Shown here piece by piece: positions 1 through 64,000 of a DNA stretch of 64,000 nt. The notes under the pieces are model-generated. The model was not told the DNA's origin. It saw nothing but the letters and a program-made list of their open reading frames with translations, and ran no database searches. The stretch comes from a virus. Location of the stretch: IMG/VR virus record IMGVR_UViG_3300027861_000018, positions 22,269 through 86,268 of that record, one strand, 5' to 3'. Positions within the stretch are counted from its first letter, which is position 1. Every line of letters starts with the position of its first letter. The position numbers and the translations under genes are program-made.

Positions 1-2299
1 AGGAGTCGGCCGTGCCTGGCGCGTATCCCGCCATCTGTACAAATATCTTGGTGACCTGCTCTTGATACACCAGCACACCCAGTGAGTCAGAACAGATGGA
101 ATCATACAGGGGATGGACTTGCCTCTCATCACGACGTTTGGGGTTCAGCTTCCTCTTTTTGAACTCCGTCGCCAGCCCCGACCGCGCTGGCCCTGGCCTG
201 TTGAGAGCCACCATCGCCACATTGTCTTCGAAGCTATCAAAGGCGATGCCCTCACAAGCTGCATGTGCGCCAGTGGAATCATATTGGAAGATGCCAACAT
301 AATGGTGATCTGTGAATGCCTGAAGCGTCTCTGGGTTATCGAGCGGCAGCAGCTCATAGTCCAGCTTGAGCCCAGGATTGCGCTTCTCTGCCATCTTGCG
401 CGCGTCATTGAGCACGGTCAGGGTTCGAAGGCCCAAGATGTCGAGCTTGAGCAAGCCCATGCCGCCAACGCCGTACATGTCCCACGCCGCCAACTTGACG
501 ATCAGGTTGTTGCGCATGTGCGTTTCGATTGGCACCACATCCGGGAGCGGGACAGGCGAGGTGATGACGCCGGCTGCATGCACGCCCGGCTGCCTGGCGT
601 GGCCCTCCAGCTTCACCACCAGCGGCAAGACGTGCGGGTGGCGTGCATTGAAGTCGCGACACACTTTGAATTCCACAAAGCTGTCTGCCACAGTCTGGCT
701 CGCACGCTCATCACCGCTGGACCGCTCAACAATGGCGCCCGTCACATCATTGAGCTCTCCAAACGGCACACCAAGCACGCGCCCCACATCCTTCAGCGCG
801 CTCTTGCCCTTCATGCGGCCCACTGTACAGATGAGACTCACCTTGTCTCTGCCCCACTTCTCATGCAAGTAGGTGATGACCTCCTCACGCCGCACATCCT
901 CAAAATCCATATCGATATCAGGCATATCGATACGCTCAGGGCTGATGAAGCGTTCGAACAGCAAACCATGCTCAAGTGGATCCAGAGAGGTGATGCCTAG
1001 CAAGTAACACACCAGCGAGCCAGCTGCAGAACCGCGCCCCGGGCCTGTCATGATTGGCGGCTCTGCCATATCACGGCACCAGTTGATGAGGTCGCGAACA
1101 ATCAGAAAGTACCCAGGGAACTTTGCGCAGGCAATCGGCTCCTTTCCTGCCTTGCGCAGTTCCACGTCCAATTCCTTGTCCAATCGTGCCCTGTACTCTG
1201 CGACTGAATATCCTGTGACCTTGGAGCGCCCCTCGATGTCGCGCCAATCCCACCCTTCAGCGCAGAGACGGGACAGCTCTGCCACATCATCGCTGGAATC
1301 ATGAGGCACTTGCGGCACCAATGCCTTGAAGCGGTCGATGTGCATCTTGTAGGTGTGTGCATCAGAGACCTCCACCGTGGCTTCAATGACCTCTGCGGCC
1401 AATTCCTCACCCATGTATGGGTGATTGGCCAAGAACGCTTCCATCATCTCAGCACCGCTGCGCAAGTGGTAGCCCTGCGGCGACCGCGGGTGATCAGGCT
1501 CCTCCATCGTCATCTTGTTCGCCAGGCACAGCAAGATGGTGTGGGCATCGGTGTCGTCAGCATTGATGTAGTGAACGTCATTGACAGCAATGAGAGGCAA
1601 GCCCAATGCCCTAGCGATGCGGATGAATGCCTTGTTGACTCTGCGGTGGAGCGGTCCGGCGTGCGGCATTAGCTCCAGATACATGCGGCCCTTGTAGGCG
1701 GCAGCCAGCTTCTTGGCGGTGCGGGCGGCTTGGGCCATCCGGCCCTGGATGACGTGATCGCCCAACAGGGAATCGGGGCCGCCAAAGCTGATGGACAGCC
1801 CCTCGTTGTGCTCGATGAGGAGCTCAACGTCAACGCGGGGGATGCCTCGATAGCAACCTCCATCATTGTCCCAGGCGATGGACGTGAGGCGCGACAGCGA
1901 CCTGAAGCCGTTGCCCTCCATCACCCTCGCCGTCACATCCCACGAGCGCATCACCTGCTTGCGTGCCTCCTCTGCTCGGATGACTTTTTGGCGCTCCCGG
2001 CCTTCCAGCCCAAGTGCAACGATATCCTCGTCATCCTTGGTCAATCCGTGCTGACGATGGTTGGTCACGACATTGAGCACTGCGCCATAGATGGGGCGTG
2101 GCTGCTCCTCGCCGTCAGGCGTGTGCACATAGGCTGCCTTCTGAAGGTCGTATGCATATCTCAAGGTTGAGGTGTCGGTGACGCACAGCGTGCGCATCCC
2201 TAACTCTCTGCCTCGATTCACATGGGCCCCAAGCTGCCCAAATGCCTGCAGATAACTATACTCTGTGCGGCGGCGCAACTCTTCATATCGCAACGTCAT
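1..2299 (-). CDS. dnaE: DNA polymerase III alpha subunit (family C), truncated at the left window edge
   Basis: Manual translation; absent from the ORF track because its stop lies outside the window. ATG at 2299 overlaps the upstream TGA. The frame contains GPGRGSAAGS, LLFERFISPER, MPDIDMDF, GVHAAGV, KLDILGL, ALNRPGP and GVLVYQEQV, with an N-terminal PHP domain (TEYSYL, VTD, VNDVHY). Confidence 0.96.
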   Translation of the reverse strand, partial: MTLRYEELRRRTEYSYLQAFGQLGAHVNRGRELGMRTLCVTDTSTLRYAYDLQKAAYVHTPDGEEQPRPIYGAVLNVVTNHRQHGLTKDDEDIVALGLEGRERQKVIRAEEARKQVMRSWDVTARVMEGNGFRSLSRLTSIAWDNDGGCYRGIPRVDVELLIEHNEGLSISFGGPDSLLGDHVIQGRMAQAARTAKKLAAAYKGRMYLELMPHAGPLHRRVNKAFIRIARALGLPLIAVNDVHYINADDTDAHTILLCLANKMTMEEPDHPRSPQGYHLRSGAEMMEAFLANHPYMGEELAAEVIEATVEVSDAHTYKMHIDRFKALVPQVPHDSSDDVAELSRLCAEGWDWRDIEGRSKVTGYSVAEYRARLDKELDVELRKAGKEPIACAKFPGYFLIVRDLINWCRDMAEPPIMTGPGRGSAAGSLVCYLLGITSLDPLEHGLLFERFISPERIDMPDIDMDFEDVRREEVITYLHEKWGRDKVSLICTVGRMKGKSALKDVGRVLGVPFGELNDVTGAIVERSSGDERASQTVADSFVEFKVCRDFNARHPHVLPLVVKLEGHARQPGVHAAGVITSPVPLPDVVPIETHMRNNLIVKLAAWDMYGVGGMGLLKLDILGLRTLTVLNDARKMAEKRNPGLKLDYELLPLDNPETLQAFTDHHYVGIFQYDSTGAHAACEGIAFDSFEDNVAMVALNRPGPARSGLATEFKKRKLNPKRRDERQVHPLYDSICSDSLGVLVYQEQVTKIFVQMAGYAPGTADS

Positions 2300-2898
2300 G
2301 CTTGCTCTCCTGCAAGGCCAAGCCAATCGACAACTGCCGCTTCGACGGCCGACCCTATGTGCTTCTCACCATCCCAGTAAGGAACCTGGCTCACGTCCAA
2401 TCGCAAGGTAGGCAGAGCTGATGCTAGGCGCACTGCGGTGTTGAGCCTGGACCGTACCCCAGACAATCGCTCCGGATGCCGTCTGGTGTCATCTGGCGGC
2501 AGGCGTGCCATCAAATTCTCAACCGGGGCATCCAGGTGAACGATGCGGGCGTCAAGCGGGCGCAGAGTTGACGCCCACCACCTCACCAGCGCAGCGTGGG
2601 CCAGCGGCCCTTCAGGAGCATAGGCCACGCCTGATGGCATCGACCTGTCCAGGAACAACCTGGACGACCAGGCCAAGCCAGCGTTGTGATGAAGGCACGC
2701 CAGCACATCGGCCGCATACACGTCATCCACATAGGTGTTCACAGGCACGCCGCGCTCTCGCCACTCTGCCAGTTGATCCTGCGACAAGCGCCCATCCCTC
2801 CACGCCATCGCGCGATATGGCAGGAAGTCATAGCGCGCGAGTGACTCAGACAGGGTCGTCTTGCCGACACCTTCTGGGCCTTCCAGAACGAGAATCAC
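2296..2898 (-). CDS. Thymidylate kinase-like deoxynucleoside monophosphate kinase
   Basis: N-terminal P-loop ILVLEGPEGVGKTT and the dTMP-kinase-type DR motif (FLDRSMPSGVAY); GTGA/ATGA overlaps with both neighbours. Confidence 0.8.
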   Translation of the reverse strand: MILVLEGPEGVGKTTLSESLARYDFLPYRAMAWRDGRLSQDQLAEWRERGVPVNTYVDDVYAADVLACLHHNAGLAWSSRLFLDRSMPSGVAYAPEGPLAHAALVRWWASTLRPLDARIVHLDAPVENLMARLPPDDTRRHPERLSGVRSRLNTAVRLASALPTLRLDVSQVPYWDGEKHIGSAVEAAVVDWLGLAGEQA

Positions 2899-4205
2899 GC
2901 GAGTGCTTTCATGAGGGCGGCGTGGGCCGCATCCATCATTCTGAAAGCAATGGCCAGATCACGGGCGCTGATGTTCATTGGCGGATTGAACCTGATGGCG
3001 CCAGCATCGCGCCACGTCATGAGGAGCAGGCCGGCAGCGTGACAAGCGTCACAGAATTGACGCCCATTGTATGGCAAATCATCCCATTCCAGGTCAAATG
3101 CCTTCATCAAGCCATAGCCGTGCACCTTCTTGACGTATGGGCGCTCATTCAGAGCCTTCTCGATGAGGTCGCCCTTGACGATGACCTCGCCCAGGTGGTC
3201 ATCCAGCCACCCGATGAAACGAGTGGAATGATGGCACACCCACTCAGACCCTGCCATACTGTTGAAATGGGTGCCCGGGGTCATCGCCTTGGCAATGGAA
3301 GCGTTGGCGATGACTGCGCTCATAGGGAAGCCCATGGCCAAACCCTTGCCAAGGCAGAGAATGTCAGGGCGCAAGTCAATCTCAGGGTGCTGCCAGCTGC
3401 TGTAATGGCCGCAGCGACCCGCGCCAGCCTGAACATCGTCAAAGATGATCAAGATGCCCTTCGTGTCCGCAAACTCTCGCAACCTCTGGAAGAACACCTT
3501 GGGATAGGTTGTGATGCAATTGTTGCCAAGAACTGGCGCCATGTTGATGGCGCCCACCTGATCCCAACGCAGGTCAGGATCATCGCCCGGCGGCAAACCT
3601 CCGGTGGGCCCCTCCTTCAGGAGGGAGAACCACCAGTTGTCACCATTGTCGAAATACTCGACAGTCCCAAACAACGGGGGCATCGGGCCATACCCCTCCT
3701 TGTGATATGGGCTATCGGTTGAATCAGAGCACGCCATGGCGAAGGCTGTACGCCCATGGAAGTTGCCCTTGAGAGTGACGACGCCCAGCTTGGGGTTGCC
3801 GTCACGGTCTTTGTGCGTGCCATGCTTGGTCTGCCACAATCGGGCTAGCTTGATGGCTGTCTCATTTGCCTCGGCGCCGCTGTTGGCATAGAACACCTTG
3901 CCGCAGTCGCCTTCATCTGTATAGCCTGTGCGATTGACCAACAGAGCCGCATTGTACTCGCGGTGCGGGCCGTGATAGGCGCGAGGCAGGCGGTGGGGTG
4001 CGTTGGTTGTGAGTAGCTCCATGGCTGTCTTCTGAAGAATTGGCGTGTTGTAGCCCATTGAGGCCACGCCTTCATCGTTCCAACAGTCAAGGAGTTTGAG
4101 CCCTGTGTCAGTGATCAGCCACGACCCCTTGCCTTTGACAAAGCACAACGGTACGCGGTGGGTGATGTCAAACAGGTATTGGGCTGGCTTGATGGTGTCG
4201 TCCAA
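2895..4205 (-). CDS. Class-III PLP-dependent aminotransferase (ArgD/ornithine aminotransferase-like, divergent)
   Basis: Motifs KGKGSWL, NSGAEANETAIKLAR, NFHGRT, IFDDVQAGAGRCG, PDILCLGKGL (PLP lysine) and IRFNPPM. Confidence 0.92.
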   Translation of the reverse strand: MDDTIKPAQYLFDITHRVPLCFVKGKGSWLITDTGLKLLDCWNDEGVASMGYNTPILQKTAMELLTTNAPHRLPRAYHGPHREYNAALLVNRTGYTDEGDCGKVFYANSGAEANETAIKLARLWQTKHGTHKDRDGNPKLGVVTLKGNFHGRTAFAMACSDSTDSPYHKEGYGPMPPLFGTVEYFDNGDNWWFSLLKEGPTGGLPPGDDPDLRWDQVGAINMAPVLGNNCITTYPKVFFQRLREFADTKGILIIFDDVQAGAGRCGHYSSWQHPEIDLRPDILCLGKGLAMGFPMSAVIANASIAKAMTPGTHFNSMAGSEWVCHHSTRFIGWLDDHLGEVIVKGDLIEKALNERPYVKKVHGYGLMKAFDLEWDDLPYNGRQFCDACHAAGLLLMTWRDAGAIRFNPPMNISARDLAIAFRMMDAAHAALMKALA

Positions 4206-4214
4206 GATGTCCTC

Positions 4215-5330
4215 TCAGGATGTGCGAAGGGCGTGGGCTGCGACGGTTGCCGCGTGTTGCGGGTCCTCCCCTGACTCCAAGGGGCGGCCTGTATACGGGT
4301 CACGACCCCAGAAAATGGCGCGGCGCATTGCCTCCTCTTCGATGTCAAACATAAGCCTGATTGTGCCATTCTTGTAGGCAGCTCGGGCCTGGTCTGCCAG
4401 GGGTGAGGATTCTCGGCCGAGGAATAGCGGACAGACCGGCAGATTGTGGTCGCGGCCATCAAACCTGCGCTGGATGTCCTCTGGGAAAATGCACCCCGTG
4501 TACTTGGTTCCCTTCATGCACGGCGGGGTGACGAGGCGGCCAAAGCACGGGTGGATGTGGGTTGTGAGTTGGCTGATGATCCCGTTGATGATCGGGCCCC
4601 AATACCCAAGCTGGAGGATGGTGCAGCCTCGCTTCCCAACGATGTGCTGGAGTGTTCGCAGATTGAGGGTCCAACTGAGACGTGAGGTGGCGCCCAGTGG
4701 GATGAGGTCACGGGCATCCTCCAGCGGGAGGCCGCTGGAAGCCCAGCGAGCATACATTGCCTCGATGGTCTCCATGTCCTTGCGCCACCTCAGCACCGCG
4801 TCTGGCCCCATCGCAATCACAGTATCTGGGGTGCGGAAGGCACTGCGCTCGCTGGCGAACGTTGACATGTCGAGAAGTCGCATGGATTGGCTCCACGCGC
4901 TCATGTCTGCCACTTCAGGGATGGTGTCGACTGTGATCCAGTCAGCACCAACGCGCACATCAGGCTTGGTCCCGACGCGATGGCGCACCATCTGCTCCCG
5001 CCAGCCGATGCTGGCATTCTCAATGATGAAGTTGAAACTAACTGCCTCGACAACAGGAACGCCCTCCATCACGCTGGTCATCAAATCTGCCAGCTCAACG
5101 TCACTCATGATCAGCACTTGGCCGACGATGTCATCCAACTCTTCAGTCGTCTTTGACTGAAGCCAGATGATAGCGATGACCTGCATCACGCCCAGACGTG
5201 GATCGGAATTGATGCGGCGCTGAAGGTGGAAGGGCATGCCGCTGACGCCAACCAGTGTGACCTTGGGCGGGTCGGTTGGCTTGACGAGGTCCATCAAGGT
5301 CTCCAGAGAAACGGGGTTAGTCTCGACCAC
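4215..5330 (-). CDS. thyX: Divergent ThyX-like flavin-dependent thymidylate synthase family protein
   Basis: EQMVRHR, SQSMR, GLPLEDARDLIP and NLRTLQHIVGKR match ThyX blocks. The true start may be the ATG at 5294, which has GGAG upstream. Confidence 0.75.
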   Translation of the reverse strand: MVETNPVSLETLMDLVKPTDPPKVTLVGVSGMPFHLQRRINSDPRLGVMQVIAIIWLQSKTTEELDDIVGQVLIMSDVELADLMTSVMEGVPVVEAVSFNFIIENASIGWREQMVRHRVGTKPDVRVGADWITVDTIPEVADMSAWSQSMRLLDMSTFASERSAFRTPDTVIAMGPDAVLRWRKDMETIEAMYARWASSGLPLEDARDLIPLGATSRLSWTLNLRTLQHIVGKRGCTILQLGYWGPIINGIISQLTTHIHPCFGRLVTPPCMKGTKYTGCIFPEDIQRRFDGRDHNLPVCPLFLGRESSPLADQARAAYKNGTIRLMFDIEEEAMRRAIFWGRDPYTGRPLESGEDPQHAATVAAHALRTS

Positions 5331-5344
5331 TCTACAGCGGCGCG

Positions 5345-6298
5345 CTACCTATCAGACAGGAATAGTGGCTTGTTGACATTGATTGTTGCGTCCGGGTTCC
5401 TGCCCCAGTTGGTCTGAACCATGGCGTGGCGCACCTGTTTCCACGACCACACGCGCACAATGTCGCTGTGGACCGGCAAAGACTGATTCCACGGCTGATC
5501 CATCAGCAAGACCGGCTTGACGTGGTGGGTGACCAACTCCAAGCAGTGCTTGTCACGGTCCTCCACGAATGCGACCACCTGTGCCGGCATGATGCTCTGG
5601 TGCACAGCATCCCACTTGTCCTTGTTGAAGAGCAGGATGTCGCACGGCACGCCGTTGTCTTGTAGCCATTGCACGGTATCGGGCCGCACCCGGGCATGCT
5701 CCCATACAGGCCGAGCGGTGACGATGGCCACCAAGCACCCTGCCTCCTGGGCTTGGATGAGCGCCTCTTTGGCCCCCGGCACGAGATCCAAGGTTTGGAA
5801 CCCGCCATCAGCATACCACTGCGCCTTCTTCTCTTCAGTGGAGAGAGTGCCGACCGTTGGGTTGCCGTACTGGCCGCCGGTGGCCTCAAAAAATTTGGAC
5901 AAGTCGGCGACGCAGCTGTCGAGGTCTGTGACAAACACTCGCCTACCCGCCAACTCCACGCGGTATTGATGGAACTTCTGCTCCACATCCAAGGTCTTGG
6001 CGGCAAATCGTTTGCTGATTTGCTTTGGAGTCATGCCGGCAAGGTGAGCGATTGCCATCGCATACTTGAGCACATCAACCATTTCTTCCACGGCATTGCC
6101 GCCGTGCCCTCTCTCTTGCCTCACGACGTGAGGCTTGCGCCGTAGGCTGCGCGCAAGCTCGGTCGCCTCTTCATGCAGGCCCAGCAGCAACTCATCCATG
6201 TATGCAGAGCGTTCTGCGTCGGTCATGAGGTCACGGTCATACCACAGCGTCTGCTGTGCAGCCTGTGCCACAAAAAGGTCTTCAATGGTCGTTGTCAT
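5345..6298 (-). CDS. Fusion of a MazG/dimeric-dUTPase-like NTP pyrophosphohydrolase and a HAD-family deoxyribonucleotidase
   Basis: N-terminal LHEEATEL...EEMVDVLKY (all-alpha NTP-PPase motifs); C-terminal HAD motifs DLDSCVAD, IVTARP and FVEDR. Confidence 0.8.
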   Translation of the reverse strand: MTTTIEDLFVAQAAQQTLWYDRDLMTDAERSAYMDELLLGLHEEATELARSLRRKPHVVRQERGHGGNAVEEMVDVLKYAMAIAHLAGMTPKQISKRFAAKTLDVEQKFHQYRVELAGRRVFVTDLDSCVADLSKFFEATGGQYGNPTVGTLSTEEKKAQWYADGGFQTLDLVPGAKEALIQAQEAGCLVAIVTARPVWEHARVRPDTVQWLQDNGVPCDILLFNKDKWDAVHQSIMPAQVVAFVEDRDKHCLELVTHHVKPVLLMDQPWNQSLPVHSDIVRVWSWKQVRHAMVQTNWGRNPDATINVNKPLFLSDR

Positions 6299-6573
6299 TC
6301 CGCCTCCTCTTCAGGCTCGTCTACATCCGAGTTGTCACACATGTACTTCACGCCTGTCCCGACAAGGGGGTGCACAGCGCAAGGCACCAAGGTCCCGGGT
6401 GCGCACTTTGCGACCAGCGTGTGGGCGCGGTCCGGCTTGATGCTGATTGCGGCCATGCAGTCTACCTCAATCACCCTTGTCGGCTTGGCATCAAATGCCA
6501 GAAACGTATCTGTCAAGATGCCGAGGGCAGCGGCAATACCGATAGCGACAACAGCCCAGCGCACTCTAGTCAT
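6295..6573 (-). CDS. Small membrane or exported Cys-containing protein
   Basis: ATG at 6573 forms an ATGA overlap with the upstream stop; hydrophobic N-terminus WAVVAIGIAAALGIL, four Cys and an acidic tail. Confidence 0.6.
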   Translation of the reverse strand: MTRVRWAVVAIGIAAALGILTDTFLAFDAKPTRVIEVDCMAAISIKPDRAHTLVAKCAPGTLVPCAVHPLVGTGVKYMCDNSDVDEPEEEAE

Positions 6574-7538
6574 GCGGTCAACTCCTCGTGGCAAGCGTCG
6601 ACCACCTGATCCACTGTGATGCGTGAATTCCATTGCGCAAAACGCCCTGCCAATCGAATATTTGACCCAGAGCCAGCGCGCCAAGTGCGCCAAGTCACAG
6701 GGTGAAGGTGCCCCGGCAGCTGGCGCGGTGGCGCGAGCAACGTACTGCCCAGACGGGCTAAGTCGACGGCCAAGGAGTGCGTGCTGCGATCATTCCACTC
6801 AAGCTCCAATGCGATGTTGCCATCATCATCAACAACAGGGCGAACCCTGTGAATTGCCTCCAGCCATGGCGTGTACGTGTAATCGTAATGCCCCAGATGC
6901 GCCGTTCTGCCGGTGAGCGAGATTCTGGCGACCTTGAGCCACTCATGGGGGCACACGGGCGCTTCCCTGCCCTCCAGCTGAAGCAACTTGGCCAAAATGG
7001 GGAGTGGCACCGTGCTCGTGATGCGGCCGCTGGCGCTCTCGATCCATCGACGTGGACCAACACATGCCATAGGACCTGATATGACTGTCGCGTGCGCCTG
7101 TATGATGTCGCAGTGTCGCTCCACCAAGCCAAACAGACGGCTGAAGTCTGTCAAGACTCGCTCGCCCCCAGTGCCGCCAAAATTCATGACGCCCGGCCCA
7201 TATCCTTCATAGGTCCCGCGAGTCTTGCCATAATGCAAGCGCTGGACCGCCTCCAGGTGACCGCCCAAGCCTTGAGGATAGGGCAGCACCCGGCCTTTAT
7301 GTGTGAGCACCCCTCCGCTCATTGCCTTCAGCGTGAAGTCCATCTTGTGCGCGTGCAGCAGAGCCCTCACCCCGACGCTATTGCGAAGGTATTGGAAACC
7401 GCCCTTGGCATAGCTACCACCCAGATGGCTGGGCTCAATGACAGCAACTGTCTCGCCCTTCCTCCATGCGGCAAGGGATAAAGCGATGAGGCAGCCAGAC
7501 ATGCCGCCGCCCAAGATCACGTGGTCATAGTGCGCCAT
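6570..7538 (-). CDS. FAD-dependent oxidoreductase (UDP-galactopyranose mutase/protoporphyrinogen oxidase-like fold)
   Basis: Rossmann motif VILGGGMSG followed by VIE..HLGG; STVPLP; C-terminal LAGRFAQW..TVDQVV. Confidence 0.8.
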   Translation of the reverse strand: MAHYDHVILGGGMSGCLIALSLAAWRKGETVAVIEPSHLGGSYAKGGFQYLRNSVGVRALLHAHKMDFTLKAMSGGVLTHKGRVLPYPQGLGGHLEAVQRLHYGKTRGTYEGYGPGVMNFGGTGGERVLTDFSRLFGLVERHCDIIQAHATVISGPMACVGPRRWIESASGRITSTVPLPILAKLLQLEGREAPVCPHEWLKVARISLTGRTAHLGHYDYTYTPWLEAIHRVRPVVDDDGNIALELEWNDRSTHSLAVDLARLGSTLLAPPRQLPGHLHPVTWRTWRAGSGSNIRLAGRFAQWNSRITVDQVVDACHEELTA

Positions 7539-8584
7539 TAGGCAATACTCTCTGTTATGCGCGGCCAGTCACCGCTCTTGATGATCCGTGCCAATACTCG
7601 CGCGACTTGGCTCACGTGACGCTCCTCGACCCCCTCAATGACGGTTGGTCGTCGGGCATCCTTCCACCGCTTGACGCGCAACGTCTTGGGCAAAACAGCC
7701 CTGGCCATCTCCACCATTGCATCAGGCGCTACCAATTGAATCTTGATCATGGGCTGACGCTTGGATGGATACAGATACATCACGGCCAATGGAGTCGCCT
7801 TGGCGTTGTTCTTGCGGACGTACATCACATAGTGATCGCTTCTGCGAAGCCTGTCCCGGTAGAACATGCCCCCAGCGTGACACCGGTGTCGATACTCTCC
7901 AGCAAATTCAACAGGGATTGCTCTGGCAAAGGCCGCCATCATCTTCTTGGCGATGGCTCGTGACTCAGCATACACATACGGGTCGTGAGGGAACCCGATG
8001 CGCGGGCGGGGTGAGCCAGGCTTGCTTGATGCGGTGACCTCTTGCTTGCTCTGCGCATCAGGCGTGGGCTGGGTGGGCCGAAGCACAACTGACCGATACT
8101 GAGTGGCAGAAGGCGGTCCTTCAGCATCATCATCGGCCGCCATGAACCATATCGTCCGCTCTGGAGTCGTGTTGACCGCGGCTGACCTGATTTGAATCTT
8201 GCGACACATATTGCGCCAGACACAGGGCGGCTCGGCCCCGGGGCCGATCAGGCCGTCGCAAGTTGGGTCGCCGGGCTCATGGTGGCCGACACACCCAGGG
8301 TTGTTGAATCTGTGCCTGGCTGCTGCCGCCCAGTGGGGCAACCCCTCCGGAATGGACCCGTGCTCCACCCACGTCACAGTTGCCGTCTGCTTGTTCACAG
8401 CAACGCATACGCGCCCCCACTCATACGTCTCGACGAGCAGACTCCATCCCTTGTCCCTCAGGCGCACAGGGCGATGCTGCTTGGTTGGCCTGGGGTCCAG
8501 CCCGAAGGCTGCGATGTAGTCATGGACCATCTTGGCATCCATGCGGGCGCCAATGGCGACACGGTATAGCGTTTCAGACTTCAT
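7538..8584 (-). CDS. Hypothetical protein with a Cys/His cluster
   Basis: 348-aa ORF overlapping both neighbours; GCVGHHEPGDPTC...CVWRNMC. Confidence 0.7.
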   Translation of the reverse strand: MKSETLYRVAIGARMDAKMVHDYIAAFGLDPRPTKQHRPVRLRDKGWSLLVETYEWGRVCVAVNKQTATVTWVEHGSIPEGLPHWAAAARHRFNNPGCVGHHEPGDPTCDGLIGPGAEPPCVWRNMCRKIQIRSAAVNTTPERTIWFMAADDDAEGPPSATQYRSVVLRPTQPTPDAQSKQEVTASSKPGSPRPRIGFPHDPYVYAESRAIAKKMMAAFARAIPVEFAGEYRHRCHAGGMFYRDRLRRSDHYVMYVRKNNAKATPLAVMYLYPSKRQPMIKIQLVAPDAMVEMARAVLPKTLRVKRWKDARRPTVIEGVEERHVSQVARVLARIIKSGDWPRITESIA

Positions 8585-9260
8585 AGCCGCGCTCCCTGAG
8601 CAGTGCTCTGGCAGCCCTGCGAATGCGCCCTGCTTCGCACTCCACCTGCCCGTATGTCATGTCCAAGTACATGGCGATGTGCCGCTTGGTGACCTTGAAC
8701 ACACCTGAATTGCCTGTCAGGTTACGCACCATGGCGTGAAGCTCCCAGTCAGGATTGACCATTGCCTTGAGAATCTTGCGTTGGCCTTTGTTGAGACGAG
8801 CCATCAACAAGATGACTATGGTGCGCGCCTCCGTATTGCCCTCCCCATAGTCAGCCACCTGCTCTGGGGTCAAGCCGCTGATCCCCTGTGCCGGCAAGCT
8901 GTCGACGTATCTGCTGCTGCCATCCTCTGACACCAGGCGGTCCAGCGAGCAGGGGCGGCGAGGCACCTTGTTCCACTCGCCTGTCCCCACGTCCTGCTCC
9001 CACACCCTCGGCATGCGCATCAGAGCATATGCCTTGTTGGCGATGTTCCGATACTCATTGTCCAAGAAATACCCCACATAATTGGGGAGCTTCACGCCCT
9101 TGCTTGGGTCGTATGTCTGAACTGCGCGATGGGCGTGCCAACGCCCTTCTTGGAGCAGGTCGGCATACTCGCCCACGCCCTTGCGCACCAGGACACGGAC
9201 CTTGAAATGGATGAGGCCGATGAATTGCGGCTCGACATCCTCATATCTCAGATTGTTCAT
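8574..9260 (-). CDS. Sigma-70-family RNA polymerase sigma factor-like protein
   Basis: Region-2-like YADLLQEGRWHAHRAVQTYDPSKGVKLPNYV; SLD motif; C-terminal HTH TKRHIAMYLDMTYGQV; RBS CTGGAGTAC. Confidence 0.8.
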   Translation of the reverse strand: MNNLRYEDVEPQFIGLIHFKVRVLVRKGVGEYADLLQEGRWHAHRAVQTYDPSKGVKLPNYVGYFLDNEYRNIANKAYALMRMPRVWEQDVGTGEWNKVPRRPCSLDRLVSEDGSSRYVDSLPAQGISGLTPEQVADYGEGNTEARTIVILLMARLNKGQRKILKAMVNPDWELHAMVRNLTGNSGVFKVTKRHIAMYLDMTYGQVECEAGRIRRAARALLRERGYEV

Positions 9261-9275
9261 TTTGTACTCCAGGGG

Positions 9276-11291
9276 TTATGCGTGTCGGTGGAGGTTGAAC
9301 CAGTGGGGCGCGACCTCTAATATCATGTCAGCCAATTGGCCTAAGTTGTTGCAGGTGCGGTGATTGGGGTAGTAGTGGCGCACGGAATCATCCATGATTC
9401 CGAACCCCCAAACCTCAATGCCAGCTGATATCGCTGCGGCAATGCACGCCTTGAGCTCGCGGCGCATTTTCGCCGAGTTGCCTGGCGCTGCGGGTTGGCC
9501 GTCAGACAAGACCATCAAGATGCGGCGCTTGGCTCTGCGGCACCGCAGCTCTTGGAGAGCCCACTTGACCGAGTCTGGGTCAGCATTCTCCCACAGCCTA
9601 ACCTCTGCTGCCACGCGGCTGCGAACCTGCGACCAGTTCTCATCCCAATCGCACCAGTTGTAGTGCTCAATGGGCGACAGACGACCGTAATGATGCGTGT
9701 GCGTGTAACTTCCGGTGATGGAGTTGCCTGCCGTGAAACCTGTGGCACTAAGCTGAATGCTGTTAGGCGTTGTCCTGTTGATGGAATCCAGCAAGTCACC
9801 CAGAAGCAGGATGCCCTGCTGCATCAGGGCGAATTTGGAACCTGCCATGGAGCCAGAGCAGTCGCCCAACAGCTTGATAGCCACATCATGCGTCTCGCCC
9901 GGCACCAGGCGTGTCCTGATGTTATCGACTGGGCGCCCTGCTTCGCGGATGTTTGCGCGCCACATGGCGCGGCGGTCAAGTCGCCCGTGGCGCTGAGCAT
10001 ATACCTTTGTGGACTGAGACCGCGTAGCCAGCAAGGTGCGCATCCTAGCAGACAGCGTGGCCGACTCCTTGCTAACCCCCTTCGCGATGCGCTCTGCCGC
10101 AGATAGGGTGGCCGCTGTGACGGCTGGCGTCGCAATCATATCCTTCTTGGCTGCGCCGGGGTGCACCGTGTAGTCGGTCATCCCATCCGCCTTGGCCGTG
10201 TTGGTGGGCGCAGCGCCAGCTTGCCTGATTATGGCTTCATCAATCGCTTCATGAATAGGCGACTCAGTGTCAGTGAGCGTGAGAGACCCGGCCTTGAGCG
10301 CCCTAAGTGCCTTCAAGACCTCCTCTGCTGACACTGGCGCCATGTCTGGGCTCTCGGCGCTCTTGTCGCGCTTGGCGCCTCCACCCCCTTCATCCCCTTC
10401 ATCCCCTTCACCCTCTTCACCCTCTTCACCCTCTTCAGCAGGGGCCTCGCTGTCACCGCCTGGCGACATCATACCTTTCAACTCTTCATCAGGGATGGAA
10501 GTGCCGGCGCTGTAAAGCGCGTCAGCATAGCACAGCGCCAGATTCCAAGCATCCCAAACGCTCCCAAGGGTCTCTGGACTGAGCAAGGCATGGAAGCCGT
10601 CAAGAGCCTTCAACACGGTCAGGGACTCTTGGCACAAGAAGCTGTAATCATAACCCCAGGCGTGGAAGATGATCCCGCACCCAACCTGATACGTTGGGTC
10701 AACTGATCTGGGATTAGCTGCCAGCTTCTTGCCCCAACTCCGATGGGCGTGATCACGCCCGGCCTTGAGGTGCTGCGCCACGCCTCGATAACGCTCACCA
10801 GCCCGCCGCTCAATTCGCACATCCTCCACCACATTGAACATCATAGCAACAAGATTGGCGCCAAGTAGTCCGGCGACGACATTCAGAAGGCCGACAGGGG
10901 TGGTGCGATAGGTGCATCGGGTCCCTGGCGGCAGGGCGAGTAATTTGATGTGGTCTGTGACTATGAGGCACGTCCTCTCCCAGATGGCGGCATTGATGGC
11001 AACTGACGCCCTGTCGGCCGCGGCGTGCTCTGCCTCCACCTGCACTTTGACGTGCTCTGATTCATGATTGACCTTGGCCCACACCAAGTCCATATCTTCA
11101 TCAGCCAGCTCTGCGACGTTTGTCGGCAGAGTGACCGTCCCTAGCATGTCAGTCTTGCACTGACCTGACTGGAAGATGACTCGCAGGTCGTGGCGGTCAC
11201 TGAACGTTTGGGCGATACGCTCAAGGCGCCCCCCTATGAGGGGCAATCGCGTCTCAATGGACTTGGCATTCTTGATAGCAGCTTTTGCCAC
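9276..11291 (-). CDS. CobT-like VWA-domain protein (MoxR partner)
   Basis: N-terminal HESEH and NVVEDVRIER; acidic EEGEEG linker; GRLD; MIDAS DCSGSM; ENAD; VLSDGQP. Confidence 0.87.
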   Translation of the reverse strand: MAKAAIKNAKSIETRLPLIGGRLERIAQTFSDRHDLRVIFQSGQCKTDMLGTVTLPTNVAELADEDMDLVWAKVNHESEHVKVQVEAEHAAADRASVAINAAIWERTCLIVTDHIKLLALPPGTRCTYRTTPVGLLNVVAGLLGANLVAMMFNVVEDVRIERRAGERYRGVAQHLKAGRDHAHRSWGKKLAANPRSVDPTYQVGCGIIFHAWGYDYSFLCQESLTVLKALDGFHALLSPETLGSVWDAWNLALCYADALYSAGTSIPDEELKGMMSPGGDSEAPAEEGEEGEEGEGDEGDEGGGGAKRDKSAESPDMAPVSAEEVLKALRALKAGSLTLTDTESPIHEAIDEAIIRQAGAAPTNTAKADGMTDYTVHPGAAKKDMIATPAVTAATLSAAERIAKGVSKESATLSARMRTLLATRSQSTKVYAQRHGRLDRRAMWRANIREAGRPVDNIRTRLVPGETHDVAIKLLGDCSGSMAGSKFALMQQGILLLGDLLDSINRTTPNSIQLSATGFTAGNSITGSYTHTHHYGRLSPIEHYNWCDWDENWSQVRSRVAAEVRLWENADPDSVKWALQELRCRRAKRRILMVLSDGQPAAPGNSAKMRRELKACIAAAISAGIEVWGFGIMDDSVRHYYPNHRTCNNLGQLADMILEVAPHWFNLHRHA

Positions 11292-11334
11292 GGCGCACTC
11301 CTGGTTGCGGGCATAGGGGGCGACCCGCTCAGCT

Positions 11335-11363
11335 ACCTTAGCTGAAGCGCCGCCACAAGGCTA
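11335..11363 (-). promoter_or_regulatory. Putative promoter TAGCCT-N17-TAAGGT with AT-rich upstream element
   Basis: Intergenic; same architecture as the promoters at 12845, 57093 and 57880. Confidence 0.55.
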
Positions 11364-11417
11364 ATTAATTTTATGGCATTCGCCGATAACGCTGGCTGAT
11401 GCCAAGCGCGACCAAGC

Positions 11418-12776
11418 TCAACGGCCGACCACCTGACGGATGATGTCACCCACCGTCTTGTGATCTGGGTCTGCCGGATCAATGCCATTGGTGACACTAA
11501 GCCGAGCTGCCAGATGAATGTTCTTTGTGGCGTGCGCGAGACGCGCCCACACCAGCGACTTCCGCGGGCTGATTGAAGCTCGACAACGCGCCTTGGCCTT
11601 GGCTTCATTGACCTTGATCGCTGTCTGAACAATCATCTTGGCGTCGGAAAGTGCGATGGATGTCTTTCCAACCAGCATCTTGACCCACACCTTGTCAGCT
11701 GGGTACGCGTGGCGCATCTTGATGCCCCATCGATCCAGCGCTGCTGCATTGAGGACGAATGTGCCAGCATAGTCGCCAGTCATATCACCTTGCCCAGACG
11801 TGTTGGCGCTTGCCATGATGCGGAAAGCAGGGTGTGCGTCGACCACTTCGCCGCTAGCGAGGAGCAATTGACAGTGAGGTTTGCCGTCAGCAATGGCCTT
11901 CAATGGGTCGTGGTGGCGCTCAGTCAACCTCTGCAAGACCGTGTGCACCTGGGGCGGCGCAGCGTCAATCTCATCAATCAGAAGCAGATGGCCGCGGCGC
12001 ATGGCGGTTACCACAGGGCCATCTTCCCATGCTGTGACGACACTCCCCTCATCGGTCTCGACCATGACCACGTCACCAACAAGATCAGATGGGCGCATAT
12101 CCCCATAGAAATTGACCCTGGTCACGGGTTGATTCGACAGGGCGCTGATGATGTTGACCAGCGAAGTCTTGCCGCTTCCGGTGGGCCCAATGATGAGCAC
12201 ATTTTCAACCATGGCGATGCCCAGGGCAATCTGCGCCAGAGCTGCCTCGACGCTCCCGCTGATCTCATATCGGTCGTCGTAAGGTGCGACCATGGATGCA
12301 TCCGCAGCACCCCACCCATCCCAGATACCAAGGCGTGCCTTGGCCGAACCGCACGGAAGCTCCATCCATTTCGTGACTCGCGGACCAATGTGCCCGAGCG
12401 GCGCCGGCGCTGCCGCAAGCGAACTGCTCAGCGAAACCCCCTCTTCAGATGCGGGTGCGGGCGCTGGGGTGGGTGCTGGCTCTGGTGCAGGAGGACGGGC
12501 AGCACCCTTGGCTCCGGCTCTGATGCGGGCCGCATTGTACGCGCTCTGCGTCGGCGCTCCCGGATACTTGAGCCGATATGCCTCCACGCGGTCAAGTCCA
12601 GGTTTCAACATCTCTGGATGAGCCTTTCCCAGATGGACGGGCAGAGCGTGAAGCCTGCGCCCGCACTCGCAGCAAATGATTTTGTCGGCGCGACTTGTCT
12701 CATCACGTCCCATGGTGGTCGCCATGATCACCCTGTCTCGCAGCGACAGGTCTGCGATATCGATACGCTTGCTCAT
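11418..12776 (-). CDS. CobS/CbbQ/NorQ-like MoxR AAA+ ATPase with N-terminal Ros/MucR-like zinc finger
   Basis: Walker A GPTGSGKT, WEDGP, Walker B LLIDEID, ASANT and LNAAALDRW. N-terminal IICCECGRRLHALPVHLGKAH...YRLKYP. The ATG at 12776 follows CTGGAGTAC. Confidence 0.88.
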   Translation of the reverse strand: MSKRIDIADLSLRDRVIMATTMGRDETSRADKIICCECGRRLHALPVHLGKAHPEMLKPGLDRVEAYRLKYPGAPTQSAYNAARIRAGAKGAARPPAPEPAPTPAPAPASEEGVSLSSSLAAAPAPLGHIGPRVTKWMELPCGSAKARLGIWDGWGAADASMVAPYDDRYEISGSVEAALAQIALGIAMVENVLIIGPTGSGKTSLVNIISALSNQPVTRVNFYGDMRPSDLVGDVVMVETDEGSVVTAWEDGPVVTAMRRGHLLLIDEIDAAPPQVHTVLQRLTERHHDPLKAIADGKPHCQLLLASGEVVDAHPAFRIMASANTSGQGDMTGDYAGTFVLNAAALDRWGIKMRHAYPADKVWVKMLVGKTSIALSDAKMIVQTAIKVNEAKAKARCRASISPRKSLVWARLAHATKNIHLAARLSVTNGIDPADPDHKTVGDIIRQVVGR

Positions 12777-12800
12777 CCGTGTACTCCAGTGTGCCGTGGC

Positions 12801-12829
12801 GCCGGGGTTGCCGGGGTTGCCGGGGTTGC
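12801..12829. repeat. 9-bp tandem repeat GCCGGGGTT x3
   Basis: Directly visible in the 5' leader of the AAA ATPase gene. Confidence 0.85.
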
Positions 12830-12844
12830 GCGTTGACTGACGGA

Positions 12845-12874
12845 ACCTTAACTGAGCAAGGCACCTTGCGGCTA
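12845..12874 (-). promoter_or_regulatory. Putative promoter TAGCCG-N18-TAAGGT with upstream A-tract
   Basis: Intergenic; shares CAG(C/T)TAAGGT with the 11335 promoter. Confidence 0.5.
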
Positions 12875-12906
12875 CAACTTTTTTTGCCTTAAAGCAATAT
12901 CTGTGC

Positions 12907-13914
12907 TCAATCCCAAGGATTGTGAAAGAGCTTTGCTGCGGCAGCAAGTCCATCAAGCGGAGTGGCAACGAGCGCGGCCTCAATAATGTGACGGCGGGCA
13001 GCCTTTTTGTTGGCCACAGTATCGGGGTCAATGCCGCGAGGCAACTTGACCACCTTCATTGAGCGGAATCGATGAGCAATGTGAGAGCATTTGACCACCA
13101 CGTCTTGGTATGCCTCGCCATCAGGCACCACAATTAGCTCTGGCGGGTCCAGCTCAGCCAATAATTCCACTTGTGGGTCCCGCAAGTGGCTGCCGAAATA
13201 AGGGCACGACTGGAAGCCCCAGCCATCCCATCGTATGGCGTCAAAAATGCCCTCCATCACGTATACGGGGGCACCTGGGTCCAATCTGTCAAAGCCGCCC
13301 AAGAAATTGGCTTGGAGGGTCCCTGGGTTGAGATACTTGAATTTGGACCTGCCGGACATGTCCCGAGCAACAAAGCTCGTCATGCCGCCGCACACAACAG
13401 GAATGACCACGCGCTCGCGATACTTGCCACTCATGCAGTAGCCCATCCCCCAACGTCTAGCAGCTGATTGATTGATGCCCCTGTTCTTCAAGTATGGCGG
13501 GATGCGATAGGTGTTGCGACCCCTGTCCCAGCAAGGCCTGAAGCCCGGCGGCATCGGCACCGAGAGATCAACGGCAGCGGCGGCGCTAAGCGTCCCATCC
13601 TTCAAAGACTGGAACATCTGGGCCAGCTCTGACATTGGTCGAGCTTTGATGATGCCGCGAGCGAAGCGCCCAACGACCTCCACCGCTTGGGCGTATCCGC
13701 AACCCTCAATCTGCATCACCAGGGCGGCAATGTTGCCTCGTGCTTTGCAGTGCCCGGAATAGCAGTTGAACTTCAACTTGCGAATATTCACATACATCTT
13801 GTCGGACCGACCGCAGAAGAGGCAACTGCGCAAGACCAATTCATCCCCATCCCGGTGCTTTTGACGGCGCAGGACAGAGAGATTCCTGAGCAGATAGTCT
13901 TCTGCCGCACTCAC
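12907..13914 (-). CDS. DNA primase (zinc-binding plus TOPRIM domains)
   Basis: CLFC...FNCYSGHC zinc finger; YLKNRGI; KYLNP; MEGIFDA; VVPDG; GIDP. Confidence 0.88.
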   Translation of the reverse strand: MSAAEDYLLRNLSVLRRQKHRDGDELVLRSCLFCGRSDKMYVNIRKLKFNCYSGHCKARGNIAALVMQIEGCGYAQAVEVVGRFARGIIKARPMSELAQMFQSLKDGTLSAAAAVDLSVPMPPGFRPCWDRGRNTYRIPPYLKNRGINQSAARRWGMGYCMSGKYRERVVIPVVCGGMTSFVARDMSGRSKFKYLNPGTLQANFLGGFDRLDPGAPVYVMEGIFDAIRWDGWGFQSCPYFGSHLRDPQVELLAELDPPELIVVPDGEAYQDVVVKCSHIAHRFRSMKVVKLPRGIDPDTVANKKAARRHIIEAALVATPLDGLAAAAKLFHNPWD

Positions 13915-14051
13915 GGATCACACAGCACGCTTGAGGAATGACCTGCTTGGGCGTGGCCGCGCGTTGCAAGGGAGACAAGCAAAAAAATTGCGGTCATCAT
14001 CGCGCACCTCTGGAATTGGGCACAAGCGCCCTTGGTGATTATATCCCCATC

Positions 14052-15365
14052 TCATTCATCCTCATCCTCTTCATCGTCTTCTGGGACGTGTTCAAAATGC
14101 GACCGGCTAAGATCCACCTTCATGGGAATGAGAATCTTGCCGCGGCCGCCGCGGTTCTTGGCCAAAAACCACCGCATCCGGTCTTCACCAGCCTCTCTCC
14201 TGGTCTGGTTCAGCGTCACCACCCGGCTGGCAATCCGAGCCTTGTCATATGCCTCACTGAGATGCTCTGCTGCTGCGATACGATTCAGCGCCTCCTTGGA
14301 CAACTGAACAGTGACGGCAATGGGGATGCCCCTCTCATCTGCGATGGACTTCAACTCCCAGAATGCGTTGGCAGCGTCCAATCGCTTCTCCTTGTTGGTT
14401 TGCGTCGGCGTGAGGTGATCTCCGCAGTCAACCCATAACATCTGACAAGGACGCCCTTCCATCGCAACGTCATCCAGAGCTTGCTCCAGCGTGACGATGC
14501 TGGCGTGGCGAGGCGACATGTGGACCACCTTGAGCTTGCGCGCCAAGCGCTTTTTCATGCGCGCCATCTTATCAACCAGTCGATTCAACTCGCCCTTGGT
14601 GAGATCATGCACGGCGACGCGATCACTTGCCGCACCCATGAACTTGGCATCCAACCGATCAAACATGATGTCCAATCCATTCTCTGTATCAACCAAGAGG
14701 GTGTTGTAGCCGCGTGCAGCGGCGTGGTAAGCTCCATTGATCGCTGTGTGACTCTTGCCAATACCCGTGAGGCCAGCAAAGATGCACATGTCGCCAGGGA
14801 TGAGGCCGCCGCCCGTTAAATCGTCTAGCCGATCATTGCCTGTGGTGACTCTGTAATAGCTCTCTGGGTCTTCACTGCGCTTCTTGCGCATGGCCATCCG
14901 AGCTTCCATCTCCTCAATCCAGTCACCCTCTTGATAGGTGCCAACTGGCCGGTGCCTTGCCGCGACGTGGAGCGCCTCTGTGGCGCCATCCACATCCCCC
15001 CTCTCCATTTTCTTGATGGCCCCTTCAATGCCTGTAGACAGGGCCGCATAGCTGGCGAACTTGCGCAGCTGCTCAAGGGAAGCATGAGCATGAACGACCT
15101 TCCTGTCCAGGAGTGCTCGCGCCTCTTTGAGGTGGTTCTTGGCCTTCTCAGGGTCGCTTGCGAACTCTGCCCTGATCTGAGTCGCTATTAGTTTGGCTGT
15201 GCATTTTTCGCCGGCGGGCAGTTGCACAGTTTGGCGCCAGCACCACTCCAACTCTGTTCCTGTGAAATGCTCTGGCTGAACAATGCGCGCCGCCTGGACT
15301 CTATATGCAGAGTCAGCCATGGCCTTGGCAACAATGTCCTTCTGAAAGCCTACATCAAAAGCCAT
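14052..15365 (-). CDS. DnaB-like replicative helicase (SF4)
   Basis: VTTGNDRLDDLTGGG; Walker A AGLTGIGKS; DTEN; VDCGDHL; VTVQLSK; LAKNRGG. Confidence 0.9.
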   Translation of the reverse strand: MAFDVGFQKDIVAKAMADSAYRVQAARIVQPEHFTGTELEWCWRQTVQLPAGEKCTAKLIATQIRAEFASDPEKAKNHLKEARALLDRKVVHAHASLEQLRKFASYAALSTGIEGAIKKMERGDVDGATEALHVAARHRPVGTYQEGDWIEEMEARMAMRKKRSEDPESYYRVTTGNDRLDDLTGGGLIPGDMCIFAGLTGIGKSHTAINGAYHAAARGYNTLLVDTENGLDIMFDRLDAKFMGAASDRVAVHDLTKGELNRLVDKMARMKKRLARKLKVVHMSPRHASIVTLEQALDDVAMEGRPCQMLWVDCGDHLTPTQTNKEKRLDAANAFWELKSIADERGIPIAVTVQLSKEALNRIAAAEHLSEAYDKARIASRVVTLNQTRREAGEDRMRWFLAKNRGGRGKILIPMKVDLSRSHFEHVPEDDEEDEDE

Positions 15366-16094
15366 CTATTTGCGTCCCTTGCGCCGCTTGCGATAATCGC
15401 CCGGCTCATAAATCAATAGCTTGTTGCGGTCTGACAAGATGGAATCGATGGATGCGCCATACACATCCTTGAAGCCCTTGAGGGACAGGTTGGACACAAC
15501 AATGGTCGGCTTCATCGCGCCTCGTCTCGCTCGGAGCAAGCTATCCACCTCTGCCAGCTTGCTCGCCTCTGCTGATCTGAACTCCTTCCCCATCTCATCC
15601 AACACAAGCCAATCGGCTTGTAGCAACTCGTCAAGCCATGCCTTCAGGTCAGGATTCCTCCAGGTGGCAGGTATTGTCGTGAGATAGTCGTGAGCCGTGA
15701 TGTAACCCACCCTGAAACCTTCGCGCAAAGCCGCTGCCAGTATGAGGCAACTCATGCCTGTCTTGCCCGCCCCATTCTCACCCAGAAGCGTGAAGCCCGC
15801 GCCCGTCTTCCGGTGCTCTTCTATGCGCTCAATGTATGAATTGACTAGCGATAGGTTGTCTTGATTGTGAACCCAATCAAAATCCTCCACTGCCCAAAAC
15901 TCTGGCGGGATGTTGCCGGCCACCAGCCCAACTTTGAAATCAGCGCGGCGGCGACATTCGCACGCCTCTTGCCTTGTTGTGAAATCATCAACGTCCACGT
16001 GGTTCCACCCGGTGCCCCGGCACTCTCTGCACCTGGTGATGATTCGCCTGTGAGAGCGATCAACAAGCGTCACGAAATCAGGCAGGTGAAGCAT
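15366..16094 (-). CDS. DnaC/IstB-like helicase loader ATPase
   Basis: N-terminal CRECRGTG...CEC; Walker A GENGAGKT; LVLDEMG; TIVVSNL; DYR at the C-terminus. Confidence 0.88.
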   Translation of the reverse strand: MLHLPDFVTLVDRSHRRIITRCRECRGTGWNHVDVDDFTTRQEACECRRRADFKVGLVAGNIPPEFWAVEDFDWVHNQDNLSLVNSYIERIEEHRKTGAGFTLLGENGAGKTGMSCLILAAALREGFRVGYITAHDYLTTIPATWRNPDLKAWLDELLQADWLVLDEMGKEFRSAEASKLAEVDSLLRARRGAMKPTIVVSNLSLKGFKDVYGASIDSILSDRNKLLIYEPGDYRKRRKGRK

Positions 16095-16878
16095 CTGCGT
16101 CCCCTACCAGGATGGTTACAGCCTCTTGCCAGCGAGCAGGCACGGGGGTGTCCGGGTCCATGACGAGGGCTTGGGCTAGGTCGTCCACATATCGACAGCG
16201 AGAAGCATCCATATCTGAAGTATCCATCCCGGCATCCTTCAATCGTCGCTTTATGGCCTTGGCTGGTCTGTATTCAGAACCAGCATGACTCTTGCGCTTC
16301 ACGGTCGACGCTACAGCAGGCCCTGCGGAGTCCCTGTTGAGCCAGTTGGATTGAGCATAAGGCCCTGCCAGATGCGACGGGCCAGGAACATGTACGGCTG
16401 CGATGGGGCTGTAGAGCGCCAAAGCATAGTCAGCATATTCCTTGAAGTCCACCTTGTGATGCTTGAGCCACGCATAGAGACTCTCCCATTTGCGCTCATC
16501 AGCTGGCGTGGGAGTCCACGGTCTGAATCCGTTATCGCCTCTCCACAGTTGGTACAGCTCAAACAATATTTGGCATTGAGCCGCCATCGTAGGCACCGGG
16601 CTTGAGCTCAATGTCCCCTTGGGAGATACATCAGGGGCTGCTGCCTTATAGACCATCCCGCCGTGCTTGAGCTCCACCGGAGCCACCAACTCCATCTCCA
16701 GCAGTATGTCCAGCCCTTCGCGCCAGTTAATGTCCGTTGGCCCAAATACCTTGTCAAAATGCGGTTGGCCGCCGCCGCCAGGCAAGGCGTGCCTGAGATA
16801 AGTCCATATGACCATGGCGTCACTTGATAAGTCGCTTGTCAAGATACCTTTGAGCTGGGCCTTGTCCTTCTGTCTCAC
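16078..16878 (-). CDS. Hypothetical protein, possible replication initiator
   Basis: Lies immediately upstream of the loader and helicase; N-terminus resembles a winged helix (LSSDAMVIWTYL). Function is inferred from synteny only. Confidence 0.5.
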   Translation of the reverse strand: MRQKDKAQLKGILTSDLSSDAMVIWTYLRHALPGGGGQPHFDKVFGPTDINWREGLDILLEMELVAPVELKHGGMVYKAAAPDVSPKGTLSSSPVPTMAAQCQILFELYQLWRGDNGFRPWTPTPADERKWESLYAWLKHHKVDFKEYADYALALYSPIAAVHVPGPSHLAGPYAQSNWLNRDSAGPAVASTVKRKSHAGSEYRPAKAIKRRLKDAGMDTSDMDASRCRYVDDLAQALVMDPDTPVPARWQEAVTILVGDADASPA

Positions 16879-18551
16879 GACACTACCTCAATATCAAAAG
16901 CACCCTGCTCTCGATACAGACGAATGCGCTCAAGGGAGTGATCTGCTAGATACTTATTGTGCAAATCCATGAAATCAATCAAGATGGCGCGCTGCTCTGC
17001 TATTGGCACCCCAGGGATGGGAGTCAGCTGGCGATTGCGCTGCAGACAAGCCTTGCGACTAGCGCCCCCCTCTGCGTTGAGCACGGCCTGAATGGCGGGG
17101 ATGTCCACGCCCTCGCCGAACACGGTCCCAATTATGACATCCAACTCTCCCGCAATGTATGACTCGATGATGGCCTCACGTCGCTTGGTCGAGGTCTGGC
17201 CTATGACTTTCCCGACACGGATGTCGGCACCCTCCATCATCTCGACAAGGAGTGAAACGTGCGCCAACTCCTGGACCACGACCAGAGACTTGATGCCCTC
17301 GCCAGCTAGACGCCTGACCTCAGCCACGATGCGATTGTTTCGCCATTCGTGCTTGATTATGCCCTGGCTGCGCGCCTCGTTGTAGACGCCATTGACCTCT
17401 GGCGCTTTGGGGACCTTGATGAGCTGAACCGATGGTCGCACCAGGAAGCCCATATCAATGAGCCGATTAACGTCCAAATCATACACGATGGGGCCAGTAG
17501 TCGCTCTCACCCAGATAGACCCAGTGGGGTAGCCGCCACTTTCATCCTCTGTCCAGATTGTAGCGCTGAGGCCAATCTTGTGCTGAGCATCCAATGCCTC
17601 CAGGACCTGGCGCCACCTCTCGCCTTCCAGGTGATGGACCTCATCGAAGAACACAACATCAAAGTGGCCAAACAATGCCGTGGTGCGCTCTAGCTTGTGC
17701 CGCTCGCGCTCGATGCGCTTGCTGACCGGGATGATCTGCGCCTTGGCATCTATTGTCCATATGCCTCGCGCGTTGGTCATCTTGGTCCAACTCGCAGGCT
17801 GATACATGTTGCTGACAAGACTCCTCTTTGCCTTGGCGATCAGCAAGTCCAATTCTGATTCATCGGCAACAGGCGGAATGGAGGTGAGTGCCTGGCGCGC
17901 TCTGCGCTTGGCGCGCCTGATCCGCGGCCTCATATCCTCCATGTTGCGAGCTATTGACTGGACGCTCGCCACTGTGACGTCCCGCACATCCCAAGCCCCT
18001 CCCCCTATGCGGCCAATGGGCACTCCCAACACATCGCTGAACAGGCGGTGGGTCTGATTGAGCAAAAGGTCGGATGTGACGAGAAAGAGAGACCGGCGCT
18101 TGATGCGATCAATTATCAGCGATGCGATGACCGTCTTGCCCCCACGGGTGGCAACCCTAACCAAGCACTTGCCTGTGGCCAACCCGCGGTCGGCGACCAC
18201 GGCGTCAGTCGCAGCCACCTGGTAGTCACGACCCTTCCAAGCAGGATTCCAGGCGGTGATGATGGGCGGATGCATCGGGCGCCGGTGATCGCGCCATCTG
18301 ATCTTCTCTCCCAGCTCTTTGGCTAGCTCTCTGATGTCTGTCACAAGGCCAACCGGAGCGCGATATCCGCCACCTGATCTGGCTGGGATTGCCTTCAGCA
18401 GGCGCTCCTTGCCGTCCCATCTGTGAGCTTTGAAAGCAGATACGTGCTCATGCCCTTCCACAAAATAGCTCGTGCGCGCTGACAGCTTCCTGATGTAGCT
18501 CATAGGTGCGCCAAGCACTACCGCATATTGGTTATCAACGTGCACTTCCAC
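16875..18551 (-). CDS. Superfamily 2 DEAD/DEAH-box helicase (UvsW/Rad25-like)
   Basis: RDYQ, ATRGGKT, FDEVHH, GLSAT and EGVDIP. Confidence 0.9.
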   Translation of the reverse strand: MEVHVDNQYAVVLGAPMSYIRKLSARTSYFVEGHEHVSAFKAHRWDGKERLLKAIPARSGGGYRAPVGLVTDIRELAKELGEKIRWRDHRRPMHPPIITAWNPAWKGRDYQVAATDAVVADRGLATGKCLVRVATRGGKTVIASLIIDRIKRRSLFLVTSDLLLNQTHRLFSDVLGVPIGRIGGGAWDVRDVTVASVQSIARNMEDMRPRIRRAKRRARQALTSIPPVADESELDLLIAKAKRSLVSNMYQPASWTKMTNARGIWTIDAKAQIIPVSKRIERERHKLERTTALFGHFDVVFFDEVHHLEGERWRQVLEALDAQHKIGLSATIWTEDESGGYPTGSIWVRATTGPIVYDLDVNRLIDMGFLVRPSVQLIKVPKAPEVNGVYNEARSQGIIKHEWRNNRIVAEVRRLAGEGIKSLVVVQELAHVSLLVEMMEGADIRVGKVIGQTSTKRREAIIESYIAGELDVIIGTVFGEGVDIPAIQAVLNAEGGASRKACLQRNRQLTPIPGVPIAEQRAILIDFMDLHNKYLADHSLERIRLYREQGAFDIEVVS

Positions 18552-18590
18552 GGGCAGACCTCCGGCACTACCCTACAGCGCACACGCGGA

Positions 18591-18965
18591 TCAGGGCTGG
18601 TCGTGCGATGATGAGCCATTGTTGCTGAGCTGGACATACATCCCTGCCCCTGCGCCGATGACTGCGACGATCAAGGCAACGATGAGGCCGCCTGCGATGC
18701 GGCGCCACATTGATGCCGAGTCACCGGCAACCTTGTCTCGCTCTTTCTTTTGACCCTCAAACTCAGCTTTCCACAGCAAGACATCTTGTTGGAGGCTCTC
18801 AATGTGATCAACCTTCTTCTGGACTCTGTCGAAATTGGGTATGCTCCCGCCCAACTCCCCAACGCTAGTCTTGACTGAATTCAGATCAGAGCCTAGCAAT
18901 TCAATCTTGTCGCCAATGCGGCGCTCCACTTCGCCCAACGCTTTGTGGAAATCAGCTTCAGTCAT
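18591..18965 (-). CDS. Coiled-coil protein with C-terminal transmembrane helix (possible holin or lysis accessory)
   Basis: IAGGLIVALIVAVIGAGAGMYV segment; adjacent to the endolysin. Start is uncertain (ORF open to 19109). Confidence 0.5.
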   Translation of the reverse strand: MTEADFHKALGEVERRIGDKIELLGSDLNSVKTSVGELGGSIPNFDRVQKKVDHIESLQQDVLLWKAEFEGQKKERDKVAGDSASMWRRIAGGLIVALIVAVIGAGAGMYVQLSNNGSSSHDQP

Positions 18966-19177
18966 TTTGAATCCCAGCAAATTGCTGTTGCGCCCAAACT
19001 CAGGCGTGATCTTGGCGACACGGTGTCGCTGCTCCACTATTCCCAATGGTTCGATGGCTGACATTATGCATTCCATTTGTTGGCAAGTTTGATATGACAG
19101 CCGCCCCACCCTGCCATTAACTCTATCTGAATTTCAGGTAAGGAGGGCTACGGAGCGCGACTGTACCAGATTTGGAT

Positions 19178-20029
19178 TCAGTGACACTGATCCGTGGGCC
19201 TGCCACTATCCGTCCACACGCGGTGCGCCTTGGCAAGCTCAACGGCTGTCATCACGTCGCGCCAACCTGTGTCATGAGCACGGCTGGACTTCTGGAACTC
19301 AACTAGAGCAATGCGAGACTTGGCACCCCAAGAGCCATCCACCCCATCTTGGTTCGGGCCATACGCTCCCAAATCATACCCCAAGTCCACGAGGCGCTGC
19401 TGCCACTCACGATCAGTCTTGGGCACCTTCACGCCACGCGCACGCCTATCCTCAACCCACCTCTGGAGGCGCTTGCCTGGGCAATTCTCCTTTCCGAAGT
19501 GGTAGTGGCCATAAGTCTGAGCAGAATCAAGTCCCAGGATGAACGCGAGAGCGTCTGTCGTCCTCTCCAAGGTTGAGAGCTGGGCTTGGCTTGGACCGCG
19601 GCTGGCGCCCTTGTAGCTGACCCCGGTGAAGTCGCCAAGGACGCACAACGCCAGAAAGTTGTGATTGGCTCTGGTGCCCGGGACGGGATTTGTTCTGCCT
19701 CCCTGACTCCAGGTGATGTCCTCCAGGTCATTCACAATGTGAAGGACGCCATCAGAATCGATGATGGCGAAGTACAGCGCACGCGGTGCGCCTGTGGCGC
19801 TGACGTGATTGGGCCCAATGTGATATTTGTTGATGCCGTCGGAGGTGCCTGTGCCAGCTGATTGGTGCACCACGATGCCCTGGATGGCGCTCTGACCTTC
19901 CTCTGCTGCGGCACGCACCAGGCGACGGGCGAAGTGCTTGCTGCTGTGTCGGGGCAACTCGCTGCGTCGGTCCACAGCGTGGGGCACCTTGGACAGCAGT
20001 ACGTCGATGAGGTCATTGCGAGTGGTCAT
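19178..20029 (-). CDS. Endolysin: N-acetylmuramoyl-L-alanine amidase plus peptidoglycan-binding domain
   Basis: IVVHQSAG and YGHYHFGKENCPG (Amidase_2-type Zn ligands); WQQRLVDLGYD...VDGSWGAKSRIALVEFQ; GAGGAG before the ATG at 20029. Confidence 0.88.
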   Translation of the reverse strand: MTTRNDLIDVLLSKVPHAVDRRSELPRHSSKHFARRLVRAAAEEGQSAIQGIVVHQSAGTGTSDGINKYHIGPNHVSATGAPRALYFAIIDSDGVLHIVNDLEDITWSQGGRTNPVPGTRANHNFLALCVLGDFTGVSYKGASRGPSQAQLSTLERTTDALAFILGLDSAQTYGHYHFGKENCPGKRLQRWVEDRRARGVKVPKTDREWQQRLVDLGYDLGAYGPNQDGVDGSWGAKSRIALVEFQKSSRAHDTGWRDVMTAVELAKAHRVWTDSGRPTDQCH

Positions 20030-20108
20030 GGTATCTCCTCTGGCCACCTCCTGCGCATCAAAGAGGTGTGCTTGGGTATCGGTGTGGTTGCGGGCGCCTG
20101 AGCGCCCT

Positions 20109-20396
20109 CTAGGCAGACGGAGGTGCGGCCGTGGTGCAGTAGGCGTGGATGAGATGGCGCCACGCTTCCGTCAGGACTGTGCGCTGGTCTTGCACCGCTC
20201 GCGCCTTGAGCGTGAGCTGATCGACCCTTGCCTGCTGGGCCCTGAGATTGTGCTCTGCGAGGGCGAGGTCAGATGTGACACCCTCATGCGTTGCTCGCAG
20301 ATTCCGCATCATGCCAGCGACCGCCGCCAAGTGATCTGGCGGCTCGACAGTGTATCGTTCCAACTCTTGGGCAGTCACTTGCAATGACTTTGACAT
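20109..20396 (-). CDS. Small coiled-coil hypothetical protein
   Basis: 95 aa, good AGGAGG RBS, downstream of the tailspike. Confidence 0.6.
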   Translation of the reverse strand: MSKSLQVTAQELERYTVEPPDHLAAVAGMMRNLRATHEGVTSDLALAEHNLRAQQARVDQLTLKARAVQDQRTVLTEAWRHLIHAYCTTAAPPSA

Positions 20397-20432
20397 TGAT
20401 CCTCCTGTGCCATGAGACCAGATGAGGGTGGG

Positions 20433-23400
20433 TCAGGCGATGTTGTTGCCATTTGAATAGGTGTTAGTTCCATTGTCTGTGAGCGATGCGCCGGTATACT
20501 TGTTGCCAACGATGGTCGTTTCATCGGCTCCCGCATCAATCACAATCGTGCTCGTGAGCCGATTCCCAACCAGCACAGTCTCATCACCGTCAAGCGCGAG
20601 CGCGCCATCAAAGTGATTGCCGACCAGCGCAACTTCGCTTGCCGCTGACTCAATGGTGGTGGTGCCGTCAAACACATTACCTGTCAGCGCGCACTGATCG
20701 CCGTCGAAATCAAAGGTGGCGTCAAACACATTCCCAACCAGCGTGTTCTGATCATCCGTGCCGCCATCATTGAAGTCAGCATTGCCTGTCACCCTATTGC
20801 CAACAAACGTTGCGAAGTCCAGTGTGGCAGTGACCGTGCTATCAAACACATTCCCGGACACCGAGCCGTCAGCAATGGTCAAAGCTGCTGCGCCAGAGAC
20901 GCTGTTGCCCGTCAGAGCTGAATTGGTGGTGCCGTCCCACGTCAGCGCACCCATGCGATTACCGACACACGTGCCATTGGCTGACGCCATGTCAACGGCG
21001 CCATTGCCGAAGTTGCCCAAGAAGGACATGCCCACGGTGACACCCGGACCATCATACAGGCTGGTTGTACTTGGAGCCAAATTGCCCATCACAACCCAGG
21101 ACGTAGCGCCAGTGCGTGCCTCGACCGCGATGGGGGAGCCGCTTGACGTCTCGACGATATTGCCGCTGATGACGTGCTGATCGCCAGCAGCCGTGACGCC
21201 AATGGCATCAACCAAGCTGGCCTGAATTATGTTGTTGTTGACAACAACTTGGGCTGCGCCATTGGTGTCGATTCCGATGTCACCGACGCGCATGATGTTG
21301 TTGCTGATGATGACCTGCTCGATGCTCCCCGCCGTCTCCAGCAACTCCACGCCAATCCCGACCTCGACGATGAGATTGCCCTGGATGAATATGCATTTAG
21401 CGTCTGCCGTGCTGCCCGTCTCAATGAGGATGCCCACAAGGGCAGCAGTGGTGACGTCATCTCCAACAATAGTATTCCCCAAGATGAAGATGCCATTGCC
21501 GTGCGGTCCGATGGGGGAGTCATCGGGCTTGATGTAGATCACCGCTGCTGCGGCTGCGCCTGCGCCATAGTTGGATGTGAAGCGATTGTTGTGGATGCGA
21601 AGGTTGTTCACATCACTGCCTGATGCCCAGTCCCCCACCTCAATCGCAGAGGTGTCGGCGGCCATGTCGAAGTCGAAATCATTGTCATGGGCATACAGGT
21701 TGGAGCAACCTTCTGACATGGCCAGCAGCTCAGCATTGATTGAATCAATGTCATTGTGCGCCAATGTGACCTTGTCAGCACTGCCTGTCACTTGAATGAT
21801 GCCGCCCGGGTTGCCGGTCGGGATGGTGGTTGCGTTCTGCGAGCCGCGGCAGCCGATGAAGCTCACCAAGCTGATGTCAGAGGTTGACCAGAGCACAGCC
21901 CCCTCTGTGTGGATGATGCAGTTCTCGAAACGGATGTTGTCAATGGCATTTGAATCAGTGCCAATGTTGTTGATGATGCCCGGGAAAGCATTGCCAACGT
22001 CGCTGCCGCCGATGAATGTGCACCCCTGGAATGACAAGCCGCTGATGTCCCGCTGCTCTGCCGCGCTGTTGGTCAGCGCCTTGATCCACGCATCTTCATC
22101 ATCCGTCGATGTGCCGGTGTAATTGAAGGTGACGCCCTCGAAAGTCCACCCGGTAATTGCTGTTGCTGCCGGCATCTCAAACAAGGAAGCGTCTGCGCTG
22201 AATGTGATCCTGGCGCCACTTACGTCGTCTGGCGACGTGTCGAAACCAGTGTGTTGGAACTTTGTCCCTAACCCGCGGAAAGTGACGTTGGACGGGTAGT
22301 GGGCTGCGCGGTCCAGAGCGGATGCGATTGTGATGTCATCCACAATTTCAATAATGGCCTTGAGCTTGTCTGTCCCTTGCTGCAAAGAGTAGATGCGCGA
22401 CAAGGCCGCTTCCAAAGTACGATATGCGGTGCGGTGATCATTGTTGTCCGACACCTGGAGCACGATTGGCTCGTTGAACTCTTGGATGCGGCGCGCCACC
22501 AGATTCCCGACCGTGCCCACCACGTTCCCACTTCCGTCCACAACGAAGTGCAGGTATGGCGTGCGCCCGCCCTGGTTGGCAGCGTCCCAGGTGTCATATG
22601 CTTCGAACACCTTGGTGACCGGGTTCCACGTGATCCACACATCGCTGGTCGTGTATGCCCAGGTGATGACCTGCGAATTGGCGCTGACCAGAAGGCGGCC
22701 GCCTGTGAAGACTTCTCCTGTGCTCGTGATCGTGATGTCGGCCGTGTTCACGGTGCCCGTTGGCACAGTGATCCACCCCTTGGTGAGCAGTTCATCAAAC
22801 AAGTCACTGACTTCCCCAAGTGGAGTCATGATTGTCTGACCGCTGTCAACAAATGTGCGCGGCGCACCGCCCCCAGCAATGGTCCCAATGAAGGCGTGGG
22901 CGGCCAGGCTCTGGACCGTGCTTGACCTCGTGATGATGGGGCCCATGATGGCGACACGATAATCGCCAACGGTCGTCGATACAGTCGACTGCCCAAGCAC
23001 GCCAGTGGTAGTGATCTCATCGCCGCCGGCCCCGCCTATGACAACCGCTTCAACCGCAGTCGCATATGAAGTGGATTCAGGGCTAACGAGCCAGACAATG
23101 GCGGTGCGGCCGGTGAAGTCATCAGAAGCATGCAACAGGTGGTCGCCGAGGGTGATTGTGATCGACCCTCCGTTGTCCACCACAGCAGTTGGCGCATCCA
23201 GTTGACACAACTCCAAGTCTGTGTAGTCATACTTGGCAGTGCCGTCGGCCTGGTTGACAGCCATCGCTTTTGGCACTTGGCCTGTGGATGCTGCGACATA
23301 ATAGGTGGTAGCCGCATCTTCAAACGGCACCTCATCCAGATATGTCGAGCCAGCCTCATCGCTGATCATATTCCCCTGACCATCCACGCCATACATGTCG

Positions 23401-23615
23401 CCAAAATCAATGTGATTGGCGCCAGTGCCATCAGCCATGGTGACTGGCGTCCACCACGCCCCAACGTCTGCTGCCGCCGCCTCCCCTGTGGTCATGGCCT
23501 TGGTGTGGCGCTTGACCCCCTCTTCCAGGTAATCCAAGAAGCGGTCGCCAAGGTCTGAAGAGCCTATCACGCGACGGGTGAACAGGTTGATGCGTGAGGC
23601 GTTTGTGACTGGCAT
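20433..23615 (-). CDS. Tailspike/tail fibre with right-handed beta-helix (pectin-lyase-like) domain
   Basis: 1060 aa at the end of the baseplate operon; many xxGN/xxNN beta-helix rungs (ILGNTI, IQGNLI, ISNNIM, LVGNVF). Confidence 0.8.
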   Translation of the reverse strand: MPVTNASRINLFTRRVIGSSDLGDRFLDYLEEGVKRHTKAMTTGEAAAADVGAWWTPVTMADGTGANHIDFGDMYGVDGQGNMISDEAGSTYLDEVPFEDAATTYYVAASTGQVPKAMAVNQADGTAKYDYTDLELCQLDAPTAVVDNGGSITITLGDHLLHASDDFTGRTAIVWLVSPESTSYATAVEAVVIGGAGGDEITTTGVLGQSTVSTTVGDYRVAIMGPIITRSSTVQSLAAHAFIGTIAGGGAPRTFVDSGQTIMTPLGEVSDLFDELLTKGWITVPTGTVNTADITITSTGEVFTGGRLLVSANSQVITWAYTTSDVWITWNPVTKVFEAYDTWDAANQGGRTPYLHFVVDGSGNVVGTVGNLVARRIQEFNEPIVLQVSDNNDHRTAYRTLEAALSRIYSLQQGTDKLKAIIEIVDDITIASALDRAAHYPSNVTFRGLGTKFQHTGFDTSPDDVSGARITFSADASLFEMPAATAITGWTFEGVTFNYTGTSTDDEDAWIKALTNSAAEQRDISGLSFQGCTFIGGSDVGNAFPGIINNIGTDSNAIDNIRFENCIIHTEGAVLWSTSDISLVSFIGCRGSQNATTIPTGNPGGIIQVTGSADKVTLAHNDIDSINAELLAMSEGCSNLYAHDNDFDFDMAADTSAIEVGDWASGSDVNNLRIHNNRFTSNYGAGAAAAAVIYIKPDDSPIGPHGNGIFILGNTIVGDDVTTAALVGILIETGSTADAKCIFIQGNLIVEVGIGVELLETAGSIEQVIISNNIMRVGDIGIDTNGAAQVVVNNNIIQASLVDAIGVTAAGDQHVISGNIVETSSGSPIAVEARTGATSWVVMGNLAPSTTSLYDGPGVTVGMSFLGNFGNGAVDMASANGTCVGNRMGALTWDGTTNSALTGNSVSGAAALTIADGSVSGNVFDSTVTATLDFATFVGNRVTGNADFNDGGTDDQNTLVGNVFDATFDFDGDQCALTGNVFDGTTTIESAASEVALVGNHFDGALALDGDETVLVGNRLTSTIVIDAGADETTIVGNKYTGASLTDNGTNTYSNGNNIA

Positions 23616-25339
23616 TACAATTTCTCCACAAGGATGCGCATATCGTCAACATACCAGCCTTCATCAGAGCCGGAATGCGATACCAATGGATTGAACTGGA
23701 AGCGGATGTTCAGGGTGGCTTCTGCTGCGGCCCAGGTCGTAATATCCAAGCGCTTGCGCTCCCATCCAGTTGATGGGGCTGAGCCAACAGTTTCAGCCTT
23801 GGTGTAAGTCTTCAGCGCTGTACTACCAGACAAGATGATCACAAAAGCATCATCCTCGCCGCCGGCATAGCTGATCGCAGTGTATTGCCACCATTCCAAC
23901 CATATCCGGTGATCCGTGGCATTGTAAGCAGAGAGGTCCAGCGTGCTGCCGGTGGTCGCGTTGTTGTTCGCCACCGCAATGTCGTGGTCACCAGCCGTGC
24001 CCCAGGTGTGATAGCCTGACTCCCCCTGTCCGCAATACGCGGCTTCCGAACTGGACCTGTATCTGAAGCTAGTCACATGCCAATCGGCCGTGACCGTCCA
24101 GTTGTTCCAATCAGTCCACAGCGCCGGAGTCACGTCTGCCCAGATGGGGATTGAGGTGCCGGGCTCGGCGTCCCGCGTTGCGTCCCCCGCCTCTATTGTA
24201 TCGCAGTAAAGCGGGTGGCCAAACATGATTACGTTATCCACGCTCATGACGGCCGTGGTGGCAGCATAGCCGATGGCGCCCAAGACCAATGCTGCCGTCT
24301 CTGCGACAGTCATCAGATAATCGACCTCTTCGACTCCATCCACCAACACCTTGATGCGCTTCTGAATTGAATTCTCATCCAGGATGTGGATGACTATGCC
24401 CACCGGGTCAGCAATCGGGATTGCGGTGACGCCAGTATCCAAGTTGGATGAAACGGAGCTAACTGTCTGGTCCAAAGACCAAGTTGTGGTGCTGAGCGTG
24501 AAGGCCAAGCAATCAGCTGGCGCTGATGCGCCATCCCACATGAAATAGATGGTACAGGCTGTGAGCGATGTGAAGGTGAAGCTGCTCACCAAAGTAAATG
24601 TAGCGAGCGCATCGAGCCCAATCACATTGGCCTCAATCACGGCCCCTGTCGGCACCAGCATCTTGAAATTAGTGTCATCCCACGTAGGCTCTGTGCCTGA
24701 CACCAAGCTCCACTTGGTGACATCAAGCTGGAAGTCATCCACAAGGTCAGCATAGCAAACTTGGATTGCCTCTCCCATCGGACGGTTGAGCTGGACGATG
24801 TCGTGAATCAACTCTCTGTCTGTGCCATCTTCATCCATGATCCAGCAGATGGACAGGTGCTCGTCCCGATCACCATAGGTTTGGCCGACAAGCCATGGGT
24901 CAATCCCTCCAATCCCCTTGTACCAGAAGCCGCTTTGATCTGTCTCGATTCGCATATAAAACCAAGACCAATACACCACATCGCGACCGGTGAACAGACG
25001 CACGGCATTCTTGATTCCAGTCGGCGTCCCCTTCTGCTTCCACAGCTGCGCTGAAAGACGAAGCACCTTGCGCTTCTGCGCCTCGGTAAGGTCGGCAACA
25101 ATGTGCTTCACGGGCGTGGACCATCCCACAGCCCACAGCAGATAATCCAAGGCCCAAGCTGGGCAGGTGTCGAGGTCGAACAGCTGGAGCAGAGACCCTT
25201 GATCACTCTGCGTCTGTTCGAATGCCTCCTGAACGCCGCCCACATAGCCTTCCAGGATGCCACTGTCATCGGCATCGCGCAATGGCTTGATCAGGAAACG
25301 ATATACATCGTGCGGGAAGTCAGGATCAATGGTCGACAT
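23615..25339 (-). CDS. Baseplate wedge protein (P2 gpI-like) with C-terminal beta-sandwich domains
   Basis: LDTCPAWALDYLLWAVGW...LWKQKGTPTGIKNAVRLFTG; C-terminal IRFQF...EGWYVDD. Confidence 0.8.
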   Translation of the reverse strand: MSTIDPDFPHDVYRFLIKPLRDADDSGILEGYVGGVQEAFEQTQSDQGSLLQLFDLDTCPAWALDYLLWAVGWSTPVKHIVADLTEAQKRKVLRLSAQLWKQKGTPTGIKNAVRLFTGRDVVYWSWFYMRIETDQSGFWYKGIGGIDPWLVGQTYGDRDEHLSICWIMDEDGTDRELIHDIVQLNRPMGEAIQVCYADLVDDFQLDVTKWSLVSGTEPTWDDTNFKMLVPTGAVIEANVIGLDALATFTLVSSFTFTSLTACTIYFMWDGASAPADCLAFTLSTTTWSLDQTVSSVSSNLDTGVTAIPIADPVGIVIHILDENSIQKRIKVLVDGVEEVDYLMTVAETAALVLGAIGYAATTAVMSVDNVIMFGHPLYCDTIEAGDATRDAEPGTSIPIWADVTPALWTDWNNWTVTADWHVTSFRYRSSSEAAYCGQGESGYHTWGTAGDHDIAVANNNATTGSTLDLSAYNATDHRIWLEWWQYTAISYAGGEDDAFVIILSGSTALKTYTKAETVGSAPSTGWERKRLDITTWAAAEATLNIRFQFNPLVSHSGSDEGWYVDDMRILVEKL

Positions 25340-27492
25340 CAGGTCACCGTGATTGTGAGCGTGCCCTTGGACGGCAAGCCATCCGCTGGGACAGCCGTTG
25401 GCGCAGCGGGTAGCGTCATCGTCACTGAAGTGATATCGCTGGAAGTGTTGTAGATGGCAGCCAGCACCTTGCCGTCAGGGACATCTTGACCATAGTCCCA
25501 CGTGTAAGTCAGATCATCATCATCCAGCGCGAGCGGGTTGAGTAAGCCGGTCAGTGCTGTCTCAATCGACTCCTGATTACCTCCCGCAACTGTGGCAGTG
25601 ACAGCGACGGGGACCAAGGTGGCGTTGCGCACATAGACCAGCTGATTGGCAACCATCACGCCGGATGTGCCTTTGCCCGCATCCCCGTTGAAGTATTCTT
25701 CCAGCTCCAGGCGATGGGCGCTTGTGACGGCGCCACCATCTGGTCCGATGACGTACAGCGTGACCGTCTTGGCGCCATATGCCCCCTCTATTGCCTTAGC
25801 GCGTTTGAATGGAAAGACGCCGCTGGCTGCCGCAAACTGCGTTGCCAGGAACTCTGCATCCTCTGGCGCTACTGCGCGCGACATAGCGCGAAGGTCTGCT
25901 GGCCCCTCCAGCTTGACCAATTCCAAGTCTGCTGCCACAGAGCCGCGCTTGGCGACCCAGCCAGAAGTTGGCGCCGGGTTGAACACCTTCCGCACAAAAG
26001 CCAACCCGCCTCTGATGCGGCTAACCATGGAGGCTCCAACATTCCCATCCGTATTTGCGTCCGTGCGATACACGGCGGCAATGGTTGAGGATGTCGGCGG
26101 GATGGCGCCGTTGATGCCGTCCCCGAAAGTGACTGTGGCAACCCCGTCACTGTCTATCGCAGTTCTGTAATGCTTGTCGATGGAATTGCTGTTGAGGAAG
26201 TTGGTGACCTCTGCCCAGGACAAAGTTGCTACGGTGATTGCGATAGTGCCATCAATGACGTCATCATTGCCCAAGGTGAAGGCCTGAGACTGCGACCCGT
26301 CACTGACGCCCAAGCTGGCCGTGGTGCGCGTGCGGCCCTGCGTGACAGCCACCTCCGCATAGAGATTGCCCTGATCCCACTCGATGATGTCGAAGTTTGG
26401 CGGCGTTGGGGATGACACGCTGTACACATAGAAGCGGATGAAGTAGCCGGTGAATCCATTGAGGGCAACCTTGTCCCAATCCAGAGCCGCTGTCTTTGGC
26501 AAAGTCCAGCTGAGGTCGCCATCGGCTGTGAGGTCAGTCGTCTCATCGTCAATGCCTGGCGCATCGTACCAATGAGACCCTACTGTGTAATCTGTGACCG
26601 TGGTTGACGGCGTTGTCTGACCCAAGAATCCGGTTGTGAGGACGTAGTTGTTGACCCCATCCCAGACAATCGCCACCTCTTCGCTGGCGCCTGTCGGATT
26701 GTACTCCACCGTCACGAGCCTGCCAGCCCTGGAGGCATTCGGGCTCAAGCCCAACAAGGTATCCACCACGACCTTGAGCTGCGTCCCTGCTGTGGCTACG
26801 CTGTCCGGCTGATCATCATCCACATCAGTCTTGTACACTTCCCAGACGCCCGTCACGCCTGCCATGGCTGTCTGCAGGTCTGTGAGCTTGATCTTGTTGG
26901 ACATGACGCTAGAATGGCCCAAGGCCAAATAGTCACCTGCCGCAGGAACGGCAGGCAACCCATCCCAGTAACTTGTGGATGTGTAGCTCGCCACAGTGTT
27001 GTCCGCAAATGAAGCGCCATCTGCGTCATACACATACACCGCGCCAAACCGGTCCGTGCGGTCCACATCAACAGCAGCATCACCCTCAAACAACACTGGC
27101 GCCAAATCAGATGTGCGCTTGGTGCTGAACAGCGAATTGTCTTGCGCAATGGTCGTGGTTGAAGTGAAACTCTTGGTCAGTTGCAAGACCACAGAGCCCT
27201 TGGCCGGGATGTCGCCTGCGACCGTGTAGCCAATGAGCTTCATGTGCGCCACCAGCGAGTCGCGCAGCTGGGCCGTTGGCATCAAAGTCTCGTGAGCAAC
27301 AATGTCCAAATTCACATTGTTGTAATGCCCCACAAGCGCAAATGCGCGCAGCAGTTGAATCGCAGGGTCTGCCGGATTCTCTGTACTAATCTCCGACACA
27401 TTGGAGCGCAACCAAGCAACCAGCGCTTCCAACAATTGCGGATAATAACCGCCTGTCGGATAGCTGAAGTCAGGAACCTGAATTGTAGCCAT
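25339..27492 (-). CDS. Baseplate J/gp6-like wedge protein
   Basis: TAQLRDSLVAHMKLIGY; SDGSQSQAF; VTFGDGINGAIPP; RAVAPEDAEFLA. Confidence 0.85.
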   Translation of the reverse strand: MATIQVPDFSYPTGGYYPQLLEALVAWLRSNVSEISTENPADPAIQLLRAFALVGHYNNVNLDIVAHETLMPTAQLRDSLVAHMKLIGYTVAGDIPAKGSVVLQLTKSFTSTTTIAQDNSLFSTKRTSDLAPVLFEGDAAVDVDRTDRFGAVYVYDADGASFADNTVASYTSTSYWDGLPAVPAAGDYLALGHSSVMSNKIKLTDLQTAMAGVTGVWEVYKTDVDDDQPDSVATAGTQLKVVVDTLLGLSPNASRAGRLVTVEYNPTGASEEVAIVWDGVNNYVLTTGFLGQTTPSTTVTDYTVGSHWYDAPGIDDETTDLTADGDLSWTLPKTAALDWDKVALNGFTGYFIRFYVYSVSSPTPPNFDIIEWDQGNLYAEVAVTQGRTRTTASLGVSDGSQSQAFTLGNDDVIDGTIAITVATLSWAEVTNFLNSNSIDKHYRTAIDSDGVATVTFGDGINGAIPPTSSTIAAVYRTDANTDGNVGASMVSRIRGGLAFVRKVFNPAPTSGWVAKRGSVAADLELVKLEGPADLRAMSRAVAPEDAEFLATQFAAASGVFPFKRAKAIEGAYGAKTVTLYVIGPDGGAVTSAHRLELEEYFNGDAGKGTSGVMVANQLVYVRNATLVPVAVTATVAGGNQESIETALTGLLNPLALDDDDLTYTWDYGQDVPDGKVLAAIYNTSSDITSVTMTLPAAPTAVPADGLPSKGTLTITVT

Positions 27493-27493
27493 C

Positions 27494-27895
27494 TCAGCCG
27501 TCTCCGCGCGCGATGGGGATATTGATGGCCAACTCCTCGTTGGACTCAATGCTGATGAACACCACATTCATGGTGTCGACTCCTTCCTCTGTCTTGTCGA
27601 AGCTGATTGACTTCAGCGTCGCCAAATTTGTGCGCTCCAGATACAGCCTGAACATCCGTCTCATCTTGCGTCGCACTTGGCCCTTCCACGCCGGATCAGA
27701 GCTGATCTGAAACACTGCTTCCAAGCCGATGCCCAAATCTTGGAATGGATTGTCGCTATCGCAATCAGCAGCATATGTGCGCACATACTGAAGGATGAGC
27801 TCATCGCCATACAAAACCTTTGCACCACCTTCTCCGCTAGCGGCAAAGGGAAGTGCAAGGCCACTAGCTTCACCTGCTACATTGGCATTAGGCAT
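27494..27895 (-). CDS. gp25/GPW-like baseplate wedge protein
   Basis: Size, position before the J-like gene, and GLALPF...NPFQDLGIG. Confidence 0.6.
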   Translation of the reverse strand: MPNANVAGEASGLALPFAASGEGGAKVLYGDELILQYVRTYAADCDSDNPFQDLGIGLEAVFQISSDPAWKGQVRRKMRRMFRLYLERTNLATLKSISFDKTEEGVDTMNVVFISIESNEELAINIPIARGDG

Positions 27896-27901
27896 GTGCG
27901 A

Positions 27902-28213
27902 TCAATCCAGTGGGCACTTGAGCGTCGGCAGAGACGGCAGGCTGGGGATAGGTATAGCCGGAAGCCCAATGAGAGGTAAAGCCAAAGTGGGCAGAGTAAT
28001 GTTGATGTCCACGTTCAGTGTTGGAAGACTCGGCAGTGACGGGATGGGAATAGCTGGCAAGCCAATCGTCGGTAGCGCCAAGGTGGGCAGGACAATGACA
28101 ATGTCGAGGTTGATTGTTGGCAGAGAGGGCAGTGCCGGGATGGGTATGGTTGGCAAGCCAATCGTCGGTAGCGCCAAGGTGGGCAGCGGTGGAAGGGCGC
28201 AGCGACTCCCCAT
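27902..28213 (-). CDS. Pro/Leu-rich protein with three 32-aa repeats
   Basis: TGATG coupling to the upstream gene; three LPTLALP(T/L)IGLP(T/A)IPIP(A/S)LPSLPT units; 36-bp identity at 28055-28090 and 28151-28186. Confidence 0.7.
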   Translation of the reverse strand: MGSRCALPPLPTLALPTIGLPTIPIPALPSLPTINLDIVIVLPTLALPTIGLPAIPIPSLPSLPTLNVDINITLPTLALPLIGLPAIPIPSLPSLPTLKCPLD

Positions 28214-28449
28214 CAGGCCACGCCTGTGATGATCCCGTCCGCGACTGTCACAGTATCCCCGTCGCCGTTGACGAAAGTCCCAGTCCAACCCGCTGGCGCA
28301 AACTCCTCGACGTGCACCTCAAGGGCATTGGCCACCGCCGTGAACAGCCCATCCTTGATTGCATCAGAGAGATCATCGTAATCAGTCCCGACAATGCTGG
28401 ACATCTGGGAATCAAATTCATCCCGCAAAGTGTCGCTCATGGCTCCCAT
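28213..28449 (-). CDS. Small baseplate/spike-associated protein
   Basis: C-terminal GWTGTFVNGDGDTVTVADGIITGV resembles spike/fibre tip motifs; lies directly after the spike gene. Confidence 0.55.
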   Translation of the reverse strand: MGAMSDTLRDEFDSQMSSIVGTDYDDLSDAIKDGLFTAVANALEVHVEEFAPAGWTGTFVNGDGDTVTVADGIITGVA

Positions 28450-28456
28450 GCTGACC

Positions 28457-29383
28457 TCACTCTGCTGACAGGAGCAAAGAGCTGAATGATCCGGCTTGAA
28501 GTGCTGGCACGACTACGCCGGTGGTGGTTGACGCCACGAGACCGAGGCCGGCAATCAGGCCGGCAATCTCTGTGAGGCTGCTAGCAATCGTTGCCTGAAA
28601 TCCCAGCGCACCTTCGACAATCGCTGCGGTGGCCGTTAATGACGTCTGCTCCACCTTGAACTCGCCCACTTCAGCCAACACATTGGTTGCATTCAAGAGC
28701 AAGGTGCCAGTCAGCACAGACATCTCGCCGTCGCCAGCAGATATGATGTCAGAATCCTCTGTGCCCATGAACCAGCCGTCACTGTTGAACACGAGGATAT
28801 TCTGATTGCCGTCAAGGATTGTGATGGTCCCATTTGTCGAATCTAACTGGATAAGGTTGGATGATGCGCCAGCGCTGGCGAGATATACCCCATCAGGGTC
28901 CATGGACAGGAAGTTGGTCTTGCCCTCCCCGTGAGCCATTGACAGCTCCAGCTTCTCCATCTTGGCTGTGTCATCCCACATCAATACGTGGCCGCGCGCA
29001 GTCGTGACACCTCTGCGCGCAGGATAATTGGTCTGGAACAGTTCTGGCACCACATCAGAGCCGCGGCTGCTTGCGCACGCTTGCCATCGGATGTTTGGAG
29101 CAGCCATGGCGCTGAAGCCGCCTCGCTCATCGTTTGGACTGCTCACGATGATGCGCAGCTCAACCACCACCCCGATGTCAGGGATAAACAACCACCCTCC
29201 GTCGCTGGTCTCGTTGTCGCTGCTGGACAAGAATGGGTACAGCGGCTCCACCCATTGAGGCAGCTCGCCTTCTACCGGCACCAGCGTGCCGCACTGGACC
29301 TTCAGCCTGCCTCGCTTCTCTTCATCCAAATTGTCGGTGACAATTCCGTAATGGATTTCAATGCGATGACCTTGCGTGCTCAT
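28457..29383 (-). CDS. Baseplate central spike (gpV/gp5/VgrG OB-fold)
   Basis: YGIVTDNLDEEKRGRLKV...GGWLFIPDIG; TTARGHVLMWDD; ATGA overlap at 29380-29383. Confidence 0.85.
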   Translation of the reverse strand: MSTQGHRIEIHYGIVTDNLDEEKRGRLKVQCGTLVPVEGELPQWVEPLYPFLSSSDNETSDGGWLFIPDIGVVVELRIIVSSPNDERGGFSAMAAPNIRWQACASSRGSDVVPELFQTNYPARRGVTTARGHVLMWDDTAKMEKLELSMAHGEGKTNFLSMDPDGVYLASAGASSNLIQLDSTNGTITILDGNQNILVFNSDGWFMGTEDSDIISAGDGEMSVLTGTLLLNATNVLAEVGEFKVEQTSLTATAAIVEGALGFQATIASSLTEIAGLIAGLGLVASTTTGVVVPALQAGSFSSLLLSAE

Positions 29384-30525
29384 TCCACAACCTTGTTGCC
29401 AAACCACTCAGTGGTGAACCCGCTGCTTGCATCATAGACGTGCTTCACAGTTGAGAATTGATAGTCTCCAGACAACTGCGTGCCGACGCCTGCGACTGTG
29501 TGCACCTCGCCCGCCTTCAGCACCTCCAGGCCAACGCACTTGCCGCGAGCCGTGATGAATTGATCCTTGCGCGCTCTGAAGAATCGCTCAGCATACAGCT
29601 GGGCATCTTCTGCCGTGTCGAAGTGCACGCCGGGCACTACCTCGACGCTGACGCCGCTGGCGGCCAATCTGAAGCTAGTGGAACTGAGAATCTCATCCTC
29701 CAGCTCGCCCGAGCCTGTGAACTTGATGGACTCTCCATCCTTGGATTCCTCTAGCTCCACTGCCTCCCATGTCCTTGTATCCTGATCGAAATACAGGACG
29801 CTGACCTTGGTGGGTTGGCCTGTGATTGCCATCGATGCACTAAAAGACAGGAGGGTGTTGGAGACTCCATCGGCTGCGTAAGTGAATGTGTACTGCTTGT
29901 CTTGTGCAAAGATGTCGGGACCCCAGTGCAGCTCCCACTCATTGAGGTCATCGCTCCAGCGCACCTTCGCATCATAGTTGTGCAAGCGGGCAAGGCCTGA
30001 CACCAACTCCCAGTCGCTCATCCCGCGCTTCTTGGTGGTATTCTTTTCCACATCTGTGGGCTCAATCTCGGTGATGAAGGCATAGCTGTTTGCTACAGCT
30101 AGGGCCACGTCACTATGGGCTGTGTCTTCCCACACCTTGCCCTCACGCGAGTCCTCGCCATCCATCATGAGCACGCTGCCATCATACGCCTGAATGGTAA
30201 GCATGGGCGCGCCATTCTCAGGGAAGCTAGGCAGGAACTTCTGGATGACCCCGGCGCCTACCAGGACCTCATCTGCTGAATATCCCAGATACACCTTGAT
30301 CGTGTTGCCTGGTTGGAACACCTTGGTATCTGTGAACGCAAACTTGCCCGTGAGCCCCCCTTTCAAGGAGTCTATCTGCGGGTTGAGGACTGTGAGCGTG
30401 ATCTTGTCAGCCATCTCCTGAGTCAGTTCCACGGTGCATTTCTGGACGTAGTTGGTGACCTCAACATCCAGCTCGATGCCTTCCACCTCGATGCGGATTG
30501 ACGGCGCTAGATGATCGAATGCCAT
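29380..30525 (-). CDS. Baseplate hub (late control D/gp27-like)
   Basis: GNTIKVYLGY; SDWELVSGLA; GVGTQLSGDYQFSTVKH; synteny. Confidence 0.85.
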   Translation of the reverse strand: MAFDHLAPSIRIEVEGIELDVEVTNYVQKCTVELTQEMADKITLTVLNPQIDSLKGGLTGKFAFTDTKVFQPGNTIKVYLGYSADEVLVGAGVIQKFLPSFPENGAPMLTIQAYDGSVLMMDGEDSREGKVWEDTAHSDVALAVANSYAFITEIEPTDVEKNTTKKRGMSDWELVSGLARLHNYDAKVRWSDDLNEWELHWGPDIFAQDKQYTFTYAADGVSNTLLSFSASMAITGQPTKVSVLYFDQDTRTWEAVELEESKDGESIKFTGSGELEDEILSSTSFRLAASGVSVEVVPGVHFDTAEDAQLYAERFFRARKDQFITARGKCVGLEVLKAGEVHTVAGVGTQLSGDYQFSTVKHVYDASSGFTTEWFGNKVVE

Positions 30526-31343
30526 CAGATATCGCCATTGACGATGTGGCTTCGATAACTCACGCTGCGCTTGTCCAGGACCGCATCAAACAAGGCTGTT
30601 TGGGCGGTGCGTCGGCGCAGGGCGAGTGATTGGCGCTTGAGCACAAGCTCGCGACGCGCTTTGGCCTTGGGGATGATGTGAATACGCTCCCCTTGCGGGA
30701 TGCCATCTATCTCTAAGTCAGGATTGCGTCGACGTATGACCTCACCCAGCTTAGCGTCCCCATACAGACGTTGGGCGATGACTTCGAATGTATCACCTTG
30801 CTTGGCGTATATGACCAATGACTCGCTGGCGCCGACTAGGGCGCCGACATCATACTCCACATACCTGGCCATTCTGATGCGGAATAGGACGCCGCGCAGA
30901 CTGGAGGGTTTGGAGCCGAATAGATATTCAGGGCGGGCGTGATCATATCGAATCCCGCCGACGGACTGGATCACCACATCTTGTTGGAACTCTTCGGACC
31001 AAGTGAATGTATATACGTGAGGACGCCCCAGCGCCTCATCTGCGCGCGGCAGCTCTCTGATCGTATCCACCAAGTCCTTGATGTTATCAGAGTTCAAGCC
31101 AGTGCCGAGCACGCCGTTGTGCTTGGCAAACACCTTGGCATCAAATGTGATGACATCCAGGTTGCCCCGCATGAATTGCAGAACCGGTTGCTGAAGCCCT
31201 AGCGTGCTCGTCTCTGCCCAGACCCCGCTCACATTCTCGACAAGGTTGCTTGGTCTATATTGACCCTCCACCGTCGTGCCGGGGGCATCGAGGCTCGACA
31301 AGGTCCAAATGACCTCTTTCGCGAACAGGTCGCTGGTTCCCAT
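30525..31343 (-). CDS. Tail tube initiator with LysM/gpX-like domain
   Basis: QYRPSNL...QPVLQF tube-like N-terminus; AKQGDTFEVIAQRLYGD...RRNP LysM-like motif. Confidence 0.75.
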   Translation of the reverse strand: MGTSDLFAKEVIWTLSSLDAPGTTVEGQYRPSNLVENVSGVWAETSTLGLQQPVLQFMRGNLDVITFDAKVFAKHNGVLGTGLNSDNIKDLVDTIRELPRADEALGRPHVYTFTWSEEFQQDVVIQSVGGIRYDHARPEYLFGSKPSSLRGVLFRIRMARYVEYDVGALVGASESLVIYAKQGDTFEVIAQRLYGDAKLGEVIRRRNPDLEIDGIPQGERIHIIPKAKARRELVLKRQSLALRRRTAQTALFDAVLDKRSVSYRSHIVNGDI

Positions 31344-31472
31344 GCCTCAGGCCTCCTGTCGGGGCGCACCCGCCTGCGCGAGCACATCGAAGCGCGCCTG
31401 AGAGGGGTGCGGGTGGATATCGGTGTGGGGGATCATCTGCGATGCCTCCTGCGTGGCGCTCTGCCACCGGTA

Positions 31473-33869
31473 TCAGTTGTGCAAGAGGGCTGAGCCGTGT
31501 TCGAGAATCTGGCGGCGCTGGTATGGCGTGCTCGTGGCGCCGGTGCGGTCTGCGATGTCCTGGTGATGACGACCTGTTGCGATGGCCATGACTGCGCCAT
31601 CTACCTTCACTTCAGTCGTGATGTCAACTTGATTCTTGTTCTCGGTGTTCACAGTCACATTGGAATCATGCGGGGTTGCGACTTCTGCACTGCCCTTCCC
31701 CATCAATTCCAAGAGCTGCCCTGAAAGGGTTGCCGCCTTGTCTTGAGGCTTCATCCACTCAGGCATGGGCGGCTCTGAAATGAAGGCTTGGGCTTCAGTG
31801 AGTGCCGCTGCCGTGTCGACCCCTAACAGACGCCAGATTGCCTGCGTGACGGGGTTGTTCATCAGCACCTTGAACATTTCCAAGATGCCGTTGATGGCAA
31901 GCCGCATATGAGCTGACATCATCAACCCAATTCCAAAGAAGATGCGCCCCAAGCTCGCGTGGAGCGTATTGGCACCATAGATCAAGTCCAAGAATCCGCC
32001 CGCTATGAGCCCCATTCCCGCAACCGCCGGCTTCATGAACTTGGACCAGATGACGACCCCGAACTTGATGAATAGCGCAGTGCCTCTCAAGACCCAGCCG
32101 GCAAGGATGGCGAGCATAGCTGCCAGAGTCCCCATGGTCTCGCCCACGCCCTTGAATGTGGCCGAAGTCTCCACGCCGCCACTGGTCAGAGTCTCCATGA
32201 CGACTTCCCATGCCTCTTTGAGGGTGGCGAGCCCTGGAGCAAATGCTTGCTCAATCGCTGTCCAATTTGACATGAACGACTCTTTGGCCGCCTGCCACAT
32301 CACAACCATCGCGCCATGAATGTCAGTCAGGAGCTGCGTGAAGGTGACGCCATTCGCGCTAGCCGCGAGGAACATGCCGCCAATCAAGAGCCCGATGATT
32401 TGCGCGATGCCGGCCACGGCAATCATGACCGGCAGCAGCGCTTCTCCCAAAACAAACCCAACAGCAGCAATGCCGGCAATTGCCAACGCAACCGGGGTGA
32501 GCACAACAGCCAAAGCAATCAAAGCAACCGTAATGACGCCAGCCATCTTGGCCCAAGCAACGTCACCCTCGCCAAGCGACGAAATGATGGCCTCCATCTC
32601 GGTACGGAACATCCTCGTGCCGTCCGCAACCGCCGTGATGCCAATCATCAGGCCCATGCCAAATTCTGCGGCGGCACCCTCTCCCTTGCCCTCCATGCCA
32701 AGAGTAACAGCCTGCACAAAGTCAGTCATGTTCTTGGTAGCAGCTCTCAACTCGACATTGAGAGGCATCATCGCATCAATAGCAAAACCTTCCGTGGCGC
32801 TCGACAGAAGGGTCATCTGGCCTGTCAGGTTGTCAAGCCGCAACTCTGCCATCTTCTCCGCGCTGCCCTTGGCCTTCTTGAGCAGCTCCACAAGGTCACT
32901 CAGCTTCCCTGATGTCGCCATGTCCTTGAGGTTGGTCGCAGCTTTCTGCCCTCGCAAGCCAAACAGATCAACCAGCAATCCGGCGGCATCCATGTTGCCG
33001 CCACTCTCTGCTGCCGCAGAAGCAATTGCATCAAGCACCTGCGGGAATGGCAGCATATCGCCGTGCGCATCTTCAAACGCTACGCCAAGTGCGCCCAGAC
33101 GCACCTTTGTCTTGTCAGTCAACGTTGTCATTTTGGACAACATCGTGTTCATCGATGACCCAGCAACTGACGCATCCAACCCCACATCTTGCAACAAGGC
33201 GACGCCCGCAACAGTCTCCTCCAGGGGAATGTTGAATTGGCGAGCCGTTGATGCGACGTTCTTCATCGACTCACCCAGCGAACCGATGGTGCTGTTGGTC
33301 CTGCTGGACGCCAAGGCCAGCACATCAGCCACGCGCGTCGCTTCACTTGTCTCCAGGCCCATGCCCTTTAGAACGTTGGACACATTGTTGGCCGTCTCTG
33401 CCAGAGTATCCCCTGATGCCGCTGCTGCATTGAGCACTCCCTCGATGCCGCCACCCTTGCCGTTAGGACCGATGACATCAATCATATCGAAGCCAGAGCG
33501 CGACATAAGCTCCATGCCCTCACCAACTTGCGTGGCTGTGAAGACAGTCGATGACCCCAGCCTCCTGGCCACCTTCTCCATCTCGCTGATCTCACTACGA
33601 GGCTTCAGCAAGACAGCGCCCACTGCGCTCATCTGTGCTTCGAAGGCCGCTGCCTTCTCGCCCATGCCGGCCAGGACAGTTGTGAGCATCGCGCCGGCAG
33701 CACCGACAGCACCCATCGCAAGTCCGACGCTGCCCAACTTTTGGGCAAGCATGCCCGAAGCTCGCGTGGTGGACTTGAAAGCCCCTCCCAACCTACGCAA
33801 CTGGCCAATGGAGCTGCCGACGCTCACGCGGATGGTGGCCCCGAGAGCCATCGCATTCATGAACGCCAT
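31473..33869 (-). CDS. Tape measure protein (TP901 family)
   Basis: FEAQMSAVGA, STVFTATQVGEGM, VADVLALASSRTNS and DNLTGQMTLLSSA; Ala/Gly-rich with hydrophobic segments. Confidence 0.93.
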   Translation of the reverse strand: MAFMNAMALGATIRVSVGSSIGQLRRLGGAFKSTTRASGMLAQKLGSVGLAMGAVGAAGAMLTTVLAGMGEKAAAFEAQMSAVGAVLLKPRSEISEMEKVARRLGSSTVFTATQVGEGMELMSRSGFDMIDVIGPNGKGGGIEGVLNAAAASGDTLAETANNVSNVLKGMGLETSEATRVADVLALASSRTNSTIGSLGESMKNVASTARQFNIPLEETVAGVALLQDVGLDASVAGSSMNTMLSKMTTLTDKTKVRLGALGVAFEDAHGDMLPFPQVLDAIASAAAESGGNMDAAGLLVDLFGLRGQKAATNLKDMATSGKLSDLVELLKKAKGSAEKMAELRLDNLTGQMTLLSSATEGFAIDAMMPLNVELRAATKNMTDFVQAVTLGMEGKGEGAAAEFGMGLMIGITAVADGTRMFRTEMEAIISSLGEGDVAWAKMAGVITVALIALAVVLTPVALAIAGIAAVGFVLGEALLPVMIAVAGIAQIIGLLIGGMFLAASANGVTFTQLLTDIHGAMVVMWQAAKESFMSNWTAIEQAFAPGLATLKEAWEVVMETLTSGGVETSATFKGVGETMGTLAAMLAILAGWVLRGTALFIKFGVVIWSKFMKPAVAGMGLIAGGFLDLIYGANTLHASLGRIFFGIGLMMSAHMRLAINGILEMFKVLMNNPVTQAIWRLLGVDTAAALTEAQAFISEPPMPEWMKPQDKAATLSGQLLELMGKGSAEVATPHDSNVTVNTENKNQVDITTEVKVDGAVMAIATGRHHQDIADRTGATSTPYQRRQILEHGSALLHN

Positions 33870-33874
33870 TTATC

Positions 33875-34099
33875 TTACCCCCGGTTGCCTCGATTGGCCT
33901 TGGCCTTTGCCCTTGCGTCTTTCAGATGCTTGTCTTCTGCGAGCTTCTGCTCATACAGGCGCTTGAGATGCCAGCGCCGAGTGTGGCTGTCCATCTGTTC
34001 GCAATGCAGCGAATTGAAGTGACCCCCGTATGTCAATGCAAAGACCTCCTCATTCAGCTGCTCCGCTGGGGCTACAGGGAAGCAGCTCCAAAGAAAAAA
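33875..34099 (-). CDS. Tail assembly chaperone, C-terminal -1 frameshift extension (GT-like)
   Basis: Open -1 frame from the T-TTT-TTC slippery site to just before the tape measure gene; no convincing start of its own. Confidence 0.7.
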   Translation of the reverse strand, partial: FFLWSCFPVAPAEQLNEEVFALTYGGHFNSLHCEQMDSHTRRWHLKRLYEQKLAEDKHLKDARAKAKANRGNRG

Positions 34100-34938
34100 T
34101 CCCAATCCCAGTTGATCGGAATCCGCAGCTCAGTTCCGCACTCCGGACATTCTGGCTCCAGCGTCATGTCTGGACCAGGCACGCAATCATCGAGTGCCTT
34201 TGTGATGTGCTCAATATCATACTTGGACATGGTGTCAATGACGTGCTCTGTGAGCGGCGTTGTCCCGTCCCCAAGCTGGCGAATGCAGCTGGCTATCACG
34301 CGCACCTTGACCATCACAGCATTGGTGCGACCAGTCTTGCGGGTGATGCCCAACATGCACTCCCAGCGCGGGGGCTGGAGCACGGCGCTCTTGATGCGGT
34401 CGCCATCCTTGCCCATCAAACCATGGCGCATCTCATGGCGCCATGAGATAGCCTCCGGACCTGTGACCACTTTGACATCACCCATCGCCAGGTCACCCAC
34501 ATACTTCCACTTGTGGGAACAAGTTGGGCACGTGCAGCTGGCGCTGAGCTCATCTCCCAGAGCCTCCCGGCGCAAGCTGAAATACGCATACAGCACATCT
34601 GGCAACCACATTCGTTGAATCACCAGCTTACGCTGTTGGTGGTTGAGTGCTTGGAAGTCAGCGTGAGGCCCGAGCACCGTGAGGACCGTTGACAGCACCT
34701 CCACCACATATTCAGCTGATGCTCTGGTCTTCTTCCTCTTCAGGGCAAGCTCGCGCTCGATGGCCAGATCATAGACCTTGAACCCAAAGCTGCGATGGAG
34801 CTCACCGCCGTCCAAGATGCCGATGGGAAGTTGCTCACCCCACATCTGGAAAGTGGTCTGGTCATGACCCTCGAAGCCATCGGTTGTCGGCAACGGGGCC
34901 TGTTCAGCCGCCGCATTGAGCTTCTGTACTGCTGCCAT
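34072..34938 (-). CDS. Tail assembly chaperone / T4 gp26-like protein with two CxxC motifs
   Basis: Between tube and tape measure genes; CTCPTC and ECPECG; ends WDWDFFFGAASL. Confidence 0.7.
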   Translation of the reverse strand: MAAVQKLNAAAEQAPLPTTDGFEGHDQTTFQMWGEQLPIGILDGGELHRSFGFKVYDLAIERELALKRKKTRASAEYVVEVLSTVLTVLGPHADFQALNHQQRKLVIQRMWLPDVLYAYFSLRREALGDELSASCTCPTCSHKWKYVGDLAMGDVKVVTGPEAISWRHEMRHGLMGKDGDRIKSAVLQPPRWECMLGITRKTGRTNAVMVKVRVIASCIRQLGDGTTPLTEHVIDTMSKYDIEHITKALDDCVPGPDMTLEPECPECGTELRIPINWDWDFFFGAASL

Positions 34939-35043
34939 GCTATTCTGCTCCTCAGATGCGCCTGATGGCGTCTGTTGGGGTAAGGGTTGGGCGCAAACCC
35001 CGAAGCACAGAGCGTGTTGCTGTGCTGGCGGGGCGTGGTGTCA

Positions 35044-35487
35044 TCAGATTGGGAACAAGCTGTCCACCTGGAAGGTCCACTCAAGGACGGCCATGTCACC
35101 AGCGTTCTCAAAGTCCAGGTCAGGCGTCTTCCGCTTGCTGGGCCACATGCCGGTGAAGCTGTATGTCTTGATGAGGGCGCCTGTTCCAGAAGTCAAGACC
35201 AAGGTGCCTGGCTTCTTTGCAGTTGAACTGATGGGGTCTTGGCACTCCTCAAACCAGACTTCCATCGCCAGCACTTCAGCAAGATGGTGCAACGGCTGCT
35301 CGCCGGTGAACTCGGTTGCCTGAGCATTGCCGCCTGGCGACCGGGTGCGGTCAGGCAGGTCCACCACATCAACGGCATATTCCAGCCCGCTCAATTTGGT
35401 GAAAGTGATGAGAGGCATGCCCACAACGATCAATGTGTACTTATTGACCGGGATGTGATCTGCCTGGAGGACCTGCTTGATGCCCAT
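35044..35487 (-). CDS. Tail tube protein (T4 gp19-like)
   Basis: FTKLSGLE, KKPGTLVL, FTGMWPSK and MAVLEWTF; directly after the sheath. Confidence 0.88.
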   Translation of the reverse strand: MGIKQVLQADHIPVNKYTLIVVGMPLITFTKLSGLEYAVDVVDLPDRTRSPGGNAQATEFTGEQPLHHLAEVLAMEVWFEECQDPISSTAKKPGTLVLTSGTGALIKTYSFTGMWPSKRKTPDLDFENAGDMAVLEWTFQVDSLFPI

Positions 35488-35540
35488 GATCCAGCTCCTA
35501 TTTGGGTCTTGGCGAGCAGACCCGCCAGGAGGTTGATGCA

Positions 35541-35564
35541 TTGCCGGCCCGACTAGGCCGGCAA
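35541..35564. promoter_or_regulatory. GC-rich hairpin between sheath and tube genes
   Basis: TTGCCGGCC-cgacta-GGCCGGCAA perfect 9-bp stem with no U-tract. Confidence 0.5.
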
Positions 35565-35576
35565 GCGAAATGCGTG

Positions 35577-38339
35577 TCAGCCAAGGTCCTCAAAGATGCC
35601 AGCCTTGCCGATGCGAATGTTGAAGCGCTCGACAGTGTCAGCCAATCGCAGCTTGATGTCTGCGTACAGGTCACCATTGGCGGCGGTCAAGTTGGTGTTG
35701 TTGTCTTCATCAATCTTGATGCTGACAGCTTGCTCAAACTTGTCACCCCGCAGCGCGCGCTTCTGCCACTCTGGCAGGAAGAAAGCCCTGAAGGTTGTGA
35801 TCAGCCCTTGACGGGTGATCTGGTCATTGATGGCGAACACAATGAAGTCGAACTGATCCCTGAAGATGTTCTCATAGTGAGACAGCTGCTCACGCTGGTG
35901 CTTCCATCTCCACCCCGGGTCAGAGCTGATGGTGCGGTCGCCCCAGATCACGAAGTTGCCCTTGACCTTCTTGATGACGCCGATTCCCACCGGGTTCAAC
36001 ACTTCTTCGCTGAGCACGCGCTCGCCAGTTGGGAGCTTGGCCACATTGGGCAGGGTGACATCAATGCCGGCCGCCGCCTTGTGATAGCCGCCATAATTCT
36101 TGGCAACCAGGGCTTCGCGACCATGAATGGAGCCGGTCAGCGTGCGCACAACCAAGCCTGAGCCGGTCGGATTGGGCACATATCCATAGCTGGGATATGA
36201 GCACACCCCGAAGTCATTGCGGCCGATGGTGTCATTGATCCAGGCAACGGCGGCAGAATCGTCATCCAGGGTGTCCACGAACTCAACGCGGTACTGGTAG
36301 TTGGCAAATTCAGCATATGCCAAACCTGCCTTCTGGATGGCTGAAGCAGTCTTGGCCGGCGTGGCCAGCTTCACCAATCCGAGATTGCGACCAACCAGCC
36401 TGTTGATGACCGACGTGCTGGTGTTGTAGTGCTGGGTGTAATCAGCGTCTGCCGGATCATCGCCGTCATAGCCGTCGCGCAGGAATGTCGGTGCCTGAAC
36501 TCTGAACTCGGCGCCCAGGGTGCCAAGCGCAGAGTCGCCGGCCGTGACGCCCAGATTGGCCACCGTAGTTTCAACGACCAAGAAGCTGTCATATCCAGCA
36601 TTGACATCGTCGCCGCCATCATCCGTGCTGAGGTCAACCGAATCTGCTGGCGAAGTCTGCACCGTGGCAATGTCGCCTGCCGAACTGGTTGCAGTCTGCC
36701 ATTGGGTATTGATTTCTGCCACAAGCGCCGCTGCGCTGGCGAACGGAGCATTGGTTGTGACATCCACCGTCACCTTCCCAAAGTGACTGTGGATCACGTC
36801 CAAGTCAGCCGACGGAGTCAGCGCAAAAGTCAGCGTGCCTGTGTTGGTGACATTCCCTGCCGCCGTTGCCGTGACAGCCTCATCCGGCGCAGCGGCAGGT
36901 GCGCTGGTAAGCGTGATGGTGTCATTGGTGTTGTCTTCGATGCGCAGACGTGACCGCTTGTTGGTATCGATGTCATAGTACAACCAGCCGCCAGCCAGCA
37001 TACCGTCGCCATTCTCGTCGACAGGGAAGGGGCGCACATCGATGACGAAGGTATCGCCATCAGCCAGGCCGCCGTCGCCCTGGTGGACCAGGAAGCCGAT
37101 GGTGTGCTGGTTGGATGCGGCGTATGCCGTGCCAATGGTGCCATTGGGGAGGTCAACATGATCTCCGCCATATGCGACATCAGATGCCACGGTGAACGTC
37201 GTGCCACTTCCGGTGATTGTCACCGTCAGGCGTTGGGGCACAATTCGATCAGCCAAGCTGGCGTCACTGGGCTTGGTCCAGTTGTCAATCCAGCCGCCAT
37301 CAGCCGTCGCAAATGCAGCGGACTGGACGTGTGCGAATTGAGCTGTGAGGATGTTTGACGACCAATCCAGCGCCCAACCGCTGAAGTTGGACGGGCGAGT
37401 GCGAACCCCGATGCTGCCGCCATACACGACGGTCGCATCAACCCACTCATTTGACGCGTCCTGATTGACCACATTCTCGATGTAGTATTTGTGCACAGGG
37501 TCCAGGGACAAGTCGCTGTAGTCAGCCACCTTCACGCCATTCTCCCACAACTCCATCCCAAAGAAGTTGTCCTCATCTTCTTGGCCATTCTTCCACACGA
37601 CCGCCAAGCCCTTCTTGGTGCCGGCCACGCTTGCTGGGAATGTCAATTCCTCAACAGGAAGCCACAGAGTGTAGCCGTCTGCGGCAGGAGTAGCGCCCGC
37701 GGCGAGGTCGGCGGCCATGGTACTGTCCGACTCGACGGTGAGCACGCCTGCCGTGCTGTTGCTGAGCACCGTGTATGTCTTCCCTGTGACACCCTCCAAG
37801 GCCAAGGTGGCTCCAGCCCACTCATCCGCCAGGAAGGTTGACGCCGTGTCGAGGGTGGTGGCCGTAATGTCGGTGGCTACCACGGCAACGTCGCCGGTGT
37901 GAACGCGCTCACGCCCGCCCCAGCGTCCACCGCTCTTGGTGGCGAGGGTGAGCATGACGTCTTGCACATCTCCCCAAGTGACGTCAGCCTTGCGACCATA
38001 TGCGAAACCATGGCCGCCCTTCCGACCAAAGGCCGCATCATTGCTCTTCACCTCTGTGCCATCCGTGACGCGAACAACATACAGCTGCCCTGCACCCTGC
38101 CCCAGATTGAAGAAGTCGAAGGCGCAATCGGGCAACTCACTGCCTGTGTAATAGCTTCCCAGCTTCTTCTTGAATGCTGTGAGGCCAGGCGCATGAATGA
38201 TTTCACCCACCTCGCCCTTTTCTGTCTGACCCACGTAGCAGGTAATGCCAGTGGGCGCAGGAGACAGGGTCTTGTCGGGCGGCGTCTCGATGACGACAAC
38301 ACCGGCTCCGAGGGTAGGTCCAAAGCGGCGAACGCCCAT
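35577..38339 (-). CDS. Contractile tail sheath protein with large insertion domains
   Basis: GVVVIE...ITCYVGQTEKG; FFNLGQ; YHKAAAG; IWGDRT; IVFAIND; ERFNIRI. Confidence 0.93.
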   Translation of the reverse strand: MGVRRFGPTLGAGVVVIETPPDKTLSPAPTGITCYVGQTEKGEVGEIIHAPGLTAFKKKLGSYYTGSELPDCAFDFFNLGQGAGQLYVVRVTDGTEVKSNDAAFGRKGGHGFAYGRKADVTWGDVQDVMLTLATKSGGRWGGRERVHTGDVAVVATDITATTLDTASTFLADEWAGATLALEGVTGKTYTVLSNSTAGVLTVESDSTMAADLAAGATPAADGYTLWLPVEELTFPASVAGTKKGLAVVWKNGQEDEDNFFGMELWENGVKVADYSDLSLDPVHKYYIENVVNQDASNEWVDATVVYGGSIGVRTRPSNFSGWALDWSSNILTAQFAHVQSAAFATADGGWIDNWTKPSDASLADRIVPQRLTVTITGSGTTFTVASDVAYGGDHVDLPNGTIGTAYAASNQHTIGFLVHQGDGGLADGDTFVIDVRPFPVDENGDGMLAGGWLYYDIDTNKRSRLRIEDNTNDTITLTSAPAAAPDEAVTATAAGNVTNTGTLTFALTPSADLDVIHSHFGKVTVDVTTNAPFASAAALVAEINTQWQTATSSAGDIATVQTSPADSVDLSTDDGGDDVNAGYDSFLVVETTVANLGVTAGDSALGTLGAEFRVQAPTFLRDGYDGDDPADADYTQHYNTSTSVINRLVGRNLGLVKLATPAKTASAIQKAGLAYAEFANYQYRVEFVDTLDDDSAAVAWINDTIGRNDFGVCSYPSYGYVPNPTGSGLVVRTLTGSIHGREALVAKNYGGYHKAAAGIDVTLPNVAKLPTGERVLSEEVLNPVGIGVIKKVKGNFVIWGDRTISSDPGWRWKHQREQLSHYENIFRDQFDFIVFAINDQITRQGLITTFRAFFLPEWQKRALRGDKFEQAVSIKIDEDNNTNLTAANGDLYADIKLRLADTVERFNIRIGKAGIFEDLG

Positions 38340-38343
38340 GGTG

Positions 38344-39672
38344 TTACTCCGTGATATCGATGGTTTGAGATGTGGCGCCCACCTGGGTCACAATTTTGCC
38401 AGTGCTGACGCCATAGCCCTGTCCATCGCTGCTTGGGCCCGCGACGATTGCAGGCCTGTTCCAGTTGTTGATGTCCAGAAGGCGGAAAGACATGCTTGCC
38501 GTGTGAAGCCCAGAAAAGCCGGGCGTGGATGTGCGATTGAAGGTCTTTGTGACTACCAGCGTGGCTCGCTCACCTGTCTGCGCTGACTGCGGCGCCATGT
38601 TCGTATCCATCCAGTTGACCACCTCTGCCACCATCCTCTGAAGGTCAATCGCAAGCGGTGCGCGTGCTTCCAAGCTGAAGTCGATGTGTGCACGCCTTGG
38701 TGATGGGAGTATAACTCCAACGGGTGGTGACGCGTAGATGTTCATGATGTGGGAATCCCCACCACCAACCCCGTGGTCCACTGTGTCAATGTCGGCGAAC
38801 ACCAGCGATGGCGTCGAAGCATCATCCTCATAGTCCATGTCTGTCTGGACGGCGACGGGTGGCGCATACTTGGCTCTGATCAAGATGTCGTCGCCGAGGG
38901 TGGGCGCGCCAGTCAGCGTGATGACTCCTGCCGCAAAACTGGAAAGTATGCTTGAGCGCGCCTTAGGGTCTGACGTGAGATTCCACACCCCGTCAATGCT
39001 ATCCACGCTCGCGACCCAAGCAGCATAATCATCGCCAAACACGTCAGCCAGGGTGATGGTTGACGTTCCGTCGCTGGCTGCCCGGATGTCTGTCATTGGG
39101 CGAATTGTATCCTGGAGCTGGGCAACCACTGTGCCATAAATCCAATCTTCAATGAAGTCTGGAAGAGACAGCGTGCACAGCAGCAACACCTCGGTCACGC
39201 TGGGCGTGTAGTCTCGGTCCGTGGTCTGAAGATTGAGCACCACCCCAAGTGCCGTGTCCGGATTCCACGTAGGCAAGTTGGTATTGATGTCTTCAATCGT
39301 ATTCCAATCACTCGCGCCGGCCGCCGACCAAGCTGCGCCATCCCAATAGTAGTGAGTCGTGCCGTCCCAAAGTCTGCCCTGGATCGTGGTAACTTGATTG
39401 AGGTCCAGGTCCTTGGGTGACTCCCCAATTATCTGGATCATGTCCCACGTGACCAACTGACCGATAGAATGGGTCGGAAGCGCAACATACAAATCAGCGT
39501 CAGTGGGGTAGCCCTCTCCCAAGCTGTCGCCTATGTCTGCTGGGATGAGCCTGATGAGTCTTTCACGCGGGATAGCCCGCAACTTCGTGTAGTCGCTGGT
39601 TGTCGCGTCACCCACCATTTTGGAATCAAAATGGTGACACTTCAGCAACCTCTTTGTCGTGGTCGTGCTCAT
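38344..39672 (-). CDS. Virion protein, probable tail terminator/completion protein
   Basis: Position between neck genes and sheath; ATGA overlap at 39669-39672; YYWDGAAWS module. Confidence 0.55.
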   Translation of the reverse strand: MSTTTTKRLLKCHHFDSKMVGDATTSDYTKLRAIPRERLIRLIPADIGDSLGEGYPTDADLYVALPTHSIGQLVTWDMIQIIGESPKDLDLNQVTTIQGRLWDGTTHYYWDGAAWSAAGASDWNTIEDINTNLPTWNPDTALGVVLNLQTTDRDYTPSVTEVLLLCTLSLPDFIEDWIYGTVVAQLQDTIRPMTDIRAASDGTSTITLADVFGDDYAAWVASVDSIDGVWNLTSDPKARSSILSSFAAGVITLTGAPTLGDDILIRAKYAPPVAVQTDMDYEDDASTPSLVFADIDTVDHGVGGGDSHIMNIYASPPVGVILPSPRRAHIDFSLEARAPLAIDLQRMVAEVVNWMDTNMAPQSAQTGERATLVVTKTFNRTSTPGFSGLHTASMSFRLLDINNWNRPAIVAGPSSDGQGYGVSTGKIVTQVGATSQTIDITE

Positions 39673-40295
39673 ATCTTGAACCGCTCCCCGGCAAGCCCAG
39701 CCGACCAAGCCTTGAGCCAATTGCGACCAATGCGACGCTTGATTGACTCATCATCCATAGTTTGCGCAATGAAAGGGCGCGCAGGGATGCGGATGTGGGT
39801 AGTGGACTCCCTAAGAGCGCGCCAACCGCCTGGGCGCCTGCGATACAGCTCTGCGGCCCTGCCTGTGAGCTCTGACTCTGATCGGTTGCCTGCGCTCACA
39901 TCAGCCAGATAGCCGAACATCGTGCGCATCTTCTGAGTCACCTTGATGCGGCCGCCATCGTGAAGCATCCGGGCATAGTCCGCCTCTGGGTTGCCCTTCC
40001 GCACCCCAATCTCTGCCGTGTAGTGGTCAATCACAACGCTTGTGATTGCCTTGAACAACTCCCCGCTATCCACGCCTGGCTTGCTTGAGCCCTTGATCAT
40101 GACAGTCAATGGCGCATTGGCAGGGTTGAGTCCCCTCTGAAGGGTGCGTCTGATCTCTTTGCGTACGATGGCGCCGTTGGCTCTTGTGGCATTGCCCATC
40201 TCACGGGCGATGCGACCTGAGGCCACGGCCGGGCTCATGATGGCGGTCAACTTTGACCACGGGCCAGTGAGGGTGATGGATGCGACCTTGGCCAT
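39669..40295 (-). CDS. Neck/tail completion protein (Mu gpG / HK97 gp10-like)
   Basis: NAPLTVMIKGSSKPGVDSGEL; YARMLHDG; IPARPFI. Confidence 0.8.
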   Translation of the reverse strand: MAKVASITLTGPWSKLTAIMSPAVASGRIAREMGNATRANGAIVRKEIRRTLQRGLNPANAPLTVMIKGSSKPGVDSGELFKAITSVVIDHYTAEIGVRKGNPEADYARMLHDGGRIKVTQKMRTMFGYLADVSAGNRSESELTGRAAELYRRRPGGWRALRESTTHIRIPARPFIAQTMDDESIKRRIGRNWLKAWSAGLAGERFKI

Positions 40296-40687
40296 CACGT
40301 CCTCCTGGGTTGCTGGCTGCTGTAACGGATCAACACGAGCGTGTTGGCGCCATCCAGGTGACCCTTGTCTGTCGTCCCTGTGACATATACGGCGGTTGCG
40401 CGTGAGCCAATGACTGTGATCTTGTCCCCATTCTTGGGCACATATGACTCATCGTCAAGCATCCACTGACGAGTGATCACATATCCCGTTGTGGACTTCT
40501 CCTCTCCAGACCTGTCATAGCCGCGCGATTGGCGGCGTGTCTGGCTGTGCTGCGCATCGAAAGTGACGCTGGCGCCCCTGCTCACTCCCTTCACCGGCTC
40601 GCGAGCGCGCGCATTGTATGCGGTGGATGCCTCGTCCAGAGGCACGACCGTTATGCTGACCGGGCTGATGAGAGGAAGGTTGGCCAC
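40295..40687 (-). CDS. Head closure / stopper protein
   Basis: 130-aa beta-rich protein with PKNGDKI; synteny. Confidence 0.6.
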   Translation of the reverse strand: MANLPLISPVSITVVPLDEASTAYNARAREPVKGVSRGASVTFDAQHSQTRRQSRGYDRSGEEKSTTGYVITRQWMLDDESYVPKNGDKITVIGSRATAVYVTGTTDKGHLDGANTLVLIRYSSQQPRRT

Positions 40688-40690
40688 GAA

Positions 40691-41764
40691 TCACACCACC
40701 GCGATGCTGATGGGCGCACGATAATTCTTGATGATTTGCTCGACCTCTGGCGTCAATGCCAAAGCATCGCTCAAACCGACCGTGGAACTGAGCGTATCCC
40801 ACTCTTGCTCATGCCTGTCCACGCGCAAACGCTTGAGCGGTCCGGGCGATGAAGCACTGCTGGTGCTGCCCGTGGTGAGGCGTGACGCCATCCCAAACAC
40901 CATTGCCATGGTTGCTCGACGGATAGGCCCAGGCGTTGTCCCGTCAGGCTCCAGAAAGCCGAACACGCCGCCGATGTCTTGGTTGGCCGCGCCCTCCCCG
41001 AAGTACCCAGGATAACCTGGACGACCGCCTGAATAGATGGACGGCGTTGCCACCATCTCAATCTTGGGATTGCGACGGTGATCTGCCTGAAGCCAGATTG
41101 GGCCCTTGCGATTGATTGGCGACGCATATGCGTGGTAACTGTCTGCGTCCAATTCCTGGGAGCTGAAATTGGCCTTGATGTAGTCGATTCCGATGATGGG
41201 CACAGGAAAGTGAAGCCGCGGGCTGCCCGTGCCGTCCATCTTGAATGTCTGATATACCGGCCTGAAGGGCTGCTTGCACAGCCGATCAATGAGTTGTTGC
41301 GCATAGATGAGCAGCTCCAACATCCAAGCATCAGCGACGGTCACAGCACTCAATCCTTCAGCACGAAGCTCGTTGGGACTCACATAGCTCCAGACGCCCA
41401 ATCCCAAAGCTGCGTCGCTGATGTAAAATACCTGCTCCCACGACAGCGTTGCTGCGCTGTTGTCAGGGTCTGTGTACCACCATTTGATGCTGTGCTTTCC
41501 TTCATTGGGCGTGGCCCATGATGTGCCTGGCGTCAGCCCGACTGAAAGTGTCACATCCTTGGCCGGGAACACCCCTGTGAAGTCGCCTTCACTGGACACA
41601 TCCTCCCTGCCTGTGGCAGGAAAGACCTGCACGGGGCTGCCGCTATCCCAATCATACACGACAAACTCAACAACAGTCGGGTCAAACAACTGACCCTCGC
41701 GATTCACGGCATGGAGCGCCAGGATGTCGCGGGTGTTCTCTTCGCCGTTGGCCAAGTGGGGCAT
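40691..41764 (-). CDS. Head-tail adaptor protein
   Basis: YVSPNELRAEG...AQQLIDRLC; TPGPIRRAT; EVEQIIKNYR. Confidence 0.7.
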   Translation of the reverse strand: MPHLANGEENTRDILALHAVNREGQLFDPTVVEFVVYDWDSGSPVQVFPATGREDVSSEGDFTGVFPAKDVTLSVGLTPGTSWATPNEGKHSIKWWYTDPDNSAATLSWEQVFYISDAALGLGVWSYVSPNELRAEGLSAVTVADAWMLELLIYAQQLIDRLCKQPFRPVYQTFKMDGTGSPRLHFPVPIIGIDYIKANFSSQELDADSYHAYASPINRKGPIWLQADHRRNPKIEMVATPSIYSGGRPGYPGYFGEGAANQDIGGVFGFLEPDGTTPGPIRRATMAMVFGMASRLTTGSTSSASSPGPLKRLRVDRHEQEWDTLSSTVGLSDALALTPEVEQIIKNYRAPISIAVV

Positions 41765-41807
41765 TATGCGCTCCTGTGGGCGCCGGCCGGCGCCAGCTCC
41801 GTGGACA

Positions 41808-42275
41808 TCAACTCGCCCTCTGCAATCGCGCTGACAGGGGGCTGCCTTCTGCGTGCCGAAGCTCTGCGCTTGGGCTAGCTTCCACGCGGGCCTGGTCAGC
41901 GCCCCCTCGGGGCATACCTGCCACCCCGGGGTTGTGAACCCGTCGGCCAGCGCGTTCCACCTCCACCTTCATCGACCCGTTTTGGCCTCGCCACACCGTC
42001 AAGGCTGTGCGAGTCGTGTCTGCTTGGATGATGACCTGCTCGCCCGTTACGCGCTCACCGTCTCTGGACCGAATGAGCCGATGCTCAAAGTGGATGGCCC
42101 TGAAACGTTGAGGGCGTGGGGCGGCGTACTGACGGCCACTCCAAAGGATGGAAACGCCTGTAATTGTCTGCTGAAACGCAGGATCAGCGCTGAGACGGGC
42201 CCAACGCTGGCGGTCTGCTTCACGCTCCATGTTGAACTGGACCGTATCACCGCTGCTCTGGTTGACCTGCAGCAC
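41808..42275 (-). CDS. Hypothetical protein
   Basis: Fills the operon gap and is coupled to the upstream stop. Confidence 0.55.
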   Translation of the reverse strand: MLQVNQSSGDTVQFNMEREADRQRWARLSADPAFQQTITGVSILWSGRQYAAPRPQRFRAIHFEHRLIRSRDGERVTGEQVIIQADTTRTALTVWRGQNGSMKVEVERAGRRVHNPGVAGMPRGGADQARVEASPSAELRHAEGSPLSARLQRAS

Positions 42276-42727
42276 TAGGCAGGCTCATCAACCAAAGATG
42301 TCTCCAGCTGAGCAAGCACCAGCGCTTGGCGCTCTGTGATGCGCTTGATAAGCTGAGCATTCGTTGGCGGCTTGCGCGAGTCAAGACCAGGCACGCCCAG
42401 GTCTGCTGCGATTGCGATCAGGCGCTTCTTGCTCATGTTCACCCTGACCGCTGTTCGCGCCAGAGCAAGCAAGCGTTCAGGAGTGATGGTGGCGACGCCC
42501 GGACCAGTGCGGCCCTTCTTTCCCACCGTTGACAACACCTTTGCCTCCGTAACTTTAACAGCGCGGATGACGCGAGCTGTCACTTTGTACCGGCCGTGGC
42601 ACTTGTAGTATTTCAGGTGGACGGGATTGGCGACAGGGAATCTGACGCCGTGGCGGTCGCGTTGACCCCACGGCGTCGTGTTTGCCGCACCTTCAACCAA
42701 TTCCACGTGGTGAACTGTCTTGCTCAT
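42275..42727 (-). CDS. Basic hypothetical protein with Rho-N/HeH-like C-terminal motif
   Basis: MSKKRLIAIAADLGV...TNAQLIKRI; GGAG RBS before the ATG at 42727. Confidence 0.6.
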   Translation of the reverse strand: MSKTVHHVELVEGAANTTPWGQRDRHGVRFPVANPVHLKYYKCHGRYKVTARVIRAVKVTEAKVLSTVGKKGRTGPGVATITPERLLALARTAVRVNMSKKRLIAIAADLGVPGLDSRKPPTNAQLIKRITERQALVLAQLETSLVDEPA

Positions 42728-42795
42728 GTCAGGCTCCATCCTGTTGAACAGATGATGGTGAATCAACACGGAGGGGCGTCAACCCCTCACCGTGA

Positions 42796-44007
42796 TCAGA
42801 TGGCGTTGCTGATGTTGTACGCCTTGACGACTGCCGTCAGTTCTTCAAACTGCACGTCAGTCTTGGCCGTGATGGCATACTGGTCCACTCGCGCATAGAT
42901 GTCGCGGTCCTTCTCCACCCTGATGTCACGACCCCAGGCGATGATCATGTTCATCTTGTGCGTGAGCAGCACCTGCGGATATGCGCCATAAGTCATCTTG
43001 ACCGTGTCAGTGGCCCCGATGCTGGAGCCGCCACCCGCGTGGGTGACGGTGCCGGCCGTCTCATCGACGGTGTAGTCTGTGGTGAGCGTGTACGCTTCTT
43101 CTGGCGTGGAACCGGTCAGGGTGCTCGTTGCCACAACCAGGCTGCTTGCCTGGATGGGGCCGTAGCGCAGACTGACCGTGGAGCCAGAGCCAGTGAAAGC
43201 GATGTGCTCCACCACGGGCGGGTAGAAAGCAAGCAGCGCGACGCCGACCAGAGGAATGCCGAACGGCGTCATGCGGCCCGAGCTGTTCAGCGCCTGATCA
43301 CCCATCGCGGTTGCGCGGCTTGCGACACGCTCACGATACAGCTGCTCAAGCTCTTGCGAGCACAGATACACCAAGTCGCGCTTCTGCCGCCGGAACTTGG
43401 CAGGCAGCTCGTTCAGCATCAAGCTGAACACATTGGGGCTGATGGCAGCGCCAGCGATGTCCACCGTGCTGCCGGAGTCTGCAAGGCGCAGCCAACCGTC
43501 AAACAGCTCCAGGAATGTGTCCTTGACGTACTCCGTGCTGGACCCGCCGTCGACGATGTCTGACTCCAGAGCAGCTACGCCCTCGTCATCGCCGTTGATG
43601 TGAAGCTCTTCCACATCATTGGCCATCTGAGTGGCCATCATCTTGACGATGTGCTCCTCGATGTCGTCACCCTCTAGGTTGTTCTCCACGAAGGAGTCAC
43701 CAATCTCAAAGGGCGTCATGATCTCTTTGGGAGTCAGCTGAACCTGCGACGCGGTGATGCCCTTGCGCCGGTTGGGATCACGTGCTTCTGCAGCCGGCAT
43801 CGTGACACGCGAACCAACACCAATCTTGTCAATGTTGAGATTCTCGGCGCGAAAGCGCACGACGCGAGCGAACTCAGCCACGCCGGTGACATCGATGACG
43901 AAGTCAATGAACTTCTCTGCTTGCTCGTCATTGAGCTTGCCGGTGCTGGCGATGTCATCGGTGGTGATGACAGCCTTGGCCACCAATTCCTCATTCGTCT
44001 TGGACAT
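42796..44007 (-). CDS. Major capsid protein (HK97 fold) with inserted beta domain
   Basis: GKLNDEQAEKFID; ENNLEG; NDVEELHINGD; DGWLRLA; DIRVEKDRD. Confidence 0.92.
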   Translation of the reverse strand: MSKTNEELVAKAVITTDDIASTGKLNDEQAEKFIDFVIDVTGVAEFARVVRFRAENLNIDKIGVGSRVTMPAAEARDPNRRKGITASQVQLTPKEIMTPFEIGDSFVENNLEGDDIEEHIVKMMATQMANDVEELHINGDDEGVAALESDIVDGGSSTEYVKDTFLELFDGWLRLADSGSTVDIAGAAISPNVFSLMLNELPAKFRRQKRDLVYLCSQELEQLYRERVASRATAMGDQALNSSGRMTPFGIPLVGVALLAFYPPVVEHIAFTGSGSTVSLRYGPIQASSLVVATSTLTGSTPEEAYTLTTDYTVDETAGTVTHAGGGSSIGATDTVKMTYGAYPQVLLTHKMNMIIAWGRDIRVEKDRDIYARVDQYAITAKTDVQFEELTAVVKAYNISNAI

Positions 44008-44080
44008 TATACTGTCTCCAGGTGCGGGTCCATCAGCGGATGGATGCGATTGATTGTGGCGCTGCCCGCGCCGGGATGGG

Positions 44081-45007
44081 TCAGGCTGTCTTGGCGGCTC
44101 GGCGCGCGGCTTCCTTGGCCTTGCGCGTGGGCTGGTTGATCACAGACTTCCACAGAGAGGTCTTCTGAATCTGCTCAACGTCATCTGCCGGGTCTGGGTC
44201 GACGGCATCAGGCTCGTCATTGCTTCCAGCCTCCAACTCTTCAAGCTGCTTCTGAATGCGCGCCGTCTCAGCCTTGGCTGCCTCTTCAGCGCCCCTGGCC
44301 TTGACCAGCTCTTCTTCAGCTAGCGCCTTTGCGACAACGGCTTGCTCTTCAGACGTTGGCTCAGCCTCGACTGGCTCAAGCGCAGACACGCGCTTGACCA
44401 AGGGCTCCAACTTGGCGTCCAGCATGGCCTCGAAAGCGCCGAGATCAAAGGCTGACTTCTCAACCTCTGTCTCCTCAACGGCTTCTGGCACTTCTGCCGG
44501 CGCCATTTCAGCCACGGCTGCGCTCAGGCCGTCAGCAAGGGCAGTCAGCTCTGCGAGACGATTTGGGGTGACACTCTTTGCCTTGATGATGTCAAGCTGC
44601 TCAGCAACAAACATCTCGACAGCGCTCATGGTCACGGCATCAGAGCCGGCCTTGGCGATTGCCGCCGTGCTTGCGGCTGCGTCGGCCGCATTGACTTCAC
44701 TGATTGCCTTGGCGATGATTGCCTTGAGGTCGTCAGCCAGAGCAAGGGCGTGATCGCCCTCATTGAGACTCTTGAAGACGGCGGTGGCAATGTTGCCCTC
44801 CACAGGCCAGAGCATGCTGTGAATGTCATCCACAGCTTTCCACAGCTGGCCGATGTCGGTGAAGCTCTCAAACTCATCCTTGAGGACCTCGATCATGGAG
44901 CTTGCCGACGCCAGACGCTCCAGGGCCAGGTCCTTGGACAGCTGTTTGATCTTGTCGATGTCCTTGGCGACAGACAGGGCAACGGTGAAAGCGGGCTTGG
45001 CGGCCAT
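44081..45007 (-). CDS. Nested in-frame scaffolding protein (internal start)
   Basis: AAGGAGGAG-ccgccc-ATG at 45007, exactly at the protease/scaffold boundary. Confidence 0.6.
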   Translation of the reverse strand: MAAKPAFTVALSVAKDIDKIKQLSKDLALERLASASSMIEVLKDEFESFTDIGQLWKAVDDIHSMLWPVEGNIATAVFKSLNEGDHALALADDLKAIIAKAISEVNAADAAASTAAIAKAGSDAVTMSAVEMFVAEQLDIIKAKSVTPNRLAELTALADGLSAAVAEMAPAEVPEAVEETEVEKSAFDLGAFEAMLDAKLEPLVKRVSALEPVEAEPTSEEQAVVAKALAEEELVKARGAEEAAKAETARIQKQLEELEAGSNDEPDAVDPDPADDVEQIQKTSLWKSVINQPTRKAKEAARRAAKTA

Positions 45008-45592
45008 GGGCGGCTCCTCCTTGTCCTGGACCAATGCCTTGGTCACGAGGAACTTGCGTTCATTTGCGGCGGCATCCACAAGAGACACCTCCGATACATC
45101 AAGGGCGAGGAGTGGGCGTGATTTCTCCACATCCACAACTTCGCCAACAGACTTGGCCACTTCAGCCTCTTCAGCTGCTGGAACAGTTGCGATAGCGCCG
45201 ATGCTGAATCCGGTTAGCGACCCATCCTTGACACCGTCCCAAATTTCATCATTCAGGACCTTGACTGTCATCACCCAAGTGCCCTTGAGGACCTGCTGGC
45301 CGCCAATGGTCGTATCTTCAGGGGCGATGTAGCTCTCAGCGAGGTGGATGTCTGGGAGTCCAAACAGCTTGTGCTGGATGCCTAATTTTGTGGCCGCATT
45401 GTATTTGGCAACGAAGGCGTGCGCCGCCTCTTCAATGACCTCCGGCGCAACAGTATCCCCATGAGCATCTTCAACATCAGGCTGAAGCACAATGCCTGTC
45501 ACCAGTCGCTTCTCATCGGCGTCAGCAGCATCATCTGCCTTGATAACAGGGCAAGTGATCGTCGCTCGATAGCGTTGTGACGCAGCTGGCAT
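44081..45592 (-). CDS. XkdF-like prohead serine protease fused to scaffold domain
   Basis: EKRLVTGIVLQPDVEDAHGD; ESYIAP; GTWVM; GSLTGFSIG; EVSLVDAAAN; Ala/Glu-rich coiled-coil C-half. Confidence 0.85.
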   Translation of the reverse strand: MPAASQRYRATITCPVIKADDAADADEKRLVTGIVLQPDVEDAHGDTVAPEVIEEAAHAFVAKYNAATKLGIQHKLFGLPDIHLAESYIAPEDTTIGGQQVLKGTWVMTVKVLNDEIWDGVKDGSLTGFSIGAIATVPAAEEAEVAKSVGEVVDVEKSRPLLALDVSEVSLVDAAANERKFLVTKALVQDKEEPPMAAKPAFTVALSVAKDIDKIKQLSKDLALERLASASSMIEVLKDEFESFTDIGQLWKAVDDIHSMLWPVEGNIATAVFKSLNEGDHALALADDLKAIIAKAISEVNAADAAASTAAIAKAGSDAVTMSAVEMFVAEQLDIIKAKSVTPNRLAELTALADGLSAAVAEMAPAEVPEAVEETEVEKSAFDLGAFEAMLDAKLEPLVKRVSALEPVEAEPTSEEQAVVAKALAEEELVKARGAEEAAKAETARIQKQLEELEAGSNDEPDAVDPDPADDVEQIQKTSLWKSVINQPTRKAKEAARRAAKTA

Positions 45593-45701
45593 GCTTTGCT
45601 TCAGTATGGGTAGCCTGGCATTCTGTACTATAACCGACCGTGACCAAAGGCAACGAATGAATAACTGGTTACCAACTGCGTTGCCGTTTGGTTGCGCAAG
45701 A

Positions 45702-46709
45702 TCACGCCAGGTCCACTGTTGTTCGACACTTGAAGTGAAAGGGGGGCATGCCATATCCTGCAGCAGATAAGACCTCTGCCGCGGCTGGCGTGATGGGCTT
45801 GCCCTGCTCGACGACTACGCCAAGGTCACTAAATGCGCTCACATATCCGCCAGGATTCCACGGGTGAAGCGCCTTGACGTCTTCTGGGGATTCTGCGGCT
45901 ATGATCTCCCTCACGCGATCAGCTGCTGCCTTGACCGGGAACTCCTTGCCGTTGAGGTCAGAGCAGATGTCCGTGGTGCGCTCATCCATTGGATTAACAA
46001 TGACGTAACTATCCACCCCCAATTCTTCCAACTCCAGCAATGCGCCACTCACGCGCGCAGTGGTTGCGGCATTCACAGCCACCCCGCTGAAATACCAAGC
46101 CCCCTTGGATGCAAACGCGCCAGTGCCAAAGATGCGCTCTGCCTCCTTGCGCAGCTTCTCTCCTGCCGCCTTGCCGCTCAAGCCTGCCAACTCCTCAAAC
46201 CCAGCTGACTCGATGCTGTCGCGAGTCAAAGCGTCATAGTGCTCGCCCAGCCAATACACCTGGTCGCCCGCCAGCGCTGAGACGGCTTGCTGATCAACCA
46301 CGCTGAACGTCGCTTCCAGGGATGCCTTGAACACCAGAGTCTTGCCATATCCCCTTGTGCCTGCTGCCTTATTGAAGATGACTTTCTGAGACAGCTTGTA
46401 CATCTCCGCAATACCATCCCCAACCATGGCGACGGCATCACCGGAAGGCCAAGCCGCAAAGGGGGACTGGAGTAGCTTTGTTGCCTTGGTTGCGTGGGCA
46501 GAGGTGACTACCTTTTGCCCGGCCAGGTATGCCTCGGCTGCTGTTGTGCCTGCCTCTGATAGCATGGACCATTCCGCCTCAAGCGCGATTGCCATCGCAT
46601 CTTGAATGGCTTCAATGTCATCATATTCCGGCACAGCCTGTTTGGCCTTGATCACAGCAATGCCGTGATCAAGAGCCTGGCGACCCAGCGAGCAACCGCA
46701 CTTCATCAA
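45702..46709 (-). CDS. Head morphogenesis protein (SPP1 gp7/Mu gpF-like)
   Basis: MDERTTDICSDLNG and PPFHFKCRT. Confidence 0.85.
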   Translation of the reverse strand: MMKCGCSLGRQALDHGIAVIKAKQAVPEYDDIEAIQDAMAIALEAEWSMLSEAGTTAAEAYLAGQKVVTSAHATKATKLLQSPFAAWPSGDAVAMVGDGIAEMYKLSQKVIFNKAAGTRGYGKTLVFKASLEATFSVVDQQAVSALAGDQVYWLGEHYDALTRDSIESAGFEELAGLSGKAAGEKLRKEAERIFGTGAFASKGAWYFSGVAVNAATTARVSGALLELEELGVDSYVIVNPMDERTTDICSDLNGKEFPVKAAADRVREIIAAESPEDVKALHPWNPGGYVSAFSDLGVVVEQGKPITPAAAEVLSAAGYGMPPFHFKCRTTVDLA

Positions 46710-48589
46710 GTCACCCAGACAGCATCAATGAACGGCCCGTCAGTGGCGCCCAAGCTGGCCCAAGGCGCTTGATTGATTGGCAACAGATCCATGACCTGAT
46801 ACCTCCACTGGTCACCTTCGCTTTGAGGTGAGCCCATCTTCATGATGCCAATGGCCATGCCCTGATCCAAGAGCAAAAATGGCCGACCGTCTGTGTTCAC
46901 CTCTGCTGCAAGCACAATGCTGTCCTCCGCTCCAGACAGGAGGTCAATGCCTGTGCTGGCTTCAACAAGCACCCCCGGCATCGCCTTGTTGCTTGCTTGC
47001 GCCTTCAAGACATTGACTGCCTTATCCCTCAAGCTCTTGAGAGCGGTGACTTGCTGCCCTACCTCGTTGGGACTGGCCTTGTTCTGAACCGCCTCAGCCA
47101 TCTGAACGCTGAATGGAATGTCGAGGTTGATTGCTGAATCCAGTGGCGGCATCTTGGCGCCCATGATGTCCTCGATCATGCTGGTGGCTCTGCGCGGGGT
47201 CATGGCCCCAGACCGCTCTGCCGCCGCCATGACCTTGATCATGTCTTCATCATCTGTCACATTGGGGCCGTTGGAGCGATAGATGTGATGGTGAACCCCC
47301 TTGTAGCGCAACACACGATTCCACTGCCAGTCTTCCTCGGCGCGCTCAGGGGCAAACACTTGCTCGTCAGCAATACGGCGACTGGACTCCACGTTATTGG
47401 CCGTGTACTCCCCCGCCATACCAACTAGCACTTCTGGCAACCTGAATGAGCGACGCACCTTGCTGGCATTGCCGTCCTCATATCGCTGGAACATTGCATC
47501 ATCTGTCTGCAGCTGGGCAAGCGGCTTGGCGTCAATCCTCACTTGGCCGCCGCCAACGTCTGACACATCAGGGTCTGCCTCGATGACTAGGAAGCGACTA
47601 CGATTGTTGCTATCTTGAATGATCGTCTTGGTGAAGTCCTTGATGCGATTGATGGTGCCATCTGTGAGCTGGCCGTTTGACACCAGCAAGAGCATCGATG
47701 GGATGTTGTTGTTCTTGATTGTTGTGTAGTTGATGGCCTCTGCGGCGCGGCCGCCCAGGATTGCATAGAGGTTGCCGATGTAGCGCGGCAACCCATACGG
47801 GCTGCGCGAGCGCCCCAGGCGCAAGTGAATCATTGAATTCGCCAGAGGCTCACCTGCCTCAATCTGATCAGGGGTGAGGACCTCTCCTGTCGCACGACTG
47901 ATGGCGCGCGGGTCACCCAACTCCTTGAACCAAGTCAGCTTGCTGGTGACTCCGCTCTTGGTCAACTGCACGTGGCGACGGAAGCGACGCCGGCGCTTGA
48001 CGCCAACAATGCGGCGGCGAGCCCCGCGCCCCACGGCGCGAATGTCTGTGTACACTGTACCTTTCTTGTCCATTCGAGACAGGCGCATCTGATAAGCAGG
48101 GATGTGATTGTAGCCGATGATGTCCCCGCCCTTGGTCTCTATCAACTCCAGCCACGCATTGCCCGTGCCTTCCATGTCCTCGCGCAAGAGCTTGCGAACC
48201 GCTGTGTGGCTTTGATTCTGCCAATCGCCGTAAGTCAGGAACTCATGGGCACTTTCCCACTCTTCTTCCACAGCAAGTGGCAAATCCTTCGACTCGCGCC
48301 CCATGCCGTCGAGCAACTGAAATCCAAATCCGCAGATGTTCGTCGCCATGGCTTCGATGCACTGGCCAAGCTCGCTGTTCTTTTCCCTGAATAGGGTCAA
48401 CGCGAACAGGTTAAATGGCGGCTTGATCGTCTTGTTATTGGTTTGGCCTTCCAGCGTCTCCCACACGGACTCATGGCTGACACCGCGCTCTGATGCCGCC
48501 TTCTCCACATCAACGTCGGCCTCAATGACCAACACGCGCTGCTTGCGAGTAGTTTTGGCGACCGTATTGGCTGCATTCATTTTGGACAT
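46706..48589 (-). CDS. Portal protein (PBSX-like) with C-terminal extension
   Basis: IKPPFNL; TGNAWLE; SPYGLPRY; FRLPEVLVG; EQVFAPE; position after the terminase large subunit. Confidence 0.9.
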   Translation of the reverse strand: MSKMNAANTVAKTTRKQRVLVIEADVDVEKAASERGVSHESVWETLEGQTNNKTIKPPFNLFALTLFREKNSELGQCIEAMATNICGFGFQLLDGMGRESKDLPLAVEEEWESAHEFLTYGDWQNQSHTAVRKLLREDMEGTGNAWLELIETKGGDIIGYNHIPAYQMRLSRMDKKGTVYTDIRAVGRGARRRIVGVKRRRRFRRHVQLTKSGVTSKLTWFKELGDPRAISRATGEVLTPDQIEAGEPLANSMIHLRLGRSRSPYGLPRYIGNLYAILGGRAAEAINYTTIKNNNIPSMLLLVSNGQLTDGTINRIKDFTKTIIQDSNNRSRFLVIEADPDVSDVGGGQVRIDAKPLAQLQTDDAMFQRYEDGNASKVRRSFRLPEVLVGMAGEYTANNVESSRRIADEQVFAPERAEEDWQWNRVLRYKGVHHHIYRSNGPNVTDDEDMIKVMAAAERSGAMTPRRATSMIEDIMGAKMPPLDSAINLDIPFSVQMAEAVQNKASPNEVGQQVTALKSLRDKAVNVLKAQASNKAMPGVLVEASTGIDLLSGAEDSIVLAAEVNTDGRPFLLLDQGMAIGIMKMGSPQSEGDQWRYQVMDLLPINQAPWASLGATDGPFIDAVWVT

Positions 48590-48591
48590 CC

Positions 48592-50025
48592 TTAAATCAA
48601 GCCCACTTCTTCAGTACGGCGTTGGCGCTGCTTCTTGAAAGCGGTTGTTATTGCCAAGTCCAGGGCATCAAACACATCTTTGTAACGGCCGCCAGGGAAT
48701 TGCAAAAGGTGGTCCACCAATTGATTCCACACACTCTTGCAGATATGGATGCGCCCTTCCTCGAAACGCGCCGCCATGCGGTGCGCCCGAGTGACCTTGT
48801 CCTTGGTTGTGATGATCGGGATGAGGACCATATCGGGCCGATCATCCTTCAGCTTCTGGTACTGGGCATCCTGGTAGGCGTTGGTTTCTATCCCGAATGT
48901 GACAATGCGCTTCTTTTCACACACGCCGCCCATGCCGGTGTCCCACCAGTCCTTGATTTTCTTGGTCTGATTGCTAAAGCCCAGATGCGCCGTGTATAGC
49001 GCTGTGACCCAGATATCTGCGCCCAATACGGCAATGCCGACCATCGCAAACAAATCATTGGTCTCAGCTGTCTTGATCGCCAGATCAATGCCCGCATAGC
49101 ATCGTGCCTTTATTGGCACATCCCCGATATTGACGGGCTCGCCCATCCAATCAATATCAAATATCTCGCCACGCATTGCTTCAGTGTCGCACTGAAACTG
49201 GCTGTTGAAGATGACCAAGCCCAGCTTTTCCCGCTTGTCTCTGAAGTATGCGGCTGAATACTTTTCTGGCCATGGGCTTCTGCCATTCCCATCCAGAGCT
49301 GGGATGATCTGGTGACTGGTCGACATCTCGTTGGCAATGAGATGGCCATAGAGGTCGCTGAAGTGATATCGCGTTCCAAACAGGTGGAGCGAGCAGTGAG
49401 GCTCCATCGTCGGGTGCATCACCTTGTAGTACCAAGTGGTGGTGGTCTTTCGGCCGTGAGCCGTCCGACTATTGTCCTCATCCACAAGGTCGTCGCCAAA
49501 CACGTGATCAAAGTGCTTGCCGATCAGCTGGCCGCCAATGCCCACGCATGCGACAGTCGGTTCCTTCATCGGTCTATCGCGACCCGTGACCATGATCTCA
49601 GAATCAGTCCACTTATCCTCGCCGACCAAATCGCCAAAGACCTCCCTGAAACGCTCATTCTCCTCAAAGTGTTGCTTGATCTCCCTAAGGATGTCTGTGG
49701 CAAATCCTTGCGTTTTAGAGACTATGAGGATGCGCGTGTTGCGGTCCTTCAGAATCTTGTGGATGATTGAGACAATCTCCACAGACGTTGTCTTGCCGGC
49801 GCCACGAAATGCCAGTTGCAGCGAGTGGCGCTTGGTCAAGCAATAATGGAGCATGGACTTGTGGAACGGTTGAAGCTGGTATCCCAACACCTCCTCTGAG
49901 AGGATGTCCACCCGGTCATTGTCCATCACCTGACGCCTGATCCACTCATTCTGAGCTTCACGCGCCTGGAGCCACTTCTGCGTCAACTCATCCCGCGAGA
50001 CGCTCTCACCTCCGACGATCATCAT
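48592..50025 (-). CDS. terL: Terminase large subunit
   Basis: Walker A AFRGAGKT; GKHFD..FGDDLVD; GTRYH; nuclease AGIDLA, IETNAYQ and DVFDA. Confidence 0.93.
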   Translation of the reverse strand: MMIVGGESVSRDELTQKWLQAREAQNEWIRRQVMDNDRVDILSEEVLGYQLQPFHKSMLHYCLTKRHSLQLAFRGAGKTTSVEIVSIIHKILKDRNTRILIVSKTQGFATDILREIKQHFEENERFREVFGDLVGEDKWTDSEIMVTGRDRPMKEPTVACVGIGGQLIGKHFDHVFGDDLVDEDNSRTAHGRKTTTTWYYKVMHPTMEPHCSLHLFGTRYHFSDLYGHLIANEMSTSHQIIPALDGNGRSPWPEKYSAAYFRDKREKLGLVIFNSQFQCDTEAMRGEIFDIDWMGEPVNIGDVPIKARCYAGIDLAIKTAETNDLFAMVGIAVLGADIWVTALYTAHLGFSNQTKKIKDWWDTGMGGVCEKKRIVTFGIETNAYQDAQYQKLKDDRPDMVLIPIITTKDKVTRAHRMAARFEEGRIHICKSVWNQLVDHLLQFPGGRYKDVFDALDLAITTAFKKQRQRRTEEVGLI

Positions 50026-50140
50026 GCAACACCGCCTTGCCGACAGAGCGCCACGCAGGAGGGCGCTGTGCGGCGCACCTGGGTATCTGGCTGAGCATCG
50101 CCCTCGGATGCCGAGGCGAGCAGATGTGCCAGGGAATTGA

Positions 50141-50605
50141 TCACTGCTCTGAAACGCCGCCCAACCACGCATTGGCGCCCTTGTCTGCGTCCCCACTCCA
50201 GGTGCCTGTATCTGTGAGCAGCCTGATGTAGGCGCGCTCCATGCCGGCAATCTCGACAATGCCGCCATTCTTGGGATAGTCAGCATCTGTGTTTGCGATG
50301 GTCACCGTGCCATTGGTCCCAAGGCGCGTGTCAAGACGCCACCGGCGAGCATTCTTGTCAAACAACCACAGCTGAAAGTCGACGCCTGATGCCGTTGCAG
50401 CCACATCAAGCAGCTCAACAAGGTAGTGAAGCCACCGCGCCCCACGGGTGTTGAACCCCTCCAACTTGGCAGTCAAGCTGGTCGGGTCTGTAGGCTCTGC
50501 CATGTCGCCAGCAACTGCGACATCATAGTTGGCAATGACCCTGCGATCATCGCCAGCATCAGCGTCAGGCTTGATGAGCGAGGTTGGTGTGCCGGGCTGA
50601 GACAT
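50141..50605 (-). CDS. Hypothetical (probably virion) protein
   Basis: AGGAG RBS before the ATG at 50605; beta-rich composition. Confidence 0.6.
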   Translation of the reverse strand: MSQPGTPTSLIKPDADAGDDRRVIANYDVAVAGDMAEPTDPTSLTAKLEGFNTRGARWLHYLVELLDVAATASGVDFQLWLFDKNARRWRLDTRLGTNGTVTIANTDADYPKNGGIVEIAGMERAYIRLLTDTGTWSGDADKGANAWLGGVSEQ

Positions 50606-50624
50606 GATTTGACTCCTGGAAGCG

Positions 50625-51062
50625 CTACAGCGCTGTGCGTTGGAAATGCACGTCAACAAAGCCGACAGGCGTGCCGCCCATCTTGCTCGTGGCCTGCAGC
50701 ATAAGATAGTCACCGCGCAACACATACATGAGGGCCGTGCTGACAAAGGCAAATGCCAAAAAGCCAAAATCCCCGCCACCATTGGCGAGGCTGGCGCTGG
50801 CAATTAGGGTGAAGGCGCCCTGGCGATTACGATACAACTCCAGGGCAGTTGTGCCTGAATTACCGTCAACGTCTTGATGGAGGTGAATTGCGTCCAACCA
50901 CCCATTCTGAGGAATGTTGACACGACCGTATTCAGCCATTGCCGCAGCCTCATGGACCCCCGGAACGCCCGCAAGGGCCACATCTTTAGTGATCGGCAAG
51001 TTGAACCATTCTGTGGATGGATAACCCTTTTGCGGGTCGCCAATGCGATGGTACTCGCCCAT
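50625..51062 (-). CDS. Hypothetical (probably virion) protein
   Basis: TAATG coupling; jelly-roll-like composition. Confidence 0.6.
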   Translation of the reverse strand: MGEYHRIGDPQKGYPSTEWFNLPITKDVALAGVPGVHEAAAMAEYGRVNIPQNGWLDAIHLHQDVDGNSGTTALELYRNRQGAFTLIASASLANGGGDFGFLAFAFVSTALMYVLRGDYLMLQATSKMGGTPVGFVDVHFQRTAL

Positions 51063-51757
51063 TACTTGCGCGCCTTGCGTCGCACGGGCTTGGGCGCCTC
51101 AATCGGCTCGGCCAGAATGACCTCGCCCGGATCATCCCGATACACGCTGTCCATTGAAGGAGGGCTCATATCTGAAAAGGATGCGCCCCCATATTTTGAG
51201 ATCAGCGCCTTAGTGGCCATCGCGGTTGAATGGATGTGTGACAGCAGCTCGCGCTCTGTGAGCTGAGCGACTAGCAGACCCCCAATGACTTCGTGGCGCT
51301 TGGCTGCTCGCGGGATCACCCCAACCTCTTGACCGCGGTCAAACAGCTTGTCAAGCAGTTGAGCTCGCGCTCGACGAGCATTGGTGGCGGCAGCAAACTG
51401 CTTCCCCTTAACCGCCTTGGCGCCAATGTCAGCCAAGGCGTGCACATCATCCATCACCATCAGGCGGTGCTCAATGTACAGCTCTTCAGGCGGGCGATGG
51501 CTGAGCGTCGCCTGTTCCTTGCTGATGATGACCCGCTTGTATTGTGCGAGCTTGGCCGGGCTGACGCCGAACTCGATGCACATGGAATCATCATCCCAGC
51601 CCAACGCCATCATCATCCTGACGTGGGCGGTGCACTCGCGCACGCATTCCAATGCTGTCGGCTTGCGACCTTGACGGCCGTGCTCCCGAATGATGTCAGC
51701 TTCTAACCTGACCTCAACAGGGCGTGATGATGGCGTGGTAGTGGCGGTTGGCGTCAT
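51062..51757 (-). CDS. Putative terminase small subunit
   Basis: N-terminal HTH-like WDDDSMCIEFGVSPAKL and helical core (GQEVGVI); upstream of terL. Partly inferred from synteny. Confidence 0.5.
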   Translation of the reverse strand: MTPTATTTPSSRPVEVRLEADIIREHGRQGRKPTALECVRECTAHVRMMMALGWDDDSMCIEFGVSPAKLAQYKRVIISKEQATLSHRPPEELYIEHRLMVMDDVHALADIGAKAVKGKQFAAATNARRARAQLLDKLFDRGQEVGVIPRAAKRHEVIGGLLVAQLTERELLSHIHSTAMATKALISKYGGASFSDMSPPSMDSVYRDDPGEVILAEPIEAPKPVRRKARK

Positions 51758-51852
51758 AGCCCCTACCATAACCTAGAATGTCGCACTCGGGCCATGACCA
51801 AGTGCGACACTATGAGGGCGTCCATCCAGCCAAGCTGGATGGCGACAGCCAA

Positions 51853-52848
51853 TCAGACTTGGGTGGCGCTGATCTCCAGCTCCAGAAGGACGGCTGACGG
51901 CTCGGCGCTTCCATCTTCCTGGGTCACCAGGACGCCCAGCTTGTCGCCATCAGCGATTGCCAAGCTGATCGTCCAACTGTCTGTGCGCTGGTCCTGCGCA
52001 AAAGTCAGCTCACCACTGTGAGCGCCGGTGGTGTAGTTCATCAAGATGAACTTCACATCAGCAGTCGTGTGAAGCGTCGAAGCGCCGTCACAGAGGCGAA
52101 GGCCAGTGATGGTGCCGGCGCAGGGCGCTGTCCAGCCGTCAGTCGGTGTGATGATGTCGTGCTCGGTCGCGTCAAGCAGGCCCACTGTGGTCATGTTGGC
52201 AGCCTTGCCCGAAGCAATGCCTGCCTTGACCCAGTATGCGTGCACGCCGTCCACAGTGGTCTTGGCCCAGTCGGTGGGCGGCACAAAGGACATGGCGCCG
52301 TCACGCTCACCGAACTCAGACCCATCTTGGACAGAAGCCTCGCTGCCATCATAGGCAATGGTCAGCGCAGACCAAGCAGAGCCGTCCCAGTAAAACCACT
52401 CAGTCACCGCAGTGGAGTCATACACCGCGGGAGTGACGTAATTGAAGCCCATCTCACAGAAGGGCAGGGTGTGGCCGAAGTAGGCATAATCAGTCTCTGC
52501 CACCGGCGTGTCCGGAAACAGCTGGTATGCCGCCGTGTAGCCTGCCTCTGCCGCGCTGAGCGAGAGGTCGGCGAACACGGCATCATCCTCCACCTTGGCA
52601 TAAGTTGCCCCGGCTTCAGTTGCTGTGGCGTCAGTTCCAACGAGGCCAGCCCCATTGGTGTTGACGCCATCAACGTCCACGCCCCAGGCGCCGAACACGG
52701 CCATGGCGTGAACTACCTTGGCATTGTTGTTCGCTTCAGATTGAAGCTCGATGATGAGGTCAACGATGGATGAGCCAGCGCCTGGGCCGTGGCCGATTCC
52801 AGCCCCCAGTCCGCTGTACTTGTGTTTGTCGGCGACGGTGATTGCCAT
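51853..52848 (-). CDS. Virion structural / decoration-like protein
   Basis: Thr/Ala/Asp-rich; WFYWDGSAW...DWAKTTVDGVHAYWV module shared with the baseplate protein. Confidence 0.6.
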   Translation of the reverse strand: MAITVADKHKYSGLGAGIGHGPGAGSSIVDLIIELQSEANNNAKVVHAMAVFGAWGVDVDGVNTNGAGLVGTDATATEAGATYAKVEDDAVFADLSLSAAEAGYTAAYQLFPDTPVAETDYAYFGHTLPFCEMGFNYVTPAVYDSTAVTEWFYWDGSAWSALTIAYDGSEASVQDGSEFGERDGAMSFVPPTDWAKTTVDGVHAYWVKAGIASGKAANMTTVGLLDATEHDIITPTDGWTAPCAGTITGLRLCDGASTLHTTADVKFILMNYTTGAHSGELTFAQDQRTDSWTISLAIADGDKLGVLVTQEDGSAEPSAVLLELEISATQV

Positions 52849-52922
52849 GCTCGGTTCCTCCAGTGGATGAGCGTGATTGTGATCAAGGTGTGCGAGCTAG
52901 AGCGCTTGGCGCCCCTGGCTCT

Positions 52923-53219
52923 TCACTCCGCGGCCACGAACCAGGTGCGCTCGGAATCCACATTCAGGTCAGTGTCAGTCCCGACAGTGAAGCCGGTGGA
53001 GGTCAGCGTCACGGCTTGAGTCGTGACGAAGCTGCTGGTGCCGGCCTTCTGCTTTGCACAGCTGGCGGCAGCCATGCCTTCGATGTGCTCAGCAAACACA
53101 GCGTCATCCTGATTAAACAGGCGGACGGAGCGCGGCTTGAAGCCGACCTTGCTGATAGTGATGAGCACGCCGGTGCCGATGAAGCTGCCGACAACGGTGC
53201 GTGAACGGCCAGAAGCCAT
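52923..53219 (-). CDS. Small virion structural protein
   Basis: VGFKPRSVRL...GFTVGTDTDLN..TWFVA; AGGAG RBS. Confidence 0.6.
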   Translation of the reverse strand: MASGRSRTVVGSFIGTGVLITISKVGFKPRSVRLFNQDDAVFAEHIEGMAAASCAKQKAGTSSFVTTQAVTLTSTGFTVGTDTDLNVDSERTWFVAAE

Positions 53220-53296
53220 GATGACTCTCCTGTCAGTGTGGTCGTCAGCCGACCACGTTGAGTTCAGTCTGGACGGGCTGGCCCGTCAGCTGAGGG

Positions 53297-53326
53297 AGCC
53301 TAACCCGCTCCTGGTCACCCCGTCAA
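53297..53326 (-). promoter_or_regulatory. Sigma70-like promoter TTGACG-N18-TAGGCT followed by a two-hairpin leader
   Basis: Intergenic, upstream of the structural genes; hairpins GACGGGC/GCCCGTC and GTGGTCG/CGACCAC. Confidence 0.45.
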
Positions 53327-53741
53327 GCCTATCAAACTGTCCACCATCATTCTGGCAGCGCCGGGCGCTGTTGCGGGATGGTGGCCGGCGCTTGAGTCAG
53401 AGGTGGTCAGACAGGAGCGCGATAGAGGGCGTGGTGAGCCACCTTGGATACCAGGCCACCGTGTTTTGCTTCGCGCTCGCGCATAACGTCGCTATAAGAA
53501 GAGAATAGAAAGAATAAACTAACTATAGGGGGTGGACCCCCACCCCTGTCTCAAATTCCTACTCCTACCCACTTCAACCCAATCGGGCAATGGATGTCCA
53601 TTGAATCGCACTGGGAACAACTTACCCTTACCCCATCCACCACCTCTGGAAGGGCTTTAGCGACCAATCTGACCATTTAGGAATGCTTGGTCAATCACCA
53701 AGGCAGACAGCGGTCACTGGGGGTCTTGGCCCATGAGGCCG

Positions 53742-53957
53742 TCACGCTCCTTCTGCTAGCGCCCAAACAATGGATCTGCCCACTTTGCGATCAGTGCGCT
53801 TCACAAGTCCCTGAGCCAACAGGTGGTTCAGGGCAGAATTGACGCGGGTGCCCTTGCCGGTCAGTCGACCCAGCAATTGGGCGCTGGCTTCTCCGCCCTC
53901 ACGCTTCAGAGCTAGCAGCACTCTGGACCCAAGCGTGGGCTGGTTGGTCAATCTCAT
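53742..53957 (-). CDS. Small winged-helix DNA-binding protein
   Basis: RVLLALKREGGEASAQLLGRLTG..RVNSALNHLLAQGLVKR...VWAL; ATGA overlap. Confidence 0.7.
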   Translation of the reverse strand: MRLTNQPTLGSRVLLALKREGGEASAQLLGRLTGKGTRVNSALNHLLAQGLVKRTDRKVGRSIVWALAEGA

Positions 53958-54340
53958 ATAGTCCTTCTTGTTGAATCGGCGCCAAGCGAGATGACCACAC
54001 CCAGCTTCCACCTTTGGACGATCATCGCAAGATTCCTCAGGTCAACCCAATTCTCATACAGAATCATGTCAATCACCGAGCTGCTCACGTCATCCGCTTG
54101 ATGCCAAGCGTGAAAGATGCCTGATGGCGCTTTCTTGCCATTCCAGGCAAGCACGAGTGCTCGTGGCATGAGACCTTGCATAGGCCCAGAATAAAGCCTC
54201 CACACCGAGGCGCCAATTCGAATGTCCGTGCCTGAAATGGCAATGGGAGGGCGGGCCCCCACCAAACTTTCGCGCAGCAAGCTACGCGGGTCACCCTTCT
54301 CTGGGATCAACAAAACGCCTGATGGCTCCTGATGTCTCAT
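53954..54340 (-). CDS. Hypothetical protein
   Basis: ATGA overlaps at both ends; GAGGAGG RBS. Confidence 0.6.
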   Translation of the reverse strand: MRHQEPSGVLLIPEKGDPRSLLRESLVGARPPIAISGTDIRIGASVWRLYSGPMQGLMPRALVLAWNGKKAPSGIFHAWHQADDVSSSVIDMILYENWVDLRNLAMIVQRWKLGVVISLGADSTRRTI

Positions 54341-54516
54341 TTGCGCCCAACCTCCTCATCTTCACAGACAACACTTTCGAGGAGGCACGGATCAACGAGC
54401 GATTCCTGCTCTGATTCTGGCATGAACTTCAAGCCGCCAGGCAAGCCCATGGCTGTCAGAACGACGAGAATGATCACGAGCACGATGTGCGGCGTGAGAG
54501 GGTGATTGTGGTCCAT
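54337..54516 (-). CDS. Small membrane protein (59 aa)
   Basis: Manual translation MDHNHPLTPHIVLVIILVVLTAMGLPGG...; AAGGAG RBS; below the ORF-track cutoff. Confidence 0.6.
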   Translation of the reverse strand: MDHNHPLTPHIVLVIILVVLTAMGLPGGLKFMPESEQESLVDPCLLESVVCEDEEVGRK

Positions 54517-54539
54517 TCTTCAGCACTCCTTGAGCAGGT

Positions 54540-54722
54540 TCACAGCATTGGCGGAGACATTGGCGGAGGCGGGGGCATTATGCTGACCTCGGCTGTTATG
54601 GTGACTTGCGCCGGGACGGTGCCGTGATCAATGCCCGCGATGACATTGCTGCAAGGCGCTGCGCTTTCGCGCTCAGGTGCGCCTGGAGCAAAGCGGTTCC
54701 GGAGGTCGTCAAGACTACTCAC
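54540..54722 (-). CDS. LDDLRNRF-motif protein C (60 aa, Pro-rich tail)
   Basis: GTGA overlap with the upstream stop; SSLDDLRNRFAPG. Confidence 0.55.
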   Translation of the reverse strand: MSSLDDLRNRFAPGAPERESAAPCSNVIAGIDHGTVPAQVTITAEVSIMPPPPPMSPPML

Positions 54723-55123
54723 ATCAGCACCCAAGCAATCCCAAGCTCCAGATAGTCGCGCCGGAGTCGCTTGTTGCGCATCGTGTGCGCGGTTCTCATG
54801 GCTTCAGCTTTGCTGCGATGATATGACTTGGAATTGTGCTTCATTTTGGACGCATCAAGACATTCTGAAATGTCATTGATCGCACCCCAGTGCGCCTGCA
54901 CTATCCAGTCGCGACGTGCGCCGAGTGCTGGCGGGGTGATGATGGTGATGACGCGGATGTGATAGCCCTTCCAGGTCTTGACCTTGCCTTCAGCGTAAAA
55001 GCCTGTTGAGAACCAAATCTTGGTAGCTTCAGCTTCAGCTGCAAGCGGAAGAGGCGGTGGCGCTGACACAAGTGCAGCACCTGGAGCAAAGCGGTTCCGG
55101 AGGTCGTCAAGACTGGGAGGCAT
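54719..55123 (-). CDS. LDDLRNRF-motif protein B with WGR-like domain
   Basis: AAGGAGG RBS, ATG at 55123; WIVQAHWGAI...SKAEAMRTA..MRNKRLRRDY. Confidence 0.65.
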   Translation of the reverse strand: MPPSLDDLRNRFAPGAALVSAPPPLPLAAEAEATKIWFSTGFYAEGKVKTWKGYHIRVITIITPPALGARRDWIVQAHWGAINDISECLDASKMKHNSKSYHRSKAEAMRTAHTMRNKRLRRDYLELGIAWVLM

Positions 55124-55460
55124 CGCGCACCTCCTTTGTCTCATAATGTGAGTAGCCGCTTATCAATGCTCTGTTGGTGAGAGTCTGCGCAGCTAAGATG
55201 GCGCTGGCCAAGGTGTCATATGATGACGTCGTCCTGCCTGAGAAGTTTCTCCAATCCAGACAGTCTGAAGGGCGGCAGATCAGGCCGCTATAGTGCTCAA
55301 CGCCCCAACCGCGTTCACGCCAAATGACGCGGATGTGGTGCCCTGTTGGTGAGGGGCCCACCGCCCAAAGGCTGGCAGCAAGCGGAAGAGGCGGTGCCGG
55401 CTTGGCGTGGGTGATTTTGCCAAGCGTGAAGCGGTTGCGAAGGTCATCGAGCTTGGTCAT
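55107..55460 (-). CDS. LDDLRNRF-motif protein A, paralogue of B (WGR-like)
   Basis: MTKLDDLRNRF; shares PPLPLAA, HIRVI and S(D/E)CLD with B; ends ALISGY. Confidence 0.65.
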   Translation of the reverse strand: MTKLDDLRNRFTLGKITHAKPAPPLPLAASLWAVGPSPTGHHIRVIWRERGWGVEHYSGLICRPSDCLDWRNFSGRTTSSYDTLASAILAAQTLTNRALISGYSHYETKEVRDASQS

Positions 55461-55461
55461 A

Positions 55462-57051
55462 TCAATTGCCTCGCGCCAACCTGCGGAGCGCAGGGGTGTT
55501 GGTCTTCACTCCGTTGATAGTATACCTGCAAGTGCGCCAATTCAGAGCGCCTGTGGCCCGGCCATCAACGGCAGCCTGGATGGCCGCGGCGGGGTCTGCG
55601 AATGTCGCTGCGAAGGGAGTGCCGTCAACACGCTTGGCGGTGAGTAGGATGACAACCCCCTGCGCGCTGCTGGCTTCTTCGGCACTTGCCGGCGCTGCTT
55701 GAATCTCGGTGTGGGGCGCGGCAGGGGGTGCCTTCTCGACCACAGGAGCGGTCGCAGGAGCGGGTGTCGAGGTGGTGAGCTCGAAGGAAGCGCGGCTGAT
55801 CGAGGTCTGCTTGCGTCCGGTCTTGCTGTCTGTGTCGTGACGCTTGATGGTGCCGGTGATCGTGACGAGCTTGCCGACTTGGATGTCATCACCGACCACG
55901 CCAGTGTTGAAGTTAATAACGTCATTGCCTTCCGCTGTTTGGGCGACAATGACGGTTGTGAGGCCGTATGTGCCCTCAAAGCTGTGCCGGCGCAGGATAG
56001 TTGCTTGAATTGTCGGGATGCCTGTCTTGCCCTTGCCGCCGAAGCGCTGGCCAACATCGCCCATCCAGTCGCTCGGCAGGGCCGTCTGGAGCTTGCGTGC
56101 GATGGCCCGGTCACGCTCACGCTGGTAGACGGCAACTGCGCTGGCAGCCAGGCCCATCTCTTTGGCGCTCACGCTGGAGCGGCTGAGGACAACCCGCAGG
56201 TTGTGCAGGTAGTCGCTGTCAGTGTCGGGGTCGATGTCACGGGCCCAAGCCAGCGCGGCTTCAGCGTCTTGCGCATCCACAGCGTGAAGCTCTGGCAGGC
56301 GTTCGTCCCTGGCCGGCTTGCGCAAGCCGCAAGCGAGTGTAGCCGCATCCCACGCCGTGTCAGCTGTGGCTTCACCTGCGTCCTGGTCTTCACGCGCCTT
56401 GGTGCGGCTGGTCCAACCGATGGCGCGGATGGCAACGGCAGTCCAGGTGAGGGCATCAAGGACTCCAATGCGCCAGATGCCGCCGCCAAAGCTGTAGCCG
56501 TTCCGCTCGCTGTCTTCGAATGCAGCTTGGAATGTGCGCATCCAAGTGGCGCTGGCCAGGATGTCCTTGCCCTCTTGGCCGCCAAGGTAGTCACGGATGC
56601 ATTGGCGGCCGACTCGGCGCAGCTCACCATCTTCGTGGCGGACAACGAACGTCTCGTTGCGCCGGCGGATGGTGCGACAGTGGTCGCACGTTGGGGCGTC
56701 AGTGCGGTAGCTCTTGGGGAGGGCGCCGGTGAAGTGAGGCACTGAGCGGATGACGTTCAGCGAGTTGCCGGCATCATCGGTGCCGTGATCAATGGTTCCC
56801 ACGAACGACCAGCCGCCAAACTTCACAGGGGCGTCCTGCGTGACGGCGCACGGGATGTAGCGCTGGATGAACTTGCGCCCCATCTCATCGCGGAGGGTGA
56901 TATCTGCGGGCTCGCCCTCGGTGACCGTGGGGACGGGCACGCCCAACTTTGCGGCACGCCGTTGGAGCTTGGCAACCTTGGCGCGCACGGCGCCGATGTT
57001 GCACTCTGGGATGTTGAAGGTCCAGCGCGTGTCGTCAGTGGCGATGGTCAT
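55462..57051 (-). CDS. Early phage protein with CxxC motif and probable C-terminal OB-fold
   Basis: CDHCRTIRRRNETFVV...VGRQCIRDYLG; SDYLHNL; FEGTYG...VTITGTIKRH; has its own promoter. Confidence 0.7.
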   Translation of the reverse strand: MTIATDDTRWTFNIPECNIGAVRAKVAKLQRRAAKLGVPVPTVTEGEPADITLRDEMGRKFIQRYIPCAVTQDAPVKFGGWSFVGTIDHGTDDAGNSLNVIRSVPHFTGALPKSYRTDAPTCDHCRTIRRRNETFVVRHEDGELRRVGRQCIRDYLGGQEGKDILASATWMRTFQAAFEDSERNGYSFGGGIWRIGVLDALTWTAVAIRAIGWTSRTKAREDQDAGEATADTAWDAATLACGLRKPARDERLPELHAVDAQDAEAALAWARDIDPDTDSDYLHNLRVVLSRSSVSAKEMGLAASAVAVYQRERDRAIARKLQTALPSDWMGDVGQRFGGKGKTGIPTIQATILRRHSFEGTYGLTTVIVAQTAEGNDVINFNTGVVGDDIQVGKLVTITGTIKRHDTDSKTGRKQTSISRASFELTTSTPAPATAPVVEKAPPAAPHTEIQAAPASAEEASSAQGVVILLTAKRVDGTPFAATFADPAAAIQAAVDGRATGALNWRTCRYTINGVKTNTPALRRLARGN

Positions 57052-57092
57052 CAGGCACTCCGTGAGGGCGGGTTGATCCCCTCATGAAGTCT

Positions 57093-57136
57093 ATTCTAAC
57101 GGACAGCTCCCGTGAAGTCTACCAAGAAATATGTCG
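57093..57136 (-). promoter_or_regulatory. Promoter TAGACT-N17-TAGAAT with repeated upstream element
   Basis: The 21-mer AGTCTACCAAGAAATATGTCG (57116-57136) is identical to 57903-57923. Confidence 0.7.
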
Positions 57137-57197
57137 TTGGGCAGACTAGCTGGGCAATGCGCGTGGGCGACCTGGAAGGATGGGCGGAAAAAGAATT

Positions 57198-57656
57198 TCA
57201 CCACTTGGGCGCCTCGTAGTCAACCCAAGAGTCATGGCGCAACAACTTATGGCCATTGGCGTGGTCATCAAGGTATGAGTAGCACACCTCATGCTCCACC
57301 ATCCTGTCAAAGGAGTCGCTGACATCAATGCACACCCCAACGTAGGCGGCGCTGTTCGGCATAGCGCCCAAGGCATAGGCGTCAGCCCATTCACCGCCGC
57401 CCGGGGCGGGCGTTGAAGCTCGCCATGTCAAGTCAATCACTTTGCCGTTGATGGTGATCCAAGCGTGATGGCAAGGGATGTGGTTGTAGGCATATCCTTC
57501 CCAGTACAGGAAGGGCAAGCCGCGGGCGAGGGCGGCTGAGGCAAGCCGCTGGGCATTATAGATGCCGACGTGAAAGTCAGGCGGAGCGCCGGTGGAGGCC
57601 ATCATGCCCGTTAACAGCTTCAGGTAGTCTAAGAGATGTTGGCTTTTTTTGCTCAC
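57198..57656 (-). CDS. Transglutaminase/papain-fold-like hypothetical protein
   Basis: YWEGYA..IPCHHAW...GKVIDLTW; GTGA overlap. Confidence 0.55.
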   Translation of the reverse strand: MSKKSQHLLDYLKLLTGMMASTGAPPDFHVGIYNAQRLASAALARGLPFLYWEGYAYNHIPCHHAWITINGKVIDLTWRASTPAPGGGEWADAYALGAMPNSAAYVGVCIDVSDSFDRMVEHEVCYSYLDDHANGHKLLRHDSWVDYEAPKW

Positions 57657-57850
57657 GTCAGCACCTCATCAAGGATTGCCGCCACCATCGCCTTGACGCA
57701 GAGGTCGCACGCCATGAGGCGCATTCGAGCACCATTGACCACGATTGCGCGAGGGTGGTGCCGGCCGCAAATATTGCACAGGTAACCGCCTGTGCGCGGG
57801 TGGCGCTCCTCCTCTGGGGGGCGGGCGACCTTGACGCGTTGATGATTCAC
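57653..57850 (-). CDS. Small C4 zinc-finger protein
   Basis: AGGAG then GTG at 57850; CNICG...CDLC. Confidence 0.65.
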   Translation of the reverse strand: MNHQRVKVARPPEEERHPRTGGYLCNICGRHHPRAIVVNGARMRLMACDLCVKAMVAAILDEVLT

Positions 57851-57879
57851 GTTGCACTCCTGTGGGTGAGTTCGCAAAT

Positions 57880-57923
57880 AGTCTATCGCGCACACCCTGC
57901 GGAGTCTACCAAGAAATATGTCG
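57880..57923 (-). promoter_or_regulatory. Promoter TAGACT-N17-TAGACT with repeated upstream element
   Basis: Second copy of the 21-mer, directly after a terminator. Confidence 0.7.
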
Positions 57924-57963
57924 CAACCCAGAAGCTCTGCACTCGCCACAACTACGGCAAACG

Positions 57964-57995
57964 AAAAAAGCCCCCACCTTGTAGGGCAGGGGCTT
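57964..57995 (-). terminator. Rho-independent terminator
   Basis: AAGCCCC...GGGGCTT stem running into a T-tract on the minus strand. Confidence 0.8.
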
Positions 57996-58013
57996 CAGCC
58001 GGCCAGGGACGGG

Positions 58014-58115
58014 GCGCGTAAGGGTGGCATATGGCGAACCCCTTCACCAATTGCAAAAAGCACCGACCTTCACCGGAGTACGGTGGCTCCAGCCGGCATG
58101 CGCACCCTCACGCGC
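58014..58115 (-). ncRNA. Candidate structured small RNA
   Basis: 13-bp closing stem GCGCGUGAGGGUG/CACCCUUACGCGC with internal hairpins; flanked by a promoter-like TAGTCA-N17-TAGAGT (58123-58151) and a terminator. Confidence 0.45.
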
Positions 58116-58169
58116 TGATCCTACTCTATCGCATTGAGCTCTGAGTGACTATCGCCACCATGGCGTGGG

Positions 58170-58419
58170 TCACGCAATTGAGATGAGCACGCCGACCGTG
58201 ATTGGAACTGCCCATTCAACTTCGCAAGCGTCACACCACAGCCCCAACCTTCACGCCTCCTGGGACGTTCACGCGCGGGTAGTTGATCTGATCTCGCAAG
58301 CACGTCTTGTACACGGCCCCGCACCCGGGGCATTCACTAACGACGCACAGGTCAGGCACTTGGAAGCGCTTGATGCTCAACATCCCGTGGGGCTGTTTCC
58401 CTTCCAGTCGCGCTTTCAT
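58170..58419 (-). pseudogene. Small zinc-ribbon protein interrupted by a 1-nt frameshift in a G4 run
   Basis: CPGCG half in frame 0; CDAC..EW half in the +1 frame after GTT-GGGG-CTG (plus 58242-58245); AAGGAGG RBS. Confidence 0.55.
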
Positions 58420-58458
58420 GGCGCACCTCCTTGGCCTGTCGGGACGCTACAGCAGCCG

Positions 58459-59571
58459 CTAGGAGCTGATCTTCTCCCATTCCAAATATGAGCCTTCCTT
58501 CACATACACAGTTTCGCCGCTTGTCTCTGAGCGGAACTGGAAATTCACCGCAGCCGGAGTTGTCGCGTCAGCCTGCATGACAGCTTCAACCAGCACAAGG
58601 CAGCGACCGACTGTGGTGAGTTGATCGTACCAAGTGCCGGGCACTTCATTCACCTTGATATTTGGCGTAGATGTGTGATTGATCGATGAATGGCGCTGCT
58701 GGACCCAGCTCTGGCCTGTGTCACCTTGCCAGCTCCAGTCCACGCCCACGGTAGTGGTGTCAGCTTCTGTAATTGCCCACAGCTTGATTTTGTACCAAGC
58801 GCCGGCCTCATCAGGGGTAAACCCAAGAGTTGAATCTGCCCCCGTCGCAGCATCACTGGTGCTCTGGGTGGTGTCCAGGAACACGCGTGTTGCGCCACCG
58901 CCACCACCTGCCGCCCCGATGTCGACCCAAGCGCCATTGATGTACATCTGGGCCTGGGAATCGGTCTCATTGTAGATGCCCATGCCTTCAGCGGGCGTCA
59001 GCGCATTGCGCTCTGTCGTGGTCAACGACGGCCATTGCGGCGCTACGGTCTCTGACCCCAGGTTCAGCGCAGACCCAGACTTGGCTGTGACGGTCGTGCC
59101 GGTGACTCTGATGGAGCCTGTCTCCACAATCCCGTCACCATATACAATGAAGAGCGGGCTGGTGGCGCTGTCCTGCACCTCCATCTTGGTAGCAGAAGTG
59201 GCAGTGCCGAGTATGGCCAGGATGGAGCTTGTGATGCCGGTGGAGGTCAGGGTGATGCCGGTGGAAGCGGTCAAGGCGACGGCAGCAGCCAAGCTGAGTG
59301 CTTCAGTCCAAGCGCCAGTGACGTCTGCGGTGTATTCACCTCTGGCCGTGTTCGTCGCCTGGTCTTGTCGGATGCGGAAGCCGCCAACGGTTGCCCCGGC
59401 GCCGACGTACATCGCAACCATTGCGTCATCAGTGTCACCGGCCAGTGCGTCTTCATTGATGATCCAGTTCTCATAACTGGTCTCACCTGTGACGCTGAGG
59501 ACATTGCCAGTCTTGATCAGCCCAGAGCCGGCGACCACAGAGGTTTCATTGATTCCAGCATACTCACCCAT
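58459..59571 (-). CDS. Fibre-like virion protein
   Basis: AGSGLIKTGNVLSV and SLTTTERNALTPAEGMGIYN..QMYINGAW fibre motifs; Gly linker then a C-terminal beta domain. Confidence 0.7.
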   Translation of the reverse strand: MGEYAGINETSVVAGSGLIKTGNVLSVTGETSYENWIINEDALAGDTDDAMVAMYVGAGATVGGFRIRQDQATNTARGEYTADVTGAWTEALSLAAAVALTASTGITLTSTGITSSILAILGTATSATKMEVQDSATSPLFIVYGDGIVETGSIRVTGTTVTAKSGSALNLGSETVAPQWPSLTTTERNALTPAEGMGIYNETDSQAQMYINGAWVDIGAAGGGGGATRVFLDTTQSTSDAATGADSTLGFTPDEAGAWYKIKLWAITEADTTTVGVDWSWQGDTGQSWVQQRHSSINHTSTPNIKVNEVPGTWYDQLTTVGRCLVLVEAVMQADATTPAAVNFQFRSETSGETVYVKEGSYLEWEKISS

Positions 59572-59653
59572 GTCACGCTCCGGAGCTATTGGCCCCTATC
59601 GTAGCGCGTTCCAACATGGGCCACCTCTCCATTCAGGAAGCCAACAACCCTGG

Positions 59654-60211
59654 TTACACCAGCCAGCGTGTACGCGCGTTGGCCAGGTTACTCGCGCGAT
59701 CAGGCCGCCATTCAGCACGCCAGCGCTCCTCATTTACGCGCTCGAATGCGCGTAATGATCCAGGGCCGTGGCTGATCTCGATTGGCGCGCCAAGCTCAAG
59801 CAAGGCAAGCGCCAAGGGCATGGGGCACAAGCGGTTGAGCTCTCCGCGCTTGTTTTGCTCCCACGGCCCCGGATCATCGAAGACGGGAATGCCGGCAACT
59901 AGACGTTTCGTCATCCTGGTCTTGAGCATCTTCACAACATCTTGGAGCGTCCTAGCAGTCAACTTGCGACCAACCATCGCAACCAAGTCATCAACGAACC
60001 CATCCACCATCGTATCATCACGAGCATCACGAGCATCACGAGCAACACGCGCAAAGCGTCGCAGAGACCAAGCGCACAAAGCAGGAGCAGGAAGGGACCC
60101 ATCAGCAACCCCAACTGGGACCACCTCGACACCCCGTGACAACCGCTCCAGCGCCAGCAAGCCATCATCAGACCAGTCACCGCGTCGCATTTCATCCGCC
60201 CAAGCAACCAA
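59654..60211 (-). CDS. Hypothetical protein
   Basis: 185-aa ORF downstream of a GCTGTAGGGT motif; short ARD repeat; start uncertain. Confidence 0.45.
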   Translation of the reverse strand: MVAWADEMRRGDWSDDGLLALERLSRGVEVVPVGVADGSLPAPALCAWSLRRFARVARDARDARDDTMVDGFVDDLVAMVGRKLTARTLQDVVKMLKTRMTKRLVAGIPVFDDPGPWEQNKRGELNRLCPMPLALALLELGAPIEISHGPGSLRAFERVNEERWRAEWRPDRASNLANARTRWLV

Positions 60212-60832
60212 GTTATCACGACCCTACAGCTTGCCCCAGGAGGTTGACGACTTGGATGCGATGAGTACCCACCTTACACAACCCACCATTTAGGGCGCAA
60301 ATTCTAAGGCAATCAAGCACCTTTTCCACACTCTCAATCCCACCAAATAATGGGTATGGATAACAGCCTATTCACACCTTGGAGGTATTGAAAACCACTT
60401 TCAGGGCAGAAGGGGCCAACTAACCCGCCCCGGGGCCACCCCCACCCCCACACAATCCCATAATTCAATGGGGCTGGATCACGACTTTGCCGGGGCCAAG
60501 GGGCTTAGAGCTCCACAGTTTCTGGAATCCCAATGAGGGTGCGGGAAGGGGGGTATGAGAATCTGAGCAACTCGGCTCTGGGCGTGACGGTCGGCTCGGG
60601 CTTCATTGGCGCCATGGTCAACTGGCCAAGGGCGCTCTGGAACTGGGTCGTTGGCATGCTTGCCAGGTTCACCTGGCGCATTGATGGTCTGCCTTGGTTC
60701 AGCCCATGGCATTGGCTTGGCGCGGGTATCGACCTAAGGTGCCCGGCATCTTGACTGAGTTTCCAATCAATGGAGTGCGCGTTGGTCGGCCTTGGGGGTT
60801 GTGAGGCTGTGTTGGCGACCTGGCGGTGTTGG

Positions 60833-61027
60833 TGGTGATGGCTATGTTGATGGTGATTGTGGTGATTGTGGTGATTGTGGTGATGGCTATGTTGATGGTG
60901 ATTGTGGTGATTGTGGTGATTGTGGTGATTGTGGTGATTGTGGTGATTGTGGTGATTGTTGTATGTGCATAATGAGCGTGATTGGGGTGATTGTTGTATG
61001 TGCATAATGAGCGTGATTGGGGTGATT
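60833..61027. repeat. Compound tandem repeat: TGGTGATTG x3 and x7 plus a 35-bp duplication
   Basis: Directly visible; 35-bp period at 60951, 60986 and 61021. Confidence 0.9.
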
Positions 61028-61173
61028 GGAGGTTTGAGAAAATACAGTTGCATCCTCATCAGTCCACACAACGCTCCCCCACCCTGGCCCCCACCAGCCC
61101 CAAATTGGCCAGTAGTGGGGGGTTGCCTGGGGTAATTGGCCATCACGCCCAAACCAGCATCCCGCCCAGCCCC

Positions 61174-61246
61174 CATCAATGGACCATCCACACATACTGG
61201 CAAGTCTGGAGGGTCGAGCTCATCAATGGACCATCCACACATACTG
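61174..61246. repeat. 26-bp direct repeat CATCAATGGACCATCCACACATACTG x2
   Basis: Copies at 61174-61199 and 61221-61246. Confidence 0.85.
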
Positions 61247-61479
61247 ATCAGCAGATGGACCAATGTGGATTTGCGGGCGCTGGGCGCGGCAAGTCGGCCT
61301 AGTTGGCCAGCTACGGGGCGCAGCTAGCGCCGGTCAGGGGCGAGGTTGGGAGGAGCCGGCCGGCGCTCCCTAGCTGGGCACCTGCTTCGCCGATGAGGGC
61401 GGACGGCCCACCCTTATCCTCGGGATGATGGAGGCGGATGCCGATTGGAGCGCTTAGACGCTCCGGCGCTAGGCGCTGG

Positions 61480-61581
61480 AAGTGATGGGCGCTTGGGCGC
61501 TATGGCGCCATTGGGCGGCGTCTCGGAGGGCGCGCGCGGTTGGATGGCTGACGGATGGTGAAAGTGATGGGCGCTTGGGCG
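61480..61581. repeat. 20-bp direct repeat AAGTGATGGGCGCTTGGGCG x2
   Basis: Copies at 61480-61499 and 61562-61581. Confidence 0.8.
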
Positions 61582-62144
61582 TGATGAGCGTTCGGGAGGT
61601 GATTGGCACTGGCGCACATGCCACATAGAACCCCAATCACGCCGCGCCAATCACCCCCAAACCATCATCTTCAACAATCGGGTTAGGGAGTCTTCAACCC
61701 GTCAACGGTCGCTCTCTTTGGGTCCTTACGCCCATTCCCTACCCAACTGGATAGGTACCAAGGGAGCCTACCTCGCAATGGCCTAGAGCCATCCCCTACC
61801 GCGCCCCTACCCTCTCCCTCTCCTCTTCCTCTCTCTTCCTCGTTGCCTTCTCCAGTTACGCTTCTACCCTTTTCCTTCAATCCCTTCCATTGAATGGAGG
61901 TTAGGCAGCCTACCCCTTTGATCGCTTCTTTCTCGACTCGGGCCGTTGGATCGGTTTGTTCGGGGTTTCTCTTTCTCTCCTTTGATCCAGTTGGGGGAGG
62001 GTTGGGGCCGTTGAGGGGCTCCTCTTTCCTTACGAGGGCTTTCTAGGCATCCAGGGTGGAGGGGTTGTATCCTCGGGTGGATTGCTTAGGGGGATGCCTT
62101 CTAGCCCAGTTGGAGAGCGTTTCCATTGGGTGGGTCGAAGCCGG

Positions 62145-62234
62145 GGCGCTGAACGAATACGCCGCCGCGGCTATAGCGGCGCTGAACGAATACGCCGCCG
62201 CGGCTATAGCGGCGCTGAACGAATACGCCGCCGC
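62145..62234. repeat. 33-bp tandem repeat x2.7
   Basis: GGCGCTGAACGAATACGCCGCCGCGGCTATAGC at 62145, 62178 and a partial copy at 62211. Confidence 0.9.
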
Positions 62235-62291
62235 CTCGCCTCCCGTTGGTCGTTCGGGGTATGAGCTCGGGATTCTCTTGGGCGAAACAGC

Positions 62292-62317
62292 AAAAGGCGC
62301 CCCCGGTTGGGGCGCCT
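62292..62317 (-). terminator. Rho-independent terminator ending the early cassette transcript
   Basis: AGGCGCCCC-aaccg-GGGGCGCCT-TTT on the minus strand. Confidence 0.7.
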
Positions 62318-62369
62318 CGTAGGTTCATAGGGGGGGGGTGAGCTCGGGATAGCCCAGGCGGTCCTGGGT

Positions 62370-62543
62370 CTATCGGGCAGCCAGCTCGGCTTCCATCCCG
62401 GCGAGCGCGAACCCAACGCGGTTGGCTTCGACCAACTTCATCCCGGCGAGGAGCGAATCCAACAGTTCATCTGTCACTTTGACGAGGTCAGTGAGGGCAT
62501 TGGTCTCGATATCGGCGTAGGCGTTGGTCGTTTCGGGGGTCAT
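62370..62543 (-). CDS. Small early protein (57 aa)
   Basis: CTGGAGTACCG-ATG; MTPETTNAYADIETNALTDLVKV...ELAAR. Confidence 0.65.
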   Translation of the reverse strand: MTPETTNAYADIETNALTDLVKVTDELLDSLLAGMKLVEANRVGFALAGMEAELAAR

Positions 62544-62581
62544 CGGTACTCCAGAATGGTGGGTTGGGGCGGGATATGGCG

Positions 62582-62956
62582 TTAAGGGCGCGTCAGTCGG
62601 ACGACCTCAGCCCACTCCAATCGCTCGGCTTCCTCTTGGATATTGGTGAGCGGACTGGAGGAAGTGCTGCGGGTGCCGAGCGCGTTGGAAAGCGCGTAGG
62701 CGTGGAGCTGATCCATCGCCAGCTCTCTCGTATCTGCGATCAAATGTGCCTTTTCAACCCACCTGGCCGCGTCTCGCCAAACGCGCAATCTCGCGCTAGC
62801 GTCGACGGCAGCGCCGTGACGTCGAAGGATATCGGCGGGCCGAGCTTCATTATTGGCGATTGCGGCGGTGAGCTCCGCGGCAAAGGCGCTAATACGCCTG
62901 GTTGCGGTGGCAATTTCGGCCGATGCGCGAGCGTCGACGGCGTTGAAGATGGTCAT
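62582..62956 (-). CDS. Early hypothetical protein
   Basis: Starts immediately after a 161-bp promoter/RBS cassette. Confidence 0.75.
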   Translation of the reverse strand: MTIFNAVDARASAEIATATRRISAFAAELTAAIANNEARPADILRRHGAAVDASARLRVWRDAARWVEKAHLIADTRELAMDQLHAYALSNALGTRSTSSSPLTNIQEEAERLEWAEVVRLTRP

Positions 62957-63116
62957 TTGGTACTCCAGTTGGGTCCGTCGGGTTCCCTCCCGACACTTCT
63001 AATCTAGTCAATTCCAAATTGGAAGGAAAGAAAAAAGATTGAGTAATTCCAAAAAAGATGGACCAATGCTTGGAAAGGGCCCAAGGCGGACTCCTTGGAG
63101 CCGAGCTCAAGCGCTT
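62956..63116. repeat. 161-bp direct repeat copy 1 (promoter/RBS cassette)
   Basis: Identical by eye to 63650-63810. Confidence 0.92.
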
Positions 63117-63649
63117 TCGAGATCTCCACCGATGATACGGTACTCGGTCCCGTTGGGGTGCTTGAAGTAGACCTCAACCATGTTGTCACCTCCGTCGGAG
63201 TAGTGCTTCAGGATCCCAAGCTTCTTGGCTCCCTTGATAGCAGGGCCGAGCTCCTTCTCCAGATCCTTCTTCTCCTGCTGCAGGTCCTGGATGCGCTCGT
63301 CGATGCTCGCGAGATCCTCGAACTTGCTGGAGGAGTCCCAACCGGTGCCATCTCTCCCGGTCGCCTCGTACATGGCATTCAGGACCTCGTCCGCTTCCAT
63401 GGCCTCCTTGAGAGTCATGGACTTGTCCTTGAGAACAGTCGATCTCCGGGCTTCCAGAGAGACGAGCACCTTGTCCTTCGGATCGAGAGAGCCGTAGTTC
63501 GGGGCTGCCAAGGCCGCCGCAGTTACGGCCGCAACAAGCTCACTTTTCTTGATTCCTCGGGTCGCGATTCCGAGGTCGCGGGCAACGGCGCGGAGGCCGT
63601 CGGCGCCGTTCATCTTGAGGCCGGCGAAGTCGATTGCGAGGGTAGTCAT
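63107..63649 (-). CDS. Early protein with N-terminal Rho-N/HeH-like motif and coiled coil
   Basis: LRAVARDLGIATRGIKKSELVAAV; IDERIQDLQQEKKDLEKEL. Confidence 0.75.
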   Translation of the reverse strand: MTTLAIDFAGLKMNGADGLRAVARDLGIATRGIKKSELVAAVTAAALAAPNYGSLDPKDKVLVSLEARRSTVLKDKSMTLKEAMEADEVLNAMYEATGRDGTGWDSSSKFEDLASIDERIQDLQQEKKDLEKELGPAIKGAKKLGILKHYSDGGDNMVEVYFKHPNGTEYRIIGGDLESA

Positions 63650-63810
63650 TTTGGTACTCCAGTTGGGTCCGTCGGGTTCCCTCCCGACACTTCTAATCTA
63701 GTCAATTCCAAATTGGAAGGAAAGAAAAAAGATTGAGTAATTCCAAAAAAGATGGACCAATGCTTGGAAAGGGCCCAAGGCGGACTCCTTGGAGCCGAGC
63801 TCAAGCGCTT
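63650..63810. repeat. 161-bp direct repeat copy 2
   Basis: Identical by eye to 62956-63116. Confidence 0.92.
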
Positions 63811-63962
63811 AGCGCCCATCCCGGCTAGCGCGACTTGGCCAATCCCTCATCTCTCGGGCTGTTACTAGCCATCCAGAGTGGGTTGGTGGATAGGGGGGGT
63901 GGAAGGTTGGGCCGGGTGCCCTACGCCCACCAACGAGCACGCTCCTTTCCTGCCCTCCGTGC

Positions 63963-63993
63963 GCGGAACCCTGCGGAACCCTGCGGAACCCTG
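63963..63993. repeat. 10-bp tandem repeat GCGGAACCCT x3
   Basis: Directly visible at the window end. Confidence 0.85.
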
Positions 63994-64000
63994 TGAAGTC

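Follow-up and report, generated by a model that had tools for sequence, protein, structure and literature searches.

SPO1/SP8/phi-e-type Bacillus phages replace thymidine by 5-hydroxymethyl-dU before replication. In phage SP-15, dihydroxypentyl-dU is made before DNA synthesis, according to the accessible text of PMC5977210. Post-replicative thymidine hypermodification, which employs 5-HMUDK and aGPT-Pplase with PLP decarboxylases, radical SAM and FAD enzymes, occurs in M6, ViI, PaMx11, PhiW-14 and SH-Ab 15599, and 5-aminomethyl-dU is known from PaMx11 (PMC11472151, in part). The initial annotation of the DNA studied here held that the known amino-thymidine hypermodifications do without a class-III transaminase; the accessible text of PMC8989533 does not mention such an enzyme. 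In virion DNA of F8 and 14-1, a hypermodified thymidine with a sugar-alcohol-like group replaces about a quarter of T, and the available part of PMC12191111 assigns no genes to it. Modification in Pbunaviruses is partial and found in TG context, which suggests post-replicative installation (PMC12191111, same part).

The stretch analysed here (the window) comprises 64,000 nt, positions 22,269 to 86,268 of IMG/VR record IMGVR_UViG_3300027861_000018, an 86-kb record with a CheckV completeness of 84%. It originates from an uncultured marine phage. On the minus strand, positions 2296-7538 encode a flavoprotein, a 92-aa ORF, a MazG-like/HAD fusion, a ThyX-like protein, an aminotransferase and a kinase, in this order, leading into dnaE:

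6570..7538, minus strand: FAD flavoprotein of amine-oxidase/protoporphyrinogen-oxidase/UGM fold, 322 aa (AF2 pLDDT 90.9; Foldseek)
6295..6573, minus strand: lineage-specific 92-aa ORF, single hydrophobic helix at the N-terminus, ATGA overlaps at both ends (translation)
5345..6298, minus strand: MazG-like and NT5C-type HAD fusion, 317 aa (Pfam NT5C 23.4 bits, cut-off 24.8; profile search)
5329..5337, minus strand: CTGTAGAGT motif, inside the 50-nt HAD/ThyX-like spacer
4215..5294, minus strand: predicted ThyX-like flavin-dependent pyrimidine C5-modifying enzyme, 359 aa, with Cys4 C-terminal extension (Pfam Thy1 61.5 bits, E 1.2e-16)
2895..4205, minus strand: divergent class-III (omega) aminotransferase, 436 aa, TTG start (Pfam Aminotran_3 188.8 bits, E 1.7e-55)
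2296..2898, minus strand: thymidylate-kinase/deoxynucleoside-kinase-like P-loop kinase, 200 aa, GTG start (Pfam AAA_28 28.4 bits; Thymidylate_kin 16.4 bits, below cut-off; phrog_761 thymidylate kinase)
2..2299, minus strand: 5' part of dnaE (Pfam DNA_pol3_alpha E 1.1e-73; PHP and finger domains; phrog_405)

The six ORFs ahead of dnaE were confirmed on the minus strand where the initial annotation had placed them; the start of the ThyX-like gene was corrected to the ATG at 5294. The four overlaps that had been named at 6570, 6295, 2895 and 2296 are each 4 nt long, as read directly from the sequence: the FAD gene stop TGA 6572-6570 overlaps the ATG 6573-6571 of the small ORF, whose own stop TGA 6297-6295 overlaps the HAD gene ATG 6298-6296, the aminotransferase gene ends in TGA 2897-2895, overlapping the kinase start GTG 2898-2896, and the kinase gene in TGA 2298-2296, overlapping the dnaE ATG 2299-2297. 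Upstream, a 348-aa gene ends with TAA 7540-7538 in a 1-nt overlap with the FAD ATG. ThyX-like and aminotransferase genes are separated by 9 nt, and the only real gap in the run is the 50-nt HAD/ThyX-like junction. The CTGTAGAGT motif within it has three matches in the window (0.35 expected; three reached in 1/100 shuffles) and is, as context only, a possible phage promoter element. The dnaE gene runs past the window start (full ORF L003:1880-6595); the whole ORF encodes 1571 aa from an upstream TTG and is 9 codons shorter from the ATG that overlaps the kinase stop. The tightly packed run into dnaE that had been described was thus borne out, by the 4-nt and 1-nt overlaps and by the related loci below, and the data support a real, translationally coupled and deeply conserved module that adjoins the phage's own dnaE.

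Through the ThyX-like protein alone, 42 related viral loci were recovered, and all five enzymes are found together in 27 of them (20 distinct ThyX-like sequences). The co-occurrence of ThyX-like protein, transaminase, MazG/HAD and flavoprotein in phage neighbourhoods, which had been put forward as a check, was found in these loci. Identities of the five enzymes drop to 23-46% across loci (tblastn minima: FAD 23%, HAD 27%, ThyX-like 35%, aminotransferase 24%, kinase 25%), and in L013, L015, L017, L019/L020 and L037 the gene order is permuted with the set retained. Two further loci, L006 and L042, are truncated by contig ends and fit the five-enzyme pattern. Since the five enzymes are syntenic in 27/42 loci found via the ThyX-like protein alone, their arrangement goes beyond chance. 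A single ancestor may underlie the conserved loci: one change is enough to account for the AT-linked label on the ThyX-like tree (support 56/84), so that 27 loci do not equal 27 independent events.

In 11 of the 42 loci, which are PolA-type, the ThyX-like protein with the same invariant residues occurs without transaminase and flavoprotein (flavoprotein threshold E<=1e-3); the three are thus not an obligate trio. In these loci the ThyX-like gene lies near a non-homologous, HD-type 5'-deoxynucleotidase, so that the pairing of ThyX-like enzyme and dNMP phosphatase recurs in two forms. L014 carries ThyX-like, kinase and DnaE genes, with the transaminase absent from the 1,082 nt visible upstream, and in L038 the transaminase is present, with flavoprotein and HAD absent within 10 kb.

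The five enzymes and a small membrane gene had been described as one set. This held for the enzymes but not for the small gene, which starts at ATG 6573, is predicted from its translation to be membrane-anchored, and has no Pfam, PHROG or NCBIfam match and no tblastn or blastp match in 43 loci. In L005, the nearest relative, FAD and HAD genes abut with no small ORF between them. The 92-aa ORF is therefore placed, by sequence comparison, outside the conserved module.

Each enzyme belongs to the class initially named, with two refinements: the fold of the 'FAD oxidoreductase' is of the amine-oxidase/protoporphyrinogen-oxidase/UGM type, and 'MazG' is recognised by profile search but has no Pfam match. 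The ThyX-like protein is predicted to be a very divergent ThyX (TIGR02170: 47.6 bits, cut-off 87.9; family profile A1 against T. maritima ThyX: 25 bits). RHR, S137/R139, EDAR, K221/R222, C224, C259, C268 and C288 are (nearly) invariant across 34 distinct relatives. Nucleotide- and flavin-contacting residues including the nucleotide-binding arginines are retained, with the counterparts of R147 and R174 of T. maritima kept alongside RHR and SxR. An insert of ~30 residues splits the ThyX signature, SxR has lost the Tyr that follows it (SMRL), and the residue at the position of T. maritima His53 is absent in the window's clade (VVEAV) and reads GEH in the other clade. A C-terminal extension of ~135 residues contains the four invariant Cys. 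The AF2 model (pLDDT 77) gave a weak ThyX fold match (Foldseek E 2.5e-3, TMq 0.26-0.31). The protein was not found in 185,579 prokaryote species (one genome each); its nearest cultured relatives are in Listeria phage LIS04 and Pbunaviruses, and the transaminase is absent from PB1 and LIS04.

For the aminotransferase, the best NCBIfam model was acetylornithine transaminase (193 bits, cut-off 372), none of the NCBIfam models listed reached its cut-off, and the best PDB match was acetylornithine aminotransferase 2eh6 (E 1.1e-39). K287 and D256 are invariant and Q259 and R399 nearly so, and with K287, D256 and R399 in place the enzyme is predicted to be intact. Its closest solved relatives, with putrescine and ornithine transaminases among the matches, all interconvert terminal aldehydes and amines; the amination of an aldehyde that had been assigned to it fits, as judged from these relatives.

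The Pfam match of the flavoprotein (DAO) is confined to the N-terminal Rossmann motif. Foldseek retrieved 6-hydroxynicotine oxidase, NicA2, putrescine oxidase, MAO, renalase and UGM from the PDB (E about 1e-11 to 1e-10, TMq 0.55-0.67), and Atlas structure neighbours were Amino_oxidase clusters (TM 0.75-0.78). The family is virus-specific, with 1122 representatives at E<=1e-3. H102, K105, T106, R107, R231, R299 and R306 are invariant, and we infer that the Lys, Arg and His residues among them could bind a phosphate. Flavoproteins of the amine-oxidase type are known for the oxidation of C-N or C-C bonds and are not known as alcohol oxidases, and the oxidation of hydroxymethyl to formyl that had been attributed to this protein is therefore not expected of it.

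Profile A3 of the fusion matched MazG-like all-alpha NTP pyrophosphohydrolases in its N-terminal part (positions 35-105; PDB 2q73, 2gta, 5ie9, E 6e-5 to 4e-3) and HAD 5'(3')-deoxyribonucleotidases in its C-terminal part (positions 125-235; cdN/mdN, E 9.5e-7). E43, E44 and E47 are nearly invariant and D75, K78, D125, D127 and K228 invariant. The cdN/mdN nucleotidases have dUMP/dTMP-type specificity. Kinase profile A4 matched SPbeta YorR (E 7.8e-11), thymidylate kinases (from E 1.8e-9) and deoxynucleoside kinases, with G7, G12, K13, D84 and R85 invariant. We propose that this putative dNMP kinase serves the modified nucleotide.

In the 86-kb record no ThyA (PF00303), second ThyX/Thy1, dCMP deaminase, dUTPase or RNR was found, and the module is the sole nucleotide metabolism detected; with completeness at just 84%, the part of the genome outside the record may carry some of these genes. 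Among 50 proteins scanned, no Pfam match to known post-replicative hypermodification enzymes was obtained, and 20 further proteins within the scan gave no Pfam family beyond terminase, portal, Mu-F, protease and HNH; a transferase could be encoded among the many small ORFs outside this protein set. MnmE, MnmG and MnmC families had no Pfam or NCBIfam match in the proteins scanned.

Our leading interpretation, which we hold with about even confidence, is that the module would make a C5-substituted, amine-bearing deoxyuridine mononucleotide for DnaE that replaces some or all thymidine. We infer every substrate and product of the following scheme. The MazG-like half of the fusion would convert dUTP or dTTP to the dNMP, and the NT5C-like half would dephosphorylate the unwanted canonical dNMP (dTMP). 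The ThyX-like enzyme with reduced flavin would attach to C5 of dUMP a carbon substituent that is not finished as a plain methyl. Oxidation and transamination by flavoprotein and class-III transaminase would tailor this substituent to a primary amine, possibly by the specific formyl to aminomethyl route. The product might not be a substrate of host kinases; the thymidylate-kinase-like enzyme would phosphorylate it, and DnaE would incorporate it. On this reading, an amine-bearing thymidine substitute would be made before replication. In favour of the pathway are the tight coupling into dnaE, the retention of the five-enzyme set through low identities and order changes, the lack of other nucleotide metabolism in the record, the divergent ThyX-like protein and the intact transaminase, the recurrent pairing with a dNMP phosphatase, and the PB1 homologues (below) together with the modified thymidine of F8 and 14-1. 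Against it count the possible single ancestry of the loci, the 11 loci without transaminase and flavoprotein as well as L014 and L038, the lack of a transaminase in PB1 and LIS04, the partial, TG-context modification of Pbunaviruses, the flavoprotein fold, the incompleteness of the record, and that many phages with ordinary DNA carry ThyX, dTMP kinase, MazG or 5'-nucleotidase.

The module could instead provide ordinary dTMP through a divergent true ThyX and a dTMP kinase, with the MazG-like/HAD protein sanitising or recycling the pool, transaminase and flavoprotein in amino-acid, polyamine or other host-directed roles, and proximity due to early/middle gene packing. JGI names family members ThyX, PF02511 is present in 120/120 listed relatives, and the retained contact residues and the 11 loci without transaminase and flavoprotein agree with this, as do the polyamine-catabolic types (putrescine oxidase, putrescine and ornithine transaminases) among the matches. 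We nevertheless regard it as unlikely: coupling a dTMP synthase to a dUMP/dTMP-type 5'-nucleotidase would be self-defeating, transaminase and flavoprotein are kept in a nucleotide/replication block at 23-40% identity despite order changes, and the ThyX-like protein has a split signature and, in the window's clade, lacks the His53 equivalent.

Distinctly improbable in our view is a post-replicative scheme, in which the ThyX-like enzyme makes 5-hmdUMP for DNA, a free amine donor comes from transaminase and flavoprotein, the P-loop kinase acts like a 5-HMUDK on 5-hmdU in DNA and the amine is joined on the polymer. The initial annotation had named, as its alternative, an (amino)sugar or amine donor built by these two enzymes, flavoprotein and aminotransferase. 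All characterised amino-thymidine hypermodifications follow such logic, as far as the accessible parts of PMC8989533 and PMC13458397 go, the partial TG-context modification of Pbunaviruses (PMC12191111, in part) points the same way, and the solved relatives of transaminase and flavoprotein use free polyamines or amino acids. Against it, there is no ThyA homologue and no hypermodification Pfam family among the 50 proteins scanned, the kinase profile is nearest, among PDB entries, to YorR, thymidylate and deoxynucleoside kinases, and a MazG-like/NT5C fusion suits pool editing better. Very doubtful, finally, is a flavoprotein that is a mere electron-transfer partner (reductase/oxidase), recycling the ThyX-like flavin via the Cys4 site, with the transaminase acting on a separate non-nucleotide substrate. 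Flavoprotein and Cys4 ThyX-like protein do occur together even in PB1, without transaminase, and the fold matches include renalase (TMq 0.56, TMt 0.57), which is similar in size and oxidises NAD(P)H isomers; however, the Cys4 ThyX-like protein of the 11 PolA-type loci has no flavoprotein beside it at E<=1e-3, and canonical ThyX itself uses NAD(P)H to reduce its flavin.

The proposed pathway follows the logic of the SPO1/SP8/phi-e-type phages and SP-15: a synthase that modifies dUMP, a pyrophosphatase or nucleotidase that clears the canonical thymidine nucleotide, a kinase step and a phage-encoded polymerase. The window differs in having a ThyX-type and not a ThyA-type synthase (no PF00303), an additional class-III transaminase and amine-oxidase-fold flavoprotein, and DnaE as polymerase; a search of the SP-15 genome with the ThyX-like profile found no match. 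With canonical ThyX (T. maritima TM0449) the ThyX-like protein shares the Thy1 fold, RHR, SxR, EDAR and the distal Arg, whereas the 25-bit profile score, the split signature, SMRL and the Cys4 extension set it apart. The post-replicative systems would probably share the outcome, a thymidine whose C5 substituent bears an amine, but they begin with a ThyA-type hydroxymethylase and end on the polymer, and enzymes of this kind were not detected among the proteins scanned here. In tRNA cmnm5U/nm5U synthesis (MnmEG and the MnmC FAD domain), a flavin/CH2-THF methylene is likewise brought to uracil C5 and captured by an amine, after which an FAD oxidoreductase trims the product to aminomethyl (PMC8989533, in part); this acts on RNA polymers, and its enzymes are unrelated in sequence to those of the window, flavin use aside. 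For Pbunaviruses, PB1 gp61 ('FAD-dependent thymidylate synthase') matches the ThyX-like profile with 62 bits, having all four Cys and the FWG tail, gp68 is a full-length flavoprotein homologue (hhalign probability 96%, E 4.3e-9), and the block of gp68, gp61 and gp59 ('polynucleotide kinase') lies just upstream of the DnaE-type polymerase gp57. In contrast to the window, gp61 has RTR for RHR and no ~30-residue insert, the match between HAD and gp59 is not significant (probability 17%), and PB1 has no transaminase. The modified thymidine of Pbunaviruses is documented in F8 and 14-1 virion DNA (PMC12191111, in part).

The run of six genes that leads into dnaE lies on the minus strand of the window and is composed as follows:

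6570-7538, minus strand: flavoprotein
6295-6573, minus strand: small ORF of 92 aa with a single hydrophobic N-terminal helix
5345-6298, minus strand: MazG-like/HAD fusion
4215-5294, minus strand: ThyX-like enzyme
2895-4205, minus strand: class-III transaminase
2296-2898, minus strand: kinase

The initial annotation had described ATGA/GTGA overlaps at 6570, 6295, 2895 and 2296, and all four were present in the junction sequences: ATGA at 6573-6570 and 6298-6295, GTGA at 2898-2895 and ATGA at 2299-2296, the last leading into dnaE. A TAATG junction was read at 7540-7536. The TTG start of the transaminase gene is preceded by a 9-nt spacer with GAGGA, and the HAD and ThyX-like genes are separated by 50 nt, a spacer that contains CTGTAGAGT and a GGAGA ribosome site. 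The motif CTGTAGRGT occurs three times on the minus strand of the window (5329-5337, 18570-18578 and 60221-60229) against 0.35 copies expected, a number that was reached in 1 of 100 shuffles; one of the three copies is inside this spacer, which is the only real one of the module. Scans of the window for consensus sigma-70 promoters and terminators gave about as many matches as chance predicts (5 for an expected 4.7, and 7 for 8.4).

The module belongs to a replication block that extends from position 1 to about 18.5 kb with all genes on the minus strand. It comprises a UvsW-like helicase, an IstB-like loader, DnaB, a primase, a MoxR-type ATPase, a CobT-type VWA protein, a sigma-like protein and a 348-aa protein without family, followed by the module and then by dnaE. 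The CobT-type VWA protein (671 aa) and the MoxR/AAA_5 ATPase (537 aa), encoded at 9276-13031, are conserved: most related loci have both in their replication block. Genes for RecA, Mre11/Rad50-like proteins, a RuvC-like protein and a 5'-3' exonuclease lie beyond dnaE, downstream and outside the window, and the remainder of the window carries lysis, tail, head, portal and terminase genes. The IMG/VR virus record is linear, has 86,268 bases (the window being 22269-86268) and is 84% complete according to CheckV; the G+C content is about 58%. Among public runs the stretch was found in one DNA run, a seawater metagenome and possibly the sample from which the record came, and no RNA run containing it was listed. 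A near-identity DNA search with window positions 1-8600 gave no match among 50,697 phage records, and the top tblastn identity of the window DnaE to the phage collection was 33%, so that the lineage is without close cultured relative in that collection. In related loci, dnaE ORF lengths cluster at about 1255-1303 aa and about 1545-1623 aa, with one ORF of 1990 aa; the 1571-aa ORF of the window phage (complete in locus L003, 1880-6595) is among those whose length fits candidate intein-type insertions, as it does for many of these polymerases.

Scanning viruses with the single ThyX-like sequence gave no match. By an alignment-based IMG/VR scan 42 loci were obtained, which were searched in six frames with HMMs of the five enzyme families. 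All five enzymes were present in 27 of the 42 loci (20 distinct ThyX-like sequences), and the co-occurrence of ThyX-like enzyme, transaminase, MazG-like/HAD fusion and flavoprotein for which the initial annotation had proposed a search was thereby found, with the kinase in addition. Among the related viral loci, L006 has four of the five enzymes and ends ahead of the place of the kinase, and L042 begins within the ThyX-like gene and carries transaminase and kinase. L014 encodes the ThyX-like enzyme, kinase and DnaE, the transaminase being absent from the 1,082 nt upstream, and L038 encodes the ThyX-like enzyme, transaminase and a weak kinase-like match, flavoprotein and HAD being absent. The lowest tblastn identities to the window were 23% for the flavoprotein, 27% for HAD, 35% for the ThyX-like enzyme, 24% for the transaminase and 25% for the kinase. 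Gene order is variable, with the transaminase ahead of the ThyX-like gene in L013, L015, L017, L019/L020 and L037. In seven loci (L010 at 9147-9959, L007, L011, L012, L018, L023 and L046) an ORF of 250-270 aa without Pfam family, which the window does not have, is located between the HAD and ThyX-like genes or adjoins the latter. Between kinase and dnaE, 15 loci encode a protein of about 125-160 aa with CXXC zinc-finger-like and ExoX-like_C matches (e.g. L012:12808-13287), a place at which the window kinase overlaps dnaE directly. Counterparts of the 92-aa ORF were absent from all related loci searched by tblastn and blastp.

In 11 of the 42 loci the ThyX-like gene was found without the other four enzymes, apart from a 30-bit kinase-like match in two near-copies. 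These loci, L029 (6334-12756), L016, L022, L027, L028, L030, L039-L041, L044 and L045, have the four-cysteine form of the ThyX-like enzyme, lack transaminase and flavoprotein, and are of another replication type with PolA, SNF2 helicase, PD-(D/E)XK, AAA_24 and DUF669. Here the ThyX-like gene adjoins one for a radical SAM/SPASM protein, and an HD YfbR-like 5'-deoxynucleotidase and a nucleoside 2-deoxyribosyltransferase-like protein are encoded nearby; they may represent another tailoring route on the same intermediate. In a maximum-likelihood tree the two ThyX-like contexts are split by one change with weak support (56/84), and the link of transaminase to ThyX-like enzyme may therefore be a single ancient event.

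The ThyX-like enzyme matched Pfam Thy1 (PF02511) over residues 93-237 with 61.5 bits against a cut-off of 24.8 (60 bits in the genome scan), and it stayed below the cut-off of the NCBIfam ThyX equivalog (TIGR02170, 47.6 against 87.9 bits). A profile of 22 relatives aligned with T. maritima ThyX at 25 bits, and the AF2 model (pLDDT 77, C-terminal extension confident, insert poor) matched ThyX weakly (E 2.5e-3). Canonical ThyX carries the contiguous signature RHR-x7-S-x-R-Y. This contiguous form is not present in the window protein, in which RHR (104-106) and S137-x-R139, both invariant, are about 30 residues apart and R139 is followed by L or I, not Y. R195 (EDAR) and R222 (KR), invariant in 34 distinct relatives, align with T. 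maritima R147 and R174, which we take to be the nucleotide-phosphate arginines (numbering derived from the profile alignment with a 12-residue tag offset). At the alignment position of the canonical His motif, sequences of the window's clade have VVEAV and those of the other clade GEH. In the C-terminal extension C224, C259, C268 and C288 are invariant in 34 of 34 distinct relatives. At E<=0.001 252 relatives were obtained, many on contigs of 80-117 kb, and PF02511 was found in 120 of 120 among the matches listed. In prokaryotes, represented by one genome for each of 185,579 species, the family was not found, as none of 74 pattern matches was confirmed with the ThyX-like family profile A1.

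For the fusion protein, whose MazG-like half is a candidate assignment, positions 35-105 of the family profile A3 matched the MazG-like structures 2q73, 2gta and 5ie9 (E 6e-5 to 4e-3) and dCTPase only at E 0.2-0.3, with no Pfam MazG match at E<=0.01. MazG-like pyrophosphohydrolases coordinate metal by an acidic EExxE...D cluster, and E43, E44, E47 and D75 are conserved in the fusion. Positions 125-235 matched the human cytosolic and mitochondrial 5'(3')-deoxyribonucleotidases (cdN/mdN; E 9.5e-7 to 6e-5); the HAD DxD nucleophile (D125 and D127) is invariant, and Pfam NT5C scored 23.4 bits, slightly under its cut-off of 24.8. The kinase has a P-loop with invariant G7, G12, K13, D84 and R85, and a P-loop combined with a DR(Y/H/S) motif is typical of the thymidylate/deoxynucleoside kinase superfamily. 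Its family profile matched SPbeta YorR (E 7.8e-11), thymidylate kinases (E 1.8e-9 and weaker) and deoxynucleoside kinases, with Pfam Thymidylate_kin at 16.4 bits against a cut-off of 27.

Matches of the flavoprotein sequence, to DAO and NAD_binding_8 in Pfam and likewise in a PDB profile search, were confined to the N-terminal Rossmann motif, and Pfam Amino_oxidase was not matched by sequence. An AF2 model based on 20 relatives (pLDDT 90.9) showed a two-domain FAD fold with N-terminal GxGxxG, of the flavin amine oxidase/protoporphyrinogen oxidase/UGM type. Foldseek matched it to 6-hydroxynicotine oxidase, NicA2, putrescine oxidase, monoamine oxidase, renalase and UDP-galactopyranose mutase (E about 1e-11 to 1e-10, TMq 0.55-0.67), and its ESM Atlas neighbours were Amino_oxidase/protoporphyrinogen-oxidase clusters (TM 0.75-0.78), its own Atlas family being viral. 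Searched against 1.84 billion representatives, the family profile found 1122 proteins with E<=1e-3, and 173 reached E<=1e-30; almost all are 300-350 aa long. H102, K105, T106, R107, R231, R299 and R306 are invariant, a His/Lys/Thr/Arg set that would suit an anionic substrate.

The transaminase domain (PF00202) scored 188.8 bits against a cut-off of 30.5; all 23 sequences compared have the PLP lysine K287 and the pyridine-binding D256, and the Arg position that binds the carboxylate is conserved. Its nearest solved relatives are acetylornithine, succinylornithine, ornithine, GABA and putrescine transaminases, whose substrates carry terminal amine or aldehyde groups. None of the 25 NCBIfam models listed reached its cut-off, and among the ArgD/AstC/OAT/GabT/PatA equivalogs the top score was 193 bits against 372. 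Searched by tblastn against the phage collection, the transaminase gave matches of <=30.5% identity throughout, most of them in records that lack annotation or look bacterial.

The 348-aa gene upstream (7538-8584) was considered as a seventh member of the pathway and rejected, as it had no family match and is fused to a sigma-like protein in L007 (623 aa) and L021 (635 aa). The protein is probably transcription-related. No direct similarity to the window's own sigma-like protein (8574-9260) was detected; the two may form a two-part phage transcription factor.

Among cultured phages, the top match to the ThyX-like profile was LIS04_124 of Listeria phage LIS04 (114.6 bits, E 2.2e-36). Unlike the window enzyme it lacks RHR and the four cysteines, and like the PolA-type loci it has a nucleoside deoxyribosyltransferase, an HD protein and PolA nearby. 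LIS04 is named in Table 1 of PMC12686479 among phages with a polymerase resembling those of T-modified phages. SP-15 gp130 was tried as a cultured counterpart and rejected: profile A1 had no match in the SP-15 genome, and LIS04_124 had no further match in the phage collection at E<=1e-8. In Pbunavirus PB1 (L048), gp61, annotated as 'FAD-dependent thymidylate synthase' (L048:8848-9765), matched the ThyX-like profile with 62 bits over core and extension. It shares four Cys and an FWG tail with the window enzyme, whereas RHR is replaced by RTR and the insert is missing. The hypothetical protein gp68 (333 aa, L048:6623-7624) aligned over its full length with the flavoprotein profile (hhalign probability 96%, E 4.3e-9). 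A short way downstream of both genes come gp59, which is annotated as polynucleotide kinase, an exonuclease and a DnaE-type polymerase; no transaminase was found in PB1. As reported in parts of a preprint (PMC12191111), virion DNA of the Pbunaviruses F8 and 14-1 is resistant to enzymes with TG in their site and has about one quarter of its thymidine replaced by new nucleosides of 362 and 390 U, interpreted there as sugar-alcohol or aldopentose derivatives and not assigned to genes. By our own arithmetic the 362-U nucleoside of F8 matches the mass of 5-(tetrahydroxypentyl)-dU (C14H22N2O9), from which a 5-hmdU-tetritol ether of the same formula is indistinguishable by mass. Judged by homology, gp61 and gp68 of PB1 are candidates for encoding the hypermodification of thymidine in F8 and 14-1. 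PMC13229309 makes no mention of Pbunavirus, PB1 or ThyX.

We give even chances to the module being a pathway for pre-replicative synthesis of an amine-bearing, C5-substituted dU. A modified dNMP would be made and activated by the dedicated kinase, the canonical competitor nucleotide would be drained, and the modified nucleotide would be copied into DNA by the phage's own polymerase; the oxidase-type flavoprotein and the omega-transaminase would carry out the two steps from an oxygen function to a primary amine. Since this base-replacement logic is combined with an oxidase/transaminase pair, the standard oxygen-to-amine route, the reading is preferred. The hydroxymethyl to formyl to aminomethyl route on dUMP proposed in the initial annotation is retained as one rather unlikely option within it, the fold of the flavoprotein being its weak point. 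Another option, by analogy, is that an exocyclic methylene could be captured by an amine with subsequent oxidative trimming, an MnmEG/MnmC analogy that is discussed in sections of PMC8989533. The nucleoside masses of Pbunaviruses and the ThyX-like/flavoprotein pair common to these phages suggest a further option, which we regard as quite improbable: the four-cysteine ThyX-like enzyme would be a flavin-dependent C5-alkylating enzyme joining dUMP to a longer sugar-derived chain, not a methyl or hydroxymethyl transferase, flavoprotein and transaminase would next exchange a hydroxyl group of the chain for an amine while the product is still a mononucleotide, and an amino-polyhydroxyalkyl-dU would replace thymidine. 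A further lead for this last option concerns the dihydroxypentyl-uracil of Bacillus phage SP-15, for which a title in the reference list of PMC5977210 states that ribose label enters the pentyl chain.

These options are set against three other explanations. Ordinary dTMP supply accompanied by an unrelated auxiliary pair is unlikely. The 86-kb record, at 84% completeness, gave no match to ThyA (PF00303, the dUMP hydroxymethylase type; control positive in 10 of 14 genomes) and contained no second Thy1, dCMP deaminase, dUTPase or ribonucleotide reductase, with positive controls. Post-replicative modification fed by a free amine donor is a long shot: none of the known post-replicative hypermodification families, including 5-HMUDK and aGPT-Pplase, gave a Pfam match among 50 proteins scanned of the 84%-complete record, which has many short ORFs outside those 50. 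Least probable of all is a purely redox role of the flavoprotein as a partner.

If the preferred pre-replicative reading is true, amine-bearing phage DNA would be made via free nucleotides with a ThyX-type instead of a ThyA-type synthase, and a class-III transaminase would work on a nucleotide. Neither was found in print by full-text searches, which also gave no description of the five-enzyme gene set, subscription journals and supplements lying outside their scope. Such DNA would bear on restriction and CRISPR evasion, on sequencing bias in viromes and on the enzyme toolbox for functionalised DNA. The module is widespread among uncultured phages of about 80-116 kb, and the two shared proteins give a testable lead for the thymidine hypermodification of therapeutic Pbunaviruses. 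With its modified dNMP, dedicated kinase, drained canonical competitor and own polymerase, the module shares the logic of the classical base-replacement pathways, and on the evenly balanced pre-replicative reading it would achieve base replacement with different enzymes than the known ones.
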